Positions 1 to 42,562 of a stretch of DNA of 42,562 nucleotides are shown in pieces; within the stretch, counting starts at the first letter, position 1, and the number at the start of each line of letters is the position of its first letter. This DNA comes from Patescibacteria group bacterium (GTDB lineage Bacteria > Patescibacteriota > Minisyncoccia > Phycocordibacterales > CSBR16-193): assembly GCA_051747785.1 (NCBI GenBank), contig JBNJGN010000002.1, positions 1-42,562 on the forward strand. Direction: 5' to 3'. The notes below the pieces were generated by a model. That model saw nothing but the letters and a program-made list of their open reading frames with translations. It had not been told where the DNA came from and searched no databases. Position numbers and translations under genes: made by a program.

Positions 1-1
1 T

Positions 2-364
2 ATTATTCCCAATCTCTTGGTTGAGGGTGTGCATAAAGAGCTCTCTTCAGCAAAAGCCCAGTTCGTGTATATAGGCAATATAATGACCAAGTTCGGAGAG
101 ACAGACGACTTTGATTCTTTTGATCTTATAGAGAAGATGGAGGAATTCCTGCCAAGGAGTTTGGATAAGGTGATCTTTAACAGCACTAGGCCGGAGAGTG
201 ATATACTCGAGAAATATAAAGAGCAGAAGTCTTTTTTTATTGAGCATCCTAGAGAGGAATCGGGAAATAGAGAATTAATAGTTGAGGATCTTCTAAGTGT
301 ATCGGGTGGCATCGTCAGACATGACCCTGAAAAGCTTGCCGGTCTCTTGGAGAGAATTTTGTAA
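2..364 (+). CDS. YvcK/CofD-family (UPF0052, gluconeogenesis-factor-like) protein, C-terminal fragment; the 5' end lies outside the window
   Basis: The frame is open from nt 2. The translated FVYIGNIMTKFGETDDFDSFDLIEKM resembles the conserved C-terminal N(V/I)MTQPGETD block of YvcK-type proteins. Stop TAA at 362-364. Confidence 0.7.
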   Translation: MIPNLLVEGVHKELSSAKAQFVYIGNIMTKFGETDDFDSFDLIEKMEEFLPRSLDKVIFNSTRPESDILEKYKEQKSFFIEHPREESGNRELIVEDLLSVSGGIVRHDPEKLAGLLERIL

Positions 365-372
365 TATCCAAT

Positions 373-1626
373 ATGTCCAGCGAAAAAATACCTTTTTCTT
401 TCGGAGAAGATGAAGATAAAAATGAGAAGACGGACTCCTTGTTAGATAATTTTGAGAATTATAAAGAAGCAAGGAGGAAAGAGGTTAAAAAAGAGCTAAC
501 CGAAGAGCAATTCTCTGAATTACTGTCATTTGAGTTTAAGAAGTTCGTTGCCGGCAATCCTCTAATTGAGGGAGTTTTTTCACCCGAAGAAGAGATACAA
601 GAGGTGCTTGAACTTTCAAATGAAGAAAAGAAGGCGAAGCTCGGGGAGTTCAGAGAAAAGTTGAGGAAACAGAAAGAGGCCTGGGCTAATTGTAGAATAT
701 TTATTGAAAGGTACATTGAATTTAATAACGATGTGCCGAAAAATTATCTTTTAAACCTTGTTGAACAATTCGGAGAGTATTATGGCTTTACCGAGGAGCA
801 AAAAAAAGATGCCGAGCATCTCATGGACATCTATTATCAAAAAAGGCAGGATGCTCTGGATATTCGTGAAAGATTTCCTGATGATCTTGACCTTATAGAG
901 GAATTAACCGGAGTAAGATTTGATGATTCTTCGGAGTTTGAGGTGAAAGTGGGCCCAGCGTCGGTAGATATTCAAACCAACAGTGAAAATGTGACCCTGG
1001 TAGATCAAAGAGCAAGGGGTGTAGAAATAGAGGAAGAAGAAAATGAAAGAGATGAAGAGATCTTGGTGAAAGGTTTTTTCCGTATCTCTCGTACGCACCC
1101 ACCTGTTTATTATACAGTTTTAAGTACCAGCGGGGGCTTTAGAGAGTTGCAAAAAGTAGATGTGCACGAGCAACAGCATATAAAGAATAGAATAGTAAGC
1201 AATATCTTTGAGGAAGATATTCCCGAGATAGAGAAGGATTATCTTATTGTTGGTCTTAATAAAGAAAACGACTCTGATGAGAGAGAAAGGATCCTTGATC
1301 GCTATTTAGATATGAAGATGAGCGAAGCTCTTGATAGGGTCAAGGATGAGATCATCTCTTTAAGTATTTCCGGACACAGCATTGAAGATCATGGTGTTTT
1401 TGATTTTGAAGAGAAAATAAAGATCAGAGAAGATCTCTTAAGGAGTGATAAAGAAAGAGGTCTTAAGGATCTTTATCTGGAAAAGTATGGTGAAGTGCTT
1501 AAAGAAGGAGTGGAGGCTTTTGGGAAGCTGGTGAGTTTGGGTTATTCTAAAAAAGAAGCGGTGTATTTGCTTGCGGATAAAGATCTACGGAAGTGGCCCA
1601 AGACAGTTAAAAGAATAAGCGGTTAG
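373..1626 (+). CDS. Hypothetical acidic (E/K/D-rich) protein, 417 aa, no recognisable family
   Basis: Long open frame in AT-rich DNA. A -10-like TGTAATAT at 360-367 lies just upstream of the ATG. It has no TM or signal sequence. A single HEQQH (1165-1179) is the only motif-like element. Confidence 0.6.
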   Translation: MSSEKIPFSFGEDEDKNEKTDSLLDNFENYKEARRKEVKKELTEEQFSELLSFEFKKFVAGNPLIEGVFSPEEEIQEVLELSNEEKKAKLGEFREKLRKQKEAWANCRIFIERYIEFNNDVPKNYLLNLVEQFGEYYGFTEEQKKDAEHLMDIYYQKRQDALDIRERFPDDLDLIEELTGVRFDDSSEFEVKVGPASVDIQTNSENVTLVDQRARGVEIEEEENERDEEILVKGFFRISRTHPPVYYTVLSTSGGFRELQKVDVHEQQHIKNRIVSNIFEEDIPEIEKDYLIVGLNKENDSDERERILDRYLDMKMSEALDRVKDEIISLSISGHSIEDHGVFDFEEKIKIREDLLRSDKERGLKDLYLEKYGEVLKEGVEAFGKLVSLGYSKKEAVYLLADKDLRKWPKTVKRISG

Positions 1627-1677
1627 ACATCAACCGCTGATCTGTGCTTTTGAAGTTCTTATTTTATGTTGTAAGAT

Positions 1678-2166
1678 ATGGTTATGTCGGCAAAAAGGTC
1701 AGCTATTTTGGAAAAAAAAGACAGAGTTGTGATACCGAGAACTTTTGATACTTATATGGCGGTTATAAAGAATTCTCCGGGAACAGAGATGTTCAAGAAT
1801 GTTTATGCTAATGTGGATGGTGAAAAGAAAGACATAACTGACAACGGTGACCTTTCTTGTGCCTTTTTTGTTTCTTCGGTTTTGGTGATATTTAAATTGA
1901 TAAAAGAGATACATATTACGGTCGCTTCAACGGTAGAGGATATGGAAAGAAACGGTTGGGTAGATACTGAGAACCCCGAGCCGGGCGATGTTGTCATCTG
2001 GGGTGAAGAGTATTCAAATAAGGATAAGCACAAACACATCGGCTTCTTTCTGGGGGGAGATAGGGCAATAAGTAATAGTAAATATAAAAGGCATCCAGTA
2101 GAGCATCCTCTGGATATGAACGATAGGAAAGTGGAGAGGTTTTTGAGAAACGGATCTCTGAAATGA
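1678..2166 (+). CDS. Putative NlpC/P60-like (papain-fold) hydrolase, 162 aa
   Basis: DLSCAFFVSSVL (candidate nucleophile Cys) and PGDVVIWGEE...HKHIGFFLGGDRAISNS (candidate His block) resemble NlpC/P60/CHAP catalytic blocks. TAAGAT at 1672-1677 suggests the second ATG (1684) may be the real start. Confidence 0.4.
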   Translation: MVMSAKRSAILEKKDRVVIPRTFDTYMAVIKNSPGTEMFKNVYANVDGEKKDITDNGDLSCAFFVSSVLVIFKLIKEIHITVASTVEDMERNGWVDTENPEPGDVVIWGEEYSNKDKHKHIGFFLGGDRAISNSKYKRHPVEHPLDMNDRKVERFLRNGSLK

Positions 2167-2200
2167 GTTTAGTTGAGGATTTCAAATTAAGTTTTAATTA

Positions 2201-2227
2201 AAAAAGAAGGCAGGATACCTTCTTTTT
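2201..2227. terminator. Bidirectional intrinsic terminator between convergent genes
   Basis: aaaagaagg (2202-2210), loop caggata, ccttctttt (2218-2226). The A-tract and T-tract flank the 9-bp stem, so it can serve both strands. Confidence 0.6.
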
Positions 2228-2272
2228 TAATTGAGGATTTTAAAAACCTGTGTATTCTATCTTCCTGTTTTT

Positions 2273-2590
2273 TTATTCTTTGTTTTGTAGGTACTGAAAC
2301 CTTTCCAGTTCTTCAGGGGTAAACTCTCTGTCAATCTGGGTCTTTCTTAGTTCTCTTAGCTCGTTTTCCTCTTCCTCGGTAAGCTTGGGGCCGGTCTTGG
2401 CCTCGCTTTCTTTTTGTTGCAGTCTTTGGAAATCCGCTCTTTCCTCGTCAGTTAGTTCTCCGTTTATTTGTTTTTTCCTGTAGTGATTTAATCTTTCCTG
2501 TTCATTAGGATCAAGGAGAGGTTCTCCTTCTTCCCAGACATCTTTATTAATATTTGTTTCATTGGTGTTTATTTTTTCAAAATTTTCCAT
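2273..2590 (-). CDS. Hypothetical acidic protein, 105 aa, with an internal ~28-aa duplication
   Basis: LNHYRKKQINGELTDEERADFQRLQQKE and LRELRKTQIDREFTPEELERFQYLQNKE are two copies of one unit. It is one of only two minus-strand protein genes. Confidence 0.55.
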   Translation of the reverse strand: MENFEKINTNETNINKDVWEEGEPLLDPNEQERLNHYRKKQINGELTDEERADFQRLQQKESEAKTGPKLTEEEENELRELRKTQIDREFTPEELERFQYLQNKE

Positions 2591-2639
2591 GATATTTAAA
2601 TGTATTAGTTAATTTTATTATAATCAATGTAAAAGACAT
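2577..2639 (-). CDS. Candidate 20-codon leader ORF (MSFTLIIIKLTNTFKYHGKF) with a canonical SD, overlapping the start of 2273..2590
   Basis: The minus strand reads GTAAGGAGGTGGAAAATG. GGAGG corresponds to + strand 2646-2650, with a 6-nt spacer and the ATG at 2639. Stop TGA at 2577-2579 overlaps the downstream ATG (2590) by 14 nt in another frame. Confidence 0.25.
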   Translation of the reverse strand: MSFTLIIIKLTNTFKYHGKF

Positions 2640-2815
2640 TTTCCACCTCCTTACTATCTTCTTGTTGTTTATTGCTGGCTTGTAGGGCGAGGGTGTTTTA
2701 TAATTAAGAGGATAGTTGATTATTAATTTACGGAAGGCAGACTTTTAACACGGCACTGTTTTAACGAACAGTTTTAATTTCAATCTTTAGTTGCCATCTA
2801 TTTATTATACAAAAA

Positions 2816-3592
2816 ATGAGTGAAATAGTTAATATTTATAGAAAAAATACGACAAATATCGGTGATGAGTTTTCTAATCCTGAAAAGTATTTTGATTTTT
2901 TAAAAAATATTGAGACTATAGAGTTTACAGAAATGTCTCCTGAGTATCTTGCCAAATATGTAGAGAATAAGAACGTCATACTTGGTGGAGGGGGATTACT
3001 GGAACAGGAATATTTTAAAGATCATATGAAGTTTTTACTTGATTCTGATTTCAAGAATTTAATTGGATGGGGTATTGGTCATAATATGCATGGACGTTTA
3101 GATGCTCTATTTAGCAGTTATGATTACTTAGATAAATTTGATCTTTTGGGAGTTAGAGACAGTGTGCCTATTTTTGATTGGGTTCCTTGTTCTAGTTGTA
3201 TGCATTTTTTCTTTGATAAAGATTATGGAATAAAAAATGATATAGTTATTTATGAACATGAAAATTTTCCACTTAAAGAATGGAATACAGATTTTCCCAA
3301 AAAAAAGAACAGCGACTCTTTTGAGGAAGTTGTGGAATTTTTAGGCAGTGCTCTATTAGTTATAACTAATAGTTATCATGGAGCATATTGGGCAACTCTG
3401 TTAGGGAGAAGAGTTTTGATTGTACAACCTTTTTCTTCCAAGTTTTTTAATTTTAAGCACCCATTGGTTGTTGCTAATAATTTTGATATTAAAGATATAG
3501 AAAATTTGCCGGTTTATCCAAAAGCGTTGGAGGAATGCAGAGAAAGAAATGTTAAATTTGCTGAACTGGTGCGAGATTTGATTATTCATTAA
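2816..3592 (+). CDS. Polysaccharide pyruvyl transferase-family protein (CsaB-like), 258 aa
   Basis: A GGGGLL motif and a C-terminal VITNSYHGAYWATLLGRRVLIV block resemble the two conserved blocks of the PS_pyruv_trans family. Confidence 0.5.
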   Translation: MSEIVNIYRKNTTNIGDEFSNPEKYFDFLKNIETIEFTEMSPEYLAKYVENKNVILGGGGLLEQEYFKDHMKFLLDSDFKNLIGWGIGHNMHGRLDALFSSYDYLDKFDLLGVRDSVPIFDWVPCSSCMHFFFDKDYGIKNDIVIYEHENFPLKEWNTDFPKKKNSDSFEEVVEFLGSALLVITNSYHGAYWATLLGRRVLIVQPFSSKFFNFKHPLVVANNFDIKDIENLPVYPKALEECRERNVKFAELVRDLIIH

Positions 3593-3645
3593 ATTATATA
3601 GTTTTAGTTCATTTTAATACTCGTTAAATTACTTCAGGGCTTCTT

Positions 3646-4530
3646 ATGTTCAAATTTTCAAAACAGGAATTTTTCAAGGTTCTGTTGGTTTTAGGGGCTT
3701 TAGTTCTTATTTTAGCCTTTTTTCTGTATCGTGCCGGTGGTATTTTTACAGATGAAGAGGATCGCCGTGACACACCTCCTGTAACACAAGAGAACACCAT
3801 TCATTTTTCAAAAGCACCGGATAATGTCGGCGAAGAGCTTTGGGTTTTCGGTGAGTTAGATCATGTATTTCTCTCTAACAATGGCAATTACTTTTTGAAC
3901 TTCTGTTCTGATTTCAGGGAATGTTCTTTTAATGGTGTTATTTTTTCTAAATACGCGCATCTTTTTGACGATATTGAATCTTGGTCGGGTCAAGAGATCT
4001 ATATTTACGGAACCGTTGGAACTTATGAAGGAAGACCTCAGATAATAGTTGAAAAGAGTGAGCAGATAAAAGTGGATACGGAAAAGATCCCTGAAGAGAG
4101 TGGCGGAGATTTGGTGGAGGTGGTCAGTGTCATAGATGGTGATACCTTTTTGGCTGAAATTAACGGGAAGACAGAATCGGTTAGGCTTATAGGGATTGAT
4201 GCGCCGGAATTGGAAGGACCCCACTCCACTGAGGAGTGTTATGGGCAGGAAGCGGCGGTTTTTTTGGAAGACCTTATAAGTGATAGGGGTGTGGTTTTAA
4301 GGAGAGGAGAAGAGGTGTCTGACAGGGATAGATACGGGAGGCTGCTTCGTTTTGTTCATACTGATGAGGGGGAGGAGGTTAACGCTTTGATGATAGAGAG
4401 AGGTTACGCTTTCGTTTACGGGGCGGAGGATTTTACTAAAATGGGGGATTTCAAGGAAATGGAAGATGAAGCACGCATCTCTCGCAGAGGACTTTGGAGC
4501 GATGAGTGTGAGTACTATTTTCAATACTAA
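3646..4530 (+). CDS. Membrane-anchored thermonuclease (SNase/micrococcal nuclease family) with an N-terminal OB-fold-like domain
   Basis: N-terminal TM (VLLVLGALVLILAFFLY). SNase blocks VVSVIDGDTFLAEINGKTESVRLIGIDAPE, RYGRLLRFVH and NALMIERGYA. Confidence 0.85.
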   Translation: MFKFSKQEFFKVLLVLGALVLILAFFLYRAGGIFTDEEDRRDTPPVTQENTIHFSKAPDNVGEELWVFGELDHVFLSNNGNYFLNFCSDFRECSFNGVIFSKYAHLFDDIESWSGQEIYIYGTVGTYEGRPQIIVEKSEQIKVDTEKIPEESGGDLVEVVSVIDGDTFLAEINGKTESVRLIGIDAPELEGPHSTEECYGQEAAVFLEDLISDRGVVLRRGEEVSDRDRYGRLLRFVHTDEGEEVNALMIERGYAFVYGAEDFTKMGDFKEMEDEARISRRGLWSDECEYYFQY

Positions 4531-4581
4531 TAGGCCTTAGGTAAGCGGGATTTTGTACTGTTAGAGCGGATCGTTCAGCCG

Positions 4582-4590
4582 TGTTATAAT
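4582..4590 (+). promoter_or_regulatory. Extended -10 box TGTTATAAT, 8 nt upstream of ATG 4599
   Basis: Exact TGnTATAAT match. Its position implies a (near-)leaderless transcript. Confidence 0.45.
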
Positions 4591-4598
4591 GGAGATTA

Positions 4599-5531
4599 AT
4601 GGATAATTATAAGATAAATTACGAAGAACCTTCCGAGAATAAGAGTTATCTGCCCTTTCTTCTTACCGTTTTGGCTGTGGTGATAGTGGCGGGCGGAGCT
4701 TTAGGAGCCATTGAGATTTACTCTCTTAAGATAGAGATGGATAGACTGCGAACTTCATACCAAAACAGGGTTATGGATCTCGGATCTGAGATATTTTCTC
4801 TTAACCGAGAGAGGAAGGAACTCATGAATATTAATGAGGATCTAAGAAGAGACTTGAAAGAAGAACAGCGAACAGTCGGCTCGCTTTTGGATAGATTGGA
4901 AGAGGTGACCGGAGAGGTAGAAGAGATCAGGAAATTACAGGAGATAGATCCGGAGCTTTTGAAAAAGTATTCAAAGGTTTACTTTTTGAATGAGAATTAT
5001 GAACCTTCGGGTCTTGAGGAGATACCGGATAAGTATTTGGCCGTTACCAGAGATGAAGCGTATTTTCATGAGAAGGCATGGCCTTTCTTGCAGAGGATGT
5101 TAAGAAGCGCTGACAGAAGAGGTTTTGAACCCAGAGTCGTTTCCGGTTTTCGCTCTTTTGAAGAGCAGTCTGAACTTAAGCAGAAATATAACGTTATATA
5201 CGGAGAAGGATCCGCTAACCAATTTTCTGCTTCTCAAGGATACTCTGAGCATCAGCTAGGCACCGCGGTGGATCTTTCTGTGGAAGAAATGGAAGGGGCG
5301 CTGGGTGGATTTGATAATACGGAATTTTATGAATGGTTAAAAGATAACGCTCATAGGCATGGGTTTGTTTTATCTTATCCCGAGAATAATCCGTCTTATC
5401 AATTTGAGCCATGGCATTGGCGATTTGTGGGGGTAGATCTCGCTAAGGAGCTTCATGAGAGGGATATGTATTTTTATGATATGGAACAGAGAAAGATAGA
5501 TGATTATAGGATCAAACTTTTTGATCGGTGA
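4599..5531 (+). CDS. D-alanyl-D-alanine carboxypeptidase, VanY/peptidase M15B family, with N-terminal TM and coiled coil
   Basis: SGFRSFEEQ, SEHQLGTAVDL and EPWHWRF are the Zn-ligand and catalytic blocks of VanY-type peptidases. TM at LPFLLTVLAVVIVAGGALGAI. Confidence 0.85.
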   Translation: MDNYKINYEEPSENKSYLPFLLTVLAVVIVAGGALGAIEIYSLKIEMDRLRTSYQNRVMDLGSEIFSLNRERKELMNINEDLRRDLKEEQRTVGSLLDRLEEVTGEVEEIRKLQEIDPELLKKYSKVYFLNENYEPSGLEEIPDKYLAVTRDEAYFHEKAWPFLQRMLRSADRRGFEPRVVSGFRSFEEQSELKQKYNVIYGEGSANQFSASQGYSEHQLGTAVDLSVEEMEGALGGFDNTEFYEWLKDNAHRHGFVLSYPENNPSYQFEPWHWRFVGVDLAKELHERDMYFYDMEQRKIDDYRIKLFDR

Positions 5532-5600
5532 TCTCCCGGTCGGTGTTATAATTTATGATATCCTTAATAGATAGCAGGAAAAGATCAGGGGATCGTATTT

Positions 5601-6545
5601 ATGGCTAAAAAAATAACAAGAGATTCTATAATAGCCGGAGTGCTTGTAGCTTTTACGGTTGGGTTGATGGTTTTGGTTTTTAGTATCTTTGAGGATGCTG
5701 TCGGACATGGCATAGCCATTGCTTCTCTGGCGGCTACTACAACCATAGTTGTCTTTCAGCATCGTACTCGGGCGGGGGATCCTAAAACCGTTGTTATCGG
5801 TTACGTGACGGCTGCGGCTATAGGTGTACTGGTGGGATTTTTACCGGAGTCTCTTTTGGTTTTACAGGTGCTATTGGGTGTAGTGGTGTTAATAGTTATT
5901 CTTTTTACTTTAGATCGTATGCACCCGCCTGCTGCCGCTTACCTTTTCGGTTTTATACTTGGAGATTATGGTTTTGTAGAGTTTTTTTTGACACTTATGG
6001 CCTTAATGGCCTTTTTTGTTTCCTTGGCGGTAACGGTCTTTCTCATAGAACAGGTCTCTCTCTTAGTTGGTTTTTCAAAGAAAGAGGGTGGAGAAAAAGG
6101 GAAGCCAAAAACCTATTTCGGCTTAATGGAGTATTATGTAGATAAAGCCGTACCTTTTTTATTGGTCTTGCTTTTCGCTTCAATACTCTCGCAATTTTTG
6201 TATCCCGAAGTGTTAGAACCTTTTGGTCCTTACTTTGATATGGTAGATCAGGTAGTGATTCTTTTTCTGATCGTTGATCTGGGGTTTAAATTCAAAGAAG
6301 CTTCTTCAGCCACGTCTTTTTTCCGTCGTTATTGGTTGGAATTGATCGCCGTTTTACCTTTTTTTATCGTGGTCCGTGCATTTCAGGGGTTGGCAGTTTC
6401 AGCTGAATTCTTGACCAAGGGGGCTCTTAGTATCCCCGTGGGTTCACAGACTTTCCTGCGGTTTCTTCGGCCCATGGCACGTTTCCCTAGATTTTTAAGA
6501 ATGCTTGATAATCTGGAGTCTCTCGGTGGTTTTAATAAAAAGTGA
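5601..6545 (+). CDS. Membrane protein: N-terminal HPP-family domain fused to a C-terminal voltage-sensor-like (S1-S4) domain without a pore
   Basis: The N-terminal 4-TM half contains the DRMHPPAAAY motif. The C-terminal half has S2-like FDMVDQVVILFLIVDLGFKF, S3-like YWLELIAVLPFF and S4-like FLRFLRPMARFPRFLRML. The ORF ends about 14 aa after the S4-like segment. Confidence 0.7.
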   Translation: MAKKITRDSIIAGVLVAFTVGLMVLVFSIFEDAVGHGIAIASLAATTTIVVFQHRTRAGDPKTVVIGYVTAAAIGVLVGFLPESLLVLQVLLGVVVLIVILFTLDRMHPPAAAYLFGFILGDYGFVEFFLTLMALMAFFVSLAVTVFLIEQVSLLVGFSKKEGGEKGKPKTYFGLMEYYVDKAVPFLLVLLFASILSQFLYPEVLEPFGPYFDMVDQVVILFLIVDLGFKFKEASSATSFFRRYWLELIAVLPFFIVVRAFQGLAVSAEFLTKGALSIPVGSQTFLRFLRPMARFPRFLRMLDNLESLGGFNKK

Positions 6546-6556
6546 AGATATAATTT

Positions 6557-7144
6557 ATGGAATTAAAAAGACCAGAATCAGATCAGCCTATTCCGGAAAA
6601 CGCCGATATGGTTTTCAGAGGTGAGCTTTTTGAGGTCTATCAGTGGGAAGAGGAGACTTTTGATGGCAGTAAGCTTATTTTTGAAAAGGTAAAAAGACCC
6701 GATACTGTAGTGGTGTTTCCGGTGCTTAAAGATGGCAGAGTGGTACTCGCTCACCAGGAGCAGCCCGGGAAGAAACCATTTATGAGCGCTTTGGGAGGAA
6801 GAGTTAATGAAAAGGAAGATGTTCTGGTCGCGGCAGAGAGGGAGCTTTTAGAAGAAAGCGGGTATGAAGCGGAAAAGTTCATTTTATGGGGGGTCGAGCA
6901 CCCGGTCTCCAAAGTTGATTGGGTGGTGTATACTTTCGTTGCCAAGGGGGTAGAGAGGGTAAAAGAACCCGAGCTTGAGAGTGGAGAGAGAATAGAGACA
7001 AAACCGGTTGCTTTTGATGAGTTTATAGAAGTTGTTTTGCGTGATGATTTTTCCGAGAAAATGGCCTGGAGGAAGGTTATGGAAGCCAAGGCCTCTTCGG
7101 AGAAGATGGCGGAGCTCAGGGAGCTTTTTGATCCGTCCGTTTGA
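6557..7144 (+). CDS. NUDIX hydrolase (ADP-ribose pyrophosphatase-like)
   Basis: Nudix box GGRVNEKEDVLVAAERELLEESGY. Confidence 0.85.
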   Translation: MELKRPESDQPIPENADMVFRGELFEVYQWEEETFDGSKLIFEKVKRPDTVVVFPVLKDGRVVLAHQEQPGKKPFMSALGGRVNEKEDVLVAAERELLEESGYEAEKFILWGVEHPVSKVDWVVYTFVAKGVERVKEPELESGERIETKPVAFDEFIEVVLRDDFSEKMAWRKVMEAKASSEKMAELRELFDPSV

Positions 7145-7172
7145 CTTTTATGTGATAACCGAAATTATTTAA

Positions 7173-8264
7173 ATGATAAAAGTCGGCACTGTTAAGATCA
7201 AGCAATTTTATTCCCGTTATGAGCGCTTTCTCATTCCGGGGGCCCTTCTTTTTGGTGTCATAACTGACGCTTTGCTTTTTAGCTCTATAAATTTTCGTTT
7301 TGCTTTTACAATCCTGTTCTTGCATTTTACTGTTTCCGGTTTGGTCATTGCTTTTATTCATTTATATAATGAGGGCTTTTTAAGGTATGGGAAAGTGTTA
7401 AGGCTGTTAAGGATCTTTTCTCCGCTTGTATTGCAGTATACTTTCGGTGCGCTTTTATCGGGCTTTTTAATATTCTATTGGTTCTCAAGCTCCTTTATGG
7501 CAAGCTGGCCTTTTATATTCATCATCGTGGTCTTGATGGTCTCCAATGATCTTCTTAGGCGTTACTATCTTTGGATGTATGTTCAGGTGGGGGTGTACTT
7601 TTTTATAACCTTTTCTCTGTTCGTTCTGGTGTTGCCCTTTATTGTAAAGAGTGTTGGAACCGTAGTCTTCTTAGCTGGCGGGGTTCTAAGTCTTTTTGTT
7701 ATCGCTTTATATCTATATGCTCTTTCACGTTTTTTGCCCAAGATATATGAAAAAAGGCGTGGTCTTGTTTCTATTGTGGCGTCTATCTTTATTCTTATGA
7801 ATGTTATGTACTTTACCAATATCATTCCGCCGGTCCCGCTTAATTTGCGCGAAGCCGAAGTGGCGCATTTTATTGAAAGAGATAATGGAGATTACCTTTT
7901 AAAAACAGAAGACAAAGACTTTTTTGCTTATCTCATTCCGGGTAAAAGAGTACATCTTACAAAAGGAGATAGACTGTATTTCTTTTCCTCGGTTTTTGCT
8001 CCGGTTTGGTTGGGAGCAGATATAGTTCATCACTGGCAGTATTATGATAGTGATCAGAGTAAATGGACCACTCGTAGCCGAGTGAGTTTTCCTATAGTTG
8101 GAGGAAGGGAAGAGGGGTATAGGGGTTACTCTTTTATTGAAAATGTTACCGGTGGTAAATGGAGGGTTTTGGTAGAGAACTCTCGTGGTCAGGTTATCGG
8201 CAAAGAGGGTTTTAAGGTTAAGATGGTGGATGAAAAACCTTCTTTTATATTTGAAAAACGCTAG
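7173..8264 (+). CDS. Polytopic membrane protein with a C-terminal soluble beta-rich domain (DUF2914-like)
   Basis: About 7 hydrophobic helices precede VHHWQYYDSDQSKWTTRSRVSFPIVGGREEGYRGYSF...GKWRVLVENSRGQVIG. From memory this resembles the H-W...G-W-R-V pattern of DUF2914. Confidence 0.5.
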   Translation: MIKVGTVKIKQFYSRYERFLIPGALLFGVITDALLFSSINFRFAFTILFLHFTVSGLVIAFIHLYNEGFLRYGKVLRLLRIFSPLVLQYTFGALLSGFLIFYWFSSSFMASWPFIFIIVVLMVSNDLLRRYYLWMYVQVGVYFFITFSLFVLVLPFIVKSVGTVVFLAGGVLSLFVIALYLYALSRFLPKIYEKRRGLVSIVASIFILMNVMYFTNIIPPVPLNLREAEVAHFIERDNGDYLLKTEDKDFFAYLIPGKRVHLTKGDRLYFFSSVFAPVWLGADIVHHWQYYDSDQSKWTTRSRVSFPIVGGREEGYRGYSFIENVTGGKWRVLVENSRGQVIGKEGFKVKMVDEKPSFIFEKR

Positions 8265-8299
8265 CAGGTATCCCTTGTTAATAAAAATGATATTTCTCG

Positions 8300-8308
8300 T
8301 GTTATTAT
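8300..8308 (+). promoter_or_regulatory. Extended -10-like box TGTTATTAT, 9 nt upstream of ATG 8318
   Basis: TGnTAnnAT match directly before the efflux operon. It favours ATG 8318 over GTG 8309 as the start. Confidence 0.4.
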
Positions 8309-8317
8309 GTGAGTAAT

Positions 8318-9925
8318 ATGAAAAAAATGATCTCCTATGCTAAAAGTCCTTATATTTGGGTTATTATTTTACTATTAGTGTTTTTAGTAGTTTGGACAAC
8401 TGATTCTAAAAAGGAGCTTGATATTGATATTGAAAAGGTGGACAGAAGAGATATTACCGAAGAGGTAAGTGGAACCGCTCGCGTGGCGGCCGATGAGGAA
8501 CTGGATCTATCTTTTGAAGTTTCGGGTGTGATAGATGAGATTTTTGTTGAAGAGGGGGATAAGGTCAGCTTAGGTGATCCGTTGGCGCGCCTAGACACCG
8601 ATATGCGTAAGTCTGAGGTTGAGAGTGCTGAGGCCAATCTCAGGTCTGTCAAAGCTAAAATGGATGAAATGGAGGCTGGTCTGACCAGGGAAGACAGGGA
8701 AGCGCTGGAGACAAAGGTTCAGTCCGCTCTTGTTTCCATGGAAAATGCCAAAAGTGCTCTTGAGGATGTAAAAGAGAGAGAGGATCGCAAAGTTAAAAAT
8801 GCTAAAGATTCATTATTAACCACTGATATTACCGCTAGGTTATTAAGTGAAGAGCGTTCCAGTTCTTATAGTTATGAGCCCCCAGTTATTAGCGGATCCT
8901 ACAAGGGGAATAAAATGGGTGAATACCGTATTACTCTTTATAAATCGCAAGCTGACAGTGGCTACTCTTTTCGTTACGAGACTGATCTGGAAACTGGTGG
9001 TAACGGTAGAGTTTCTACTATTACTCCTCAGCCTTTGGGGGATAACGGTTTATACATTCTTTTCCCCCCTAACTTTGCCAGAGGCCGTGATTTAGAGTGG
9101 TCGATAGAGATTCCTAATACGGACTCTCCTCGCTATCCGGGGCTTAAACAGGCTTATGAAAGTGCCATAGAGAGCAGGGAAATAGCCATAAGAGAGGCGA
9201 AAAGAGGGGTCAGGGAAGCCGAGTCGGCTTATGAGTCGGCTGTTTCGGATTTCAATGCTTCTGTTGCCGGAACGAGATCTGAAAAACTGGAGGCTCAAAG
9301 GGCGGCAGTTGAGCAAGCGCAGATAGCTCTAAGGAAGGCAAAAACCAATTTGGATAAGTCAACTTTAAGGGCGCCAATGTCTGGCACCGTTCATACCGAA
9401 CATCTGTCTTTGGGGGAAACAGTTTCCCCGGGGGTGCCGGTTTTCTCTTTTGTTACATCAGAGAAGCCTCATCTTACTGTATACATACCCGAGGTTGATG
9501 TAGCCAATCTTAGTGTTGGCGATACGGCTAGTGTGAGCCTGGACGCTTTTCGGGAAGAAGATTTTAAGGCGGAAGTAACTCATATTTCAAAGACTGCAAC
9601 GGAGCAAGAGGGCGTTGCCGCTTTTAAAACTCGTTTGGATTTTAAAGAACCTGATAAGCGTATAAGGGTAGGCATGACGGCGGATGTGGATATAGTAACC
9701 TCCAAAAAGGAGGATGTAATAGCGATACCTGCCAGGGGTCTTATTCGAAAGGGCGGGCAAGATCAGGTAAGGATCTTAAGTGATGGAAAGATGATCTACC
9801 GTGAAGTAGAAAGGGGGTTAAGAGGAAGTGATGGTTGGGTTGAGATAGTTTCGGGTCTTAAAGCGGGAGAGAGGGTTATTACTTATGCCGATGAAAAAGA
9901 CCTGGAAGATCTAACTTCCCGTTAA
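8318..9925 (+). CDS. Efflux-pump membrane fusion protein (HlyD/MacA-type periplasmic adaptor) with a large insertion in the coiled-coil hairpin
   Basis: N-terminal TM, a lipoyl-like half (VSGVIDEIFVEEGDKVSLGDPLARLD), two long helices, then LRAPMSGTVHTEHLSLGETVSPGVPVFSF and a beta-barrel tail. The ORF track begins at GTG 8309; ATG 8318 is preferred. Confidence 0.85.
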   Translation: MKKMISYAKSPYIWVIILLLVFLVVWTTDSKKELDIDIEKVDRRDITEEVSGTARVAADEELDLSFEVSGVIDEIFVEEGDKVSLGDPLARLDTDMRKSEVESAEANLRSVKAKMDEMEAGLTREDREALETKVQSALVSMENAKSALEDVKEREDRKVKNAKDSLLTTDITARLLSEERSSSYSYEPPVISGSYKGNKMGEYRITLYKSQADSGYSFRYETDLETGGNGRVSTITPQPLGDNGLYILFPPNFARGRDLEWSIEIPNTDSPRYPGLKQAYESAIESREIAIREAKRGVREAESAYESAVSDFNASVAGTRSEKLEAQRAAVEQAQIALRKAKTNLDKSTLRAPMSGTVHTEHLSLGETVSPGVPVFSFVTSEKPHLTVYIPEVDVANLSVGDTASVSLDAFREEDFKAEVTHISKTATEQEGVAAFKTRLDFKEPDKRIRVGMTADVDIVTSKKEDVIAIPARGLIRKGGQDQVRILSDGKMIYREVERGLRGSDGWVEIVSGLKAGERVITYADEKDLEDLTSR

Positions 9926-9945
9926 GATTAAGGATAGGTCAATTT

Positions 9946-10641
9946 ATGCTTATAGAAGTTAAAAATCTGTGTAAATCTTTCCAGACCGACGAAGTTATAA
10001 CTGAGGTTCTACACGGTATGTCCTTTTCGGTAGATAAAGGCGATTTTGTATCCATCAGAGGCTCATCAGGCTCCGGTAAGTCAACTCTTTTGCATATTTT
10101 GGGATTTCTGTCTATGCCGACTTCCGGTCATTATTTTTTCCAAAGCAAAGAGTTCAATGAGTACTCCGAAGAAGAGGTGGCAAAAATAAGGAACCGAGAG
10201 ATGGGTTTTGTCTTTCAGGCCTTTAATCTGCTGGGTCGGTCCAGTGTTTACGATAATGTTCGTCTGCCTTTACTTTACTCAGATCGTCCGGAAGGTGAGT
10301 GGGACGATAATATAAGAGAGGCGGTAGAAAAGGTTGGGCTGGAACACAGGATCAACTATCAAGCTCTTAAGCTTTCCGGTGGGGAAAAACAGCGTGTGGC
10401 TATCGCACGCGCTTTGGTAAACAGACCTAACATTATTTTTGCCGATGAACCTACTGGGAATCTTGATTCTGTTTCCGGTGGAGAGGTTATGAATACTCTT
10501 CGCCGTCTGCATAGTGAGATGGGACACACCATCGTGCTGATCACTCATGATGAATACACGGCCGGTTTTGCGAAAAGAGAGATAAAGATCAAGGATGGCA
10601 AGGTGGAAAGCGATACCATTTTGAATAAAAAGAATCACTGA
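9946..10641 (+). CDS. ABC transporter ATP-binding protein (MacB/LolD-type)
   Basis: Walker [10 protein letters not shown], signature [15 protein letters not shown], Walker [13 protein letters not shown]. Confidence 0.9.
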
Positions 10642-10664
10642 CCTTTTTCATTTAGGCTACTAAT

Positions 10665-11906
10665 ATGAAATTGAAATTTTTAATAATCTCCGCCTTGTCT
10701 AATGTTGCGGCACATAAAGCCCGCTCTTTTTTGACTGTTTTGGGTATTATGATAGGCGTATCTGCCATAATTGCCGTAGTTTCTATAGGGGAGGGCGCGA
10801 CTGATTTGGTTATGGGAGAAATAGACCAGCTAGGGGCTAACACGATCGTTGCAGCTCCCGGGAACATGGAGAGTGGTTTTATGGATTACTTTTTTGTTGA
10901 GATGCTGGACATGGATGATCTCAATGCCTTGGAGAAACAAGCTAATGTTCCGGATCTAAAGGCCATAGCTCCGGCTGTGGTGGCGCCTGGGAAGGTTAGC
11001 TATATGGGGGAGAGCTATAGCGGGGCTATGACCATAGGGAGTAAGGCAGATTTCTTTACTGATACATATAATATGTTACTTGATAGTGGTGTTAACTTTA
11101 CTTCTACTGATATAGACAATAGAGAAAGAGTTGCCGTTATTGGCTCAAAAGTAAAAGAAGAACTTTTCGGCCAAGATGACCCTTTGGGAGAGAGAATAAC
11201 AATAGGTGAATCACGCTTTCGGGTTATAGGTGTTTATAGATCCAGGGGTAATGTTGGTCCTACAAATATGGATGAAGTTATCATAATTCCCTACACAGCA
11301 GCTCAGACATATATTACGGGTAGTAATGAGTTCCAGGAAGTTTATATCAAGATCAAGAACTCTGAAGATCTTGATAGGGCGGTAGTGGATGTAACTGCCA
11401 CATTAAGAGAAAGCAGAGGTATTCGTCCCGGGGAAAGTGATAATTTTTCGGTGATGACTCAAGAAGGAATACAGAAGATGATAGGTGATGTTATGAATAT
11501 TTTAAACGCTTTTCTTGTTTTTGTGGTTTCCATATCTCTTTTGGTTGGCGGGATAGGTATTATGAATATAATGCTGGTTACCGTAACGGAAAGAACTCGC
11601 GAGATAGGTCTCAGGAAGGCATTGGGAGCCACCCACAAAGCGATATTGGAGCAGTTCTTGTGGGAGGCCATTATTCTTACGGTCTTAGGTGGAGTGGCGG
11701 GTATCATTTTTGGTGTTCTGGTGTCTTTCGGAGCAAGTTTGGTTCTCTCGGAAGTATTGGCTTTTAGTTGGCCTTTCAGTTTCCCGTATCAGGCAGCAAT
11801 ATTGGGGGTGGGCATTTCTGCTTTGGTGGGCTTGGTGTTTGGCCTTTATCCAGCAAATCAAGCGGCTGATAAGGATCCCATAGAGGCTTTGCAGTATGAG
11901 AAGTAA
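10665..11906 (+). CDS. ABC transporter permease, MacB-like (MacB periplasmic domain plus FtsX 4-TM), paralog 1
   Basis: N-terminal HKARSFLTVLGIMIGVSAII, a large extracytoplasmic domain, and C-terminal LLVGGIGIMNIMLVTVTERTREIGLRKALGA. Confidence 0.9.
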   Translation: MKLKFLIISALSNVAAHKARSFLTVLGIMIGVSAIIAVVSIGEGATDLVMGEIDQLGANTIVAAPGNMESGFMDYFFVEMLDMDDLNALEKQANVPDLKAIAPAVVAPGKVSYMGESYSGAMTIGSKADFFTDTYNMLLDSGVNFTSTDIDNRERVAVIGSKVKEELFGQDDPLGERITIGESRFRVIGVYRSRGNVGPTNMDEVIIIPYTAAQTYITGSNEFQEVYIKIKNSEDLDRAVVDVTATLRESRGIRPGESDNFSVMTQEGIQKMIGDVMNILNAFLVFVVSISLLVGGIGIMNIMLVTVTERTREIGLRKALGATHKAILEQFLWEAIILTVLGGVAGIIFGVLVSFGASLVLSEVLAFSWPFSFPYQAAILGVGISALVGLVFGLYPANQAADKDPIEALQYEK

Positions 11907-11916
11907 TTTTAATTAA

Positions 11917-13158
11917 ATGAATTTAAAGTACACTTTAATTTCGGCTTTTAACTCCATATTGGCGCATAAGATGCGTTCTTTCTTGACCGTTTTGGGTATT
12001 TTGATAGGGGTTGCCTCTATTATTTCGGTTATGTCCATTGGCCAGGGTGCTACCGACCTTATAGTTTCGGAAATAGATCAGATGGGAGCGAGTACAGTGG
12101 TTGTTTTTCCTTCAACTGATGGCGGTGTGGATATGATGGAATCTTTCTATGCCGACCTTTTAACAGAAAGAGATCTAAGGGCGGTTAGGAGATCTGCTAA
12201 TGTACCTGATGTAGAGGAGGTTATGCCGGTGGTTACTGTTCCTGGGGATATACGGCATTATGATGAAGTGTATAGAGGCGCAATGATAATGGGGGCGTCG
12301 GCAGAGTTTTTTGGTAAGACCTTTAATGTAAGTCCACATAGGGGCGCGGATTTTAATGAATTTGATATTAACTCTCAGTCAAGGGTTGCCGTTATAGGTT
12401 CAAGGGTAAAGGAGGAACTTTTTGACCGATCTGATGCGGTAGGTGAGAGCGTGATGATAGGTGGTACCCGTTTTAGGGTTATGGGGGTGTATCCTCCTAT
12501 AGGTCAGAGAGGAATGTTTAATATTGATGATATCGTGGTTGTTCCTTACTCAACGGCACAAACCTATATCTTAGGGAGTAATGAGTTTGAACGTTTTATT
12601 GTCCGCGCTAATGATCCTTCCAATGTTGACAGGGTCGCTTTTGATATAACTGCTATATTAAGAGAGACGCGGAATGTGGGAGATAATGAAGATGACAATT
12701 TTACAGTTATGACCCAACAGAGTCTTCGTGATCAGATCGGAAATGTGATGGGTATTTTGACCGGCTTCATAGCTTTTATTGTCTCTATTGCACTTTTGGT
12801 TGGCGGGATAGGTATTATGAATATAATGCTGGTTTCCGTAACGGAAAGAACCCGTGAGATAGGTCTTAGGAAGGCGTTGGGAGCCACCCGTAAAGCCATA
12901 CTGGGACAGTTCTTGTGGGAAGCCATCATACTAACTCTCTGGGGAGGCATTCTCGGGATTTTCTTTGGTAGCATGATATCTTTTTCGGTATCACTTTTCC
13001 TCTCAAACTTTCTTGATCTTGACTGGGTCTTTTCATTCCCGTATGAAGCGGCAGCTTTAGGGGTTGGGGTGTCGGCTTTGGTTGGCTTGGTGTTTGGTCT
13101 TTACCCGGCTAAGAAGGCGGCTGATCTTAGTCCCGTAGAGGCTCTGCAGTACGAGTGA
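11917..13158 (+). CDS. ABC transporter permease, MacB-like, paralog 2 (tandem duplicate)
   Basis: Same length (413 aa) and collinear with the upstream permease. Same FtsX block LLVGGIGIMNIMLVSVTERTREIGLRKALGA. Confidence 0.9.
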   Translation: MNLKYTLISAFNSILAHKMRSFLTVLGILIGVASIISVMSIGQGATDLIVSEIDQMGASTVVVFPSTDGGVDMMESFYADLLTERDLRAVRRSANVPDVEEVMPVVTVPGDIRHYDEVYRGAMIMGASAEFFGKTFNVSPHRGADFNEFDINSQSRVAVIGSRVKEELFDRSDAVGESVMIGGTRFRVMGVYPPIGQRGMFNIDDIVVVPYSTAQTYILGSNEFERFIVRANDPSNVDRVAFDITAILRETRNVGDNEDDNFTVMTQQSLRDQIGNVMGILTGFIAFIVSIALLVGGIGIMNIMLVSVTERTREIGLRKALGATRKAILGQFLWEAIILTLWGGILGIFFGSMISFSVSLFLSNFLDLDWVFSFPYEAAALGVGVSALVGLVFGLYPAKKAADLSPVEALQYE

Positions 13159-13199
13159 TCTTTTCGTGATATACTTTTTAAGTACTTAAATAGAGACTT

Positions 13200-13706
13200 A
13201 TGAAAAGAGTTTTGACTCAAACATTCGGCGTAGCGGGGGCTATTATAGAGAGAGAGGGTAAGTTTCTTTTGGTAAAAGAAGCACACTCCGGATCGGATAA
13301 AGGCAAATGGAATCATCCGGCCGGATGGATAGACGTGGGTGAGTCACCTCTTAGAGCTGTTGAGAGAGAGGTTTTAGAGGAGACCGGTTTTTCTTTTCAG
13401 CCGAGAGGGGTCCTTGGAATTTATTCGCTGGTAAGGAATGATATCAAAGATGAAGAGGGTGTATTTCCTCATGCAGTAAAGATAATATTTATCGGCGATC
13501 TGTCCGATGAACCGGTTGGTGAGCTGGAAGAGGATGTATCTTCCGTTTTTTGGTTCTCTCCTGAGAAGATACTTGAAATGGATAAAGATGGTCTTCGCGA
13601 TGGAGATATAAAGATAATGGTCAAGGAGTATCTCTCGGGTAAAAATTTTCCTCTGAGTGTTTTGGTTCATACTAACTCGGAGGATTTTTGGCATCATAAT
13701 AATTAA
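13200..13706 (+). CDS. NUDIX hydrolase
   Basis: Nudix box GWIDVGESPLRAVEREVLEETGF. Confidence 0.85.
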   Translation: MKRVLTQTFGVAGAIIEREGKFLLVKEAHSGSDKGKWNHPAGWIDVGESPLRAVEREVLEETGFSFQPRGVLGIYSLVRNDIKDEEGVFPHAVKIIFIGDLSDEPVGELEEDVSSVFWFSPEKILEMDKDGLRDGDIKIMVKEYLSGKNFPLSVLVHTNSEDFWHHNN

Positions 13707-13710
13707 AAAA

Positions 13711-14394
13711 ATGAAAGCGGTAATATTGGCTGCGGGAAAAGGCGTTAAATTAAGGTCAAAAGGAGGTGAGATTCCTGCCTGTATGGTTAAGATAGGGAGT
13801 AGAACACTTTTGGACCATCACTTCTCTCAGTTGCCTGATGAGATAAAGGAAGTCGTTATAGTGGTTGGTCATCTAAAATCCAAGATAAAGGAGTATGTGG
13901 GAAAGGATATAAAAGGAAGGCCGGTTCAATACATTGAACAGAAAGAGCGATTAGGAACGGCTCATGCTTTATCAGTTTGCAAAAATATACTGGCAAATGA
14001 GAGGTTCATGGTTTTTATGGGTGACAATCTCTATCTTAAGGCCGATATGGAGAGATGCTTGGCTCATAAAACGTCCGTTCTGGTAAAAAGACTTGAAACT
14101 TCAGAGGGTTTTGGAGTTGTTGAGGAGAGGTCGGGCTTTATGGTTAATGCTCAAGACAGACCGAAAAGCAAAGCCGGTACTTTTATTGATTGCGGGCTCT
14201 ATGTTCTAGATAGCGGGATATTTGATTTCCCCATGACGCAATCTGAAGATGGCGACTTTCGGCTCTTACGGCAGGTGTCAGAGATGATCCCTTTTTACCG
14301 AATTAAGGTTGAAAAAGCGGGACTTTGGATGCCTAATGGTATGTTACAGGATATTAAAAAGGCCGATAAGCACATAAAAGATATATTCAAGTAG
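13711..14394 (+). CDS. Sugar-phosphate nucleotidyltransferase (NTP_transferase family)
   Basis: The canonical N-terminus MKAVILAAGKG begins at 13711, 4 nt after the NUDIX stop. LGTAHAL and GDNLY blocks are present. The 13657 start in the ORF track overlaps the upstream gene and is rejected. Confidence 0.8.
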   Translation: MKAVILAAGKGVKLRSKGGEIPACMVKIGSRTLLDHHFSQLPDEIKEVVIVVGHLKSKIKEYVGKDIKGRPVQYIEQKERLGTAHALSVCKNILANERFMVFMGDNLYLKADMERCLAHKTSVLVKRLETSEGFGVVEERSGFMVNAQDRPKSKAGTFIDCGLYVLDSGIFDFPMTQSEDGDFRLLRQVSEMIPFYRIKVEKAGLWMPNGMLQDIKKADKHIKDIFK

Positions 14395-14408
14395 ATTTAA
14401 AAAGAAAA

Positions 14409-14440
14409 CCCCACACTTTTGTAGATCCAAAAGTGTGGGG
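14409..14440. terminator. Intrinsic terminator hairpin between convergent genes (best fit for the minus-strand lipoprotein gene)
   Basis: ccccacacttttg (14409-14421), loop tagatc, caaaagtgtgggg (14428-14440), giving a 13-bp perfect stem. On the minus strand it is followed by TTTTCTTT. Confidence 0.7.
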
Positions 14441-14458
14441 GTGGAGGTTTTGTCGAGA

Positions 14459-14854
14459 TCACCACCCAGATCGGCCGCGATCGCGTGCGCGACGTTCAGC
14501 CTCGCGCTGACGATCGCGGTAGTACTGCGACCTTCCGCGGTGATAGGCGCCTTTGACTCCCGCGTTGCCTCGTTCGTAGTAGGGATCCCGTGAGTATCCT
14601 CGACGAGGCTCTCCGCGCCGCCGGTCGGATTGTTGGTAATACTTATCTTCTTCATTACCTAACATGTAACCGATTCCGGTTCCGATAAGGGCGCCGGTTA
14701 CGGCATCCCTATCGCTTCCATCACCCCAAGCCTTACCGGCTACGGCGCCGATGATGGCACCTTCCGTGGCGCGGTGCTGTGCGTAGTTCGCGCACCCGGT
14801 CATTGCCATCATTAAGACAACAGCGACTATAAAAACAACAGTCATTTTTTTCAT
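14459..14854 (-). CDS. Glycine-zipper lipoprotein with an Arg/Tyr/Gly-rich C-terminal tail
   Basis: Signal peptide plus lipobox MKKMTVVFIVAVVLMMAMTGC. Gly-zipper AIIGAVAGKAWG...GALIGTGIGYMLG. Canonical SD (minus strand AAAGGAGGTG; GGAGG is + strand 14861-14865) lies 6 nt before the ATG at 14854. The ORF-track start at 14932 is rejected. Confidence 0.75.
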   Translation of the reverse strand: MKKMTVVFIVAVVLMMAMTGCANYAQHRATEGAIIGAVAGKAWGDGSDRDAVTGALIGTGIGYMLGNEEDKYYQQSDRRRGEPRRGYSRDPYYERGNAGVKGAYHRGRSQYYRDRQREAERRARDRGRSGW

Positions 14855-14965
14855 GTGACACCTCCTTTTTATTAAAAGATCAGTACTTTCTAATTTTATT
14901 TTACAAACATTTAATCGTATTGTCAAATTCATCGTCTGAATTCAGAATGGAAGATGCAATCTTTA

Positions 14966-14974
14966 TGTTAGAAT
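14966..14974 (+). promoter_or_regulatory. Extended -10 box TGTTAGAAT, 6 nt upstream of ATG 14981
   Basis: TGnTAnnAT match. The geometry implies a leaderless nfo transcript. Confidence 0.4.
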
Positions 14975-14980
14975 GAGTTT

Positions 14981-15847
14981 ATGAAAATAGGAGCCCATAC
15001 ATCAACAGCCGGAGGTTATTCAGAAGCGGTAAAAAGAGTATCTCAAATAGGGGGAAACTGCTTGCAGATATTTTCTACTTCGCCCAGGAGTTGGAAGCCC
15101 GCCGATCCGGATGAAAAAGAGAAGGATAAATTTAAGGAGGCTATGGAAGATCACTCTGTTTCTCCTGTGTATTTCCATGCTTCTTATTTAGTAAATCTGG
15201 CCGGTTCAGAGGAGGTGCAAGAGAAGTCTGTCGGTGCTCTTGTTGCTGAACTGCAAGTCGCGGGAGATTTTGGTGTCAAAGGAACTACGGTTCATCTCGG
15301 CTCTTTTAAAAAGGGTAGATCACAAGATGGACAGAAGCCTCTATTTGAAGAAGACGAATCCGCCTATAAAGATCTTTTGGCTAACATAAAAGAGATATTA
15401 AAAGAAACTCCGGAAGAGACCCTTTTCATTATTGAAAATATGGGGACCCGTAAAATTGGGATGAGCTTGGAAGAGATCGCTTTTATAGTTGAAAAACTTA
15501 ACAGTTCTCGCGTGAGGGTCTGTTTGGATACCTGTCATCTTCATGCCGCGGGGGTGGATATATCTACAGCAGATCGGCTTGATAGTTTTCTGGGAAAGTT
15601 TGATGACCTTATGGGACTCTCAATGTTAGAGTTCTTTCATATAAATGATAGTAAAGATGACTTCGGTTCCTTACGGGATAGACATGAGAATATCGGTAAA
15701 GGAGAGATACCACAGAGTGTCTTTTCTCTGTTACTTAATCATTCTAAGACAAAAGATCTTCCATTTATAACTGAAGTACCGGGTTTTGAAGGTAAAGGTC
15801 CCGATAAAAAGAGCATTGATATTATAAAGGGTTTCTTGGAAAAGTAA
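14981..15847 (+). CDS. nfo: Deoxyribonuclease IV (AP endonuclease family 2)
   Basis: MKIGAHTSTAGG N-terminus, CLDTCHLHAAG and HINDS metal-ligand blocks typical of endonuclease IV. Confidence 0.9.
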   Translation: MKIGAHTSTAGGYSEAVKRVSQIGGNCLQIFSTSPRSWKPADPDEKEKDKFKEAMEDHSVSPVYFHASYLVNLAGSEEVQEKSVGALVAELQVAGDFGVKGTTVHLGSFKKGRSQDGQKPLFEEDESAYKDLLANIKEILKETPEETLFIIENMGTRKIGMSLEEIAFIVEKLNSSRVRVCLDTCHLHAAGVDISTADRLDSFLGKFDDLMGLSMLEFFHINDSKDDFGSLRDRHENIGKGEIPQSVFSLLLNHSKTKDLPFITEVPGFEGKGPDKKSIDIIKGFLEK

Positions 15848-15885
15848 GGTTCAATCCTTTGCTTCAAGGTAAATTTCACTGACTG

Positions 15886-15894
15886 TGTTAGTAT
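15886..15894 (+). promoter_or_regulatory. Extended -10-like box TGTTAGTAT, 8 nt upstream of ATG 15903
   Basis: TGnTAnnAT match immediately before the helicase gene. Confidence 0.4.
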
Positions 15895-15902
15895 GAATAA
15901 TT

Positions 15903-17576
15903 ATGAAACAGGCGGAAGCGCTTGATATTTTAAAAACGGGCAAAAATGTTTTCTTAACCGGTGAGCCCGGATCCGGTAAGACTTATGTCATAAATCAGTA
16001 TATTTCCTATCTTAAAAAGAGAGGGGTGGAGCCTGCAATCACTGCTTCTACCGGTATTGCGGCTACGCATATTGGTGGGTACACCCTCCATTCGTGGAGT
16101 GGTATAGGTATTAAGGATGAGATATCATCCTATGAACTTGATGCTTTAAATGAGAAAAAGCCTCTTGTGAAGAGAGTTAATGGTTCCGATGTTCTGATAA
16201 TAGATGAAGTTTCAATGTTGGACGGGAAAATACTGGATCTAGTAGATCGGGTCTTATGCGAATTAAGGAGAAGTGAAGAGCCGTTTGGGGGGATGCAGGT
16301 TGTTCTCTCCGGTGATTTTTTTCAGCTCCCGCCGGTTTCTCCTTCCGGAAGAACATTTGCTTTTGAGTCTTCTGTCTGGAGGAGGGCGCGTCCCGTAACC
16401 TGTTATTTGGATGAACAGTTTAGGCAGACTGATGAGAGTATGCATAAATTACTAAAAGCACTTAGAGCCGGTTCTCTAAAGGATGATCATCTGTGGCTGT
16501 TAAAAAGCCGTATTTGTGAAAAAGAAGAAGAGGTTTCTTATAGTGCCACCAAGCTTTTTTCGCACAATGTTGATGTGGACCGTATAAACGAAAGAGAGTT
16601 AGGTGAACTGAAAACAGAGAAGAAGGTCTTTGAAATGGAGACCAAAGGCAAGAAGGCCTTAGTGGAACAGTTAAAAAAAGGGTGTCTTTCTCCGGAGGTT
16701 CTTGTCCTAAAGGAGGGGGCGGTGGTGATGTGTACCAAAAATAATTTTGATAGAGGGTTCTCTAATGGAACGATAGGAACTGTTAAAGATTTTGAAAGGC
16801 ACACTCGCTATCCCATAATTGAAACCGTAGATGGACGTCGGGTAACCGTATCTGAAATGGAATGGGTAATTGAAGAGGAGGGTAAGATATTGGCAAGGAT
16901 CATACAGATACCTCTTCGGTTGGCTTGGGCTATAACGGTGCACAAAAGCCAAGGTGTCAGTTTGGATTCGGCAGTGGTAGATCTTACAAAGTCTTTTGAA
17001 TACGGCCAGGGTTATGTTGCTCTTTCCAGAGTAAGAACGCTGGAAGGTCTTTTCTGTTTGGGTTTTAATGATAAAGCTCTACAAGTGCATCCGAGCGTTT
17101 CTGAAATGGATAGGTGGTTCAAGAGTCACAGTGTGGCCATAGAAAAAAAGTTCACCTCTCTTAATGTTGATACGATAAAAGAAATGCACAGAAGGTCCAT
17201 TGTTTCCCTGGGGGGGAGTGAAAATGAAGTTAAAAGCTCAAATTCCAAAAAGAGCACAGAAAGGAAAATGAGTACCTATGATAAGACCGGTTCTTTACTG
17301 GAGGAGGCGAGTTCTTTAGAGGAGTTGGCTGAGTATAGAGGTCTTGCCGTCTCCACTGTTTTAGGTCATTTAGATAAGTTATCTCGCGAAGGACGTGTGC
17401 CGGAGTCCGCTCTTAAACGTTTTTGGAGAGCAAAGGGCAAAGGGGAAAAGGATTTGGAAGAGATACTGGAGGTATTTAGAACAACGGAAGAAGACAGGTT
17501 AAGTCCTGTTCGCAAAAAACTGAAAGGCAGGTTTGATTATGATGATCTTCGTTTGGCCAAGATGTTCCTTTATTGA
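15903..17576 (+). CDS. PIF1/RecD-like SF1 DNA helicase with a C-terminal helix-turn-helix extension
   Basis: Walker A LTGEPGSGKTY, Walker B LIIDEVSML, SGDFFQLPPV, and AWAITVHKSQGVSLD with GQGYVALSRV blocks. The C-terminus LEELAEYRGLAVSTVLGHLDKL is HTH-like. Confidence 0.85.
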   Translation: MKQAEALDILKTGKNVFLTGEPGSGKTYVINQYISYLKKRGVEPAITASTGIAATHIGGYTLHSWSGIGIKDEISSYELDALNEKKPLVKRVNGSDVLIIDEVSMLDGKILDLVDRVLCELRRSEEPFGGMQVVLSGDFFQLPPVSPSGRTFAFESSVWRRARPVTCYLDEQFRQTDESMHKLLKALRAGSLKDDHLWLLKSRICEKEEEVSYSATKLFSHNVDVDRINERELGELKTEKKVFEMETKGKKALVEQLKKGCLSPEVLVLKEGAVVMCTKNNFDRGFSNGTIGTVKDFERHTRYPIIETVDGRRVTVSEMEWVIEEEGKILARIIQIPLRLAWAITVHKSQGVSLDSAVVDLTKSFEYGQGYVALSRVRTLEGLFCLGFNDKALQVHPSVSEMDRWFKSHSVAIEKKFTSLNVDTIKEMHRRSIVSLGGSENEVKSSNSKKSTERKMSTYDKTGSLLEEASSLEELAEYRGLAVSTVLGHLDKLSREGRVPESALKRFWRAKGKGEKDLEEILEVFRTTEEDRLSPVRKKLKGRFDYDDLRLAKMFLY

Positions 17577-17680
17577 TAAGTTTGATCACTTTGGTGTCCT
17601 AATGGGAGAAGGTGGTATAATAGAGGTAATTGGATGATGTCGGTAAAATGGCCAAGTGATCATCGATAATATTTTAAAAG

Positions 17681-18634
17681 ATGAATAAAGGGTCCGTTTT
17701 AAAAATATTCACAGTTCTCTTTTTTGCGTTAGTGGCGGGAGGGTTTATTGTCTTTCATATATATGAAGGTTCGCCTTTTTATTTTGAATGGGGAAAAAAC
17801 ACCCATCAAGACCAAGATTCTTTTGAAGAGGGCGGGGAAACTGATGATAAAGAAGAGCCGATCAGAGAATTGTCTGAAGGCGATACTTACCATGAGGAAG
17901 AGAAGAGTAAGAATGATACCGTTACACCGGAGCCTTTGGAGTCCTTGGATTCAGATAGCGATAGTAGTGGACTACTTACAACAGAGGGGATCGTCCGTTA
18001 TACCAATGAAGAGAGGAACGGAGAGGGTCTTTCTTCTTTGGATGTCAATAAAAAACTTAAATCGGCAGCTAAGATCAAACTTAATGATATGTTCAGCAGG
18101 GATTATTTTTCCCATTATGATGAAGATGGTGGTATGGGTGTTAGTGTCTTGGCCGAGATGGTCGGTTACGAGGGTATAACAGTAGGAGAGAACTTGGCGA
18201 TGGGGCATTTTGAAAATGATAAGGATCTGGTTAAGGCCTGGATGGACAGCCCCGGACACAGGGCTAATATTATGAAGGGGGACTATATGGAAATAGGGAT
18301 AGCCACCAAAAAAGGAGAGTACCAAGGAAAAGAGGTGTGGATGGCGGTGCAGATATTCGGGCGACCTGTATCGGACTGTCCGATACCGGATGATGAATTG
18401 GAGATAGAGATAGAAGACAATAAAGCGGTTTTAGATGTATTATCAGAGGAAACGGAAGAATTAAAAACGAGGTTGAGTGAAAAAGAATATTCTGATGATG
18501 AAGAGTATAAAGAAGATCTTGAGCATTATAATTCTTTAGTTGAAGATCATAACGAACTCCTGGAGGAGACGAAGCTGATGGTGGAGCGTTTTAATACTCA
18601 GGTGGAAATATTCAATGATTGTGCCGGAAATTGA
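17681..18634 (+). CDS. CAP/SCP/PR1-like domain protein (YkwD-like), membrane-anchored, with an acidic C-terminal coiled coil
   Basis: N-terminal TM. CAP blocks YFSHYDEDGG, GENLAMGH and VKAWMDSPGHRANIM. Confidence 0.85.
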   Translation: MNKGSVLKIFTVLFFALVAGGFIVFHIYEGSPFYFEWGKNTHQDQDSFEEGGETDDKEEPIRELSEGDTYHEEEKSKNDTVTPEPLESLDSDSDSSGLLTTEGIVRYTNEERNGEGLSSLDVNKKLKSAAKIKLNDMFSRDYFSHYDEDGGMGVSVLAEMVGYEGITVGENLAMGHFENDKDLVKAWMDSPGHRANIMKGDYMEIGIATKKGEYQGKEVWMAVQIFGRPVSDCPIPDDELEIEIEDNKAVLDVLSEETEELKTRLSEKEYSDDEEYKEDLEHYNSLVEDHNELLEETKLMVERFNTQVEIFNDCAGN

Positions 18635-18646
18635 TAAAAAAGAAAT

Positions 18647-19255
18647 ATGACAGTGAAGTGTATCGTTTTTGATTTTGACGGAACCATCGCCGATTCTTAT
18701 AAGGAGGTAAAAAGGGTGGTAAATATAGAAAGAAAAAGCATCAAAACGGGAGGTGAGTTTGATAAGGTCAAAAAGAAAGGATTCAGGGGTATAATAGAGG
18801 AATTAAAAATACCTTTTTGGATGTTGCCCGGAGTTAGGTACTTGATATTAAGGAAATTGGAACCCTCTAATTTTGCTGTTTTCCAGGGCATAGAGGAAGA
18901 ACTCCGTTTACTCTCCGGAAAGTATGATATCGGCATAGTTTCCAGTAATAGTGGAAGGAATATAAGATCTTTTTTGGTTGATAATAGAATTGAAGATCTT
19001 TTCAGCTTTATTTATTCCGGAAGTTTTCTTTTTGGTAAGCATCGGATCCTTAAGAGAATATGCAGAGAGAGAAGACTGGACCCACAAGAGCTTGTCTATA
19101 TTGGTGACGAGGACAGGGATGTTATGGCGGCTAAAAAGGCCGGAGTTATATCGGTTGCTGTGAGCTGGGGCTATAACAATAAAGGTAGGCTAACGGAATG
19201 TTGCCCTGATATTCTTATGAACCATCCCGAGGAACTGAGGGATCATTCCTTTTGA
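18647..19255 (+). CDS. HAD-superfamily hydrolase (phosphoglycolate phosphatase-like)
   Basis: Motif I FDFDGTIADS, motif III/IV YIGDEDRDVMAAKKAG. Confidence 0.85.
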   Translation: MTVKCIVFDFDGTIADSYKEVKRVVNIERKSIKTGGEFDKVKKKGFRGIIEELKIPFWMLPGVRYLILRKLEPSNFAVFQGIEEELRLLSGKYDIGIVSSNSGRNIRSFLVDNRIEDLFSFIYSGSFLFGKHRILKRICRERRLDPQELVYIGDEDRDVMAAKKAGVISVAVSWGYNNKGRLTECCPDILMNHPEELRDHSF

Positions 19256-19295
19256 GTAAAAAATATAGATGAATTATACAAAAGACACTCATTTT

Positions 19296-19304
19296 TGTTA
19301 TAAT
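19296..19304 (+). promoter_or_regulatory. Extended -10 box TGTTATAAT, 6 nt upstream of ATG 19311
   Basis: Exact TGnTATAAT. It lies inside the 5' extension proposed by the ORF track, so ATG 19311 is preferred. Confidence 0.45.
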
Positions 19305-19310
19305 CTTTTT

Positions 19311-19976
19311 ATGAAAAATACCAAGATCAACATTCCAATAATTCTGATGTCTGCTTTTGTTCTGTTGCTTTTGTTGGCTGTCTTTTTACCGCCATTTTTC
19401 TTTTCGCCGGAAGAGGAGAAGGTTGTAAGGATAGAGAATAGGAGTGAATGGAGAACTTATGAAAATGACGAATTCGGTTTTTCTATAGATTATCCGCCGG
19501 ATTGGAGAGTTGAAGAATTTCCTGAGCACGAACTTGTTCCCAAGTTCCATATTTTACCTAAAGATGAAAAAGAGGTGGATGTTGAGAGAATGACCCATCA
19601 CACTGATGTTCAAAGTGTTTCCATTTTTCCGCAAGGATATCCGACGGAAGGTATTTTCGGGGAGTCCGGCTCCTCAAATGTCAATTTCGGCGAGGAAATA
19701 AATGAGGCCACTGATTATTACCTCTTAAACGGTGATGTTTGGGGCACAATGTTGAAACCGGAGACGGAGAAAGAAAAATGGAACGAACACGGCTTTGTAT
19801 GGGGCGTACTTCCCGTAAAAGAACACGAGATCGTGTGTTTTAAGGATGGAGAAGAGGTCTCCAAAGATAGATGTGATCCGGTTTCAGGGCATGAGATAAA
19901 ACACTCAGGATCTGTCAAAGAGCAAGATCGTCTTATACAAAAGGAGATACTGAGATCTTTTGAATTCAAGGAATAG
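19311..19976 (+). CDS. Hypothetical membrane-anchored protein, 221 aa
   Basis: MKNTKINIPIILMSAFVLLLLLAVFLPPFFF is an N-terminal anchor, followed by a soluble domain with no recognised family. Confidence 0.55.
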   Translation: MKNTKINIPIILMSAFVLLLLLAVFLPPFFFSPEEEKVVRIENRSEWRTYENDEFGFSIDYPPDWRVEEFPEHELVPKFHILPKDEKEVDVERMTHHTDVQSVSIFPQGYPTEGIFGESGSSNVNFGEEINEATDYYLLNGDVWGTMLKPETEKEKWNEHGFVWGVLPVKEHEIVCFKDGEEVSKDRCDPVSGHEIKHSGSVKEQDRLIQKEILRSFEFKE

Positions 19977-20184
19977 TAACTCTAACATCTTAAAAGTTGA
20001 AAAAATTGAATATAAATAAATACCAAGACGGCGGTTTCTGTCTTTCTGATTTTGTTTGGACTGTTGGTAGATATAAGGTTTAAAGATTCCGAATGTCCAC
20101 ATTGCAAAGATGTTAATTATCAATAGTGTTGTTAAGTTAAGGTTTCTATTATCTTGTGAAGTTTAAAAATGTTAAGGTAAAAAT

Positions 20185-20682
20185 ATGAAATTGGCCATAT
20201 TTTCAGATACACATGATAGTTTTGAAAATATTAGCAAAGCCATTAAGCTCTCTAAGGAGGAAGGGGCCGGAGAGGTGCTAATTCATTGTGGAGATATATG
20301 TGCCCCTGTTACCTTGGCACATATTATAGAAGAATGGTCAGGTGAGATACATTACTGTTTTGGCAATGTTGATGGAGATCATTTATCTACATTTAAGGTT
20401 CATAAAGATAATCCCAGTGTTCACGGCCACGGAGAGTCTCTGGGCAGTTTAAATGCCGATGGGAGAAGTATTGCTTTCCAGCACTATCCGGAGGTAGCAA
20501 GACGTCTTGCCGAGAGCGGAGCGTATGACGCCGTTTTTTATGGCCACACTCATTTAAAACATAGTGAATATATTGGTAAAACATTACTTGCCAACCCGGG
20601 TAATGTTTGCGGTATTAAGCATCCTCCCAGTTTCGCTGTTTATGATACCGTGAGTAATACGCTTGAACATATCGATCTTTGA
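20185..20682 (+). CDS. Metallophosphoesterase, YfcE/MJ0936 family
   Basis: IFSDTHD, HCGD, GNVDGD and GHTH metal-binding blocks in canonical order. Confidence 0.85.
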   Translation: MKLAIFSDTHDSFENISKAIKLSKEEGAGEVLIHCGDICAPVTLAHIIEEWSGEIHYCFGNVDGDHLSTFKVHKDNPSVHGHGESLGSLNADGRSIAFQHYPEVARRLAESGAYDAVFYGHTHLKHSEYIGKTLLANPGNVCGIKHPPSFAVYDTVSNTLEHIDL

Positions 20683-20732
20683 ACTGATTTGAAAGTCTTT
20701 AGTTTTCCCTCTCTCGCTACAAGATCATTGTC

Positions 20733-20753
20733 GCGCAACCGCATGGGTTGCGC
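20733..20753. terminator. Candidate hairpin terminator between the phosphoesterase gene and the tRNA
   Basis: gcgcaacc (20733-20740), loop gcatg, ggttgcgc (20746-20753), followed by TTTG. The U-tract is short. Confidence 0.45.
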
Positions 20754-20765
20754 TTTGTGCTCTTG

Positions 20766-20836
20766 TGCGAGATACGGGAATCGAACCCGTGCCTCAACCT
20801 TGGGAAGGTCGCGTTCTGCCACTAAACCAATCTCGC
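20766..20836 (-). tRNA. tRNA-Gly (anticodon CCC), 71 nt, CCA not encoded
   Basis: The reverse complement folds as GCGAGAT-TG-GTTT-AGTGGCA-GAAC-G-CGACC-TTCCCAA-GGTTG-AGGC-ACGGG-TTCGATT-CCCGT-ATCTCGC-A. This gives a 7-bp acceptor stem, a 5-bp anticodon stem and a canonical T-loop. Confidence 0.9.
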
Positions 20837-20917
20837 TTATGTGTGGATTGTCTATAAGTTTCGGCTTATCGTTATTGTTGCTATTATAGGATATGTTGAG
20901 GTAATAAAACAAGAGTT

Positions 20918-21433
20918 ATGGTTTCAGATGAATTAAAAAATTACGTTGTTGATAATTTAAGAGAGGGATGGGAAAAAGAAGAGCTGGAGAAGTCTTTGCT
21001 TGAGGCGGGGTGGCCGGAAGGTGAGATTGAAAGAGTTTTTGAGGAGGATGATGTAAAAGATCTTATTTCTAAACAGGAGGATTCCTCTTTGGATTTAGAG
21101 GAAGACATAGAGTATGAGGGAAAAGCAGAGAATTCTCAAGATGAGCAATCGACTAGCGATGTTGATGTTGACCCGCCACCACAAAAAACTCCTGAATCTT
21201 TTCTTGGGGAAGAAGTTATAGATCTTCCGGAAATAGAAGACCCGCCAGTACCAGAAAACCTATCCTCAGGTGGTTCTAAATTAAAAGCGGATCTAAACGC
21301 ATATATTAAAAATTCTTTGCAGAAAGGTTTTAGCGAGAGGACTATAAAGGCTGTCGCCAAAGAAGCCGGTTGGTCTGATGGGCAGATAGAGGAGGCGATA
21401 GAAGGTGACTCTAAAGAAAAAGGTAATTTTTAA
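20918..21433 (+). CDS. Hypothetical acidic protein, 171 aa: two copies of a ~40-aa helical module joined by an acidic/Pro-rich linker
   Basis: Module copies at 20927-21040 (ELKNYVVDNLREGWEKEELEKSLLEAGWPEGEIERVF) and 21287-21400 (DLNAYIKNSLQKGFSERTIKAVAKEAGWSDGQIEEAI). No signal peptide or TM. Confidence 0.65.
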   Translation: MVSDELKNYVVDNLREGWEKEELEKSLLEAGWPEGEIERVFEEDDVKDLISKQEDSSLDLEEDIEYEGKAENSQDEQSTSDVDVDPPPQKTPESFLGEEVIDLPEIEDPPVPENLSSGGSKLKADLNAYIKNSLQKGFSERTIKAVAKEAGWSDGQIEEAIEGDSKEKGNF

Positions 21434-21438
21434 TATTA

Positions 21439-22200
21439 ATGAATCGTAAGAAAGCTGGACAGATATTATTGCTATTGCTTTATGTTGTAAGTGCTTGTGT
21501 GCTCGTATTTTGGTTAGAACCAAGGTATATATTCACGGTTATTATCGTACTCGTTCCGCCTGCACTTTTGAATTTCTTTTGGCTTAAAAGGTCTCGTTTG
21601 AAAATACTGTTCTTTTCTTTAATGGCGATGTTATTCTTTGCGCCACCGGTAGAGCTTTGTGCTCGTCTGGCCGATGTCTGGGAAGTTCAAACCGTTTTTC
21701 CGGAGATACTGGGCTTTATACCTATAGAGAATATGATATTCGCTTTTCTTAATTTTTTCTGGGTCCTTACTTTTTATGAATATTTTGTTGATAAAGACAA
21801 AAGTGCCAATATTTCCGCGAAGTTCAAATATTTAATAGGAATGTTCTGTGGAGTCTCTATTTTGGTCTACGGCTTATATGCTTATGATCAACAGTTGGTA
21901 GCTTTGAGTTATTTTCAATTGGCTCTTTTGATACTTTTTATTCCCGCCCTTGCGCTTTTCAGTAAAAACCCCAAATTACTTAAAAAGACCATTTTAACCA
22001 CTTTCTTTTTCGCTGTTGTTTTTTTTGCTTACGAATTAGTGGCTTTGAAGATAGGGAACTGGTGGTGGCCGGGAGAGTATCTTTTTACTTTTACCGTTTG
22101 GGGAGAGATATTTCCTTTAGATGATGTAATAATATGGTATTTCCTTTCAACGCCAGTATTGATAGGAGGATATGAATTTTTTGTTGATGATTGGCAATAA
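21439..22200 (+). CDS. Polytopic membrane protein, lycopene-cyclase-domain-like (fused CrtYc/CrtYd-type)
   Basis: About 7 TM helices. It has two acidic P-x-(E/D)-(N/D) sites (IPIENMIFAF and FPLDDVIIWYF), one per half, as in heterodimeric-type lycopene cyclase domains. It starts 5 nt after the upstream stop. Confidence 0.45.
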   Translation: MNRKKAGQILLLLLYVVSACVLVFWLEPRYIFTVIIVLVPPALLNFFWLKRSRLKILFFSLMAMLFFAPPVELCARLADVWEVQTVFPEILGFIPIENMIFAFLNFFWVLTFYEYFVDKDKSANISAKFKYLIGMFCGVSILVYGLYAYDQQLVALSYFQLALLILFIPALALFSKNPKLLKKTILTTFFFAVVFFAYELVALKIGNWWWPGEYLFTFTVWGEIFPLDDVIIWYFLSTPVLIGGYEFFVDDWQ

Positions 22201-22315
22201 AAGGTAAGTCTAAATATTTTATATTAGTCTTTTGTAATTGAATGTGGACTATTTTCTTACAGTTTTTCTTTATTGTTGTTAATATAAAGAAAGTATATGA
22301 GCTGTTTTTCATTTT

Positions 22316-25300
22316 ATGGTACCCGAGGAACTTAAAAAATACGTTATAAAAGCCCTAAGAAGGGGTTTTACCAAATATGCCATAAGGGCAGCTGTTTCTA
22401 ATTCCGGCTGGTCTAAGGAACAAGTTGATGAGGTTTTTGCGGATGACGATGTCAGAGAGCTTACTTCTCTAAGAGAGGATATTCCTGAGCCTGAGAAAGA
22501 GGATGACGAAGTAGAGATAGAAGAAGCTCCCAAAAAAGAAAGTGAAGAACCTCGGGGAGATAGTTCTTCTGAAAGGGAGAATTCTTCTAAGGAAGCACAG
22601 TCTAATGAAAGCAAAAGAGAAGTAGATGAAGAACTGAGAAAATACCTGGTAAGTCATCTAAAGGAGGGTTTTAGTGGGTCTGTAATAAAAGATGTTGCTA
22701 TTGAATCAGGTTGGCCGGAGGAGGATCTTGATGAGGCTTTTGAGGATCCTGAGATAAAGTCTCTTCTTTCTGATTCAGAAAATGGTGAAGAAGAAGCGGC
22801 TGAAAATGAAGAGATGCCAGAGGAAGGTAAAAGTGGTTCAGAAGACAGCGAAGGTAGGTTAGAGGGCAAAAGTAAGGACGAAGATAAAAATGAAGAACCA
22901 AATAGTGATAATCAGGAACAGAAAAAGGAAGTAGGAAAAGAAGATAAAAAAGTGAATAAGAGAGGAGTCGCAGTGGATGACCATAAAGGAAACGGAATGA
23001 AGATGATTTATGCAAAGGACGCTGAGAAAGAGAAAGATGAGAACTTAGTGGGTAATGAAAAGAAGAAAGAGAGTAATGAAGACGAGCAAGGGGGTCAAAA
23101 ATATACCAAATCAATACCTACATCAGAAGATGCTTTAGATATATCAGATAAGGAGGGCAAGGATGATGTTGAAAAAAAAGAGAAAAAAATATCTGAACAG
23201 GAACAAAAAGAAAATGCTACCAGTGAAAAGACCCGCCCCTCATCAGAGGACACCTCTTTTGCTGAGAAGGAAGAGACGACAGAGAAGGTAAAAGAAAAGG
23301 ATCAAGAAACCGATAAACCGGAAGCCCCCCTAGAGTCTAAAGAAGTAGAGTCTAAAGAAGAACCTAAGAAAAAGACCCGCCCCTCATCAGAGGCTGAACC
23401 CGTTGAGAAAGAGGGTACATCTCAGCCAAAGAAAGAAGAGCGATCTACTAATCCAGATGAGAAGACTGGTGGTGAATCCGAAGAAAAGACTCACCCTTCT
23501 TCGGAGGCCGAACCCGCAGAGAAAGAGGGTACATCTCAGCCAAAGAGAGAGGAGGGATCTACTGATCCAGATGAGAAGACTGGTGGTGAATCTGCAGATG
23601 AAGACGGGCCTTCTTTAGAAGAGGCTTTATCCTTGGTAGAGAAGAAAAGAGGTGGAGAGAGTAAGAATAGAGATGATAATAATTCTAATAAACCGGAATA
23701 TCCCGATAAACCGGAAGCCCCCTTAGAGTCTAAAGAAGTAGAGTCTGAAGAAGAAACTAAGAAAAAGACCCGCCCTTCATCAGAGGCCGAATCCGCAGAG
23801 AAAGAGGGTACATCTCAGCCAAAGAGAGAGGAGGGATCTACTAATCCAGATGAGAAGACTGGTGGTGAATCCGAAGAAAAGACCCGCCCCTCATCAGAGG
23901 ACACCTCTTTTGCTGAGAAGGAAGAGACGACTGAGAAGGTAAAAGAAAAGGGTCAATATCCCGATAAACCGGAAGCCCCCTTAGAGTCTAAAGAAGTAGA
24001 GTCTGAAGAAGAAACTAAGAAAAAGACCCGCCCTTCATCAGAGGCCGAACCCGCAGAGAAAGAGGGTACATCTCAGCCAAAGAGAGAGGAGGGATCTACT
24101 AATCCAGATGAGAAGACTGGTGGTGAATCCGAAGAAAAGACCCGCCCCTCATCGGAGGCTGGGTCAGTAGAGAAAGAGGGCTCAGTTCAGCAAAAGGGAG
24201 AAGAACATTTTGATGAAAGTTCCAGGAAAAAGGAGGGTTCCAAGGAAGAGTTGGATCTTGAGGGAAGTACAGGTGCAGGACAGATAAATAACGCTGAAGA
24301 GCTTGAAGAAAAGGAAGTGGAAAAAGAAAGTATGTCCGGCGATGGTGAAGAAAAAGAGGAGCGGGAAGAGGAATTTAAAAAAAAAAGAATAAACAGTAAC
24401 GAAGAATTAAAGACAACAATCAATGGTGCCAAAGAAGAGGAAGAGGAAGGTAAAAGCACAAAGAGAGTGGATGCAAAAAGTGAAGACGAGAGCGGTATTT
24501 TTATTGCGGAAGAAAAAGAGGGGCTCCGTGAGAAGGACAGAGATAATATGGAAAAAGCACCGGTTTTTGAAGAGGTGGTGGAAAGATCACCTCAGCAAAA
24601 AACTTCCAAAGAAGTATTTGCTAAAAGAGATAATATGACAAAAATGGGAACATACAATAAGCAGCAATCAGATCAAAGTGCTCGCGGTCCTCGTTCTCAA
24701 GATAAGAGCCGTTTTTCAGGTCAAGAGAGGCCTTCTTCTGAAGGAGGGTTATCTTCTTCAGGTGATTCTTATCTGTCAAAAGAAGAATTAGATAACATTG
24801 TTTCTGTTCAAAAAGGAGAGGATTTTAATATAAAAGAATACAGAAATGATCACAGGAATAGACAGAATTCCTCTGTGGAAGAACAGGCTAGAGGATACCC
24901 CTACGGACCCTATCCTCAGCAACCTATGCCAATGGGCCAACCTATGCAACAGCCCTACGGACCCTATCCGCAACAGCAGATGCCAATGGGTCAACCTATG
25001 CAACAGCCTTACGGACCCTATCCTCAGCAACCTATGCCAATGGGCCAACCTATGCAACAGCCCTACGGACCCTATCCGCAACAGCAGATGCCAATGGGTC
25101 AACCCATGCAACAGCCTCACGGACCCTATCCTCAGCAACCTATGCCAATGGGCCAACCTATGCAACAGCCCTACGGACCCTATCCGCAACAGCAGATGCC
25201 GATGGGCCAACCCATGCAACAGCCCTACGGACCCTATCCGCAACAGCCAATGGGAGGCCAACCCATGCAACAGCCAATGGGAGGCCAGCCTATGCAACAG

Positions 25301-26764
25301 CCTTACGGATCTTATCCGCAACAGCAGCCCTTTGGACAACAACGTAACACCAGGCCTCCACAGGGCTCAGGTTATTCAGTACAGTCTGCTTCCGGGTGGG
25401 GATCGGGGTCATCTTACGGAAATCCCGGTAATGATGTTGGTGCGCCTGATTATTCCGGAACTTCGCAGTTACCGGTTGATCGTAAATCGAAAAGTAATCA
25501 GTTTGAGGAAGATCATAAAGAAACTTCAAGAAAATACGTTGGAGAAGATAAATTAAATCCTTTGCTTAAAGAGTACGTAATAGAGAGTTTTGAAAAAGGT
25601 TTTCGTAAGTCATTAATAAAGGAGGCTATCAGAGATTCCGGTTGGCCTGAGAGCGAAGTTGAGAGAGTTTTTGGTGATAGAAAGGTCAGAGAAAGGATCG
25701 CGGAAATAGTGAGTCGCAGAAATGAAGAAGAGAGAAGCAGTAAACCTAAGAAAAAGACCCGCCCCTCATCAGAGGCCGAACCCGCAGAGAAAGAGGATAC
25801 ATCTCAGCCAAAGAAAGAAGAGCGATCTACTAATCCAGATGAGAAGACTGGTGGTGAATCCGAAGAAAAGACCCGCCCTTCATCAGAGGACACCTCTTTT
25901 GCTGAGAAGGAAGAGACGACTGAGAAGGTAAAAGAAAAGGGGCAATATCCCGATAAACCGGAAGCCCCCCTAGAGTCTAAAGAGGAAAAGAAAGCCATCC
26001 ATAACACAGTCCCCAATCAAGAAAACAAGAAAAAGATCCGCCCCTCATCAGAGGCCGAACCCGCAGAGAAAGAGGATACATCTCAGCCAAAGAAAGAGGA
26101 GGAATCTACTAATCCAGATGAGAAGACTGCTGGTGAATCTGAAGATAAAACTACTTCCTCTTTAGAAAATTCCTCTTTAGCCAAAGGGGGCGTGGCGACT
26201 GAAGAGAAGGGAGAAGAAGATACTGATAATCTTGAGGCCAAAAAAGTTTCTCAGTTCAAAGAGAAAGAAGGGGATTCTTCTTTGGAAAAAGATAAATCAT
26301 CAAGAAATAGAGGAGAGATACCATCGGTCAATGAATTATCTCAAGATGAATCTGCTAAAAAGCTCCAGGAAAAAGAGGGTAGTAAGAACGGAGTGGAGCA
26401 AGGGCCGGAAAAAGCCCCTTCTCCCGAAGGGGGAGAGAAAAAACTTACATATGGATCGGAGAAAGAAGAAAAAGCTTCTCCTACTCCTAAAGAGCCCCCT
26501 TCTCCCGGAGAAGAGCCTGCACCCGCACCTTCTCCTGAAGAGAGCCGGAGCTCTTCTGTTAACGAAGATTTAACCGCTAAAGAAGGTGATAAACTTGATA
26601 GCGATGAACCATCTTCTGCTGGTAGGCGGGTTAAAAGAGATATCTCAAACCCTGCTTCTTTCTTTGTAGAAAATTCAAGTGCTTGGTCTGAAATACAAGG
26701 ACAAGAAGATGGAAATAAAGAGAATAAAGGAGGAAAATCTCAAAACACATCTGAGAGTAATTAA
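22316..26764 (+). CDS. Giant (1,482 aa) acidic, low-complexity repeat protein with three copies of the ~40-aa module, KTRPSSE-type repeats and a P/Q/M/G/Y-rich tract
   Basis: An uninterrupted 4.4-kb frame in AT-rich DNA. Modules at 22322-22438, 22625-22741 and 25553-25678. No signal peptide or TM. E/K/S/P-dominated elsewhere. Confidence 0.8.
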   Translation: MVPEELKKYVIKALRRGFTKYAIRAAVSNSGWSKEQVDEVFADDDVRELTSLREDIPEPEKEDDEVEIEEAPKKESEEPRGDSSSERENSSKEAQSNESKREVDEELRKYLVSHLKEGFSGSVIKDVAIESGWPEEDLDEAFEDPEIKSLLSDSENGEEEAAENEEMPEEGKSGSEDSEGRLEGKSKDEDKNEEPNSDNQEQKKEVGKEDKKVNKRGVAVDDHKGNGMKMIYAKDAEKEKDENLVGNEKKKESNEDEQGGQKYTKSIPTSEDALDISDKEGKDDVEKKEKKISEQEQKENATSEKTRPSSEDTSFAEKEETTEKVKEKDQETDKPEAPLESKEVESKEEPKKKTRPSSEAEPVEKEGTSQPKKEERSTNPDEKTGGESEEKTHPSSEAEPAEKEGTSQPKREEGSTDPDEKTGGESADEDGPSLEEALSLVEKKRGGESKNRDDNNSNKPEYPDKPEAPLESKEVESEEETKKKTRPSSEAESAEKEGTSQPKREEGSTNPDEKTGGESEEKTRPSSEDTSFAEKEETTEKVKEKGQYPDKPEAPLESKEVESEEETKKKTRPSSEAEPAEKEGTSQPKREEGSTNPDEKTGGESEEKTRPSSEAGSVEKEGSVQQKGEEHFDESSRKKEGSKEELDLEGSTGAGQINNAEELEEKEVEKESMSGDGEEKEEREEEFKKKRINSNEELKTTINGAKEEEEEGKSTKRVDAKSEDESGIFIAEEKEGLREKDRDNMEKAPVFEEVVERSPQQKTSKEVFAKRDNMTKMGTYNKQQSDQSARGPRSQDKSRFSGQERPSSEGGLSSSGDSYLSKEELDNIVSVQKGEDFNIKEYRNDHRNRQNSSVEEQARGYPYGPYPQQPMPMGQPMQQPYGPYPQQQMPMGQPMQQPYGPYPQQPMPMGQPMQQPYGPYPQQQMPMGQPMQQPHGPYPQQPMPMGQPMQQPYGPYPQQQMPMGQPMQQPYGPYPQQPMGGQPMQQPMGGQPMQQPYGSYPQQQPFGQQRNTRPPQGSGYSVQSASGWGSGSSYGNPGNDVGAPDYSGTSQLPVDRKSKSNQFEEDHKETSRKYVGEDKLNPLLKEYVIESFEKGFRKSLIKEAIRDSGWPESEVERVFGDRKVRERIAEIVSRRNEEERSSKPKKKTRPSSEAEPAEKEDTSQPKKEERSTNPDEKTGGESEEKTRPSSEDTSFAEKEETTEKVKEKGQYPDKPEAPLESKEEKKAIHNTVPNQENKKKIRPSSEAEPAEKEDTSQPKKEEESTNPDEKTAGESEDKTTSSLENSSLAKGGVATEEKGEEDTDNLEAKKVSQFKEKEGDSSLEKDKSSRNRGEIPSVNELSQDESAKKLQEKEGSKNGVEQGPEKAPSPEGGEKKLTYGSEKEEKASPTPKEPPSPGEEPAPAPSPEESRSSSVNEDLTAKEGDKLDSDEPSSAGRRVKRDISNPASFFVENSSAWSEIQGQEDGNKENKGGKSQNTSESN
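23228..24250 (+). repeat. In-frame coding repeat cluster 1: 144-nt A units and 114-nt B units
   Basis: Each unit starts aagacccgccc (KTRPSSE). A units start at 23228 and 23879, with a partial copy from 23697. B units start at 23372, 23486, 23765, 24023 and 24137 (degenerate). Confidence 0.9.
24899..25327 (+). repeat. Tandem 54-nt (108-nt super-unit) coding array encoding PYGPYPQQ(P/Q)MPMGQPMQQ
   Basis: Units start at 24899, 24953, 25007, 25061, 25115 and 25169, followed by degenerate units to about 25327. Odd and even units form two alternating sequence classes. Confidence 0.9.
25754..26146 (+). repeat. In-frame coding repeat cluster 2 (B-A-B), downstream of module 3
   Basis: B at 25754, truncated A at 25868, B variant (aagatccgcccc) at 26033. 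The sequences are near-identical to cluster 1 units. Confidence 0.85.
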
Positions 26765-26774
26765 TATAAATATT

Positions 26775-27071
26775 ATGGAAAATATAAAAATAGAAGTTAA
26801 AGAGAAGATCGCTGATAAAGAAGGGGGAGTTTTCCATGTTACTGTTGCAGATGGTGAAAGTAAAAGTGAACACTCTGTTTCTCTTACCGCAGATACTCTT
26901 AAGAGATTAGGAAGCGATAGGGGTGCGAGTGAATTAGTCAGAGAAGCTTTTGAATTTTTTTTGCAAAAAGAAACTAAGGAATCTATCTTTAAGAGTTTTG
27001 ATATTTCCGAGATAGCGGACCATTTCCCTGAATTTGAAGATGTTATTACAAAAAGAATGAATAATAAATAA
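26775..27071 (+). CDS. Small conserved-looking hypothetical protein, 98 aa
   Basis: ATG at 26775 lies 10 nt after the giant gene's stop. The sequence is MENIKIEVKEK...HVTVADGESKSEHSVSL...ELVREAFEFFLQKETKESIFKSFDISEIADHFPEFED. The 26679 start in the ORF track overlaps the giant gene and is rejected. Confidence 0.55.
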   Translation: MENIKIEVKEKIADKEGGVFHVTVADGESKSEHSVSLTADTLKRLGSDRGASELVREAFEFFLQKETKESIFKSFDISEIADHFPEFEDVITKRMNNK

Positions 27072-27112
27072 AGGGTGGTAAGATTAACCTTTATATTTTT
27101 AACTTATAAGTT

Positions 27113-29863
27113 ATGAAGAATGAACAAGAGAGATCGTGGGAGTCTAATTCATATCATAAAGATGCAGAAGAGGTTGTAGAAAATTTTTCTACTGATCCTG
27201 ATGTAGGACTTACTTCTTCCGAAGTAGAGAAGCGTTTAAAAGGATACGGTCCGAATAAGCTACCGGCATCAAAACCGGATACTATATTCAAAATATTCAT
27301 AAGGCAGTTCAAGAGCCCTCTTATCTATCTTCTTTTGGTTGCTTCTGTGGTTCTTTTATTTTTGGGTGATACAGTTGACGCTGTTGTTATTCTTATTGTT
27401 TTACTGTTTAACTCTGTCCTAGGGTCTTTTCAGGAAGGGAAGGCACAAAATGCTTTGGAGGCATTGAAGAAGATAGCTACTTCCGAGGCTCTTGTTTTAC
27501 GTGACGGCGTAGAAAAAGTGATTGAAGACTCCATGCTTGTTCCGGGGGATATTATCACTCTCCATGATGGAGATAAAATACCGGCTGACGCTCGCATTTT
27601 ATCTGTTAACAATTTCAAGGTTTCTGAGTCTGTTCTTACCGGAGAGTCCAAACCTGTACCTAAAAAAGAAAAGACACTGGAAGAGAAGGAGCTTGCTCCT
27701 GCAGATCAGGTCAATATGGTTTTTAAGGGAACGTATGCTGTTTCCGGAAATGCCAAAGCGGTAGTTGTTGCTACGGGGCTTGATACTATGGTGGGAGCTA
27801 TATCGGCCAAGTTGGGCGCCATTAATACTGAAGTTCCCCTTAAGCATCGGATAGAAGATCTGTCTGGATTTATCATTAGAACCATTCTGTTGATAGCCAT
27901 CGGTGTTTTTTTGCTGGGGGTTCTGATGGGGGTAGACGTTTATTCAATGTTGCTTGTTGTTATCGCGATAGTTGTTTCTACTATCCCGGAAGGGTTACCA
28001 GTTGTCATTACGCTTGTTTTGGCTACCGGGGTATGGAGAATGAGTAAAAGAAATGCTCTAGTGAAGAGACTACAAGCAGTAGAGGCTCTTGGTCAGGCTA
28101 AGGTTATAGCTGTTGATAAAACCGGTACCATTACGAGAAATGAATTAATGGTGAAGGAGGTCTTAATTGACGGCAAGAATCTCAAGGTTACAGGTGTGGG
28201 TTACAAAAATGAAGGTGAAATAAAAGAAGAAAATGGGCAAGTATTAACTGCTAAAGACAGCTTAACTCTGGAGCGTTTAGCTGAAGTGGGAGCTTTTACT
28301 TCTGACGCCTGGGTTAGCTACAACGAAGAAGAGGACATTTGGCAGGTATCCGGCGATCCCACGGAGGCTGCTGTAAGAGTTTTTGCGGAGAAAGGGGGAG
28401 TTATTAAAGAGAACATGGAAGATCGTTATAAAAGAGTTTTTGAGATACCCTTTAGTTCCGATAATAGATTCCACGCTGTCATTAACAGGAAAGAAGATGA
28501 AGATGTGCTTTCGGTGACCGGTGCTCCGGAAGTTGTCTTATCAAAATCGGAAAGTATTTTTGAACAGGGTGAAACAAGATCTTTAAGCGAAGAGGAAAAG
28601 GAAGAGATAAAAAGCAAGGTTTACGATATGTCGGAGAGAGGTCTTAGGGTTATCGCTTTTGCTTTTTCGGAAAATGTTGGTGACAGGGTCAGGGAAGAAG
28701 ATATGCCACCATTAACCTTTTTGGGATTAGTAGCGATGTCAGATGTAAGAAGGGAGGGGGTAAAAGAAGCCGTAAAGCGTGTTCGTCAGGCCGGGGTTGA
28801 TCTGATAATGATAACCGGTGACCACAAGATCACTGCTCGTGCTATAGCAAAGCAGGTTGGAATATATAAAGAAGGCGACAGGATCATCTTGGGTTCCGAG
28901 CTTGATTACATGACACCTAAAGACCTTGCGAGTGCTCTTCCGAGTACTTCGGTTTTTGCCAGAGTGACACCGGAACATAAGCTGAAGATAATTGAAGGTT
29001 ACAGAAAACTGGGGCAAGTGGTAGCAATGACTGGTGATGGGGTTAATGATGCCCTGTCTCTGGCTTCTGCTGATTTGGGTGTTTCTATGGGTAAAACGGG
29101 TACCGAAGTTGCCAAAGAGGCTTCAGATATAATTCTTTTGGATGATAATTTTGGAACTATTATTTCGGCCATGGAGGAAGGTAGGGCAATATTTAACAGG
29201 ATAAAGAGAGTTGTTGTGTATCTCTTTTCTACAGGTTTAGGTGAGATATTTACTATTACCGCAGCTATCATTTTAGGACTCCCTCTTCCTCTTTTGGCTG
29301 CTCAGATAATTTGGTTAAACGTTCTAACTGATGGTATTTTGGTTGCTCCTCTTTCCATGGATCCGAAAGAGAAGAATATTCTGAAAAGAAAATTCAGAAA
29401 GCCTAAAAGATGGGTTATAGATAAATTTATGGCTTCTCGTGTTATTGTTATGGGTGCTACTATGGCAACTGTAACTCTTTTTCTTTTTTATCATTATCTA
29501 CCGGATCTCTCCAGCCTGGATAATCTGTCCGATCAAGGATTTGAAGATGTTATGAGAAAGCCATGGACTATATCCCTTACCATGCTTGCTGTTTTTCAGT
29601 GGTTTAATATTTGGAATGTAAGGACTACCACTTCTAGTATTTTTTCAAGAAAGCTTTTCTCCAATAAGTGGCTTCTACTGACAATGGCGGCTGCCGTACT
29701 TTCACAAATAGCGGTTGTTTATGTTCCTTTCTTGCAGGATATATTTAGAACAGCTTCTTTGAGTCTGTCCGAATGGGGTATCATCTTGAGTTTTGGTTTG
29801 ATCATTATATTGGTTGAGGAGGTAAGAAAACTGGTAGCCAGGATCCGTAAGAAAAGAACTTAA
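27113..29863 (+). CDS. P-type cation-transporting ATPase (P2-type, Ca2+/cation pump-like)
   Basis: TGES, IPEGLP (TM4), phosphorylation site DKTGTIT, MITGD and TGDGVNDA, with 10-TM topology. Confidence 0.9.
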   Translation: MKNEQERSWESNSYHKDAEEVVENFSTDPDVGLTSSEVEKRLKGYGPNKLPASKPDTIFKIFIRQFKSPLIYLLLVASVVLLFLGDTVDAVVILIVLLFNSVLGSFQEGKAQNALEALKKIATSEALVLRDGVEKVIEDSMLVPGDIITLHDGDKIPADARILSVNNFKVSESVLTGESKPVPKKEKTLEEKELAPADQVNMVFKGTYAVSGNAKAVVVATGLDTMVGAISAKLGAINTEVPLKHRIEDLSGFIIRTILLIAIGVFLLGVLMGVDVYSMLLVVIAIVVSTIPEGLPVVITLVLATGVWRMSKRNALVKRLQAVEALGQAKVIAVDKTGTITRNELMVKEVLIDGKNLKVTGVGYKNEGEIKEENGQVLTAKDSLTLERLAEVGAFTSDAWVSYNEEEDIWQVSGDPTEAAVRVFAEKGGVIKENMEDRYKRVFEIPFSSDNRFHAVINRKEDEDVLSVTGAPEVVLSKSESIFEQGETRSLSEEEKEEIKSKVYDMSERGLRVIAFAFSENVGDRVREEDMPPLTFLGLVAMSDVRREGVKEAVKRVRQAGVDLIMITGDHKITARAIAKQVGIYKEGDRIILGSELDYMTPKDLASALPSTSVFARVTPEHKLKIIEGYRKLGQVVAMTGDGVNDALSLASADLGVSMGKTGTEVAKEASDIILLDDNFGTIISAMEEGRAIFNRIKRVVVYLFSTGLGEIFTITAAIILGLPLPLLAAQIIWLNVLTDGILVAPLSMDPKEKNILKRKFRKPKRWVIDKFMASRVIVMGATMATVTLFLFYHYLPDLSSLDNLSDQGFEDVMRKPWTISLTMLAVFQWFNIWNVRTTTSSIFSRKLFSNKWLLLTMAAAVLSQIAVVYVPFLQDIFRTASLSLSEWGIILSFGLIIILVEEVRKLVARIRKKRT

Positions 29864-29932
29864 ATTTTCACAGGTGTGGATGTTCATTTTTGTGATCTGT
29901 TGTAGTATTAAGATAAGTATCATCAATTATTT

Positions 29933-30553
29933 ATGAATTTAATAATACTTTTTCAGATAACCGTAGCTCTTTTGACGTTGGTTTTAATGTTTCTTGTTTT
30001 TGATCTCCGGGTAGGTGGAAGAAGACGTTCTAACGGATCTTATCTACCTGCGGTTGTTGGAGCTCTTTTGCCTTTATATGGATTGGGTTATCTCTGGGTG
30101 CTCTTTTATTCTTTTAATTCGTTGACCGTATTTGATCAGATATCCTTTGTATTTATTTCGGTGGGATTCGTGATGGCGGTAAAGGCTCGTATGGATCTAA
30201 GGGGTAATTATGCTTGGCCTGGGCAGTTCATGGAAGAGATAAAAATTGTAAAATCGGGAATATATGCCTATATACGTCATCCCATATATACCGGAGTGGG
30301 GCTTTTTCTGATCGGTACGCTTTTTACGGTTGTGGTTCATTCAGATCTGATATTAGGAATGCCGTTAGCTGTTCTGTCTGCTTCCTTGCTCGCTCTTTTG
30401 GCTTCTGTGGCCCGTCATGAAGAGTCTTGCCTTGCCCGTGAACTGGGAGATGTTTATGTTGCTTATGTTTGTGAAGTCCACGCGGTTTTGCCTTTTTCTC
30501 AAATTAAAAAAGAAGAAAAAAAGAGAAATAACGAGAAAGATGAAGCTGACTAG
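29933..30553 (+). CDS. Isoprenylcysteine carboxyl methyltransferase (ICMT)/phospholipid methyltransferase-family membrane protein
   Basis: Multi-TM protein with the family signature VKSGIYAYIRHPIYTG...EE. Confidence 0.7.
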   Translation: MNLIILFQITVALLTLVLMFLVFDLRVGGRRRSNGSYLPAVVGALLPLYGLGYLWVLFYSFNSLTVFDQISFVFISVGFVMAVKARMDLRGNYAWPGQFMEEIKIVKSGIYAYIRHPIYTGVGLFLIGTLFTVVVHSDLILGMPLAVLSASLLALLASVARHEESCLARELGDVYVAYVCEVHAVLPFSQIKKEEKKRNNEKDEAD

Positions 30554-30608
30554 ATGGCTCATGAACTCTGATGGAGTTTGTTTTAATAGATAATAGTTCA
30601 AAAATATA

Positions 30609-31103
30609 ATGAGAAAAGGATTTGAAAGATTTCTTATCGCACTGCTTCGTCTTTCTGTGGGCTGGACCTTTCTCTGGGTTTTTTTGGATAAGTTATGGGG
30701 GTTTGGTTTTCCTACTCCTTCGGGGGAGGCGTGGATGGATGGGGTTTCTCCAACAAAATCGTTTCTTCTGAATGAAACGGGAGGTAGTCCTCTGGCAGAT
30801 GTTTTTTATGTTTTAGCCGAACAGCAGTGGACGGATTGGCTTTTTATGGTAGGGATGGCTTTTGTTGGCACTGCTTTAATTTTGGGTATAATGACCAGAT
30901 TGGCAGGAACATTAGGGGCACTGATGATGTTCTTTATTTTCTTGGCAGTAATGCCGCCTACTCAGAATCCTGCGATTACTTACCATTTTGTTTATATTTT
31001 AGTTTTATTACTTCTGGCGGTAGTGCCTAGTGGAGAGTGGTTTGGGTTGGGGAAAAAGTGGAACAGAACCTGGCTTACCAGGGGATTCCCTTTTTTGAAA
31101 TAG
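30609..31103 (+). CDS. DoxX-like small membrane protein
   Basis: 4-TM, 164 aa. N-terminal LLRLSVGWTFLWVFLDKL resembles the DoxX/DoxD family start. Confidence 0.5.
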   Translation: MRKGFERFLIALLRLSVGWTFLWVFLDKLWGFGFPTPSGEAWMDGVSPTKSFLLNETGGSPLADVFYVLAEQQWTDWLFMVGMAFVGTALILGIMTRLAGTLGALMMFFIFLAVMPPTQNPAITYHFVYILVLLLLAVVPSGEWFGLGKKWNRTWLTRGFPFLK

Positions 31104-31164
31104 AAAGGGTGATTATTAGCTGTGCTGTCTCCTGATAATTTTCTTTGTGCACTTAAGCTTTTTT

Positions 31165-31173
31165 TGCTAAAAT
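31165..31173 (+). promoter_or_regulatory. Extended -10 box TGCTAAAAT, 10 nt upstream of the frr ATG
   Basis: TGnTAnnAT match in the 80-nt intergenic region. Confidence 0.4.
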
Positions 31174-31183
31174 CTAAAGCGAT

Positions 31184-31738
31184 ATGACATATGACTTTTC
31201 TGAATTTAAAAAGAGAGTTGAAGAGACCAAAGCTTGGCTCGATAAGGAGTTTTCTGGCATAAGAACAGGCAGGGCAACGCCTTCAGTTCTTGATGGTGTT
31301 ACTGTTGATGCTTATGGGTCACGTATGCCGATAAACCAGGTTGCGACAGTAACCATTGAAGGTCCTAGAACTATTATGGTTACTCCTTGGGATTCTTCGT
31401 TGATGAAGAATGTTGAAAAGGCGATACATAACAGCGGTCTGGGGCTTTCGGTTAATGTTAGTGATACAAGCATTAGAGTCGGCTTTCCCGAATTGACCTC
31501 TGATAACAGGGAGTCTTTGATAAAGCTTCTTCGCCAAAAGGAAGAACAGGCCAAGGTTTCTGCTCGTACTGAGAGGGAGAAAGTCTGGGATGATATTCAA
31601 GAGAAGTTCAGATCAGGAGAGATAACGGAAGACGAAAAGTTTCGTCATAAGGAGGAGTTACAGAAGCATTTAGATGGTGCTGTTAAGGAGTTAGGGGAAA
31701 AGTCCGATCGTAAAGAGAAAGAAATAAGAGAGAATTAG
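31184..31738 (+). CDS. frr: Ribosome recycling factor
   Basis: Full-length match to the RRF pattern (KEFSGIRTGRATPSVLDGVTVDAYGSRMPINQVATV...). Confidence 0.95.
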   Translation: MTYDFSEFKKRVEETKAWLDKEFSGIRTGRATPSVLDGVTVDAYGSRMPINQVATVTIEGPRTIMVTPWDSSLMKNVEKAIHNSGLGLSVNVSDTSIRVGFPELTSDNRESLIKLLRQKEEQAKVSARTEREKVWDDIQEKFRSGEITEDEKFRHKEELQKHLDGAVKELGEKSDRKEKEIREN

Positions 31739-31749
31739 GAGTATCTATT

Positions 31750-32850
31750 ATGACAGTTTTGATATTTATAATCATACTCGTGTTGCTTATATTAGTTCAC
31801 GAGTTTGGGCATCTTTTGGCCGCAAAGTATTTTAATATAAGGGCGGACGAGTTCGGTATAGGTTTTCCACCGAGGTTGGCGACTTTGTTTTGGTGGGGGG
31901 AAACACGTTTTACCTTAAATGCTATTCCTTTTGGTGGTTTTGTGAAGATATTCGGAGAAGATCCTGATGAGGAGTCTATTGAAGGTCCGGATAGCGATAG
32001 GAGTTTTGTTAATAAGCATAAAGCTGTTCAGGTGATAGTTTTGGTTGCGGGAGTTTTCTTTAATGCTCTTTTGGCCTTGCTCCTTATTGTTATTGCCTTT
32101 GTGGCCGGCATACCTGCTTCGGAGGAAAGTTACGATGTAAAATATCTTGAAGATATAAAACCGACAGTAGTTGAGGTGGTAGAGGGCTCTCCGGCAGAAG
32201 AGGCGGGTCTTGAGTCAGGGGATGTTCTTAAGGAAGTGCGTGCTGGTGAAGATTTAAAAGAGATCCAAGGCGCCGAGGACCTTTCTGAGTTTGTTAAAGA
32301 TAGAGCCGATGAAGAAGTCACTATACTGTACAGTAGAGAGGGAGCAAAAGAGGAGGTTACCCTAAAGGCGAGCGAAGATGTTGTGGAAGGTGAGGGTGCA
32401 AAAGTAGGAGTAGGTATAACTTCAGTTGGCATAGTCTCTTTTCCTCCTCATATGGCTTTAGTTGAAGGAGTAAAGCATACCGTGGAGCTTACCGGTGTAA
32501 TAGCTGTGGAATTAGTCGGATTCTTGTGGAGTGCAATTACGGGAACCGCCGATTATTCCGAAGTTGCCGGACCGGTGGGAATAGTTACTTTGGTGGGAGA
32601 TGCTTGGATCGTTGGATTTGCCTTTTTACTCTATTTTGTTGCAGTTATATCTCTTCACTTGACCATTATCAATTTAATGCCCTTTCCGGCTTTGGACGGG
32701 GGAAGGGTGATTTTTGTGGCCATTGAAGCCTTGATAAGAAGGCCGATTAATCCTAAGGTTGCTAATATTGTAAACGGTATAGGGTTTATTATCTTAATTA
32801 TTTTAATGATAGCGGTGACCGTTAATGATATAAGTCGCCTTTTTAGCTGA
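31750..32850 (+). CDS. rseP: Site-2 (RIP) zinc metalloprotease, M50 family, with PDZ domain
   Basis: HEFGH near the N-terminus, a PDZ-like GSPAEEAGLESGDVL, and C-terminal NLMPFPALDGG. Confidence 0.9.
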   Translation: MTVLIFIIILVLLILVHEFGHLLAAKYFNIRADEFGIGFPPRLATLFWWGETRFTLNAIPFGGFVKIFGEDPDEESIEGPDSDRSFVNKHKAVQVIVLVAGVFFNALLALLLIVIAFVAGIPASEESYDVKYLEDIKPTVVEVVEGSPAEEAGLESGDVLKEVRAGEDLKEIQGAEDLSEFVKDRADEEVTILYSREGAKEEVTLKASEDVVEGEGAKVGVGITSVGIVSFPPHMALVEGVKHTVELTGVIAVELVGFLWSAITGTADYSEVAGPVGIVTLVGDAWIVGFAFLLYFVAVISLHLTIINLMPFPALDGGRVIFVAIEALIRRPINPKVANIVNGIGFIILIILMIAVTVNDISRLFS

Positions 32851-32890
32851 TTTATTAGACCTGAGAGGGGTTTTTGTGTAATATGTTCCT

Positions 32891-34180
32891 ATGAGGCAAT
32901 CAAGACTTTTTACTAAAACAAGAAAAGAATCACCTTCTTCAAGCGCGTCAAGAAACGCTGAACTTTTGGTCAGAGGAGGTTTTATTCATCAGGAAATGGC
33001 GGGAGTTTATGCTTATCTGCCACTGGGTCTTAGGGTCATGCGCTCCATTATCCAGATAATACGTGAGGAAATGAATGAGGCGGGCGGACAAGAATTAGAG
33101 CTTACTGCTTTACAGAAGAAAGAAACCTGGGAACTGTCAGGCAGGTGGGATGATAATGTTGTTGACGATTGGTTTAAAACGGAGCTCAAGAATAAAACCT
33201 TGTTAGGTCTTGGTTTTACCCATGAAGAACCCTTGGCTTCTTTGATGAAAGAACATATATCATCTTATAAAGATCTTCCGGTTTATGCTTACCAGTTTCA
33301 AACTAAATTTAGAAATGAGCTGAGAGCTAAGTCCGGTATTATGAGAGGAAGAGAGTTTCTTATGAAAGATCTTTATGACTTTTCTTCAAGCAAAGAAGAA
33401 CATGAAGAGTTTTATGAAAAGATGAAAGGGGTGTACAAAAATGTTTTTGACAGAGTGGGTATCGGTGATAAAACCTATATGACCATCTCTTCCGGCGGGT
33501 CATTTTCCAAGTATTCTTTTGAGTTTCAAACTATATCTGAAGCGGGTGAAGACACAATTCTATATGACGAAGATCTCGGTTTGGCTATAAATAAAGATGA
33601 TCATTCTCAAGAATTACTGGATGATTTCAATATTGAAAAAGAGACCTGTAACTTTAAAGAGACCAAGGCTATAGAGGTTGGCGATATATACACTCTGGGA
33701 GAGAAGTTCTCCAAAGCCATAGGTCTTACATATAAAGATAAAAAAGGTAAAGAGCATTATGTTTTTATGGGTTCCTACGGAATAGGTGTTCCCAGGTTGA
33801 TGGGGACTATAGTGGAAGTTTTTGCCGACGACAAGGGTATATGCTGGCCTCTTTCTGTGGCCCCTTTTTCTTTTCATCTGTTGGAGATAGGAAAGAGTGA
33901 AGAGGTAAACCGTTTTGCTTCAGAGGTTTATAACTCTCTTTCCGAGAGAGGGGTAGAGGTGCTGTGGGATGATAGAGGTAGGAGTGCAGGTGAGAAATTT
34001 GCGGATGCGGATCTTATCGGCATTCCTTATCAGATAATAGTCAGCGATAAAGGAATTTCAGGTGGAGAGGTTGAGTTAAAAGAAAGGGCGACCGGAAAAA
34101 GGTCTTTTATAAATGAAGCGGATATAGCGGATACCGCCTTAAAGATAGTTAAAAATAATAATGCTAAAAAAGGTTCATAA
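32891..34180 (+). CDS. proS: Proline--tRNA ligase, short bacterial-type form lacking the INS editing domain
   Basis: MRQSRLFTKTRKE...LLVRGGFIHQEMAGVYAYLPLG N-terminus, motif 2 FRNELRAKSGIMRGREFLMKD and motif 3 GSYGIGVPRLMG. It is only 429 aa. Confidence 0.9.
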   Translation: MRQSRLFTKTRKESPSSSASRNAELLVRGGFIHQEMAGVYAYLPLGLRVMRSIIQIIREEMNEAGGQELELTALQKKETWELSGRWDDNVVDDWFKTELKNKTLLGLGFTHEEPLASLMKEHISSYKDLPVYAYQFQTKFRNELRAKSGIMRGREFLMKDLYDFSSSKEEHEEFYEKMKGVYKNVFDRVGIGDKTYMTISSGGSFSKYSFEFQTISEAGEDTILYDEDLGLAINKDDHSQELLDDFNIEKETCNFKETKAIEVGDIYTLGEKFSKAIGLTYKDKKGKEHYVFMGSYGIGVPRLMGTIVEVFADDKGICWPLSVAPFSFHLLEIGKSEEVNRFASEVYNSLSERGVEVLWDDRGRSAGEKFADADLIGIPYQIIVSDKGISGGEVELKERATGKRSFINEADIADTALKIVKNNNAKKGS

Positions 34181-35213
34181 ATGGTTTTCCTATGATATGG
34201 GTATTGATCTGGGTACTGCTAATACCCTTGTTCATGTTGCCGGTAAGGGAATTGTAATTAACGAACCTTCAGTAGTGGCCGTGAATCAGAAAACAGGGCA
34301 GGTGGTTGCCGTTGGCTCCAAGGCTAAGCAAATGGTAGGAAGGACTCCGGGGCATATTGTTGCCGTGCGACCACTGGTTGATGGAGTGGTTTCTGATTTT
34401 GAGGTAACTGAAGAGATGATGTCTTACCTTCTAAACAAGGCGCAAGGAGGTAAAAGAACACTTTTTGGTCCCAGGGTGGTTGTGGGTGTTCCTTCGGGTA
34501 TAACTAATGTGGAAACGCGTGCGGTTAGAGATGCGGCCAAAAGCGCTGGAGCCAGGGAGGTTCATATTATTGAAGAGCCTATGGCTGCGGCAATCGGCAC
34601 AGGTTTGGCCGTTAAAGACCCCGTAGGTACAATGATAGTTGACATCGGGGGTGGGACTTCGGATATAGCCGTTATTTCTCTCGGAGGTGTGGTGCAATCA
34701 AGAAATTTAAGGATAGCGGGAGAGCATCTGAACCAAGATATAATTTCCTATATCAGAAGTGAGTTTAAAATATTAATAGGTGATAAGACGGCCGAGAGTC
34801 TGAAAATAGCGATCGGTTCTCTTATACCGGCTGAAAAACCTCTAGAGGCGTCAATAAAGGGAAGAGACCTTGTTAGCGGACTTCCCAGAGAAGTGGTAGT
34901 TACCGATGCTGATGTTAGAGAAGCTCTCTCTTCTTCTGTCGATACCATTGTTGAGACCGTAAAGGAGGTTCTGGAGATAACTCCTCCGGAAGTTCTTTCT
35001 GATGTTATGAACAGGGGTATCTATTTATCCGGAGGAGGTGCGCTGTTAAAAGGACTCTCAGATATTCTTTATGAAAATACCGGAATAAAAGTATACATAG
35101 CCGACGATCCTTTAACTTCTGTAGTAAAGGGTGCAGGTGTTGTTTTGGAAAATACTGAAGAGTATCGGGAAGTATTAATAGAAAATGAAAATGAGCTACC
35201 TCCGGCAACATAA
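34161..35213 (+). CDS. mreB: Rod shape-determining actin homolog MreB
   Basis: MLKKVHKWFSYDMGIDLGTANTLVHVAGKGIVINEPSVVA is collinear with E. coli MreB from residue 1. It overlaps the proS 3' end by 20 nt. Confidence 0.95.
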   Translation: MLKKVHKWFSYDMGIDLGTANTLVHVAGKGIVINEPSVVAVNQKTGQVVAVGSKAKQMVGRTPGHIVAVRPLVDGVVSDFEVTEEMMSYLLNKAQGGKRTLFGPRVVVGVPSGITNVETRAVRDAAKSAGAREVHIIEEPMAAAIGTGLAVKDPVGTMIVDIGGGTSDIAVISLGGVVQSRNLRIAGEHLNQDIISYIRSEFKILIGDKTAESLKIAIGSLIPAEKPLEASIKGRDLVSGLPREVVVTDADVREALSSSVDTIVETVKEVLEITPPEVLSDVMNRGIYLSGGGALLKGLSDILYENTGIKVYIADDPLTSVVKGAGVVLENTEEYREVLIENENELPPAT

Positions 35214-35994
35214 TAGAAAAGGTCAAAATAAGAGAGGCTTATGGATATTTTTGGGAAGTGCCCTAATACTTTTGGTTTTGGTCTTTTATATAAACCCCCA
35301 TATTCTTTCTAATACGGCACATTCCGTCTTCGGGCCCGTTTGGAGGTTGGCTTTAAATAGTAATGATACCCTTTCTTTTTACTCTTCTTTTTTGGGAAGC
35401 AAAGAAGAGCTTGCCCGAGAGAATAAAGAACTGGAAGAAGAGCTGGATCTTTTGAAATCGGTTTTCATGGATAAAGAAATTATTAAAAAAGAGAACAAAG
35501 AACTTCGTGAGTCTTTAAATATGAAACCACGAGAGGACGCTGTTCTTGCAAGTGTATTGGCTGGTCCTCCTCGAGTTCCTTATGATGTTTTAATAATAAA
35601 CGGGGGTAAGGATATGGGTTTTTCTTCCGGTGACAAAGTGCTTTTTGGCGAAGTTGTTCTTTTGGGGGAGATAGATGAGGTTTACGGCAGTACTTCAAGA
35701 GTAACTCTTTATTCTTCACCTGGGATGGAAAGTGATGTTCATTTGGATGATGGAGAAGGGACCGTAACAGCTTATGGCCGTGGAGGCGGTAAATTTAATT
35801 TAGAGTTAAGTAGAAATAGTGAAGTAAATAAGGGGGCTTATCTTTTAAAAACGGGAGACCGTCTATTTTTGCTGGGAGAGGTGGTGGATGTTACTTTGCC
35901 GGAAACAGGGGCTGTTAAGTTGGCAATAGCACGAGTTCCTGTAAATATATTTTCACTGAGAAAGGTTTTTGTTCTTCCATCGGATAAAATATGA
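35185..35994 (+). CDS. mreC: Rod shape-determining protein MreC
   Basis: TM anchor, coiled coil (EELARENKELEEELDLLK) and a beta-rich C-terminal domain. It sits between mreB and mreD and overlaps mreB by 29 nt. Confidence 0.7.
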   Translation: MKMSYLRQHNRKGQNKRGLWIFLGSALILLVLVFYINPHILSNTAHSVFGPVWRLALNSNDTLSFYSSFLGSKEELARENKELEEELDLLKSVFMDKEIIKKENKELRESLNMKPREDAVLASVLAGPPRVPYDVLIINGGKDMGFSSGDKVLFGEVVLLGEIDEVYGSTSRVTLYSSPGMESDVHLDDGEGTVTAYGRGGGKFNLELSRNSEVNKGAYLLKTGDRLFLLGEVVDVTLPETGAVKLAIARVPVNIFSLRKVFVLPSDKI

Positions 35995-36272
35995 AAGAGG
36001 GTACCTTTAAAGGAGAATTAGTGATAGGCAGGATCGTTATAAGCTTGCTGTTGGTTTTTTTCGTGGTCTTAACTCCGTGGTGGCTTTATGTAAGTTTGCT
36101 CGTTTTTTTTATCTTCTTTTTTTCAAGATACTACGAAGCTCTTTTCTTGGGGGTGCTTATAGATTCTCTTTATGGACCTTCCGTAATGCTACATTTCCCA
36201 GCCTTTTTTACTGTTAGTATTGCAATTCTTCTTGTTATATCCATTTCCTTCAGAGGTAAACTCTTTCGCTGA
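35991..36272 (+). CDS. mreD: Small membrane protein, MreD by position
   Basis: 93 aa with 3 hydrophobic helices. It has a 4-nt overlap with the mreC stop and precedes PBP2. Confidence 0.5.
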   Translation: MKEGTFKGELVIGRIVISLLLVFFVVLTPWWLYVSLLVFFIFFFSRYYEALFLGVLIDSLYGPSVMLHFPAFFTVSIAILLVISISFRGKLFR

Positions 36273-36281
36273 GTCTTTTTG

Positions 36282-36290
36282 TGTTATAAT
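36282..36290 (+). promoter_or_regulatory. Extended -10 box TGTTATAAT, 8 nt upstream of ATG 36299
   Basis: Exact TGnTATAAT match immediately upstream of the PBP2 gene. Confidence 0.45.
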
Positions 36291-36298
36291 TACCGCTG

Positions 36299-37990
36299 AT
36301 GTGGAAAAGGGGGTTGAAAAAGAACAGAGAAATATATCCGGACGAGATATTTGTAGATTCTGCCAATCCATGCGGTTTGGATTTGAACCAAATGGAGGGC
36401 AAGATAGAGAAACCTATATCTTCCAGGGCTTTTTGGGGAGTGGGATTTGCTTTTATCTGTATAGCGACCATTTTTATTTCAAAAGCTTGGGCTCTACAAG
36501 TTGTGGAAGGTAGTCAGTATACTGCCATAAGTGAAGAGAACCGTTTTCGTTATGTGCCTATTTTATCGGAAAGGGGATTTTTGTATTCAAATGACGAAGA
36601 AGAATTGGCTTGGAACGAAGTGAACGAAGAAGATGATCTTCGTCGTAAATATACTGAAAAAGAGGGATTTTCACATCTTTTGGGTTATAGTAAGCCACCA
36701 AAGAAAGATTCTTCCGGAAATTATTACAGAGAAAGATACGTTGGAGTAGACGGAGTTGAAGAAATATTTGACAAGAAGCTTACCGGAGAGAATGGACTGG
36801 TTTTCATAGAGCACGATGCACAAGGGGCTGTTCTTTCAGAGAACTATCTCAAAAATCCACGTTCCGGTGATAATATTGAACTTTCTGTTGATTCTGAAAT
36901 GCAAGAGGCGATGTACTCCTTTTTGAAGGAGGTTGCGGAAGATAATGATTTCAAAGGGGGCGCCGGTCTTATAATGGATATTGAGACAGGGGAATTAATT
37001 GTTGCCACAAGTTTTCCCGAATACGATTCTTCTATTCTCTCCGAGGGCCAAGACGAAGACGCCATTCAAGGGTTTGTAGAAGATGAGCGTTCTCCTTTTA
37101 TGAACAGGTTCGCCGACACCGCTTTTACTCCGGGTTCGGTGGTGAAACCGTTTGTGGCCGCCGGGGCCCTTGAGGAGGGGGTGGTAGAGGTAGAAGAACG
37201 TCTTGATAGCCCACTGACTATTTCTATACCTAATCCGTGGGATCCCTCAAGACCTACTGTTTTCAGGGACTGGCGATCGCATGGAAGTGTTAATTTTCAC
37301 GAAGCCCTTGCCGTGTCTTCCAATGTTTATTTCTACAAAGTTGGAGGCGGATATAAGGATATGGAAGGCTTAGGGATCTCAAGGATAGAGGAATACATGA
37401 ATATCTTTGGCCTCGGAGAGAAAACGGGCAGTAATCTTTCCGAGGCTTCCGGTAATATTCCTACACCGATCTGGAAACATGAGAATTTTGAAGATGGGGT
37501 TTGGCGCGTGGGTGATACGTATAACACTTCAATAGGGCAGTTCGGTTTCAGGCTTACTCCTTTGCAATTGGTCAGAGGGATAGCCTCAATTGCCAACGGA
37601 GGTTATCTTCTACACCCCGTAATAGTCTCGGAAGAGGAGGCTGTAAAAGAAAAGATCAGTGTAAGTTCTGATACCTTATCAGAGGTGAGAGAAGGTATGA
37701 GGATGGCTGTTACCGAGGGTACGGCCACGGGGCTTAGTGTTCCTTTTTTGGAAGTTGCCGCTAAAACGGGAACGGCTCAGATTGGAGCTGGTAATAAGTA
37801 CATGAATTCTTGGATAGTCGGATTTTTCCCATATGAAGAACCTAAATATGCATTTACAGTCGTTTTGGACGAAGGGCCTGCCGGAACTCTGATGGGAGGA
37901 GTTTACGTAATGAATAAAATGCTCTATTGGATGCGAGACAATGCTCCTGAGTATATAGGAGGTGACGAAGATGCTGCTTTGAGAGATTAG
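36299..37990 (+). CDS. mrdA: Penicillin-binding protein 2 (class B transpeptidase, elongasome)
   Basis: SxxK (GSVVKP), SxN (SSN) and KTGTA motifs, with an N-terminal TM. It follows mreBCD. Confidence 0.85.
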   Translation: MWKRGLKKNREIYPDEIFVDSANPCGLDLNQMEGKIEKPISSRAFWGVGFAFICIATIFISKAWALQVVEGSQYTAISEENRFRYVPILSERGFLYSNDEEELAWNEVNEEDDLRRKYTEKEGFSHLLGYSKPPKKDSSGNYYRERYVGVDGVEEIFDKKLTGENGLVFIEHDAQGAVLSENYLKNPRSGDNIELSVDSEMQEAMYSFLKEVAEDNDFKGGAGLIMDIETGELIVATSFPEYDSSILSEGQDEDAIQGFVEDERSPFMNRFADTAFTPGSVVKPFVAAGALEEGVVEVEERLDSPLTISIPNPWDPSRPTVFRDWRSHGSVNFHEALAVSSNVYFYKVGGGYKDMEGLGISRIEEYMNIFGLGEKTGSNLSEASGNIPTPIWKHENFEDGVWRVGDTYNTSIGQFGFRLTPLQLVRGIASIANGGYLLHPVIVSEEEAVKEKISVSSDTLSEVREGMRMAVTEGTATGLSVPFLEVAAKTGTAQIGAGNKYMNSWIVGFFPYEEPKYAFTVVLDEGPAGTLMGGVYVMNKMLYWMRDNAPEYIGGDEDAALRD

Positions 37991-38115
37991 GGTCATTTCA
38001 ATATTATCTCTGTTTGATTTTTGTCTTCGGCTCGTCTATAATTCCATGAACTGGCAATTATTAAGAATAAAAGAGGTGCTGAGCTGTAAGTACCTGTTGA
38101 TAATTTATAGAATAT

Positions 38116-38592
38116 ATGAATAATAAAGATCAAAAAGAACATCTTACTCAAGACAAGTATGAAGAATTCAAAAAAGAGCTTGAGCATTTAAAGAAAGAGA
38201 AACGAAAAGAGGTTGCGGAGCAACTTGAATATGCCAAATCTCTTGGGGATCTTTCGGAAAATGCTGAGTATCACGAAGCTCGAGATCTGCAGGCGCAGGT
38301 GGAGAACAGGATATCTCATCTGGAAACAATGTTGCAGAATGCGGAGATCATTACTTCAGACAAGGGTTCCGATACGGTTACCGTTGGTTCAAGAGTTATT
38401 GTTCAACATTCGGCAAAGAAAGAACCTATGGATCTTAGAATAGTTGGATCGGAAGAAATAGATACCAATGTTGGAAAGATATCCTTTAATTCTCCTTTGG
38501 GAGAAGGGCTTATGGGTAAAAAGAAGAACGACAAAGTGGTCATAAATACTCCCAAGGGTCCGGCGGAGTATACCGTTCTGGATATTAAATAA
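38116..38592 (+). CDS. greA: Transcription elongation factor GreA
   Basis: LGDLSENAEYHEARDLQAQVENRISHLE coiled-coil signature and a C-terminal FKBP-like domain. Confidence 0.95.
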   Translation: MNNKDQKEHLTQDKYEEFKKELEHLKKEKRKEVAEQLEYAKSLGDLSENAEYHEARDLQAQVENRISHLETMLQNAEIITSDKGSDTVTVGSRVIVQHSAKKEPMDLRIVGSEEIDTNVGKISFNSPLGEGLMGKKKNDKVVINTPKGPAEYTVLDIK

Positions 38593-38614
38593 AAAAGAAA
38601 AAATATCTTTCATT

Positions 38615-38640
38615 AAAACCGCCCTACAGGGCGGTTTTTT
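38615..38640 (+). terminator. Rho-independent terminator after greA
   Basis: aaaaccgccc (38615-38624), loop taca, gggcggtttt (38629-38638), with the T-run extending to 38640. Confidence 0.8.
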
Positions 38641-38643
38641 ACT

Positions 38644-38716
38644 GTTGTGGATAGTATAGGTAATGCAAAGTGGCAAAAGGTGGTATATAATGACACTCAG
38701 GTGGAAGATAGTGGAA
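38644..38716 (+). promoter_or_regulatory. mraZ/dcw promoter region with five GTGG-core direct repeats (MraZ-box-like) around a -10 TATAAT (38686-38691)
   Basis: GTGG at 38647, 38670, 38680, 38701 and 38711. Two pairs are spaced exactly 10 bp apart (caAAGTGGca/AAAGGTGGta and caGGTGGAAgaTAGTGGAA). Confidence 0.5.
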
Positions 38717-38736
38717 TATATCCTCCGCCAAGACAT

Positions 38737-39171
38737 ATGTTAATAGGAGAGTATACTCATACTATAGATAACAAAAAACGGGTAGCATTACCCGCTAAAT
38801 TCCGAAAAGAAGTGGGTAAGAAAATGGTCATAACTCACGGATTGGATGGATGTCTTTTTCTTTATCCATTTTCGGAGTGGAAGGACATTTCCAAAAAGAT
38901 AGCTGATATGGGTATGGCTCAAGCCGACACACGTGGCTTTAATCGCTTTATTCTGTCAGGCGCGGTAGAGGTTGAGGCTGATTCTTTGGGTAGAATACTA
39001 ATTCCGGAATTTCTTTGCGAATTTGCTGGGCTTTCCGGAAAAGTTGTTTTTGCCGGAGTTCATAGTCGTGTTGAGATATGGGATGAGGTCAGATGGAAGA
39101 AACACAAGGAGCATATTAAAAGTCAGGCCGCTGAAATGGCTGAAAAGCTTGGTGAGACGGGTCTGCTTTAA
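38737..39171 (+). CDS. mraZ: Transcriptional regulator MraZ
   Basis: MLIGEYTHTIDNKKRVALPAKFRKE and a second DSLGRILIPEFL half (duplicated SpoVT/AbrB-like fold). The GTG 38647 start in the ORF track is rejected. Confidence 0.9.
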   Translation: MLIGEYTHTIDNKKRVALPAKFRKEVGKKMVITHGLDGCLFLYPFSEWKDISKKIADMGMAQADTRGFNRFILSGAVEVEADSLGRILIPEFLCEFAGLSGKVVFAGVHSRVEIWDEVRWKKHKEHIKSQAAEMAEKLGETGLL

Positions 39172-39176
39172 GGAAT

Positions 39177-40067
39177 ATGCATGTATCTGTTCTTTTAAAA
39201 GAAGTAGTGGAGAATCTTTCAATAAGATCCGGTGATAACGTTGTTGACGCTACGCTGGGAGGAGGGGGACTACCGAAGGCACTTTGTGAGAAGTACGGTA
39301 AAGATATCAACATTATCGGTATAGATGCCGATGAAGATGCGGTTAGAAGATCGGAGGAAATAATGAAGGACTCGGATTGTAACTACACTTTCAAGGTTGC
39401 CAACTTTGCCGATATTAAAAGCTTGCTTGGTAGTCTGGGGTATGAGCAAGTAGAAAGAATCGTCTTTGATCTCGGTCTTTCTTCTTTTCAGCTTGAAGAT
39501 TCCGGAAGGGGGTTTAGTTTCCAGAGAGAAGAACCTCTAAAAATGACCTTTTCCAAAGATGGCTTTCCTGAAGATCTCTCTGCTTATGATGTGGTTAATA
39601 GCTGGGGTGAAGACGTTCTCAAGGTCATAATCTCAAGTTATGGAGAAGAGCGCTTTGCTGGAAGGATAAGCCGAGGAATAGTTGAATCTAGAAGCGAAGG
39701 ACCGATAAGAACGACTTCTGATCTTGTGAAGATCATAGAGGACTCCGTACCCGAAGGTTACAAGAGGCGCCGTTTACATCCCGCTACTAAAACCTTTCAG
39801 GCTATAAGGATAGCCGTTAACGATGAAATAAGCGCATTGGAGAATGGACTTGTTGGCGCCTTTGATCGTCTTGCTCCGGCAGGTCGAATGGCGGTCATAT
39901 CATTTCATGGTTTGGAAGATACCGTTACAAAGCGATTTTTCTTGGCAAAAGAAAAAGAAGGTTTCGCTAAGCGAGTTTTTAAAAAACCAATAAGACCTTC
40001 TCGTGAAGAAGTGCTCGCTAATCCGCGTTCCAGAAGTGCCAAACTGAGACTTTTAGAAAAAATATAA
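39177..40067 (+). CDS. rsmH: 16S rRNA (cytosine1402-N4)-methyltransferase RsmH (MraW)
   Basis: HVSVLLKEVVENL...DATLGGGG, DLGLSSFQL and RSRSAKLR blocks. SD-like AAGGA lies 3 nt upstream of the ATG. Confidence 0.95.
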   Translation: MHVSVLLKEVVENLSIRSGDNVVDATLGGGGLPKALCEKYGKDINIIGIDADEDAVRRSEEIMKDSDCNYTFKVANFADIKSLLGSLGYEQVERIVFDLGLSSFQLEDSGRGFSFQREEPLKMTFSKDGFPEDLSAYDVVNSWGEDVLKVIISSYGEERFAGRISRGIVESRSEGPIRTTSDLVKIIEDSVPEGYKRRRLHPATKTFQAIRIAVNDEISALENGLVGAFDRLAPAGRMAVISFHGLEDTVTKRFFLAKEKEGFAKRVFKKPIRPSREEVLANPRSRSAKLRLLEKI

Positions 40068-40081
40068 TTTAATAAAATATT

Positions 40082-40441
40082 ATGGCAACGAAGATCAGCA
40101 ATAACATAATAATATTTGCGGTTCGCCTCTTTGATAAAGAGCAGTATGCTAGAAGGAAGGTTCTGATAATGTTCTTGTCTGCCGTATTTCTGTTTTTATG
40201 TGTTGCTTATTTTTCTTTACTAATTCAGACTATTTTCAACGTTGTTGAGCATCGCGATCTTGAGGCCGAGATCCCTAAATTTAATGCGGAGCTTCAACAG
40301 AAAAAATTTGAATATATCTCTCTTCGTAATGATGTTGACAAAGAAGAAGCCGAAAAAATGGGTTTGGTAGCCTTGGAAGATGATTCGGTTGAGTATATAA
40401 CGAGAAATTCCATAGGTTTTCAAACTGAGAGTGGAATATAA
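40082..40441 (+). CDS. ftsL: FtsL-like cell-division protein (by position and architecture)
   Basis: 119 aa with a single TM (MFLSAVFLFLCVAYFSLLI) followed by a short coiled coil. It sits between rsmH and ftsI. Confidence 0.5.
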   Translation: MATKISNNIIIFAVRLFDKEQYARRKVLIMFLSAVFLFLCVAYFSLLIQTIFNVVEHRDLEAEIPKFNAELQQKKFEYISLRNDVDKEEAEKMGLVALEDDSVEYITRNSIGFQTESGI

Positions 40442-40450
40442 ATAAAGTAA

Positions 40451-42166
40451 ATGCACAAACTCCGTATCTACATTCTCTTTTTCGGGATAGCTATCTTCGC
40501 CGTTGCTTTAGGTGGCAGGCTTTTTTTTGTTCAGGTTGTGGAAGCTGATAGATACATATCTAAAGCAGAAGATCAGTATGTTAAAAGAAATTACCACTTT
40601 TATGATAGAGGCAGCATCTATTTTAAGGACATAGAAGGAGATCTGGTTTCGGCAGCTACTGTTAAGAGTGGATATCTGGTTACTATTAATTCTGAACTCA
40701 TTAGCGATCCTGAGAAAACCGCCAAGGAGTTAGAAGACGCTATTGGCCTTGAAAGGGAGCGGTTTATGGAACATTACAAAAAAATGAAGGAATACAGAGA
40801 AGTTGCTTCAAGGCTTAGTGAAGAGGAGGCAAAAAAGGTCCGTTCTTTAGGATTGGAGGGGGTTTTTCTGTATCCTGAACATTGGCGTTTTTATCCCGGA
40901 AGGGAAATTGCTTCGCATGCCATAGGTTTTACTAGTTTTAAGGATGATGATTATGGTGGCAGGTATGGATTGGAGAGAGAGTATGAAGATATCTTAAAAA
41001 GACCCGACAATGATTATAAGGTGGATTTTTTCGCTAAAATATTCGGTAATATCAGTAAAGGCTTTCCGGTTTCCGGTAGTACTCAAAAAGAGAAAAGGGG
41101 GGATGTAATAACTACCATTGAGCCTGTGGTACAGGCCTTTCTTGAGCAGGAATTGGAAAATATTAATAAAAAATGGGAAAGTAAAAAAATTGGAGGGATC
41201 ATAATAGACCCTTCTACCGGTGCTATAAAAGCTATGGCGTCACGTCCGACATTTGACCTCAATAATTTTTCAGAAGTTGATTCCGGATCCGTTTTCGCCA
41301 ACCCTTTGGTTGAAAGGGTTTACGAAATGGGTTCGGTGGTAAAGCCCTTAACTATGGCTGCTGGGTTGGATAGCGGAGCGGTTAATGTAAATGATACCTA
41401 CTATGATAGCGGGAGGGTTTCGCTTGATGGATATGTTATTTCTAACTTTGACGGTAGAAGTAATGGCGAGTCTTCTATGCAAGATGTATTAAATAAATCA
41501 ATAAATACCGGAGTTGTATATGTAATGGAGGAGATGGGAACGGATAAATTTTCAAAGTATATGCGAGCCTTCGGTTTGGATTCCAAGACCGGAATTGATC
41601 TTCCCAATGAATCGGAGAACTTACTTAGGAATTTTGATAGTCCCAGATCTATAGAATATGCAACCGCCTCTTTCGGACAAGGTGTTGCCGTGACCCCTAT
41701 CGGCATGACTCGTGCGCTATCTGCTCTGGCCAATGGGGGTGAGATAATTACCCCTTATTTGGCAGAAGGTATAAAGAAAGATAGTGGTGAAATAATTAAT
41801 ATATCTAAGGAGGTTGATCATTCCAGAAGGGTTTTAAAAGAAGAGACATCCAAGGAGATATCAAGAATGCTGGTAAATACAGTAGATGAAGCACTTATGC
41901 ATGGAGATGTCGCCTTGGAGAATCATAGTGTTGCCGCTAAAACAGGTACGGCACAGATCCCTGATCCTAAAGAAGGTGGTTATAAGGACGATGAATTTCT
42001 ACATTCATTTTTTGGATATTTTCCGGCTTACGACCCTGATTTTTTAATCTTTCTATATCATATAGAACCGCAGGGGGCGATGTATGCATCGCAGACACTT
42101 ACTGAACCTTTTATGAATATTACTAATTTCTTGATACAGTATTATGATATAAGTCCTGATAGGTAA
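40451..42166 (+). CDS. ftsI: Penicillin-binding protein (class B, FtsI/PBP3-like, divisome)
   Basis: N-terminal TM, PBP dimerisation domain, SxxK (GSVVKP), SxN (SIN) and KTGTA. Confidence 0.85.
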   Translation: MHKLRIYILFFGIAIFAVALGGRLFFVQVVEADRYISKAEDQYVKRNYHFYDRGSIYFKDIEGDLVSAATVKSGYLVTINSELISDPEKTAKELEDAIGLERERFMEHYKKMKEYREVASRLSEEEAKKVRSLGLEGVFLYPEHWRFYPGREIASHAIGFTSFKDDDYGGRYGLEREYEDILKRPDNDYKVDFFAKIFGNISKGFPVSGSTQKEKRGDVITTIEPVVQAFLEQELENINKKWESKKIGGIIIDPSTGAIKAMASRPTFDLNNFSEVDSGSVFANPLVERVYEMGSVVKPLTMAAGLDSGAVNVNDTYYDSGRVSLDGYVISNFDGRSNGESSMQDVLNKSINTGVVYVMEEMGTDKFSKYMRAFGLDSKTGIDLPNESENLLRNFDSPRSIEYATASFGQGVAVTPIGMTRALSALANGGEIITPYLAEGIKKDSGEIINISKEVDHSRRVLKEETSKEISRMLVNTVDEALMHGDVALENHSVAAKTGTAQIPDPKEGGYKDDEFLHSFFGYFPAYDPDFLIFLYHIEPQGAMYASQTLTEPFMNITNFLIQYYDISPDR

Positions 42167-42169
42167 TTT

Positions 42170-42562
42170 ATGAAACATTTATTAAGAATAATAGTTGTTA
42201 AGATAATTGAGCTCCAGGCTCGTCTGGCTCTTAGGGTCCATCGTCCTTATGTAATAGCGATAACCGGGAATGTGGGGAAAACTTCGGCAAAAGAGGCTGT
42301 TTTCTATGTTATCTCCTCTTCTCACCATACCCGTAAAAGTCAGAAAAGTTTTAATAGTGAGATAGGAGTTCCTTTGACTATATTAGGGTGTCCGACCGGT
42401 TGGAGCGATCCTTTTGTTTGGATGAGGAATATAATAAAAGGTTTTAAAGTGATCGCTTTTACTAGAAAATATCCGGACTATTTGGTTTTGGAGATCGGAG
42501 CTGATCATCCCGGGGATATTAAAAAGGTCTGTAAGTGGCTCTCGCCTAATAGTGGAGTTGTT
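42170..42562 (+). CDS. murF: Mur ligase, MurF-like (UDP-MurNAc-tripeptide--D-Ala-D-Ala ligase), N-terminal fragment; the 3' end lies outside the window
   Basis: My own translation gives MKHLLRIIVVKIIELQARLALRVHRPYVIAITGNVGKTSAKEA...FNSEIGVPLTILG...LVLEIGADHPGDI. It shows a Mur P-loop, the MurF-type N-x-IGVP-T block and a Walker-B-like EIGA. The frame is open to the window end. Confidence 0.7.
   Translation, partial: MKHLLRIIVVKIIELQARLALRVHRPYVIAITGNVGKTSAKEAVFYVISSSHHTRKSQKSFNSEIGVPLTILGCPTGWSDPFVWMRNIIKGFKVIAFTRKYPDYLVLEIGADHPGDIKKVCKWLSPNSGVV

What the first reader, a model, noticed from the sequence alone, without database searches (positions are those of the whole stretch)
5601..6545. 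HPP-family membrane domain fused to an isolated voltage-sensor-like domain (S1-S4, no pore)
Residues 1-155 (5601-6065) form a 4-TM HPP-family unit with the eponymous motif (DRMHPPAAAY). After a K/G/E-rich linker, residues ~172-305 (6114-6515) look like the S1-S4 voltage-sensing module of the ion_trans superfamily. They contain acidic residues in an S2-like helix (FDMVDQVVILFLIVDLGFKF) and the S3 signature W-x-E-L-I-A-V-L-P. The S4-like helix has Arg at near every third position (FLRFLRPMARFPRFLRML). The protein stops about 14 aa after S4, so there is no S5-P-S6 pore. Pore-less voltage-sensor domains coupled to another effector are known in eukaryotes (Hv1, voltage-sensing phosphatases). HPP proteins have been linked to nitrite and other small-solute transport. 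A voltage sensor appended to an HPP unit would suggest a voltage-regulated transporter, an architecture I do not recognise as described.
Basis: partly seen in the sequence, partly recalled or inferred. Interest (0 to 1): 0.6.

Follow-up and report, generated by a model that had tools for sequence, protein, structure and literature searches.

The report
HPP membrane protein fused to pore-less voltage sensor
A tiny uncultured (Patescibacteria) bacterium makes one membrane protein that joins a small-solute transport module (HPP family) to the voltage-sensing module of nerve-type ion channels with no channel pore, a rare candidate for a bacterial transporter controlled by membrane voltage.

Summary
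ORF 5601-6545 (+) encodes 314 aa. Residues 8-144 match Pfam TM_HPP (40 bits). The C-terminal half on its own matches only the S1-S4 part of Pfam Ion_trans (26.1 bits, cut-off 25).

There is no pore. The protein ends 14 residues after S4, a NUDIX gene starts 12 nt later, and this 714-kb genome has no other Ion_trans or Ion_trans_2 match.

About 16 full-length homologues (35-67% identity) keep both halves and the same end. Those with named records are all Patescibacteria. Both halves are under purifying selection, while the linker drifts.

Profiles of the C-half hit almost only voltage-sensor domains in the PDB (KvAP, NaChBac, Kv4.2), with weak E-values. The best fold match of an AlphaFold model (pLDDT 75) is the isolated KvAP sensor (TM 0.5).

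The sensor belongs to a large, undescribed family of stand-alone, pore-less sensors, mostly in DPANN archaea. The same family is also fused to APC amino-acid permeases.

Voltage control of the HPP module is an inference and was not tested. The window's clade lacks two outer S4 charges, an S1 acid and the plug Phe. I found no publication on this architecture. The earlier scan had noted sister cases (sensor-APC fusions, stand-alone sensors) on other DNA.

The parts
5587..5592 (+). Shine-Dalgarno-like AGGGGA, 8 nt before the ATG
   Evidence: Read directly from the sequence. The consensus scan found no promoter here.
5601..6545 (+). Whole gene: 314-aa HPP + pore-less voltage-sensor fusion protein (P0001)
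   Evidence: ORF and translation. There are 11 close and 5 more distant full-length homologues.
5601..6068 (+). HPP transmembrane module, res 1-156
   Evidence: Pfam TM_HPP 40.1 bits, res 8-144. It matches in 11 of 11 homologues. Hydrophobic segments lie at 8-36, 37-53, 62-109 and 123-159. dN/dS is about 0.04 against the 99%-identical copy.
5922..5930 (+). HPP motif (H108-P109-P110)
   Evidence: Invariant in all 15 aligned fusions.
6069..6128 (+). Lys-rich, poorly conserved linker (res 157-176), predicted cytoplasmic
   Evidence: Identity is 20-35% here against 62-73% in the two domains. dN/dS is about 0.7. The loop has 5 K/R. pLDDT is below 50 at res 161-167.
6141..6206 (+). S1-like helix (res 181-202), preceded by the family motif E177-x3-D181-x3-P185
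   Evidence: Hydropathy segment 178-202. AF2 helix 172-200. E177 is E in 118 of 120 stand-alone relatives. Position 198 is Q here but E or D in 106 of 120 stand-alone relatives.
6228..6296 (+). S2-like helix (res 210-232) with D216, L223 (plug position), D226, F229 and K230
   Evidence: D216 and D226 align with the two S2 aspartates of KvAP, and K230 aligns with its S2 Arg. D226 is invariant in 131 of 131 sequences. Position 223 is F in 120 of 120 stand-alone relatives but L in this clade.
6309..6416 (+). S3-like helix (res 237-272), broken at P253 into S3a and S3b, with Y244-W245-L-E247
   Evidence: E247 (D in 116 of 120 relatives) aligns with the KvAP S3 acid, and P253 with the KvAP S3 Pro. 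AF2 helices at 237-251 and 254-272.
6447..6509 (+). S4-like helix (res 283-303): R287, R290, P291, R294, P296, R297, R300
   Evidence: All five Arg and both Pro are invariant in the 11 close fusions. R294 and R297 are R in 113 and 118 of 120 stand-alone relatives. The segment aligns with S4 and the S4-S5 elbow of the NaChBac chimera 6vxo. AF2 helices at 283-292 and 295-308, pLDDT about 65.
6510..6545 (+). Short cytoplasmic tail (res 304-314) and stop codon; no S5-P-S6
   Evidence: Translation. The Ion_trans match stops at profile position 116 of 241. The NUDIX ORF begins at 6557.

Best explanation
The gene encodes a two-module inner-membrane protein. The N-terminal HPP module (res 1-156) is a small-solute or anion permeation unit of the family whose only characterised members move nitrite. 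A flexible Lys-rich cytoplasmic loop joins it to a C-terminal four-helix voltage-sensor domain (S1-S4, res about 177-303) that has no pore of its own.

Shown:
- The fusion is real and intact.
- It is conserved in a small Patescibacteria lineage.
- Both halves are under purifying selection.
- The C-half is a homologue of channel voltage sensors and keeps their countercharges (D216, D226, E247, K230) and an Arg-rich S4.
- There is no pore domain.

Inferred: S4 moves with membrane potential, and this motion gates or tunes solute flux through the HPP module. The likely route is helix-helix contact within the membrane, because the tail after S4 has only 11 residues. The protein would then be a voltage-modulated HPP channel or transporter. 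It would be a functional analogue of the animal sperm exchanger SLC9C1, not a relative of it.

The sensor was recruited from a large family of stand-alone pore-less sensors of ultra-small prokaryotes. That same family has also been fused to APC amino-acid permeases.

My confidence in the architecture and in the sensor homology is about 0.9. The confidence given below is for the voltage-control mechanism. The substrate is unknown.
For: Architecture:
- TM_HPP scores 40.1 bits.
- Ion_trans S1-S4 scores 26.1 bits on the C-half.
- 5 of 11 orthologues and 64 of 96 stand-alone relatives also hit Ion_trans.

PDB profile searches:
- The stand-alone family profile hits KvAP 6uwm (E 4e-4), the bacterial Nav channel 4bgn (7e-4) and the isolated KvAP VSD 1ors.
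- With the fusion-only profile, 42 of 44 hits are VSDs. NaChBac 6vxo is aligned over S1-S4, and 1ors/2kyh over query positions 22-141.

Fold:
- The C-half AF2 model has pLDDT 75.3.
- Its top Foldseek hit is the KvAP VSD 2kyh (prob 0.97, TM 0.50/0.52).
- 11 of the top 12 hits are channel VSDs.

Topology:
- K/R-rich loops lie before S1, between S2 and S3, and after S4.
- The S1-S2 loop is acidic.
- This matches the canonical sensor orientation.

Conservation:
- R287, R290, R294, R297, R300, D216, D226, K230, W245 and E247 are invariant or nearly so.
- dN/dS is about 0.04 in each domain and about 0.7 in the linker.

No pore.

Modularity:
- The same sensor family sits N-terminal to APC permeases in L040 and L091 (sensor HMM E 1e-21 to 1e-25; AA_permease_2 E 1e-42 to 1e-48).
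- The sensor has therefore been attached to two unrelated transporter families.

HPP as transporter: Maeda et al. 2014, as cited in PMC7438415.
Against: - No functional data exist for this protein, for any stand-alone relative, or for HPP gating.
- The VSD evidence is consistent but individually weak. Ion_trans is not called on the full-length protein. It scores 23.9 bits in the genome scan. The PDB E-values are 4e-4 or weaker. Foldseek gives E 0.28. hhalign against KvAP alone gives probability 7%.
- The full-length AF2 model is poor (pLDDT 66.5; S4 about 50) and gave no fold match. I have no information on any HPP-VSD interface.
- The window's clade has lost features that its relatives keep. 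The basic residues at positions 281 and 284 are G and T/A. The S1 acid at 198 is Q. The plug Phe at 223 is L. The sensor may therefore carry little gating charge or be locked in one state.
- S4 has two prolines and a register break.
- Stand-alone relatives show that this sensor can exist without any fused effector.
- None of the 65 sensor-only loci had an HPP gene nearby.
- No nitrite reductase (NirK or multicopper oxidase) was found in the genome, so a nitrite role has no metabolic context.
Confidence: 0.42

Rival explanations
1. The sensor domain is itself the working part. As in Hv1, or in the omega currents of mutant sensors, the S1-S4 bundle would conduct protons or small cations, or report voltage to a partner in trans. 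The HPP module would be an independent passenger or a membrane anchor, so the two halves would not regulate each other.
For: - At least about 175 clusters (50% identity) of stand-alone proteins of 110-250 aa consist of this domain alone. The domain must therefore have an autonomous function.
- The loss of the two outer S4 charges and of the bulky plug Phe in this clade is the type of change that opens a gating-pore leak in channel sensors (background in PMC13095418).
- The linker is unconstrained.
Against: - The fusion has been kept intact, with the same order and end, across 35-67% identity.
- The same sensor family is fused to a second transporter family. That is easier to explain by regulation.
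- There is no Hv1-type mid-S1 Asp and no RxWRxxR motif. Position 198 is Q here.
- Reviews state that Hv channels are not found in bacteria or archaea (PMC13095418).
Confidence: 0.2
2. The C-half is a degenerate, voltage-insensitive descendant of a sensor. It would serve as a structural, oligomerisation or lipid-contact domain for the HPP module, as in the sensor-like domains of TRP channels or in TMEM266.
For: - This clade lacks the outer basic residues at 281 and 284, the S1 acid at 198 and the plug Phe at 223 that relatives keep.
- S4 contains two invariant prolines.
- The S4 region is modelled with the lowest confidence.
Against: - Five Arg in S4 and the inner countercharges D226 and E247, plus D216 and K230, are invariant across the fusions. 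It would be costly to keep that many buried charges if they did nothing.
- KvAP, a working sensor, also has Leu at the plug position in the alignment.
Confidence: 0.25
3. The gene is an artefact: a truncated or frameshifted 6-TM channel gene, or an assembly chimera that joins two genes.
For: None found. The only point in its favour is that Ion_trans normally continues into S5-P-S6.
Against: - The same 295-333-aa architecture, ending 11-15 residues after S4, occurs on independent contigs and MAGs from different studies.
- A NUDIX gene follows 12 nt after the stop.
- The genome has no pore match.
- dN/dS is about 0.04 in both halves.
Confidence: 0.02

Closest known systems
SLC9C1 (sperm-specific Na+/H+ exchanger, sNHE)
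   Same: A canonical S1-S4 voltage sensor with no pore is joined in one chain to a solute transporter. [quoted passage not shown]
   Different: - SLC9C1 is eukaryotic and has about 1,200 aa.
- Its transporter has the NHE (13-TM) fold, not HPP.
- Its S4 continues into a long cytoplasmic helix network with a cyclic-nucleotide-binding domain that does the coupling (PMC13095418).
- Here only 11 residues follow S4 and there is no cytoplasmic domain.
- The two are not homologous as wholes.
Voltage-sensor domains of prokaryotic 6-TM channels (KvAP, NaChBac/NavAb; Pfam Ion_trans PF00520, S1-S4 half)
   Same: - These are the best sequence-profile and fold matches.
- The two S2 aspartates are spaced 10 residues apart, as in the aligned KvAP S2.
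- An S2 basic residue, an S3 acid followed by Pro, and an Arg-rich S4 are shared.
- The topology is the same.
   Different: - There is no S4-S5 linker and no S5-P-S6 pore.
- The sensor is at the C-terminus of another membrane module.
- The S4 Arg spacing is 3-4-3-3 with two prolines.
- There is a family-specific E-x3-D-x3-P motif before S1 and an R-x-P-R-F-x-K/R motif at the S4 end.
HPP family (Pfam PF04982; cyanobacterial and chloroplast nitrite transporters, Maeda et al. 2014)
   Same: The N-half matches the full profile above the gathering score and carries the HPP motif.
   Different: - Characterised members are stand-alone.
- From my own recollection of COG3448 and InterPro architectures, which I did not test here, many bacterial HPP proteins carry C-terminal CBS pairs. 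Here that position holds a voltage sensor.
- Nitrite metabolism is not evident in this genome.
Stand-alone pore-less sensors and sensor-APC permease fusions of DPANN archaea and Patescibacteria
   Same: - They belong to the same sensor family. The fusion-derived HMM hits them at E 1e-10 to 1e-27.
- They share the signature motifs.
- HPP-fused sensors form one group inside this family, next to the stand-alone protein P0018.
   Different: - They are mostly 110-250 aa with a long charged S3-S4 linker and no fused module, or sit N-terminal to an APC permease.
- They keep F223, E198 and the outer basic residues that the window's clade has lost.
Hv1 proton channel and voltage-sensing phosphatases (Ci-VSP)
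   Same: These are pore-less S1-S4 domains that act without a channel pore.
   Different: - They are eukaryotic only (PMC13095418).
- The Hv1 hallmarks (mid-S1 Asp, RxWRxxR) are absent.
- There is no phosphatase or any other cytoplasmic effector.

Membership tests
HPP family (Pfam PF04982 TM_HPP) | Profile match above the curated gathering score over most of the model | tested here: met
   40.1 bits against a cut-off of 27.2, profile positions 8-147 of 157. 41.3 bits in the genome scan. 11 of 11 homologues match.
HPP family (Pfam PF04982 TM_HPP) | Conserved His-Pro-Pro motif | tested here: met
   H108-P109-P110 are invariant in 15 fusions.
HPP family (Pfam PF04982 TM_HPP) | Multi-pass membrane domain (four TM helices in the family description) | tested here: met
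   Hydrophobic segments lie at 8-36, 37-53, 62-109 and 123-159. AF2 draws six helices, so the exact helix count is unresolved.
HPP family (Pfam PF04982 TM_HPP) | Nitrite (small-anion) transport activity | not testable with these tools
   This is known only for cyanobacterial and plant members (PMC7438415 citing Maeda 2014). No NirK or multicopper oxidase was found in the genome.
[quoted passage not shown] | Profile match to the S1-S4 part of Ion_trans | tested here: met
   The match is marginal. The C-half alone scores 26.1 bits against a cut-off of 25. The genome scan gives 23.9 bits. The full-length scan reports nothing. 5 of 11 orthologues and 64 of 96 stand-alone relatives match.
[quoted passage not shown] | Acidic countercharges in S2 (two, 10 residues apart) and in S3 | tested here: met
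   D216, D226 and E247 align with the KvAP S2 and S3 acids. D226 is invariant in 131 of 131 sequences, and position 247 is D or E in 131 of 131.
[quoted passage not shown] | S4 with basic residues at every third position | tested here: inconclusive
   R287, R290, R294, R297 and R300 have spacing 3-4-3-3, with P291 and P296 between them. The two outer basic positions of relatives (281, 284) are uncharged here.
[quoted passage not shown] | Aromatic or hydrophobic plug of the gating-charge transfer centre in S2 | tested here: inconclusive
   Position 223 is Leu here, as in KvAP in the alignment, but Phe in 120 of 120 stand-alone relatives.
[quoted passage not shown] | Four-helix antiparallel bundle fold | tested here: inconclusive
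   The AF2 C-half model has pLDDT 75.3 and pTM 0.59. Its best Foldseek hit is the KvAP VSD 2kyh (prob 0.97, TM 0.50/0.52, rmsd 5.4), but E is 0.28 and no hit has E below 0.001.
[quoted passage not shown] | Voltage-driven S4 movement (gating charge) | not testable with these tools
   This needs electrophysiology or voltage-clamp fluorometry.
6-TM voltage-gated cation channels | S5-P-loop-S6 pore domain after S4 | tested here: not met
   The match ends at profile position 116 of 241. The stop codon is 14 residues after R300. A NUDIX gene is next. The genome has no Ion_trans_2 match and no second Ion_trans match.
Hv1 voltage-gated proton channels | Mid-S1 Asp selectivity filter and S4 RxWRxxR motif | tested here: not met
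   S1 (res 181-202) has no internal acid in this clade (Q198), and S4 has no Trp.
SLC9C1-type voltage-gated transporters | NHE-fold transporter, VSD, and cytoplasmic CNBD coupling network | tested here: not met
   The protein matches only the HPP and VSD profiles and has no cytoplasmic domain. The resemblance is one of principle only.

The most novel reading that the evidence does not exclude
This would be a bacterial voltage-gated HPP transporter or channel, the first prokaryotic solute carrier under direct control of a covalently attached S1-S4 voltage sensor. It would be one output of a portable sensor family that ultra-small symbionts (CPR bacteria and DPANN archaea) use alone or plug onto different transporters (HPP, APC). 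If so, coupling a voltage sensor to non-channel effectors is ancient and prokaryotic rather than a eukaryotic invention.
Probability: 0.35. Interest if true: 0.85.

Novelty: new variant of a known kind. Interest (0 to 1): 0.62.

Why it matters
Current reviews describe SLC9C1 as the only transporter regulated by a voltage sensor. They treat pore-less sensors (Hv1, VSPs, TMEM266) as eukaryotic (PMC10620092, PMC13095418).

This protein is small (314 aa) and conserved, and it joins such a sensor to a different, minimal transport module. It belongs to a sensor family with hundreds of stand-alone members and a second transporter fusion.

If the sensor works, it offers three things:
- a very compact system for studying how S4 motion is passed to something other than a pore;
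- a first handle on how HPP proteins are gated;
- evidence that organisms with minimal genomes tie solute uptake directly to membrane potential.

If the sensor is inert, it is still a clear case of sensor-domain exaptation.

Tried and rejected
- **PDB sequence searches, full length.** The single full-length protein and the full-length profile found nothing at E <= 10. Only domain-level profiles gave hits.
- **NCBIfam.** No family matched.
- **Full-length AF2 model.** With 11 sequences the model was poor (pLDDT 66.5). Foldseek gave only noise such as GPCRs and designed proteins, all at E > 1.
- **hhalign against KvAP.** The fusion C-half profile aligned the expected S2-S3 residues against a single KvAP sequence, but at probability 7% only.
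- **Word-based homologue search with the C-half alone.** It found one protein. An alignment query was needed.
- **Split-gene test.** I looked for HPP genes next to stand-alone sensor genes. None of the 65 sensor-only loci had one. The HMM was specific to the fusion clade, so its sensitivity is limited.
- **Nitrite metabolism in the genome.** No NirK and no multicopper oxidase.
- **A 299-aa ORF in genome G286 with a weak HPP hit.** It is an EamA-type permease, not a fusion.
- **Tree test of HPP-fused against APC-fused sensors.** It could not tell whether they share a clade (AU p 0.86).
- **Conserved gene neighbours.** Synteny holds only among close relatives and differs in P0012 and L022.
- **Literature.** Eight searches found no paper on HPP-sensor fusions or on prokaryotic pore-less sensors.
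- **Truncated channel or assembly chimera.** Rejected (see rival explanations).
Full report
**1. What is there**

The + strand ORF 5601-6545 encodes a 314-residue protein. An AGGGGA Shine-Dalgarno-like motif lies 8 nt upstream of the ATG.

Pfam places TM_HPP on residues 8-144, at 40.1 bits against a gathering score of 27.2, covering profile positions 8-147 of 157. Scanning the whole protein reports no second family.

The C-terminal half (residues 160-314) scanned alone matches Ion_trans (PF00520) at 26.1 bits (cut-off 25, E 5.8e-6). The match covers profile positions 11-116 of 241, which is S1-S4 only. A six-frame scan of the genome gives 23.9 bits at the same place. NCBIfam has no model for the protein.

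**2. No pore**

- The protein stops 14 residues after the last S4 arginine.
- The next ORF begins 12 nt later and is a NUDIX hydrolase.
- The window's genome has 714 kb in 54 contigs and is 94% complete. It holds this single Ion_trans match, this single HPP match and no Ion_trans_2 pore.
- A truncated or frameshifted channel is therefore excluded.

**3. The fusion is a conserved gene**

Eleven full-length homologues at 45-99% identity were found. An exhaustive profile search added four more distant ones at 35-40% identity. A metagenome scan added a 43% copy on a 43-kb contig. All are 295-333 aa long, with the same domain order and the same end.

Named genome records that carry it are Patescibacteria MAGs, labelled Campbellbacteria or Paceibacterota. 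The L022 contig carries bacterial genes: an S11 D-Ala-D-Ala carboxypeptidase, RNase R and YchF.

The fusion is rare:
- Among 201 sampled genomes of the order, it occurs only in the window's own genus.
- Among 401 sampled genomes of the phylum, the sensor family matches in 3 genomes. Pfam TM_HPP matches in 3, but one weak match is an EamA-type permease. Both counts include the window's own genome.

Selection acts on both domains:
- Against the 99%-identical copy, dN/dS is about 0.04 in each domain and about 0.7 in the 20-residue linker. Few substitutions underlie these figures.
- Against 60-67% relatives, the domains keep 62-73% identity and the linker 25-30%.

Gene neighbourhood (SNase, VanY, this gene, NUDIX, DUF2914, MacAB-type efflux) is shared only among close relatives. 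It differs in P0012 and L022. No conserved partner gene is evident.

**4. Is the C-half a voltage-sensor domain?**

*Sequence.*
- 5 of 11 orthologues and 64 of 96 stand-alone relatives hit Ion_trans on their own.
- A profile of the stand-alone relatives hits KvAP (6uwm, E 4e-4), a bacterial Nav channel (4bgn, 7e-4) and the isolated KvAP sensor (1ors, 2kyh).
- A profile of 12 fusion C-halves gives 44 PDB hits at E <= 10, and 42 of them are channel sensors. The best is the NaChBac/Nav1.7 chimera 6vxo (E 0.005), aligned from S1 through S4. 1ors and 2kyh align over query positions 22-141.
- Each E-value is weak, but the hits are consistent.

*Residues.* In the KvAP alignments:
- D216 and D226 fall on the two S2 aspartates.
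- K230 falls on the S2 arginine.
- L223 falls on the KvAP leucine at the plug position.
- E247 and P253 fall on the S3 Glu and Pro.

Across 131 aligned sequences, D226 is invariant, position 247 is always D or E, W245 is W in 130 of 131, and R294 and R297 are nearly invariant.

*Topology.* K/R-rich segments precede S1, join S2 to S3 and follow S4. The S1-S2 loop is acidic. This is the canonical orientation.

*Fold.*
- The full-length model was poor and matched nothing.
- The C-half, modelled with a 131-sequence alignment, reaches pLDDT 75.3 and pTM 0.59. It has helices at 172-200, 202-233, 237-251 plus 254-272 (an S3a/S3b break at P253), and 283-292 plus 295-308.
- Its best PDB match is the solution structure of the KvAP sensor (prob 0.97, TM 0.50/0.52, 137 columns). 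11 of the top 12 matches are sensors of Kv, Nav, CNG, SthK or CatSper channels.
- No match has E below 0.001.

I conclude that the C-half is a genuine sensor homologue (about 0.9). I could not measure charge-to-acid distances because model coordinates are not exposed.

**5. Unusual features**

- S4 reads F-L-R287-F-L-R290-P-M-A-R294-F-P-R297-F-L-R300. The spacing is 3-4-3-3 with two invariant prolines. In the NaChBac alignment, R287 and R290 fall on R3 and R4, and P296 falls on the elbow proline that starts the S4-S5 linker.
- The family has its own signature: E177-x3-D181-x3-P185 before S1, and R-x-P-R-F-x-K/R at the inner end of S4.
- Compared with stand-alone relatives and the more distant fusions, the window's clade has lost four features:
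  - the basic residue at 281, now G;
  - the basic residue at 284, now T or A;
  - the outer S1 acid at 198, where E or D is now Q;
  - the plug Phe at 223, where F is now L.
- These changes could mean a smaller gating charge, a shifted voltage range, a leaky gating pore or a locked sensor.

**6. Where the sensor came from**

The exhaustive search found only five 50%-identity clusters of full-length fusions. It found about 175 further clusters at E < 1e-10 that match only residues about 170-300. Among the 150 listed, these are 90-351 aa long, mostly 110-250 aa, and the match usually starts at their residue 2-5. These are stand-alone pore-less sensors.

Those with names are from DPANN archaea (Woesearchaeota, Nanoarchaeota). 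NCBI calls a few of them 'ion transporter'.

On a tree of sensor domains, the HPP-fused ones form one group (SH-aLRT 92-94) next to the stand-alone protein P0018. This is compatible with a single fusion event.

In the metagenome loci, the same sensor HMM hits the N-termini of two 769-787-aa proteins at E 1e-21 to 1e-25. The rest of each protein is an APC amino-acid permease (AA_permease_2, E 1e-42 to 1e-48). These are the sensor-APC fusions that this scan had already noted in DPANN genomes. The tree cannot say whether the two kinds of fused sensor are sisters. The opposite domain order shows that the fusions were separate events.

Canonical RCK-bearing K+ channels in the same loci match only weakly (1e-8 to 1e-11). 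No HPP gene lies near any stand-alone sensor gene.

**7. How it most likely works**

*Shown:* the protein has two folded membrane modules joined by a free cytoplasmic linker. Both modules are under selection. The second is a pore-less sensor homologue with its inner countercharges and five arginines intact.

*Inferred:* S4 responds to membrane potential and, through contacts within the membrane, opens, closes or tunes the HPP permeation path.

Three considerations support regulation over mere co-existence:
- The architecture has been retained for a long time.
- The same sensor family has been attached to two unrelated transporter families.
- From my own recollection, not tested here, many bacterial HPP proteins carry a regulatory CBS pair at the same C-terminal position.

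The HPP substrate is unknown. The only characterised members transport nitrite (Maeda et al. 2014, as cited in PMC7438415). This genome shows no copper nitrite reductase or multicopper oxidase.

I put the voltage-control mechanism at about 0.4. The rivals are an autonomous conducting or signalling sensor (0.2), an inert structural sensor remnant (0.25) and an artefact (0.02).

**8. Comparison with what is known**

- The closest functional analogue is SLC9C1, described in 2023 as the only known transporter regulated by voltage-sensing domains (PMC10620092). It is eukaryotic, has an NHE fold and couples through a large cytoplasmic network (PMC13095418). None of that applies here.
- The closest relatives by sequence and fold are the sensors of KvAP and of NaChBac-type bacterial sodium channels.
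- Hv1 hallmarks are absent, and Hv channels are stated not to occur in bacteria or archaea (PMC13095418).
- A 2025 review of sensor diversity mentions prokaryotes only as sources of channels (PMC13661669).
- Eight literature searches found nothing on HPP-sensor fusions or on prokaryotic pore-less sensors.
- Automatic Pfam annotation already lists both domains for two homologues. The architecture is therefore visible in databases but, as far as I can tell, undescribed.

**9. Verdict**

- The function is unproven.
- It is a new variant of a known principle: a voltage sensor coupled to a non-pore effector.
- It is made more interesting by its membership of a large, unstudied prokaryotic family of pore-less sensors.

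Noticed in passing
P0018-P0272; loci L025-L074: There is a large family of stand-alone, pore-less voltage-sensor proteins of 110-250 aa, about 175 clusters at 50% identity with E < 1e-10. Most named members are from DPANN archaea (Woesearchaeota, Nanoarchaeota). They have a long charged S3-S4 linker and the motifs E-x3-D-x3-P and R-x-P-R-F-x-K. NCBI names a few of them 'ion transporter'.
   Followed up: partly
L040:4116-6479 (+) and L091:5878-8187 (+): These 769-787-aa proteins have the same sensor family at the N-terminus (HMM E 1e-21 to 1e-25), followed by an APC amino-acid permease (AA_permease_2, E 1e-42 to 1e-48) and a C-terminal extension. They appear to be the fusions noted earlier by this scan.
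   Followed up: partly
window 4599-5531; L013:3358-4347; L022:978-1823: In three different gene contexts, a peptidoglycan carboxypeptidase gene lies just upstream of, or near, the HPP-sensor gene: VanY here, Peptidase_S66 in L013, Peptidase_S11 in L022. This may be coincidence in small genomes.
   Followed up: no
window 5521-5543: A terminator-like hairpin overlaps the VanY stop codon and is followed by TGTTATAAT (a -10-like sequence). No terminator-like site lies between the HPP-sensor gene and the NUDIX gene, so the two may be co-transcribed. Site counts are not above the shuffled expectation.
   Followed up: no
window 7173-8264: A 363-aa polytopic membrane protein with a C-terminal DUF2914 domain lies downstream of the NUDIX gene. 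It is followed by a MacA/MacB-type efflux cluster. The order is conserved in close relatives.
   Followed up: no
alignment A2, probably P0060 (217 aa): One stand-alone sensor protein also matches dGTP_diPhyd_N (PF18909, E 4.5e-15) in its C-terminal part. This is either another fusion or a contig or gene-call artefact. I did not confirm which member carries the hit.
   Followed up: no
L073, L084, L086, L087, L090, L101 and others: Canonical 6-TM K+ channels with C-terminal RCK/TrkA (Castor/Pollux-like) domains share the YWLDIIAVLP S3 motif with the sensor family. They match its HMM only weakly (1e-8 to 1e-11).
   Followed up: partly

Follow-up and report, generated by a model that had tools for sequence, protein, structure and literature searches.

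A probable distant relative of the RecX three-helix repeat in two acidic, paralogous proteins of a Patescibacteria locus and in many membrane proteins

In the 42,562-nt stretch of a Patescibacteria group bacterium analysed here (the window), a 171-aa mini-protein and a 1482-aa giant carry copies of one short sequence and enclose the gene of a polytopic membrane protein, which raises the questions of what the repeated sequence is and whether the three genes form a functional unit. ORF calls confirmed all ORFs and the downstream P-type ATPase gene at the coordinates of the initial annotation, including the 98-aa ORF whose ATG lies 10 nt past the stop of the giant, and the in-frame translations of all five copies were identical to those it had quoted. 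The gap between the small gene and the membrane gene is 5 nt. The features are as follows.

20765-20836, minus strand: tRNA-Gly(CCC), the upstream boundary of the cluster
20918-21433, plus strand: small module protein gene, 171 aa (ORF; two modules by independent HMM)
20927-21040, plus strand: module S1, a three-helix core followed by an EEDDVKDLIS fourth-helix extension (HMM, translation)
21287-21400, plus strand: module S2, whose subtype lacks the fourth helix (HMM; kept as a clade at the same position in six lineages)
21439-22200, plus strand: gene of a polytopic membrane protein, 253 aa (ORF and homologues)
22316-26764, plus strand: giant module protein gene, 1482 aa (ORF; three modules by independent HMM)
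22322-22438, plus strand: module G1, the copy modelled by AlphaFold2, pLDDT 92 (HMM, translation)
22625-22741, plus strand: module G2 (HMM, translation)
23228-24250, plus strand: giant, first block of KTRPSSE(A/D)... 38-aa repeat units, seven units, interspersed
24893-25324, plus strand: giant, Q/P/M/G/Y-only tandem repeat, 18-aa unit, about 7 copies
25553-25678, plus strand: module G3, 'NPLLK' subtype (HMM; the conserved last module of giant-like proteins in seven lineages)
25754-26146, plus strand: giant, second block of KTRPSSE repeat units, three units
26624-26671, plus strand: giant, conserved C-terminal motif RRVKRDISNPASFFVE
26775-27071, plus strand: acidic 98-aa ORF of unknown family, without module (ORF)
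27113-29863, plus strand: P-type ATPase gene, 916 aa (ORF and model matches)

The five copies represent one real domain, far beyond chance. With an HMM built only from the modules of other proteins, the copies of the giant gave domain E-values of 5e-14, 1e-10 and 6e-12 and those of the small protein 2e-14 and 8e-14, and a scan of the window with this independent HMM found no module beyond the five. The core comprises 38 aa (xLxxYIxxxLxxG[FYH]xxxxIxxxLxxxGWxxxxIxxxF), often followed by a short fourth helix. The helical nature proposed earlier was borne out by AlphaFold2, which models the module as a three-helix bundle (pLDDT 92) with helices at residues 2-13, 18-28 and 32-39 and the fourth at 42-48; the module is a small, autonomously folding domain.

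The initial annotation could not assign the module to a named family. Neither Pfam nor NCBIfam holds a family of its own for it, but because of a distant resemblance to RecX repeats it maps halfway to a known one. Judged by sequence, the three-helix repeat of RecX is probably its nearest, though distant, natural relative. The module aligned with residues 76-115 of Escherichia coli RecX, repeat 2 of that protein (hhalign probability 72.5%, E=3e-5), and RecX models were the commonest match among the module carriers (up to 17 of 101 carriers with those of NCBIfam, 17-19 of 101 with those of NCBIfam and Pfam), one of which is named OraA/RecX by JGI. RecX repeats (RecX_HTH1/2/3, PF21982, PF02631; PRK00117) are likewise three-helix units of 40-50 aa in tandem, and both follow the pattern h..[FY]I....KG[FY]....I...L...G[IW].... 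These matches, together with weak ones to TetR-type HTH domains, would agree with modules that bind RecA filaments or nucleic acid and tether DNA or the recombination machinery to the membrane. However, RecX, which acts on RecA filaments, is basic and soluble, measures about 150-270 aa and has its repeats, exactly three in number, in direct succession, whereas the module occurs in 1 to about 12 copies with long disordered linkers between them, is neutral to acidic, and belongs either to the cytoplasmic tail of a membrane protein or to a polyanionic protein. In addition, the proteins of the window remain under every RecX threshold (RecX_HTH1, with a cut-off of 26, gives 15.6 bits), RecX chains in the PDB reach only E=0.6-1, module net charge averages 0 with mostly acidic copies in the window (net charge -7 to +3, third helix acidic), and recA is absent from the annotated ORFs of the window. 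Such a RecX-like activity is considered very unlikely. Similarity to UBA-like, TetR-type HTH and Pex14 N-terminal bundles, which share three compact helices and a Gly-aromatic turn after helix 1, seems to lie at the level of the generic fold: sequence matches were weak (UBA in 4 of 101 carriers; TetR_N, E=0.16), and the Foldseek search of the PDB gave no significant match (E of at least 2.9), the best being the Pex14 N-terminal domain with a bound Pex5 LVxEF peptide (E=2.9, TMq 0.53). Any fold-level homology to a characterised interaction domain is therefore putative.

The module is a widespread cytoplasmic, membrane-proximal unit and not peculiar to this locus. A profile of the five window copies alone, searched against 1.84 billion representatives, matched 1,049 protein clusters at E≤1e-3 and 93 at E≤1e-10. 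Most carriers are membrane proteins, large surface proteins included, with 2-6 modules on the cytoplasmic side. Among the 149 best-scoring representatives, all modules lie after the last TM segment in 91 and before the first in 18, and most proteins have 2-4 copies, the best 150 matches being biased to multi-copy proteins, since the score of a protein sums over its copies. The side that bears the modules faces the cytoplasm; K/R residues are more frequent there in 82 proteins, as opposed to 10. The module is found on the cytoplasmic tails of single-pass surface proteins and, in polytopic membrane proteins and peptidoglycan enzymes, at the N-terminus; the ectodomains are of surface-protein types (CBM96, Big_7, PKD, Laminin_G_3, beta-helix, PGF-pre-PGF), and the carriers include a fusion of an L,D-transpeptidase with an S11 peptidase. 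The handful of carriers with names belong to Nanoarchaeota and Paceibacterota. Outside this locus, a three-helix domain without Pfam or NCBIfam annotation forms the cytoplasmic tail of many surface proteins, probably of ultra-small bacteria and archaea. Docking or oligomerisation had been suggested for the modules, and an interaction role fits their multi-copy, cytoplasmic, membrane-proximal layout (about 110 of 149); docking on the membrane protein of the window fared worse, as described below. By analogy, cohesin-dockerin systems and the cytoplasmic adaptors of eukaryotic adhesion receptors may be compared, where a small domain is also found on unrelated membrane proteins and on soluble multi-copy proteins; the analogy concerns architecture and not membership, as neither has a sequence or fold relationship to the module.

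The membrane protein between the module genes belongs to a strongly conserved Patescibacteria family, distantly lycopene-cyclase-like by sequence. A total of 312 homologues were found, with 52-95% identity among the 120 listed, in Levybacteria, Paceibacterota, Falkowbacteria and others, and E72, E97, N98, E199, D228 and D229 are invariant. The two halves of the protein align with each other (hhalign E=0.019), indicating two internal repeats. Two tandem polytopic repeats are also the layout of the lycopene cyclase domain (PF18916; CrtYc/CrtYd heterodimers and fused forms), and the invariant acidic motifs of the repeats (PPVE and P[IL]EN; YE and PLDD) resemble those of such domains. The earlier label of lycopene-cyclase domain holds as a distant resemblance, its sole basis being matches under the gathering threshold: on Pfam Lycopene_cyc, with a cut-off of 27 bits, the protein scored 12.1 and the consensus halves of the family 23.7 and 16.1, although both halves match the whole PF18916 model (E=7e-5 and 0.018). 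The AlphaFold2 model (pLDDT 91) has no fold match in the PDB. Unlike lycopene cyclase systems, the family has no carotenoid genes among its conserved neighbours or, as stated initially, in the window. Its conservation across diverse Patescibacteria suggests a different, housekeeping substrate.

The initial annotation put forward a hypothesis in which the products of the three genes would work together, with the modules docking the acidic polymer on this membrane protein to give a scaffold or condensate tethered to the membrane. Modules are generally membrane-proximal, and the order of the three genes recurs in the sister MAG and in one Logan contig (L077, membrane protein 73% identical); in all three, the small gene is either 5 nt away from the membrane gene or overlaps it by 4 nt. 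However, the arrangement is confined to these three genomes. Among 75 genome loci with the membrane protein, 74 lack a module within 8 kb, the exception being the sister MAG; five related loci (L082, L084, L085, L086 and L087) carry the module genes as a tandem cluster that lacks the membrane gene; and in GCA_964396045.1 the cluster and the membrane gene are on separate contigs. Related genomes thus largely lack a conserved neighbourhood around the membrane gene. Between the sister MAGs, the membrane protein is 95% identical as against 60% and 40-54% for the module proteins, its supposed partners, so there is no sign of co-evolution; most flanking genes are at 94-99% and two at 85-88%. As a conserved system, docking on the membrane protein is largely refuted, and we consider it highly improbable. 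The conserved part is a paralogous array of a two-module small protein and a long disordered acidic protein, of which the membrane protein is a lineage-specific neighbour and not a conserved partner. The tight packing of the small and membrane genes in three genomes leaves room for a lineage-specific functional link.

The two members of the array are paralogues. The small protein consists of a module, an acidic linker and a module, and the ungapped alignment of the two heads (20 of 51 residues shared) extends further than reported, the whole 171 aa being collinear with residues 1-143 of the giant (BLASTP, E=9e-16). The giant has its three modules within a disordered E/K/S/P-rich chain with about ten copies of the 38-aa KTRPSSE unit and seven of the 18-aa PYGPYPQQPMPMGQPMQQ unit. 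As claimed, neither protein has a TM segment, the 19-aa hydropathy maximum being -0.04 in the small protein and 0.66 in the giant. Both genes are under purifying selection (dN/dS 0.46 for the small gene against the sister MAG and about 0.24 for the giant). Orthologues of the small protein, 150-222 aa long, are present in L001, L077, L084, L085, L086 and L087, and the giant ORF is neither fragmented nor absent elsewhere, with intact orthologues of 472-1294 aa in independent assemblies. The [ST]NPxSFF core of the C-terminal motif is retained in five of six giant-like orthologues; a TM segment follows it in L082 and L086, and the L084 orthologue has a TM segment but lacks an exact match to the motif. 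The linkers diverge fast, and together with the repeats they resize rapidly (1482, 1294 and 931 aa).

Within the modules, conservation is restricted to hydrophobic and Gly positions, net charge is centred on zero and no conserved binding surface is obvious; as only fold-determining residues are conserved, the modules might amount to no more than folded spacers. The disordered chain would then be the functional part in a salt-adapted cell, for instance as an entropic brush, through crowding or osmotic effects, or by forming condensates via the Q/P/M/G/Y repeat, which would suit the rapid turnover of linkers and repeats and the acid-shifted proteome. However, that repeat is confined to the window and the sister MAG and thus cannot be the conserved function, each module position forms an orthologous clade across lineages amid changing surroundings, and selection has repeatedly favoured the module for the cytoplasmic tails of membrane proteins that are unrelated. 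Folded beads without a specific partner are therefore unlikely.

The explanation that we favour, at about even confidence, is that the five repeats are a domain distantly related to RecX repeats and that the soluble proteins bearing them act as multivalent adaptors or scaffolds under the membrane. In the Paceibacteria-like clade of the window, a tandem array of paralogous soluble genes carries the module, its first member being the two-module mini-protein and its second the long, disordered, polyanionic protein with three position-specifically conserved modules and a conserved basic-SNPASFF end motif. The modules would serve as protein-protein interaction units, through which the soluble proteins may engage the partners of the module tails of membrane proteins, or each other. 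The membrane protein is a separately conserved, probably housekeeping, Patescibacteria protein, with its gene between the module genes in the sub-lineage of the window only, where it may be co-transcribed.

The acidity of the two proteins raises another possibility, in which they act with the downstream ATPase as a low-affinity, high-capacity buffer or sensor of Ca2+ or other divalent cations. The giant (E 18%, K 12%, S 11%, P 8%) has a net charge of -119 and the small protein one of -30, and the best models for the ATPase are type IIA (PMR1/SERCA-like) Ca2+ pumps. However, the description of the giant as extremely acidic is valid for its total charge and not per residue, where its value of -8 per 100 aa does not set it apart from the acid-shifted window proteins, several of which are at least as acidic, up to -14. 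No EF-hand or other Ca2+ site was detected, and cation handling would leave the folded modules and their presence on unrelated membrane proteins unexplained; we regard it as an unlikely reading. The ATPase gene follows the module cluster in five of seven informative loci (window, L001, L082, L084 and L086; not adjoining in L085 and L087), but since synteny embraces the whole region, at more than 20 kb, this adjacency is hardly informative. The 98-aa ORF accompanies the ATPase gene in three lineages.

All five open reading frames (ORFs) claimed in the initial annotation were found at the positions listed here, together with the tRNA gene that forms the upstream boundary of the cluster:

20765-20836, minus strand, tRNA-Gly(CCC), upstream boundary of the cluster
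20918-21433, small module protein of 171 aa (NCBI ACQESA_00355)
21439-22200, membrane protein of 253 aa, starting 5 nt past the stop of the small gene
22316-26764, giant module protein of 1482 aa
26775-27071, ORF of 98 aa, starting 10 nt past the stop of the giant
27113-29863, P-type ATPase of 916 aa

Nearly all genes of the window lie on the plus strand, and the chromosomal content is ordinary, comprising a MacB-type ABC transporter, Pif1, MreB/MreC, two PBPs, MraW and RRF, as well as an M50 (RseP-type) site-2 protease and a class II tRNA synthetase. Promoter and terminator scans across the locus gave matches at chance level. Transcription of the small gene together with the membrane gene is likely. 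Between the latter and the giant lies an AT-rich spacer of 115 nt (22201-22315) that contains the sole plus-strand promoter-like match just 5' of a locus gene start (TTGGCA-16-AATATT, 22191-22218), and the giant may therefore be driven by its own promoter.

In-frame translation of the five module stretches, two in the small protein and three in the giant, returned the peptides originally quoted, and residues Y7, G15, G29 and W30 are invariant across the five copies. An HMM of modules taken exclusively from other proteins recovered each copy with a domain E-value of 1e-10 to 5e-14 and found no further copies in the window. The ungapped paralogous heads described for the two proteins were confirmed, with 20 of 51 N-terminal residues identical. 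By BLASTP, the entire small protein is collinear with residues 1-143 of the giant (E=9e-16) and is thus paralogous to the module-linker-module cassette at the giant's N-terminus. Hydrophobic segments are absent from both proteins, in agreement with the earlier observation that neither has a transmembrane (TM) segment. The module was modeled by AlphaFold2 from a 110-sequence alignment as a three-helix bundle (helices 2-13, 18-28 and 32-39; pLDDT 92), with a fourth short helix at 42-48 corresponding to the 'DDDVRELTS' extension. The conserved positions are hydrophobic and Gly only, and module net charges run from -10 to +9 with their centre at zero.

Neither the module, nor the giant, nor the 98-aa ORF could be assigned to a family by direct scans of the locus proteins against Pfam (2025 copy) and NCBIfam (June 2026), in which the module proteins had sub-threshold matches only. 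A resemblance was observed to RecX (PF21982/PF02631; PRK00117), which also uses a three-helix unit of about 40-50 aa in tandem. On RecX_HTH1, whose cut-off is 26 bits, the small protein reached 15.6 and the giant gave no match, and NCBIfam had nothing above threshold for the window proteins; a few relatives barely reach the RecX cut-off, such as the carrier protein P0184 at 27.1 bits. Among 101 carriers, the commonest Pfam matches were RecX_HTH1 (19), RepB_primase_C (14), DUF494 (6) and UBA (4), most Pfam matches being weak stretches summed, and the NCBIfam RecX models had matches in up to 17 of the 101. Comparison of the module alignment with Escherichia coli RecX by hhalign gave a probability of 72.5% (E=3.3e-5, 40 columns), the partner region being residues 76-115, the second RecX repeat. 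In searches of PDB sequences with two module profiles, significance was reached by de novo designed helical proteins alone; among natural proteins, the matches (RecX, TetR, EF-Ts UBA) remained at E>=0.1, and RecX chains at E=0.6-1 (hmmsearch). Foldseek of the module against the PDB returned nothing significant, a 49-residue query having little power, and the best match was the N-terminal three-helix bundle of Pex14 (4bxu, E=2.9, TMq 0.53). By resemblance, the module is supported as a RecX-like three-helix repeat whose family membership falls below thresholds, and distant homology to RecX repeats is probable. However, RecX is basic and soluble, with three contiguous repeats and a functional and genomic tie to recA, whereas the modules are neutral to acidic and either lie apart, with long linkers between them, or form part of membrane proteins. 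No recA was found among the annotated ORFs of the window. A RecX-like nucleic-acid or RecA function, to which the resemblance might point, is quite improbable given the acidic charge of the module and its membrane context.

When the five window copies alone were searched against 1.84 billion cluster representatives, 1,049 carriers of 79-5,173 aa were retrieved at E<=1e-3, including 93 at E<=1e-10. Architecture counts rest on the best 149 of the 1,049. Every module is C-terminal to the last TM segment in 91 of these 149, the typical layout being a signal peptide or N-terminal TM segment, a large ectodomain, a TM segment and 2-6 modules; in 18 the modules are N-terminal to the first TM segment, and 37 are without TM segments. 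The copy number is mostly 2-4 per carrier but rises to about 12 in a few. Enrichment of K/R was found on the module side of the TM segment in 82 proteins and on the opposite side in 10, which indicates that the modules are cytoplasmic. Domains detected in the ectodomains are CBM96, Big_7, NPCBM_assoc, Laminin_G_3, PKD, beta-helix, TSP3, MopE and PGF-pre-PGF. Other architectures include a Nanoarchaeia archaeon carrier with five modules ahead of an LPG_synthase-like polytopic domain, and a Nanoarchaeota family combining two modules with three TM segments; the neighborhood of P0229, an archaeal carrier with two modules and three TM segments, was uninformative. A metagenome scan with the module alignment yielded a single locus, L081, a JGI metagenome contig encoding at 1444-2997 one N-terminal module, a TM segment and motifs, assigned by eye, of an L,D-transpeptidase (YkuD-like) and an S11 D-Ala-D-Ala carboxypeptidase; in this protein, the module is fused to putative peptidoglycan enzymes. 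The named carriers belong to ultra-small, host-dependent bacteria and archaea. On two Nanoarchaeota contigs (L090, 8505-10884; L092, 4927-7306), a 389-aa LAGLIDADG-type gene and a methyltransferase gene lie between the POR subunit genes. The contig L089 (8505-9608) is otherwise identical and without this insertion, next to which POR alpha is shortened (338 aa vs 367 aa).

The analysis shows the module to be a folded, cytoplasmic, membrane-proximal, multi-copy domain common to unrelated membrane proteins and soluble disordered proteins. It recurs in at least about 1,000 protein clusters, for the most part in the cytoplasmic tails of large surface proteins, and full-text literature searches returned no description of it. 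Without a Pfam or NCBIfam model of its own, it is best seen as a RecX-like three-helix repeat deployed as a cytoplasmic tail or scaffold unit. With a probability that we put at about even, the module acts as a protein-interaction unit, and the small protein and the giant would be multivalent adaptors or scaffolds beneath the membrane. A wider proposal, tentative and rather unlikely as it stands, is that the module could be the common cytoplasmic 'handle' of host-attachment or envelope machinery in DPANN and Patescibacteria episymbionts. In this view it would form the tail of dozens of polytopic proteins, surface proteins and peptidoglycan enzymes that are otherwise unrelated, and soluble multi-module proteins, the window's pair among them, would cross-link these tails into a cortical scaffold by module-module or module-SNPASFF-motif contacts. 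The result would resemble the adaptor networks of adhesion receptors, in a prokaryotic version common to two domains of life. The shared tail domain and the soluble multi-copy proteins of the same domain provide a concrete entry point to how attachment proteins are anchored, positioned or regulated from the inside in ultra-small cells. Both the family definition and the connection with the surface proteins of such prokaryotes merit further work.

The grouping of the small protein, the membrane protein and the giant as one locus did not hold. In the context of the membrane gene, searched with the module HMM in 75 genome loci including flanks of at most 8 kb, modules were found only in the sister MAG, and no conserved partner of the membrane gene emerged, the best neighbor cluster occurring in 11 of the 75 loci. 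The three-gene arrangement is present in the sister MAG, with a giant of 1294 aa, and on the 2.5-kb Logan contig L077, where the membrane protein is 73% identical; the lineage of L078-L080, with a membrane protein 74% identical, is without it. The comparison of related genomes for a conserved neighborhood instead revealed five related loci (L082, L084, L085, L086 and L087) with a tandem cluster of module genes and, within the locus, no membrane-protein homologue. The members of the cluster are:

small protein, 1-2 modules, 132-222 aa
medium protein, often present, 3-4 modules, 393-462 aa
giant-like protein, 2-5 modules, 472-1266 aa, net charge -29 to -173

In GCA_964396045.1, the module cluster and the membrane gene are on separate contigs. 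The existence of module clusters without the membrane gene indicates that what has been conserved is an array of paralogous module genes, and the membrane gene lies between module genes solely in the sub-lineage of the window. The model initially put forward, in which the modules tether to the adjacent membrane protein, is highly improbable because this linkage is not conserved, and a false lead connecting the module to a carotenoid-type membrane enzyme is thereby removed. In a neighbor-joining tree of 42 modules, grouping was by position, for instance of small-protein module 2 and of the giant's last 'NPLLK' module, indicating that each module position has been kept since the lineages diverged. 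This position-by-position conservation argues against modules that are simply 'beads on a disordered string' with no partner, an explanation regarded as unlikely.

A [ST]NPxSFF motif occurs near the C-terminus of the giant-like protein in four of the five cluster loci, and a TM segment is sometimes present. The relatives ending in a TM segment are P0125 (L082, 8201-10996), P0126 (L084, 7001-9232) and P0132 (L086, 4964-6382); in L082 and L086 this segment is C-terminal to the SNPxSFF motif, and P0125 and P0126 have a Cys-containing domain (~130 aa) after it, presumably extracytoplasmic. The idea that this domain is pilin-like, suggested by pilin motifs, was dropped after a PDB sequence search without a pilin match. 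The window giant ends 30 aa past its motif of the SNPxSFF type, RRVKRDISNPASFFVE.

The membrane protein has 312 homologues, with identities of 52-95% among the 120 listed, in diverse Patescibacteria that include Levybacteria, Paceibacterota and Falkowbacteria. In a sample of 23 sequences, 55 positions are invariant, including E72, E97/N98, E199 and D228/D229. Its two polytopic repeats each bear a conserved acidic P-x-E/D motif, as lycopene cyclase domains do. When the N-terminal half is aligned to the C-terminal half (hhalign E=0.019, 88 columns), these acidic motifs fall in register. Against the Lycopene_cyc model (PF18916; gathering cut-off 27 bits), the two halves of the family consensus each cover nearly all 92 positions, with scores of 23.7 (E=7e-5) and 16.1 bits (E=0.018). 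The window protein itself scored 12.1 bits against this cut-off, and only 3 of 23 homologues gave matches (best E=0.076). No Pfam match is on record for the family, its AlphaFold2 model (pLDDT 91, pTM 0.90) found no fold match in the PDB by Foldseek, and full-text literature searches returned no description of this Patescibacteria family. The absence of other carotenoid genes was verified, crtB, crtI and others not being found in the 42.5 kb. The lycopene-cyclase-domain label is thus reasonable as a distant resemblance with duplicated acidic motifs, but it is below threshold and without carotenoid context in the window. Given the strong conservation, the merely distant cyclase resemblance and this context, the protein is probably a housekeeping enzyme or transporter, and it represents a separate, strongly conserved Patescibacteria family. 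Many of the TPA MAGs encoding it (L004, L007, L011, L012, L015, L018 and others) are titled 'Woesearchaeota', 'uncultured Gammaproteobacteria' or 'Saccharibacteria'; these titles look unreliable, which limits the taxonomy drawn from record titles.

The ATPase likely belongs to the type IIA (PMR1/SERCA) subfamily, its best models, TIGR01522 (647 bits, cut-off 798) and TIGR01116 (585 bits, cut-off 703), both being below their equivalog cut-offs. The acidic 98-aa ORF, with no family and no PDB match, is 79% identical to its counterpart in the sister MAG and 49% to that of L082. It is always directly upstream of the P-type ATPase (window, 26775-27071; L082, 11010-11294; L084, 9219-9500), and it is missing where the ATPase is missing, in L085 and L087. 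Since the two always adjoin and are lost together, this ORF may belong with the pump and not with the module genes. A Ca2+ or cation buffer tied to this PMR1/SERCA-like ATPase is a doubtful explanation of the module proteins, as the ATPase adjacency is lost in L085 and L087 and the proteome is acid-shifted in general. Net charge is mostly negative across the ORFs of the window, reaching -14 per 100 aa in the CAP-domain protein (17681-18634), and for this reason 'extreme acidity' was rejected as a special property of the module proteins. The isolate names of some relatives hint at saline waters ('Old_saline'), and together with the acid-shifted proteome this may reflect salt adaptation.

Comparisons with the sister MAG showed identities of 94-99% for most flanking proteins and 85-88% for AP endonuclease and PEMT, with 95% for the membrane protein, 79% for the 98-aa ORF, 60% for the small protein and 40-54% for the giant. 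The dN/dS values of 0.46 (small protein) and ~0.24 (giant) led to the rejection of positive selection behind this fast divergence. From these sequence comparisons, the two are assessed as real genes under relaxed purifying selection, changing mostly in linkers and repeats. Taken on its own, the locus in the window is ordinary, a pair of paralogues that encode disordered acidic proteins and evolve fast. The giant contains about ten KTRPSSE units of 38 aa and a tandem repeat of only Q/P/M/G/Y (24893-25324) found in the window and the sister MAG only, the repeat copy numbers being uncertain as they derive from a short-read assembly. Two alternative-frame ORFs overlapping the latter repeat (24788-25342, minus strand, 184 aa; 24846-25556, plus strand, 236 aa) were rejected as genes and regarded as by-products of its periodic composition. 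Among neighboring genes, dS against the sister MAG varies from 0.04 to 0.65. Over 14981-30553 of the window compared with L001, the sister MAG, it is low (0.04-0.06) in the CAP, HAD, 235-aa and metallophosphoesterase genes and high (0.41-0.65) in Pif1, AP endonuclease, ATPase and PEMT. This mosaic suggests recent recombination between the window and sister lineages.

Follow-up and report, generated by a model that had tools for sequence, protein, structure and literature searches.

Why should a strongly acidic bacterial protein carry a long block of near-identical repeats without a single charged residue? The question is raised by a gene in a 42,562 nt stretch of DNA (the window, in what follows) from a member of the Patescibacteria, whose 714 kb, 94%-complete genome holds about 700 genes. 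A sequence-only reading had proposed that the block is a prion-like tract. The analysis described here points to a disordered region that is probably a 'sticky' site of contact and not a true prion.

The host gene and its protein

The tract lies in P0001 (nt 22316-26764, plus strand), an ORF from the ORF call with an ortholog in another Patescibacteria MAG of the same genus (G004). The encoded protein of 1,482 aa is mostly disordered and has a net charge of -119, with two acidic arms (net -74 and -25) and a centre of about zero charge (aa 741-1077). Hyper-acidic sequence had been claimed on both sides of the tract, and the two arms bear this out, but the 120 aa directly upstream are approximately neutral and rich in Arg. 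Outside the tract, the remaining 1,333 aa consist of 20% E, 13% K, 12% S and 6% D, and about 1,000 aa of this is disordered spacer. The short motif KTRPSSE occurs 10 times in the protein, and TRF detects other repeats in abundance across the rest of the gene. Neither a signal peptide nor a TM helix was found in the 1,482 aa, and the protein is presumably cytoplasmic. Pfam and NCBIfam searches matched it to no family, and an exact look-up in the protein collection retrieved no entry. Compared with the G004 ortholog, dN/dS is below 1 in every segment for which dS could be estimated. The family is uncharacterised and restricted to the genus; the small helical module from which its members are built has a scattered occurrence across Patescibacteria.

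Three copies of this module, a predicted three-helix bundle of about 38 aa with the signature G[FW]...GW, were identified in the host protein by alignment and genome searching. Copy 1 (nt 22325-22438, plus strand; AlphaFold2 pLDDT 86) and copy 2 (nt 22628-22741, plus strand) are near the start of the gene, and copy 3 (nt 25553-25672, plus strand; pLDDT 82-88) is 70 aa downstream of the tract. Two further copies occur in a 171 aa protein encoded upstream (nt 20918-21433, plus strand), which was recognised from the ORF list, module alignment and synteny, and which is syntenic in G004; the locus therefore has five. A PDB fold search with the module gave nothing significant (best match, the Pex14 N-terminal domain, TM 0.64, with E above 1), and a profile search of PDB sequences returned only designed helical miniproteins and TetR-like noise. 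The host protein ends in a conserved peptide, VKRDISNPASFFVENSSAWSEIQ (nt 26630-26698, plus strand), which was delimited by alignments to G004 and across the genus, is identical in G004 (dN/dS 0.08), and takes the genus-wide form (V/S)KR(D/N/S)I(S/L)NP(A/S/T)SFFIE(N/D). A cation P-type ATPase with Cation_ATPase_N and Cation_ATPase_C domains is encoded two genes downstream of the host gene. Such domains are usual in P2-type pumps rather than in the P1B pumps that export Cu.

The repeat array and the uncharged tract

The array begins with six near-identical 54-nt units that form three 108-nt A/B super-units (nt 24899-25222, plus strand), as seen by TRF, by listing the units, and by counting pairwise differences. 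The unit starts and reading frame given in the sequence-only reading matched the unit listing exactly, and its two alternating unit classes were confirmed by the pairwise counts (1-3 nt apart within a class, 6-9 nt between classes). The super-units differ from one another by 2, 3 and 5 nt (95-98% identical). TRF describes the region 24899-25275 either as 7.0 copies of period 54 (86% matches, score 544) or as 3.5 copies of period 108 (94% matches, score 643). In the host frame, each unit encodes PYGPYPQQ(P/Q)MPMGQPMQQ, with Y replaced by H in one unit. The unit listing places the degenerate end of the array, PYGPYPQQPMGGQPMQQPMGGQPMQQPYGSYPQQQPFGQQ, at nt 25223-25342 (plus strand).

A charge-free P/Q/M/G/Y tract of about 145 aa had been described, and its extent was found to be 149 aa (aa 861-1009, nt 24896-25342), with no D, E, K or R. 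Its composition is 31% Q, 29% P, 15% M, 13% G and 11% Y, so that P+Q make up 60% and P+G 42%, while Asn is absent and Ser almost so. Eight P(Y/H)G(P/S)YP cores (the QQPYGPYP motif) alternate with P/Q/M/G spacers that vary in length from 10 to 18 residues. Aromatic residues account for 17 of the 149 positions, with Tyr gaps in a regular 3/15 pattern, so the tract shows the regularly spaced aromatics in an uncharged P/G/Q spacer that characterise sticker-and-spacer sequences. Met is strongly enriched, with 22 in the tract and 8 in the other 1,333 aa (0.6%; binomial P = 7e-24), and every unit has one MxM plus a third Met. The tract thus has the Met-biased low-complexity composition (at least 5 Met) that, together with overlap with a PLAAC-predicted prion-like domain, characterises MR-PrLDs (PMC9312190). 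FoldIndex is negative over the tract, and AlphaFold2 gives it a pLDDT of 37-47 without secondary structure, compared with 82-88 for module 3 in the same model. A genome-wide search of the 714 kb found no second sequence like it.

Two segments border the tract. Upstream, aa 818-851 (nt 24767-24868, plus strand) comprise SYLSKEELDNIVSVQKGEDFNIKEYRNDHRNRQN, with 33 of 34 residues identical in G004 and two weak helices predicted by AlphaFold2. Downstream, a segment that had been called G/S/Y/N-rich is indeed present at aa 1010-1050 (nt 25343-25465, plus strand), with a G/S/Y/W-rich composition; alignment to G004 and dN/dS define it, and nowhere else in the neutral core is there a long run free of proline (21 aa here). 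It includes QGSGYSVQSASGWGSGSSYGNPG, which is nearly identical in G004 (dN/dS 0.10). The spurious ORFs that the repeat had been said to create were found as well: one of 184 aa in antisense (nt 24788-25342, minus strand) and one of 236 aa in another frame (nt 24846-25556, plus strand), both from the ORF list. As genes, these two overlapping ORFs were rejected as frame by-products; between species, synonymous positions in the real frame have reached saturation, so the alternative frames are not conserved.

Conservation in related genomes

The sole clear ortholog of the tract-bearing protein is that of G004, where the tract is again present. It is 134 aa long compared with 149 aa in the genome studied here, and has seven QQPY(G/R)PYP cores compared with eight. 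The spacers differ in length and sequence between the two, while the QQPYGPYP core is invariant across the 15 units. The G004 tract is not charge-free (7 R, 1 E), and it has 12 Met; M->V/T changes and R insertions are seen, and the Tyr cores stay invariant. By the Nei-Gojobori method, the two tracts differ with pN 0.134 and pS 0.82 (saturated), an estimate that comes from one ortholog and from a repetitive low-complexity alignment in which the choice of register inflates identity. Folded modules show pN of 0.10-0.13 and the acidic arms 0.34-0.38, putting the tract 2.5-3 times below the neighbouring disordered arms. As judged from these sequence comparisons, the tract is a conserved tandem repeat and not slippage debris.

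The units are 94% identical in the genome studied and only 69-71% in G004, a sign that the former has been homogenised recently. The three 108-nt super-units arose by recent amplification or homogenisation from an A/B pair that is older than the divergence from the sister species. A more distant ortholog, in G003, has uncharged G/Q/P/Y/F/N tracts at the equivalent place beside the modules. The tract is altogether absent from the G001 and G005 types, and from the visible part of G002; since other members of the genus lack it, the protein family can do without it. Membrane anchoring is seen in the G001 and G005 relatives, which have a TM helix and an ectodomain that are both missing from the protein studied here.

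Beyond the genus, word-based homolog searches with the full-length protein and with aa 1010-1130 found nothing, and the same kind of search with the 171 aa neighbour found only its G004 ortholog. Scanning of genome contigs matched only the G004-type MAG (JBNJEF010000011.1). A metagenome scan with the conserved alignment of the GSY segment plus module gave zero confirmed relatives, and one with a degenerate DNA pattern for MQQPYGPYP gave 0 matches. An orthologous tract was not found by phmmer with aa 818-1130 against 1.84 billion representatives; the tract itself drew matches by composition only, to the tail of a eukaryotic claudin-like protein, to a WW-domain protein and to a membrane protein with a zinc ribbon. 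Neither the metagenome DNA-pattern scan nor the phmmer search gave another occurrence of the QQPYGPYP core. Three compositional look-alikes (P0029, P0039 and P0015) belong to the Q/P/Y class, in which M and G may also occur; such sequences are often tandemly repeated and disordered, and these three are non-homologous and sit in different host proteins. In P0029, an unrelated bacterial protein, similar Q/P/Y/M repeats join a zinc ribbon to a membrane domain. In this respect the tract is one more case of a common class, the Q/P/Y-rich low-complexity regions of bacteria.

Prion-like composition, with amyloid unlikely

Of the prion-like interpretation, the composition and the predicted disorder are supported, and the amyloid part is not. 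Like yeast-type prion domains, the tract is a disordered, low-charge, Q/N-rich stretch of at least ~60 aa (Q 31%, N 0%), and with such a prion-like, low-complexity composition it could self-associate weakly. What it does not have are the few prolines and the proline-free segments of a cross-beta core: its longest proline-free run is 4 residues, in G004 as in the genome studied. PAPA scoring had been suggested as a check, with a value below threshold to count against the idea, and the tract falls below it, with a maximum of -0.075 against 0.05 (-0.064 anywhere in the host protein) in our own re-implementation, which follows the published propensity table. The mean propensity of the tract is -0.14 with proline and +0.29 without it. 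High P+G content has been described as incompatible with amyloid, such chains forming hydrated, liquid-like assemblies (PMC5703643), and proline is under-represented among prion-forming isolates (PMC6059496); self-association is favoured by aromatic residues and by Met (PMC6059496, PMC8394241). From the composition, a positive PLAAC call would be expected. The prion claim as such is unlikely.

That the tract is nevertheless a bona fide amyloid, a self-propagating prion-forming domain, would be in keeping with its lack of charge, its length of more than 60 aa, its disorder and its richness in Q, Y and M, and the adjacent GSGYS...SGWGSGSSYGN, with its 21 aa proline-free run and aromatic/Gly/Ser motifs, might make labile cross-beta contacts. 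Set against 29% proline with proline-free runs of at most 4, the absence of Asn, a PAPA-type maximum under the threshold (in our re-implementation), a P+G content of 42% in the regime called incompatible with amyloid (PMC5703643), and the depletion of proline among prion isolates (PMC6059496), this appears most improbable.

A proposed cohesive element and the competing explanations

We tentatively favour a different role, in which the tract would be the cohesive or contact element of the protein, a block kinked by proline and studded with tyrosine whose weak, multivalent contacts form within a polyanionic scaffold that repels itself. The disordered, uncharged block presents eight evenly spaced QQPYGPYP motifs, the presumed 'stickers', on variable spacers and, lying in the neutral centre with a strongly acidic arm on either side, makes the whole protein a block copolymer. 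With help from the methionines, its regularly spaced tyrosines could hold the tract, by a multitude of weak contacts, to further copies of itself or to a partner, possibly the small three-helix modules from the same locus, and the acidic arms would serve as a brush that keeps the protein soluble. With about 30% proline, the chain should be extended and hydrated, and so its contacts would be liquid- or gel-like, as in elastin, gluten or FG repeats, and not amyloid. We infer both this cohesion or multivalent binding and the absence of amyloid. The net charge of -119 would oppose homotypic condensation of the whole protein, an observation that runs against the cohesive reading.

The main rival is that the tract is a passive flexible tether, P/Q-rich, extended and non-interacting like that of ZipA, which simply holds the upstream arm and module 3 a given distance apart. 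Its disorder and 60% P+Q would suit a tether, as would the membrane anchors of relatives within the genus, the linking role of the Q/P/Y/M repeats in P0029, and an order of charged region, P/Q segment and small globular module that is also found in ZipA (PMC6904479). However, the protein studied here has no TM anchor, and with about 1,000 aa of disordered spacer already there, an uncharged extra is needless for length. The core is kept in all 15 units of two species while the spacers drift, which implies constraint on the motif and not on length or composition, and the tract pN is as low as that of the folded modules. We consider the tether somewhat unlikely. A functionally neutral low-complexity expansion, in which slippage inflated a tolerated repeat and the composition has no role, would agree with the very recent amplification (super-units 95-98% identical), with a unit length that is a multiple of 3 and makes copy changes harmless, with the absence of the tract from several genus relatives, and with the repeats that fill the rest of the gene; yet a similar length (134 and 149 aa) and the motif have been kept despite saturated synonymous sites, at a pN 2.5-3 times lower than in the disordered arms, and we regard this explanation as unlikely.

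The methionines offer a further explanation, that MPM or MxxxM clusters bind Cu(I) or another soft metal, or that reversible Met oxidation acts as a switch, as in the low-complexity, Met-rich domain of yeast Pbp1. Prion-like domains rich in Met form an established class (PMC9312190, PMC8394241), and the enrichment here (22 of 149 aa, 0.6% elsewhere in the protein), the MxM and third Met of every unit, and a cation P-type ATPase gene two genes downstream can all be cited for it. On the other hand, Met is the least conserved feature of the tract (12 in G004, where the Tyr cores are invariant), the domains of that ATPase are Cation_ATPase_N and Cation_ATPase_C, and a search of the 94%-complete genome, with positive control genomes, gave no MsrA or MsrB (PF01625, PF01641), the enzymes that reversible Met oxidation requires. 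A function based on methionine is very unlikely. The Met-redox switch was rejected as a main reading, given the missing MsrA/MsrB and the poor conservation of Met.

If the tract is truly cohesive, it would be a compact natural sticker-and-spacer design in a bacterium of about 700 genes, in which the eight Tyr-Pro cores are identical, the spacers can be tuned and polyanionic solubilisers are built in. A more speculative extension, which we think decidedly improbable, would make the protein the bacterial counterpart of bimodal FG-nucleoporin- or elastin-like proteins: the cohesive Tyr-Pro block would condense into a small phase, liquid or gel, or into a hub resembling a micelle, the long polyanionic arms would keep it dispersed, and the five modules, the 10 KTRPSSE copies and the C-terminal NPASFF peptide would decorate it and recruit clients. 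An ultra-small Patescibacteria cell would then contain a scaffold of motifs and condensate in the style of eukaryotes, possibly in place of the membrane anchor that the sister species still have; little is known of the internal organisation of such small cells.

Comparison with known systems

The P/Q domain of E. coli ZipA, a flexible tether (PMC6904479, citing Ohashi et al. 2002), is, like the presumably cytoplasmic tract, bacterial, cytoplasmic, about 100-150 aa long, P/Q-rich and predicted to be unstructured, and it similarly has a charged region on one side and a small globular domain on the other (here module 3, 70 aa downstream). The two show no homology (no Pfam or NCBIfam match), and the tract differs from the P/Q domain in being a precise tandem repeat with 15% Met and with Tyr-Pro cores, eight in all, that are invariant. 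Its host protein also differs from ZipA in having no TM anchor, no match to any Pfam family and hence no ZipA FtsZ-binding domain, and in being about 4.5 times longer.

With FUS/hnRNPA1-type and Met-rich prion-like domains (PMC9312190, PMC8394241), the tract shares an uncharged Q/G/Y composition with evenly spaced aromatics, and its extreme Met enrichment recalls the latter group. Unlike these domains, it has about 30% proline, no Asn, almost no Ser and a PAPA-type score below threshold, and its host, unlike theirs, is a bacterium with a 0.7-Mb genome in which Msr enzymes were not found.

Elastin-like polypeptides and the P/Q-rich repeats of cereal prolamins (PMC5703643) belong to eukaryotic proteins that are extracellular or serve in storage, whereas the tract is presumably intracellular, only 149 aa long and set inside a polyanion, and the resemblance is one of composition only. 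It consists of high P+G (42% here), short tandem units and P-Xn-G spacing, and in both cases the chains are disordered and, by analogy, would be expected to form hydrated, liquid-like assemblies and not amyloid.

The host gene and its repeat array

The array lies within a plus-strand ORF (22316-26764) coding for a giant protein of 1,482 aa (P0001), in which an uncharged tract of 149 aa (nt 24896-25342, aa 861-1009) is composed of Q (31%), P (29%), M (15%), G (13%) and Y (11%) and is free of Asp, Glu, Lys and Arg. The 1,333 residues outside the tract include 20% E, 13% K, 12% S and 6% D. By charge, P0001 is a block copolymer: the N-terminal arm (aa 151-740) has a net charge of -74 and the C-terminal arm (aa 1126-1482) one of -25, the centre (aa 741-1077) is at about 0, and the whole protein at -119. 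No Pfam or NCBIfam family was matched, and both a signal peptide and a TM helix are absent. When every open frame of 100 aa or more across the 714-kb assembly (714,502 bp in 54 contigs, 94% complete) was scanned, no second charge-poor Q/N/P/G/Y/S/M window turned up apart from Ser-rich frames, which resemble acidic genes read antisense. The closest named relatives are MAGs labeled 'Patescibacteria group bacterium', and genes for VanY, NlpC/P60, HlyD and an ABC transporter are present in the window.

Tandem Repeats Finder resolved 24899-25275 as 7.0 copies of a 54-nt period (86% matches, score 544) and also as 3.5 copies of a 108-nt period (94% matches, score 643). Translated in the long ORF's frame, the units read alternately PYGPYPQQPMPMGQPMQQ and PYGPYPQQQMPMGQPMQQ, with one Tyr to His change among six units. 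Units of the same class are 1-3 nt apart and those of different classes 6-9 nt, and the three 108-nt super-units, whose copy number is as assembled, differ pairwise at 2, 3 and 5 positions. Repeat detection and translation thus bore out how the sequence-only reading had described 24899-25327: its six unit starts were exact, the two alternating classes were recovered with the stated distance between equivalents, and two of the spurious ORFs expected over the repeat appear in the ORF listing. Elsewhere in the gene, ten K(T/I)(R/H)PSSE motifs occur within 114/144-nt coding repeats (23228-26146, aa 305-1246), with KTRPSSH, KTRPSSED and KTRPSPED in genus relatives; at the nucleotide level (GCCCCTCATCAGAGGC) the motif forms a small inverted repeat, and the terminator scan flagged each copy on the minus strand.

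Orthologs and evolution of the tract

Among GTDB representative genomes, no orthologs of P0001 were found outside the same genus. The clear ortholog of a sister species (G004, JBNJEF010000011.1) is 1,294 aa long and retains the gene order phosphoesterase, two-module small protein, 253-aa membrane protein, giant, small ORF and P-type ATPase. Its tract of 134 aa carries seven QQPY(G/R)PYP cores vs eight in the source genome (G000), has gained seven Arg and one Glu, and has inter-core spacers that differ in length and sequence. Since the G004 units are just 69-71% alike in DNA, the near-identity of the G000 units probably means that an A/B unit pair, whose counterparts sit mid-array in G004, was recently amplified or homogenised.

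Nei-Gojobori counts for this pair, which come from one ortholog and a repetitive alignment, gave a pN of 0.134 for the tract (pS 0.82, saturated), 0.10-0.13 for the three modules described below (pS 0.53-0.72) and 0.34-0.38 for the acidic arms (pS 0.61-0.68). The conserved islands in the same repetitive, single-ortholog alignment are the tract, SYLSKEELDNIVSVQKGEDFNIKEYRNDHRNRQN, QGSGYS.QSASGWGSGSSY.NPG, module 3 and VKRDISNPASFFVENSSAWSEIQ. The repeat is flanked on one side by the pre-tract segment SYLSKEELDNIVSVQKGEDFNIKEYRNDHRNRQN (24767-24868), with two weak helices predicted, and on the other by a Gly/Ser/aromatic segment, QGSGYSVQSASGWGSGSSYGNPG (25361-25429), which contains the only long proline-free run of the neutral core; both short segments are almost invariant. 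The C-terminal peptide VKRDISNPASFFVENSSAWSEIQ (26630-26698, aa 1439-1461) is identical in G004 and conserved genus-wide, and related NPFF(D/S)IF motifs are borne by smaller multi-module proteins of two other relatives, G001 and G005.

In a more distant ortholog (G003), uncharged G/Q/P/Y/F/N tracts adjoin the modules instead. The giant-protein relatives of G001 and G005 (P0009 and P0008) have no such tract, and beyond the NPxSFF motif of their C-terminal peptide they run on into a TM helix and an ectodomain with Cys residues, the latter absent from G000, G002, G003 and G004. Orthologous genes of the genus were found at contig ends or with N runs (G001:C22, G005:C31 and G002:C9; loci L004-L006, L009 and L010), which suggests that these repeat-rich genes often break short-read assemblies.

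Three-helix modules

P0001 holds three copies of a G[FW]...GW module of about 38 aa (aa 4-41, 105-142 and 1080-1119), and two further copies are found in an upstream 171-aa protein (module regions 20918-21433, 22325-22741 and 25553-25672). AlphaFold2 gave a confident three-helix bundle (pLDDT 86), for which a PDB search returned no significant match and there is no Pfam family. Of 301 genomes sampled from the phylum, 41 matched the module profile (loci L014-L022); there the module mostly forms the N-terminal head of a membrane protein, and because this position precedes the first TM helix, a cytoplasmic location is suggested. Some of these membrane proteins carry pseudopilin-like ectodomains. 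Between the two module proteins is a 253-aa multi-TM protein (21439-22200), syntenic in G004, which fell short of Pfam Lycopene_cyc (E = 0.31, 12 bits, cut-off 27).

Physical character and possible function

When aa 744-1130 were modeled by AlphaFold2 with the G004 row included, the tract had a pLDDT of 37-47 and zero secondary structure, and module 3 one of 82-88. The tract had been proposed as prion-like; the compositional part of that claim stands (Q/P/M/G/Y without charge), and the prion part is unlikely. A re-implementation of PAPA (propensities of the published table, 41-residue window, FoldIndex filter) peaked at -0.075 in the tract, below the threshold of 0.05; the mean propensity is -0.14 when proline is counted and +0.29 when it is left out. 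P+G amounts to 42%, proline-free runs reach at most 4 residues, and the 17 aromatic residues have gaps of 3 and 15. Published work points the same way: prion-type aggregation is promoted by aromatic residues and by Met, Pro is under-represented in prion isolates (PMC6059496), and a high P+G content leads to hydrated, liquid-like assemblies incompatible with amyloid (PMC5703643).

The Tyr-Pro core is invariant while the spacers drift, which argues for a motif-level role of the core, possibly in multivalent weak contacts; by proximity, the three-helix modules of its own locus are candidate partners. The main rival is a passive P/Q tether like that of ZipA (PMC6904479), but an inert spacer sits poorly with a core held constant between drifting spacers, and the same pattern speaks against a tract produced by neutral slippage. 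A function centred on Met is disfavoured by its poor conservation (22 in G000, 12 in G004) and by MsrA and MsrB, neither of which was found in the 94% complete genome.

Comparison with known sequences

Searches of JGI metagenome contigs, GTDB representative genomes and 1.84 billion protein representatives brought up no homologous tract. Tract-level matches among the last were by composition only: the QQQPYGQ tail of a eukaryotic claudin-like protein, the QQPFGQ repeats of a WW-domain protein and the GYPQQQMQQ repeats of a bacterial zinc-ribbon membrane protein. For this reason, the tract would be one example of a common, already known class of Q/P/Y-rich disordered bacterial sequences.
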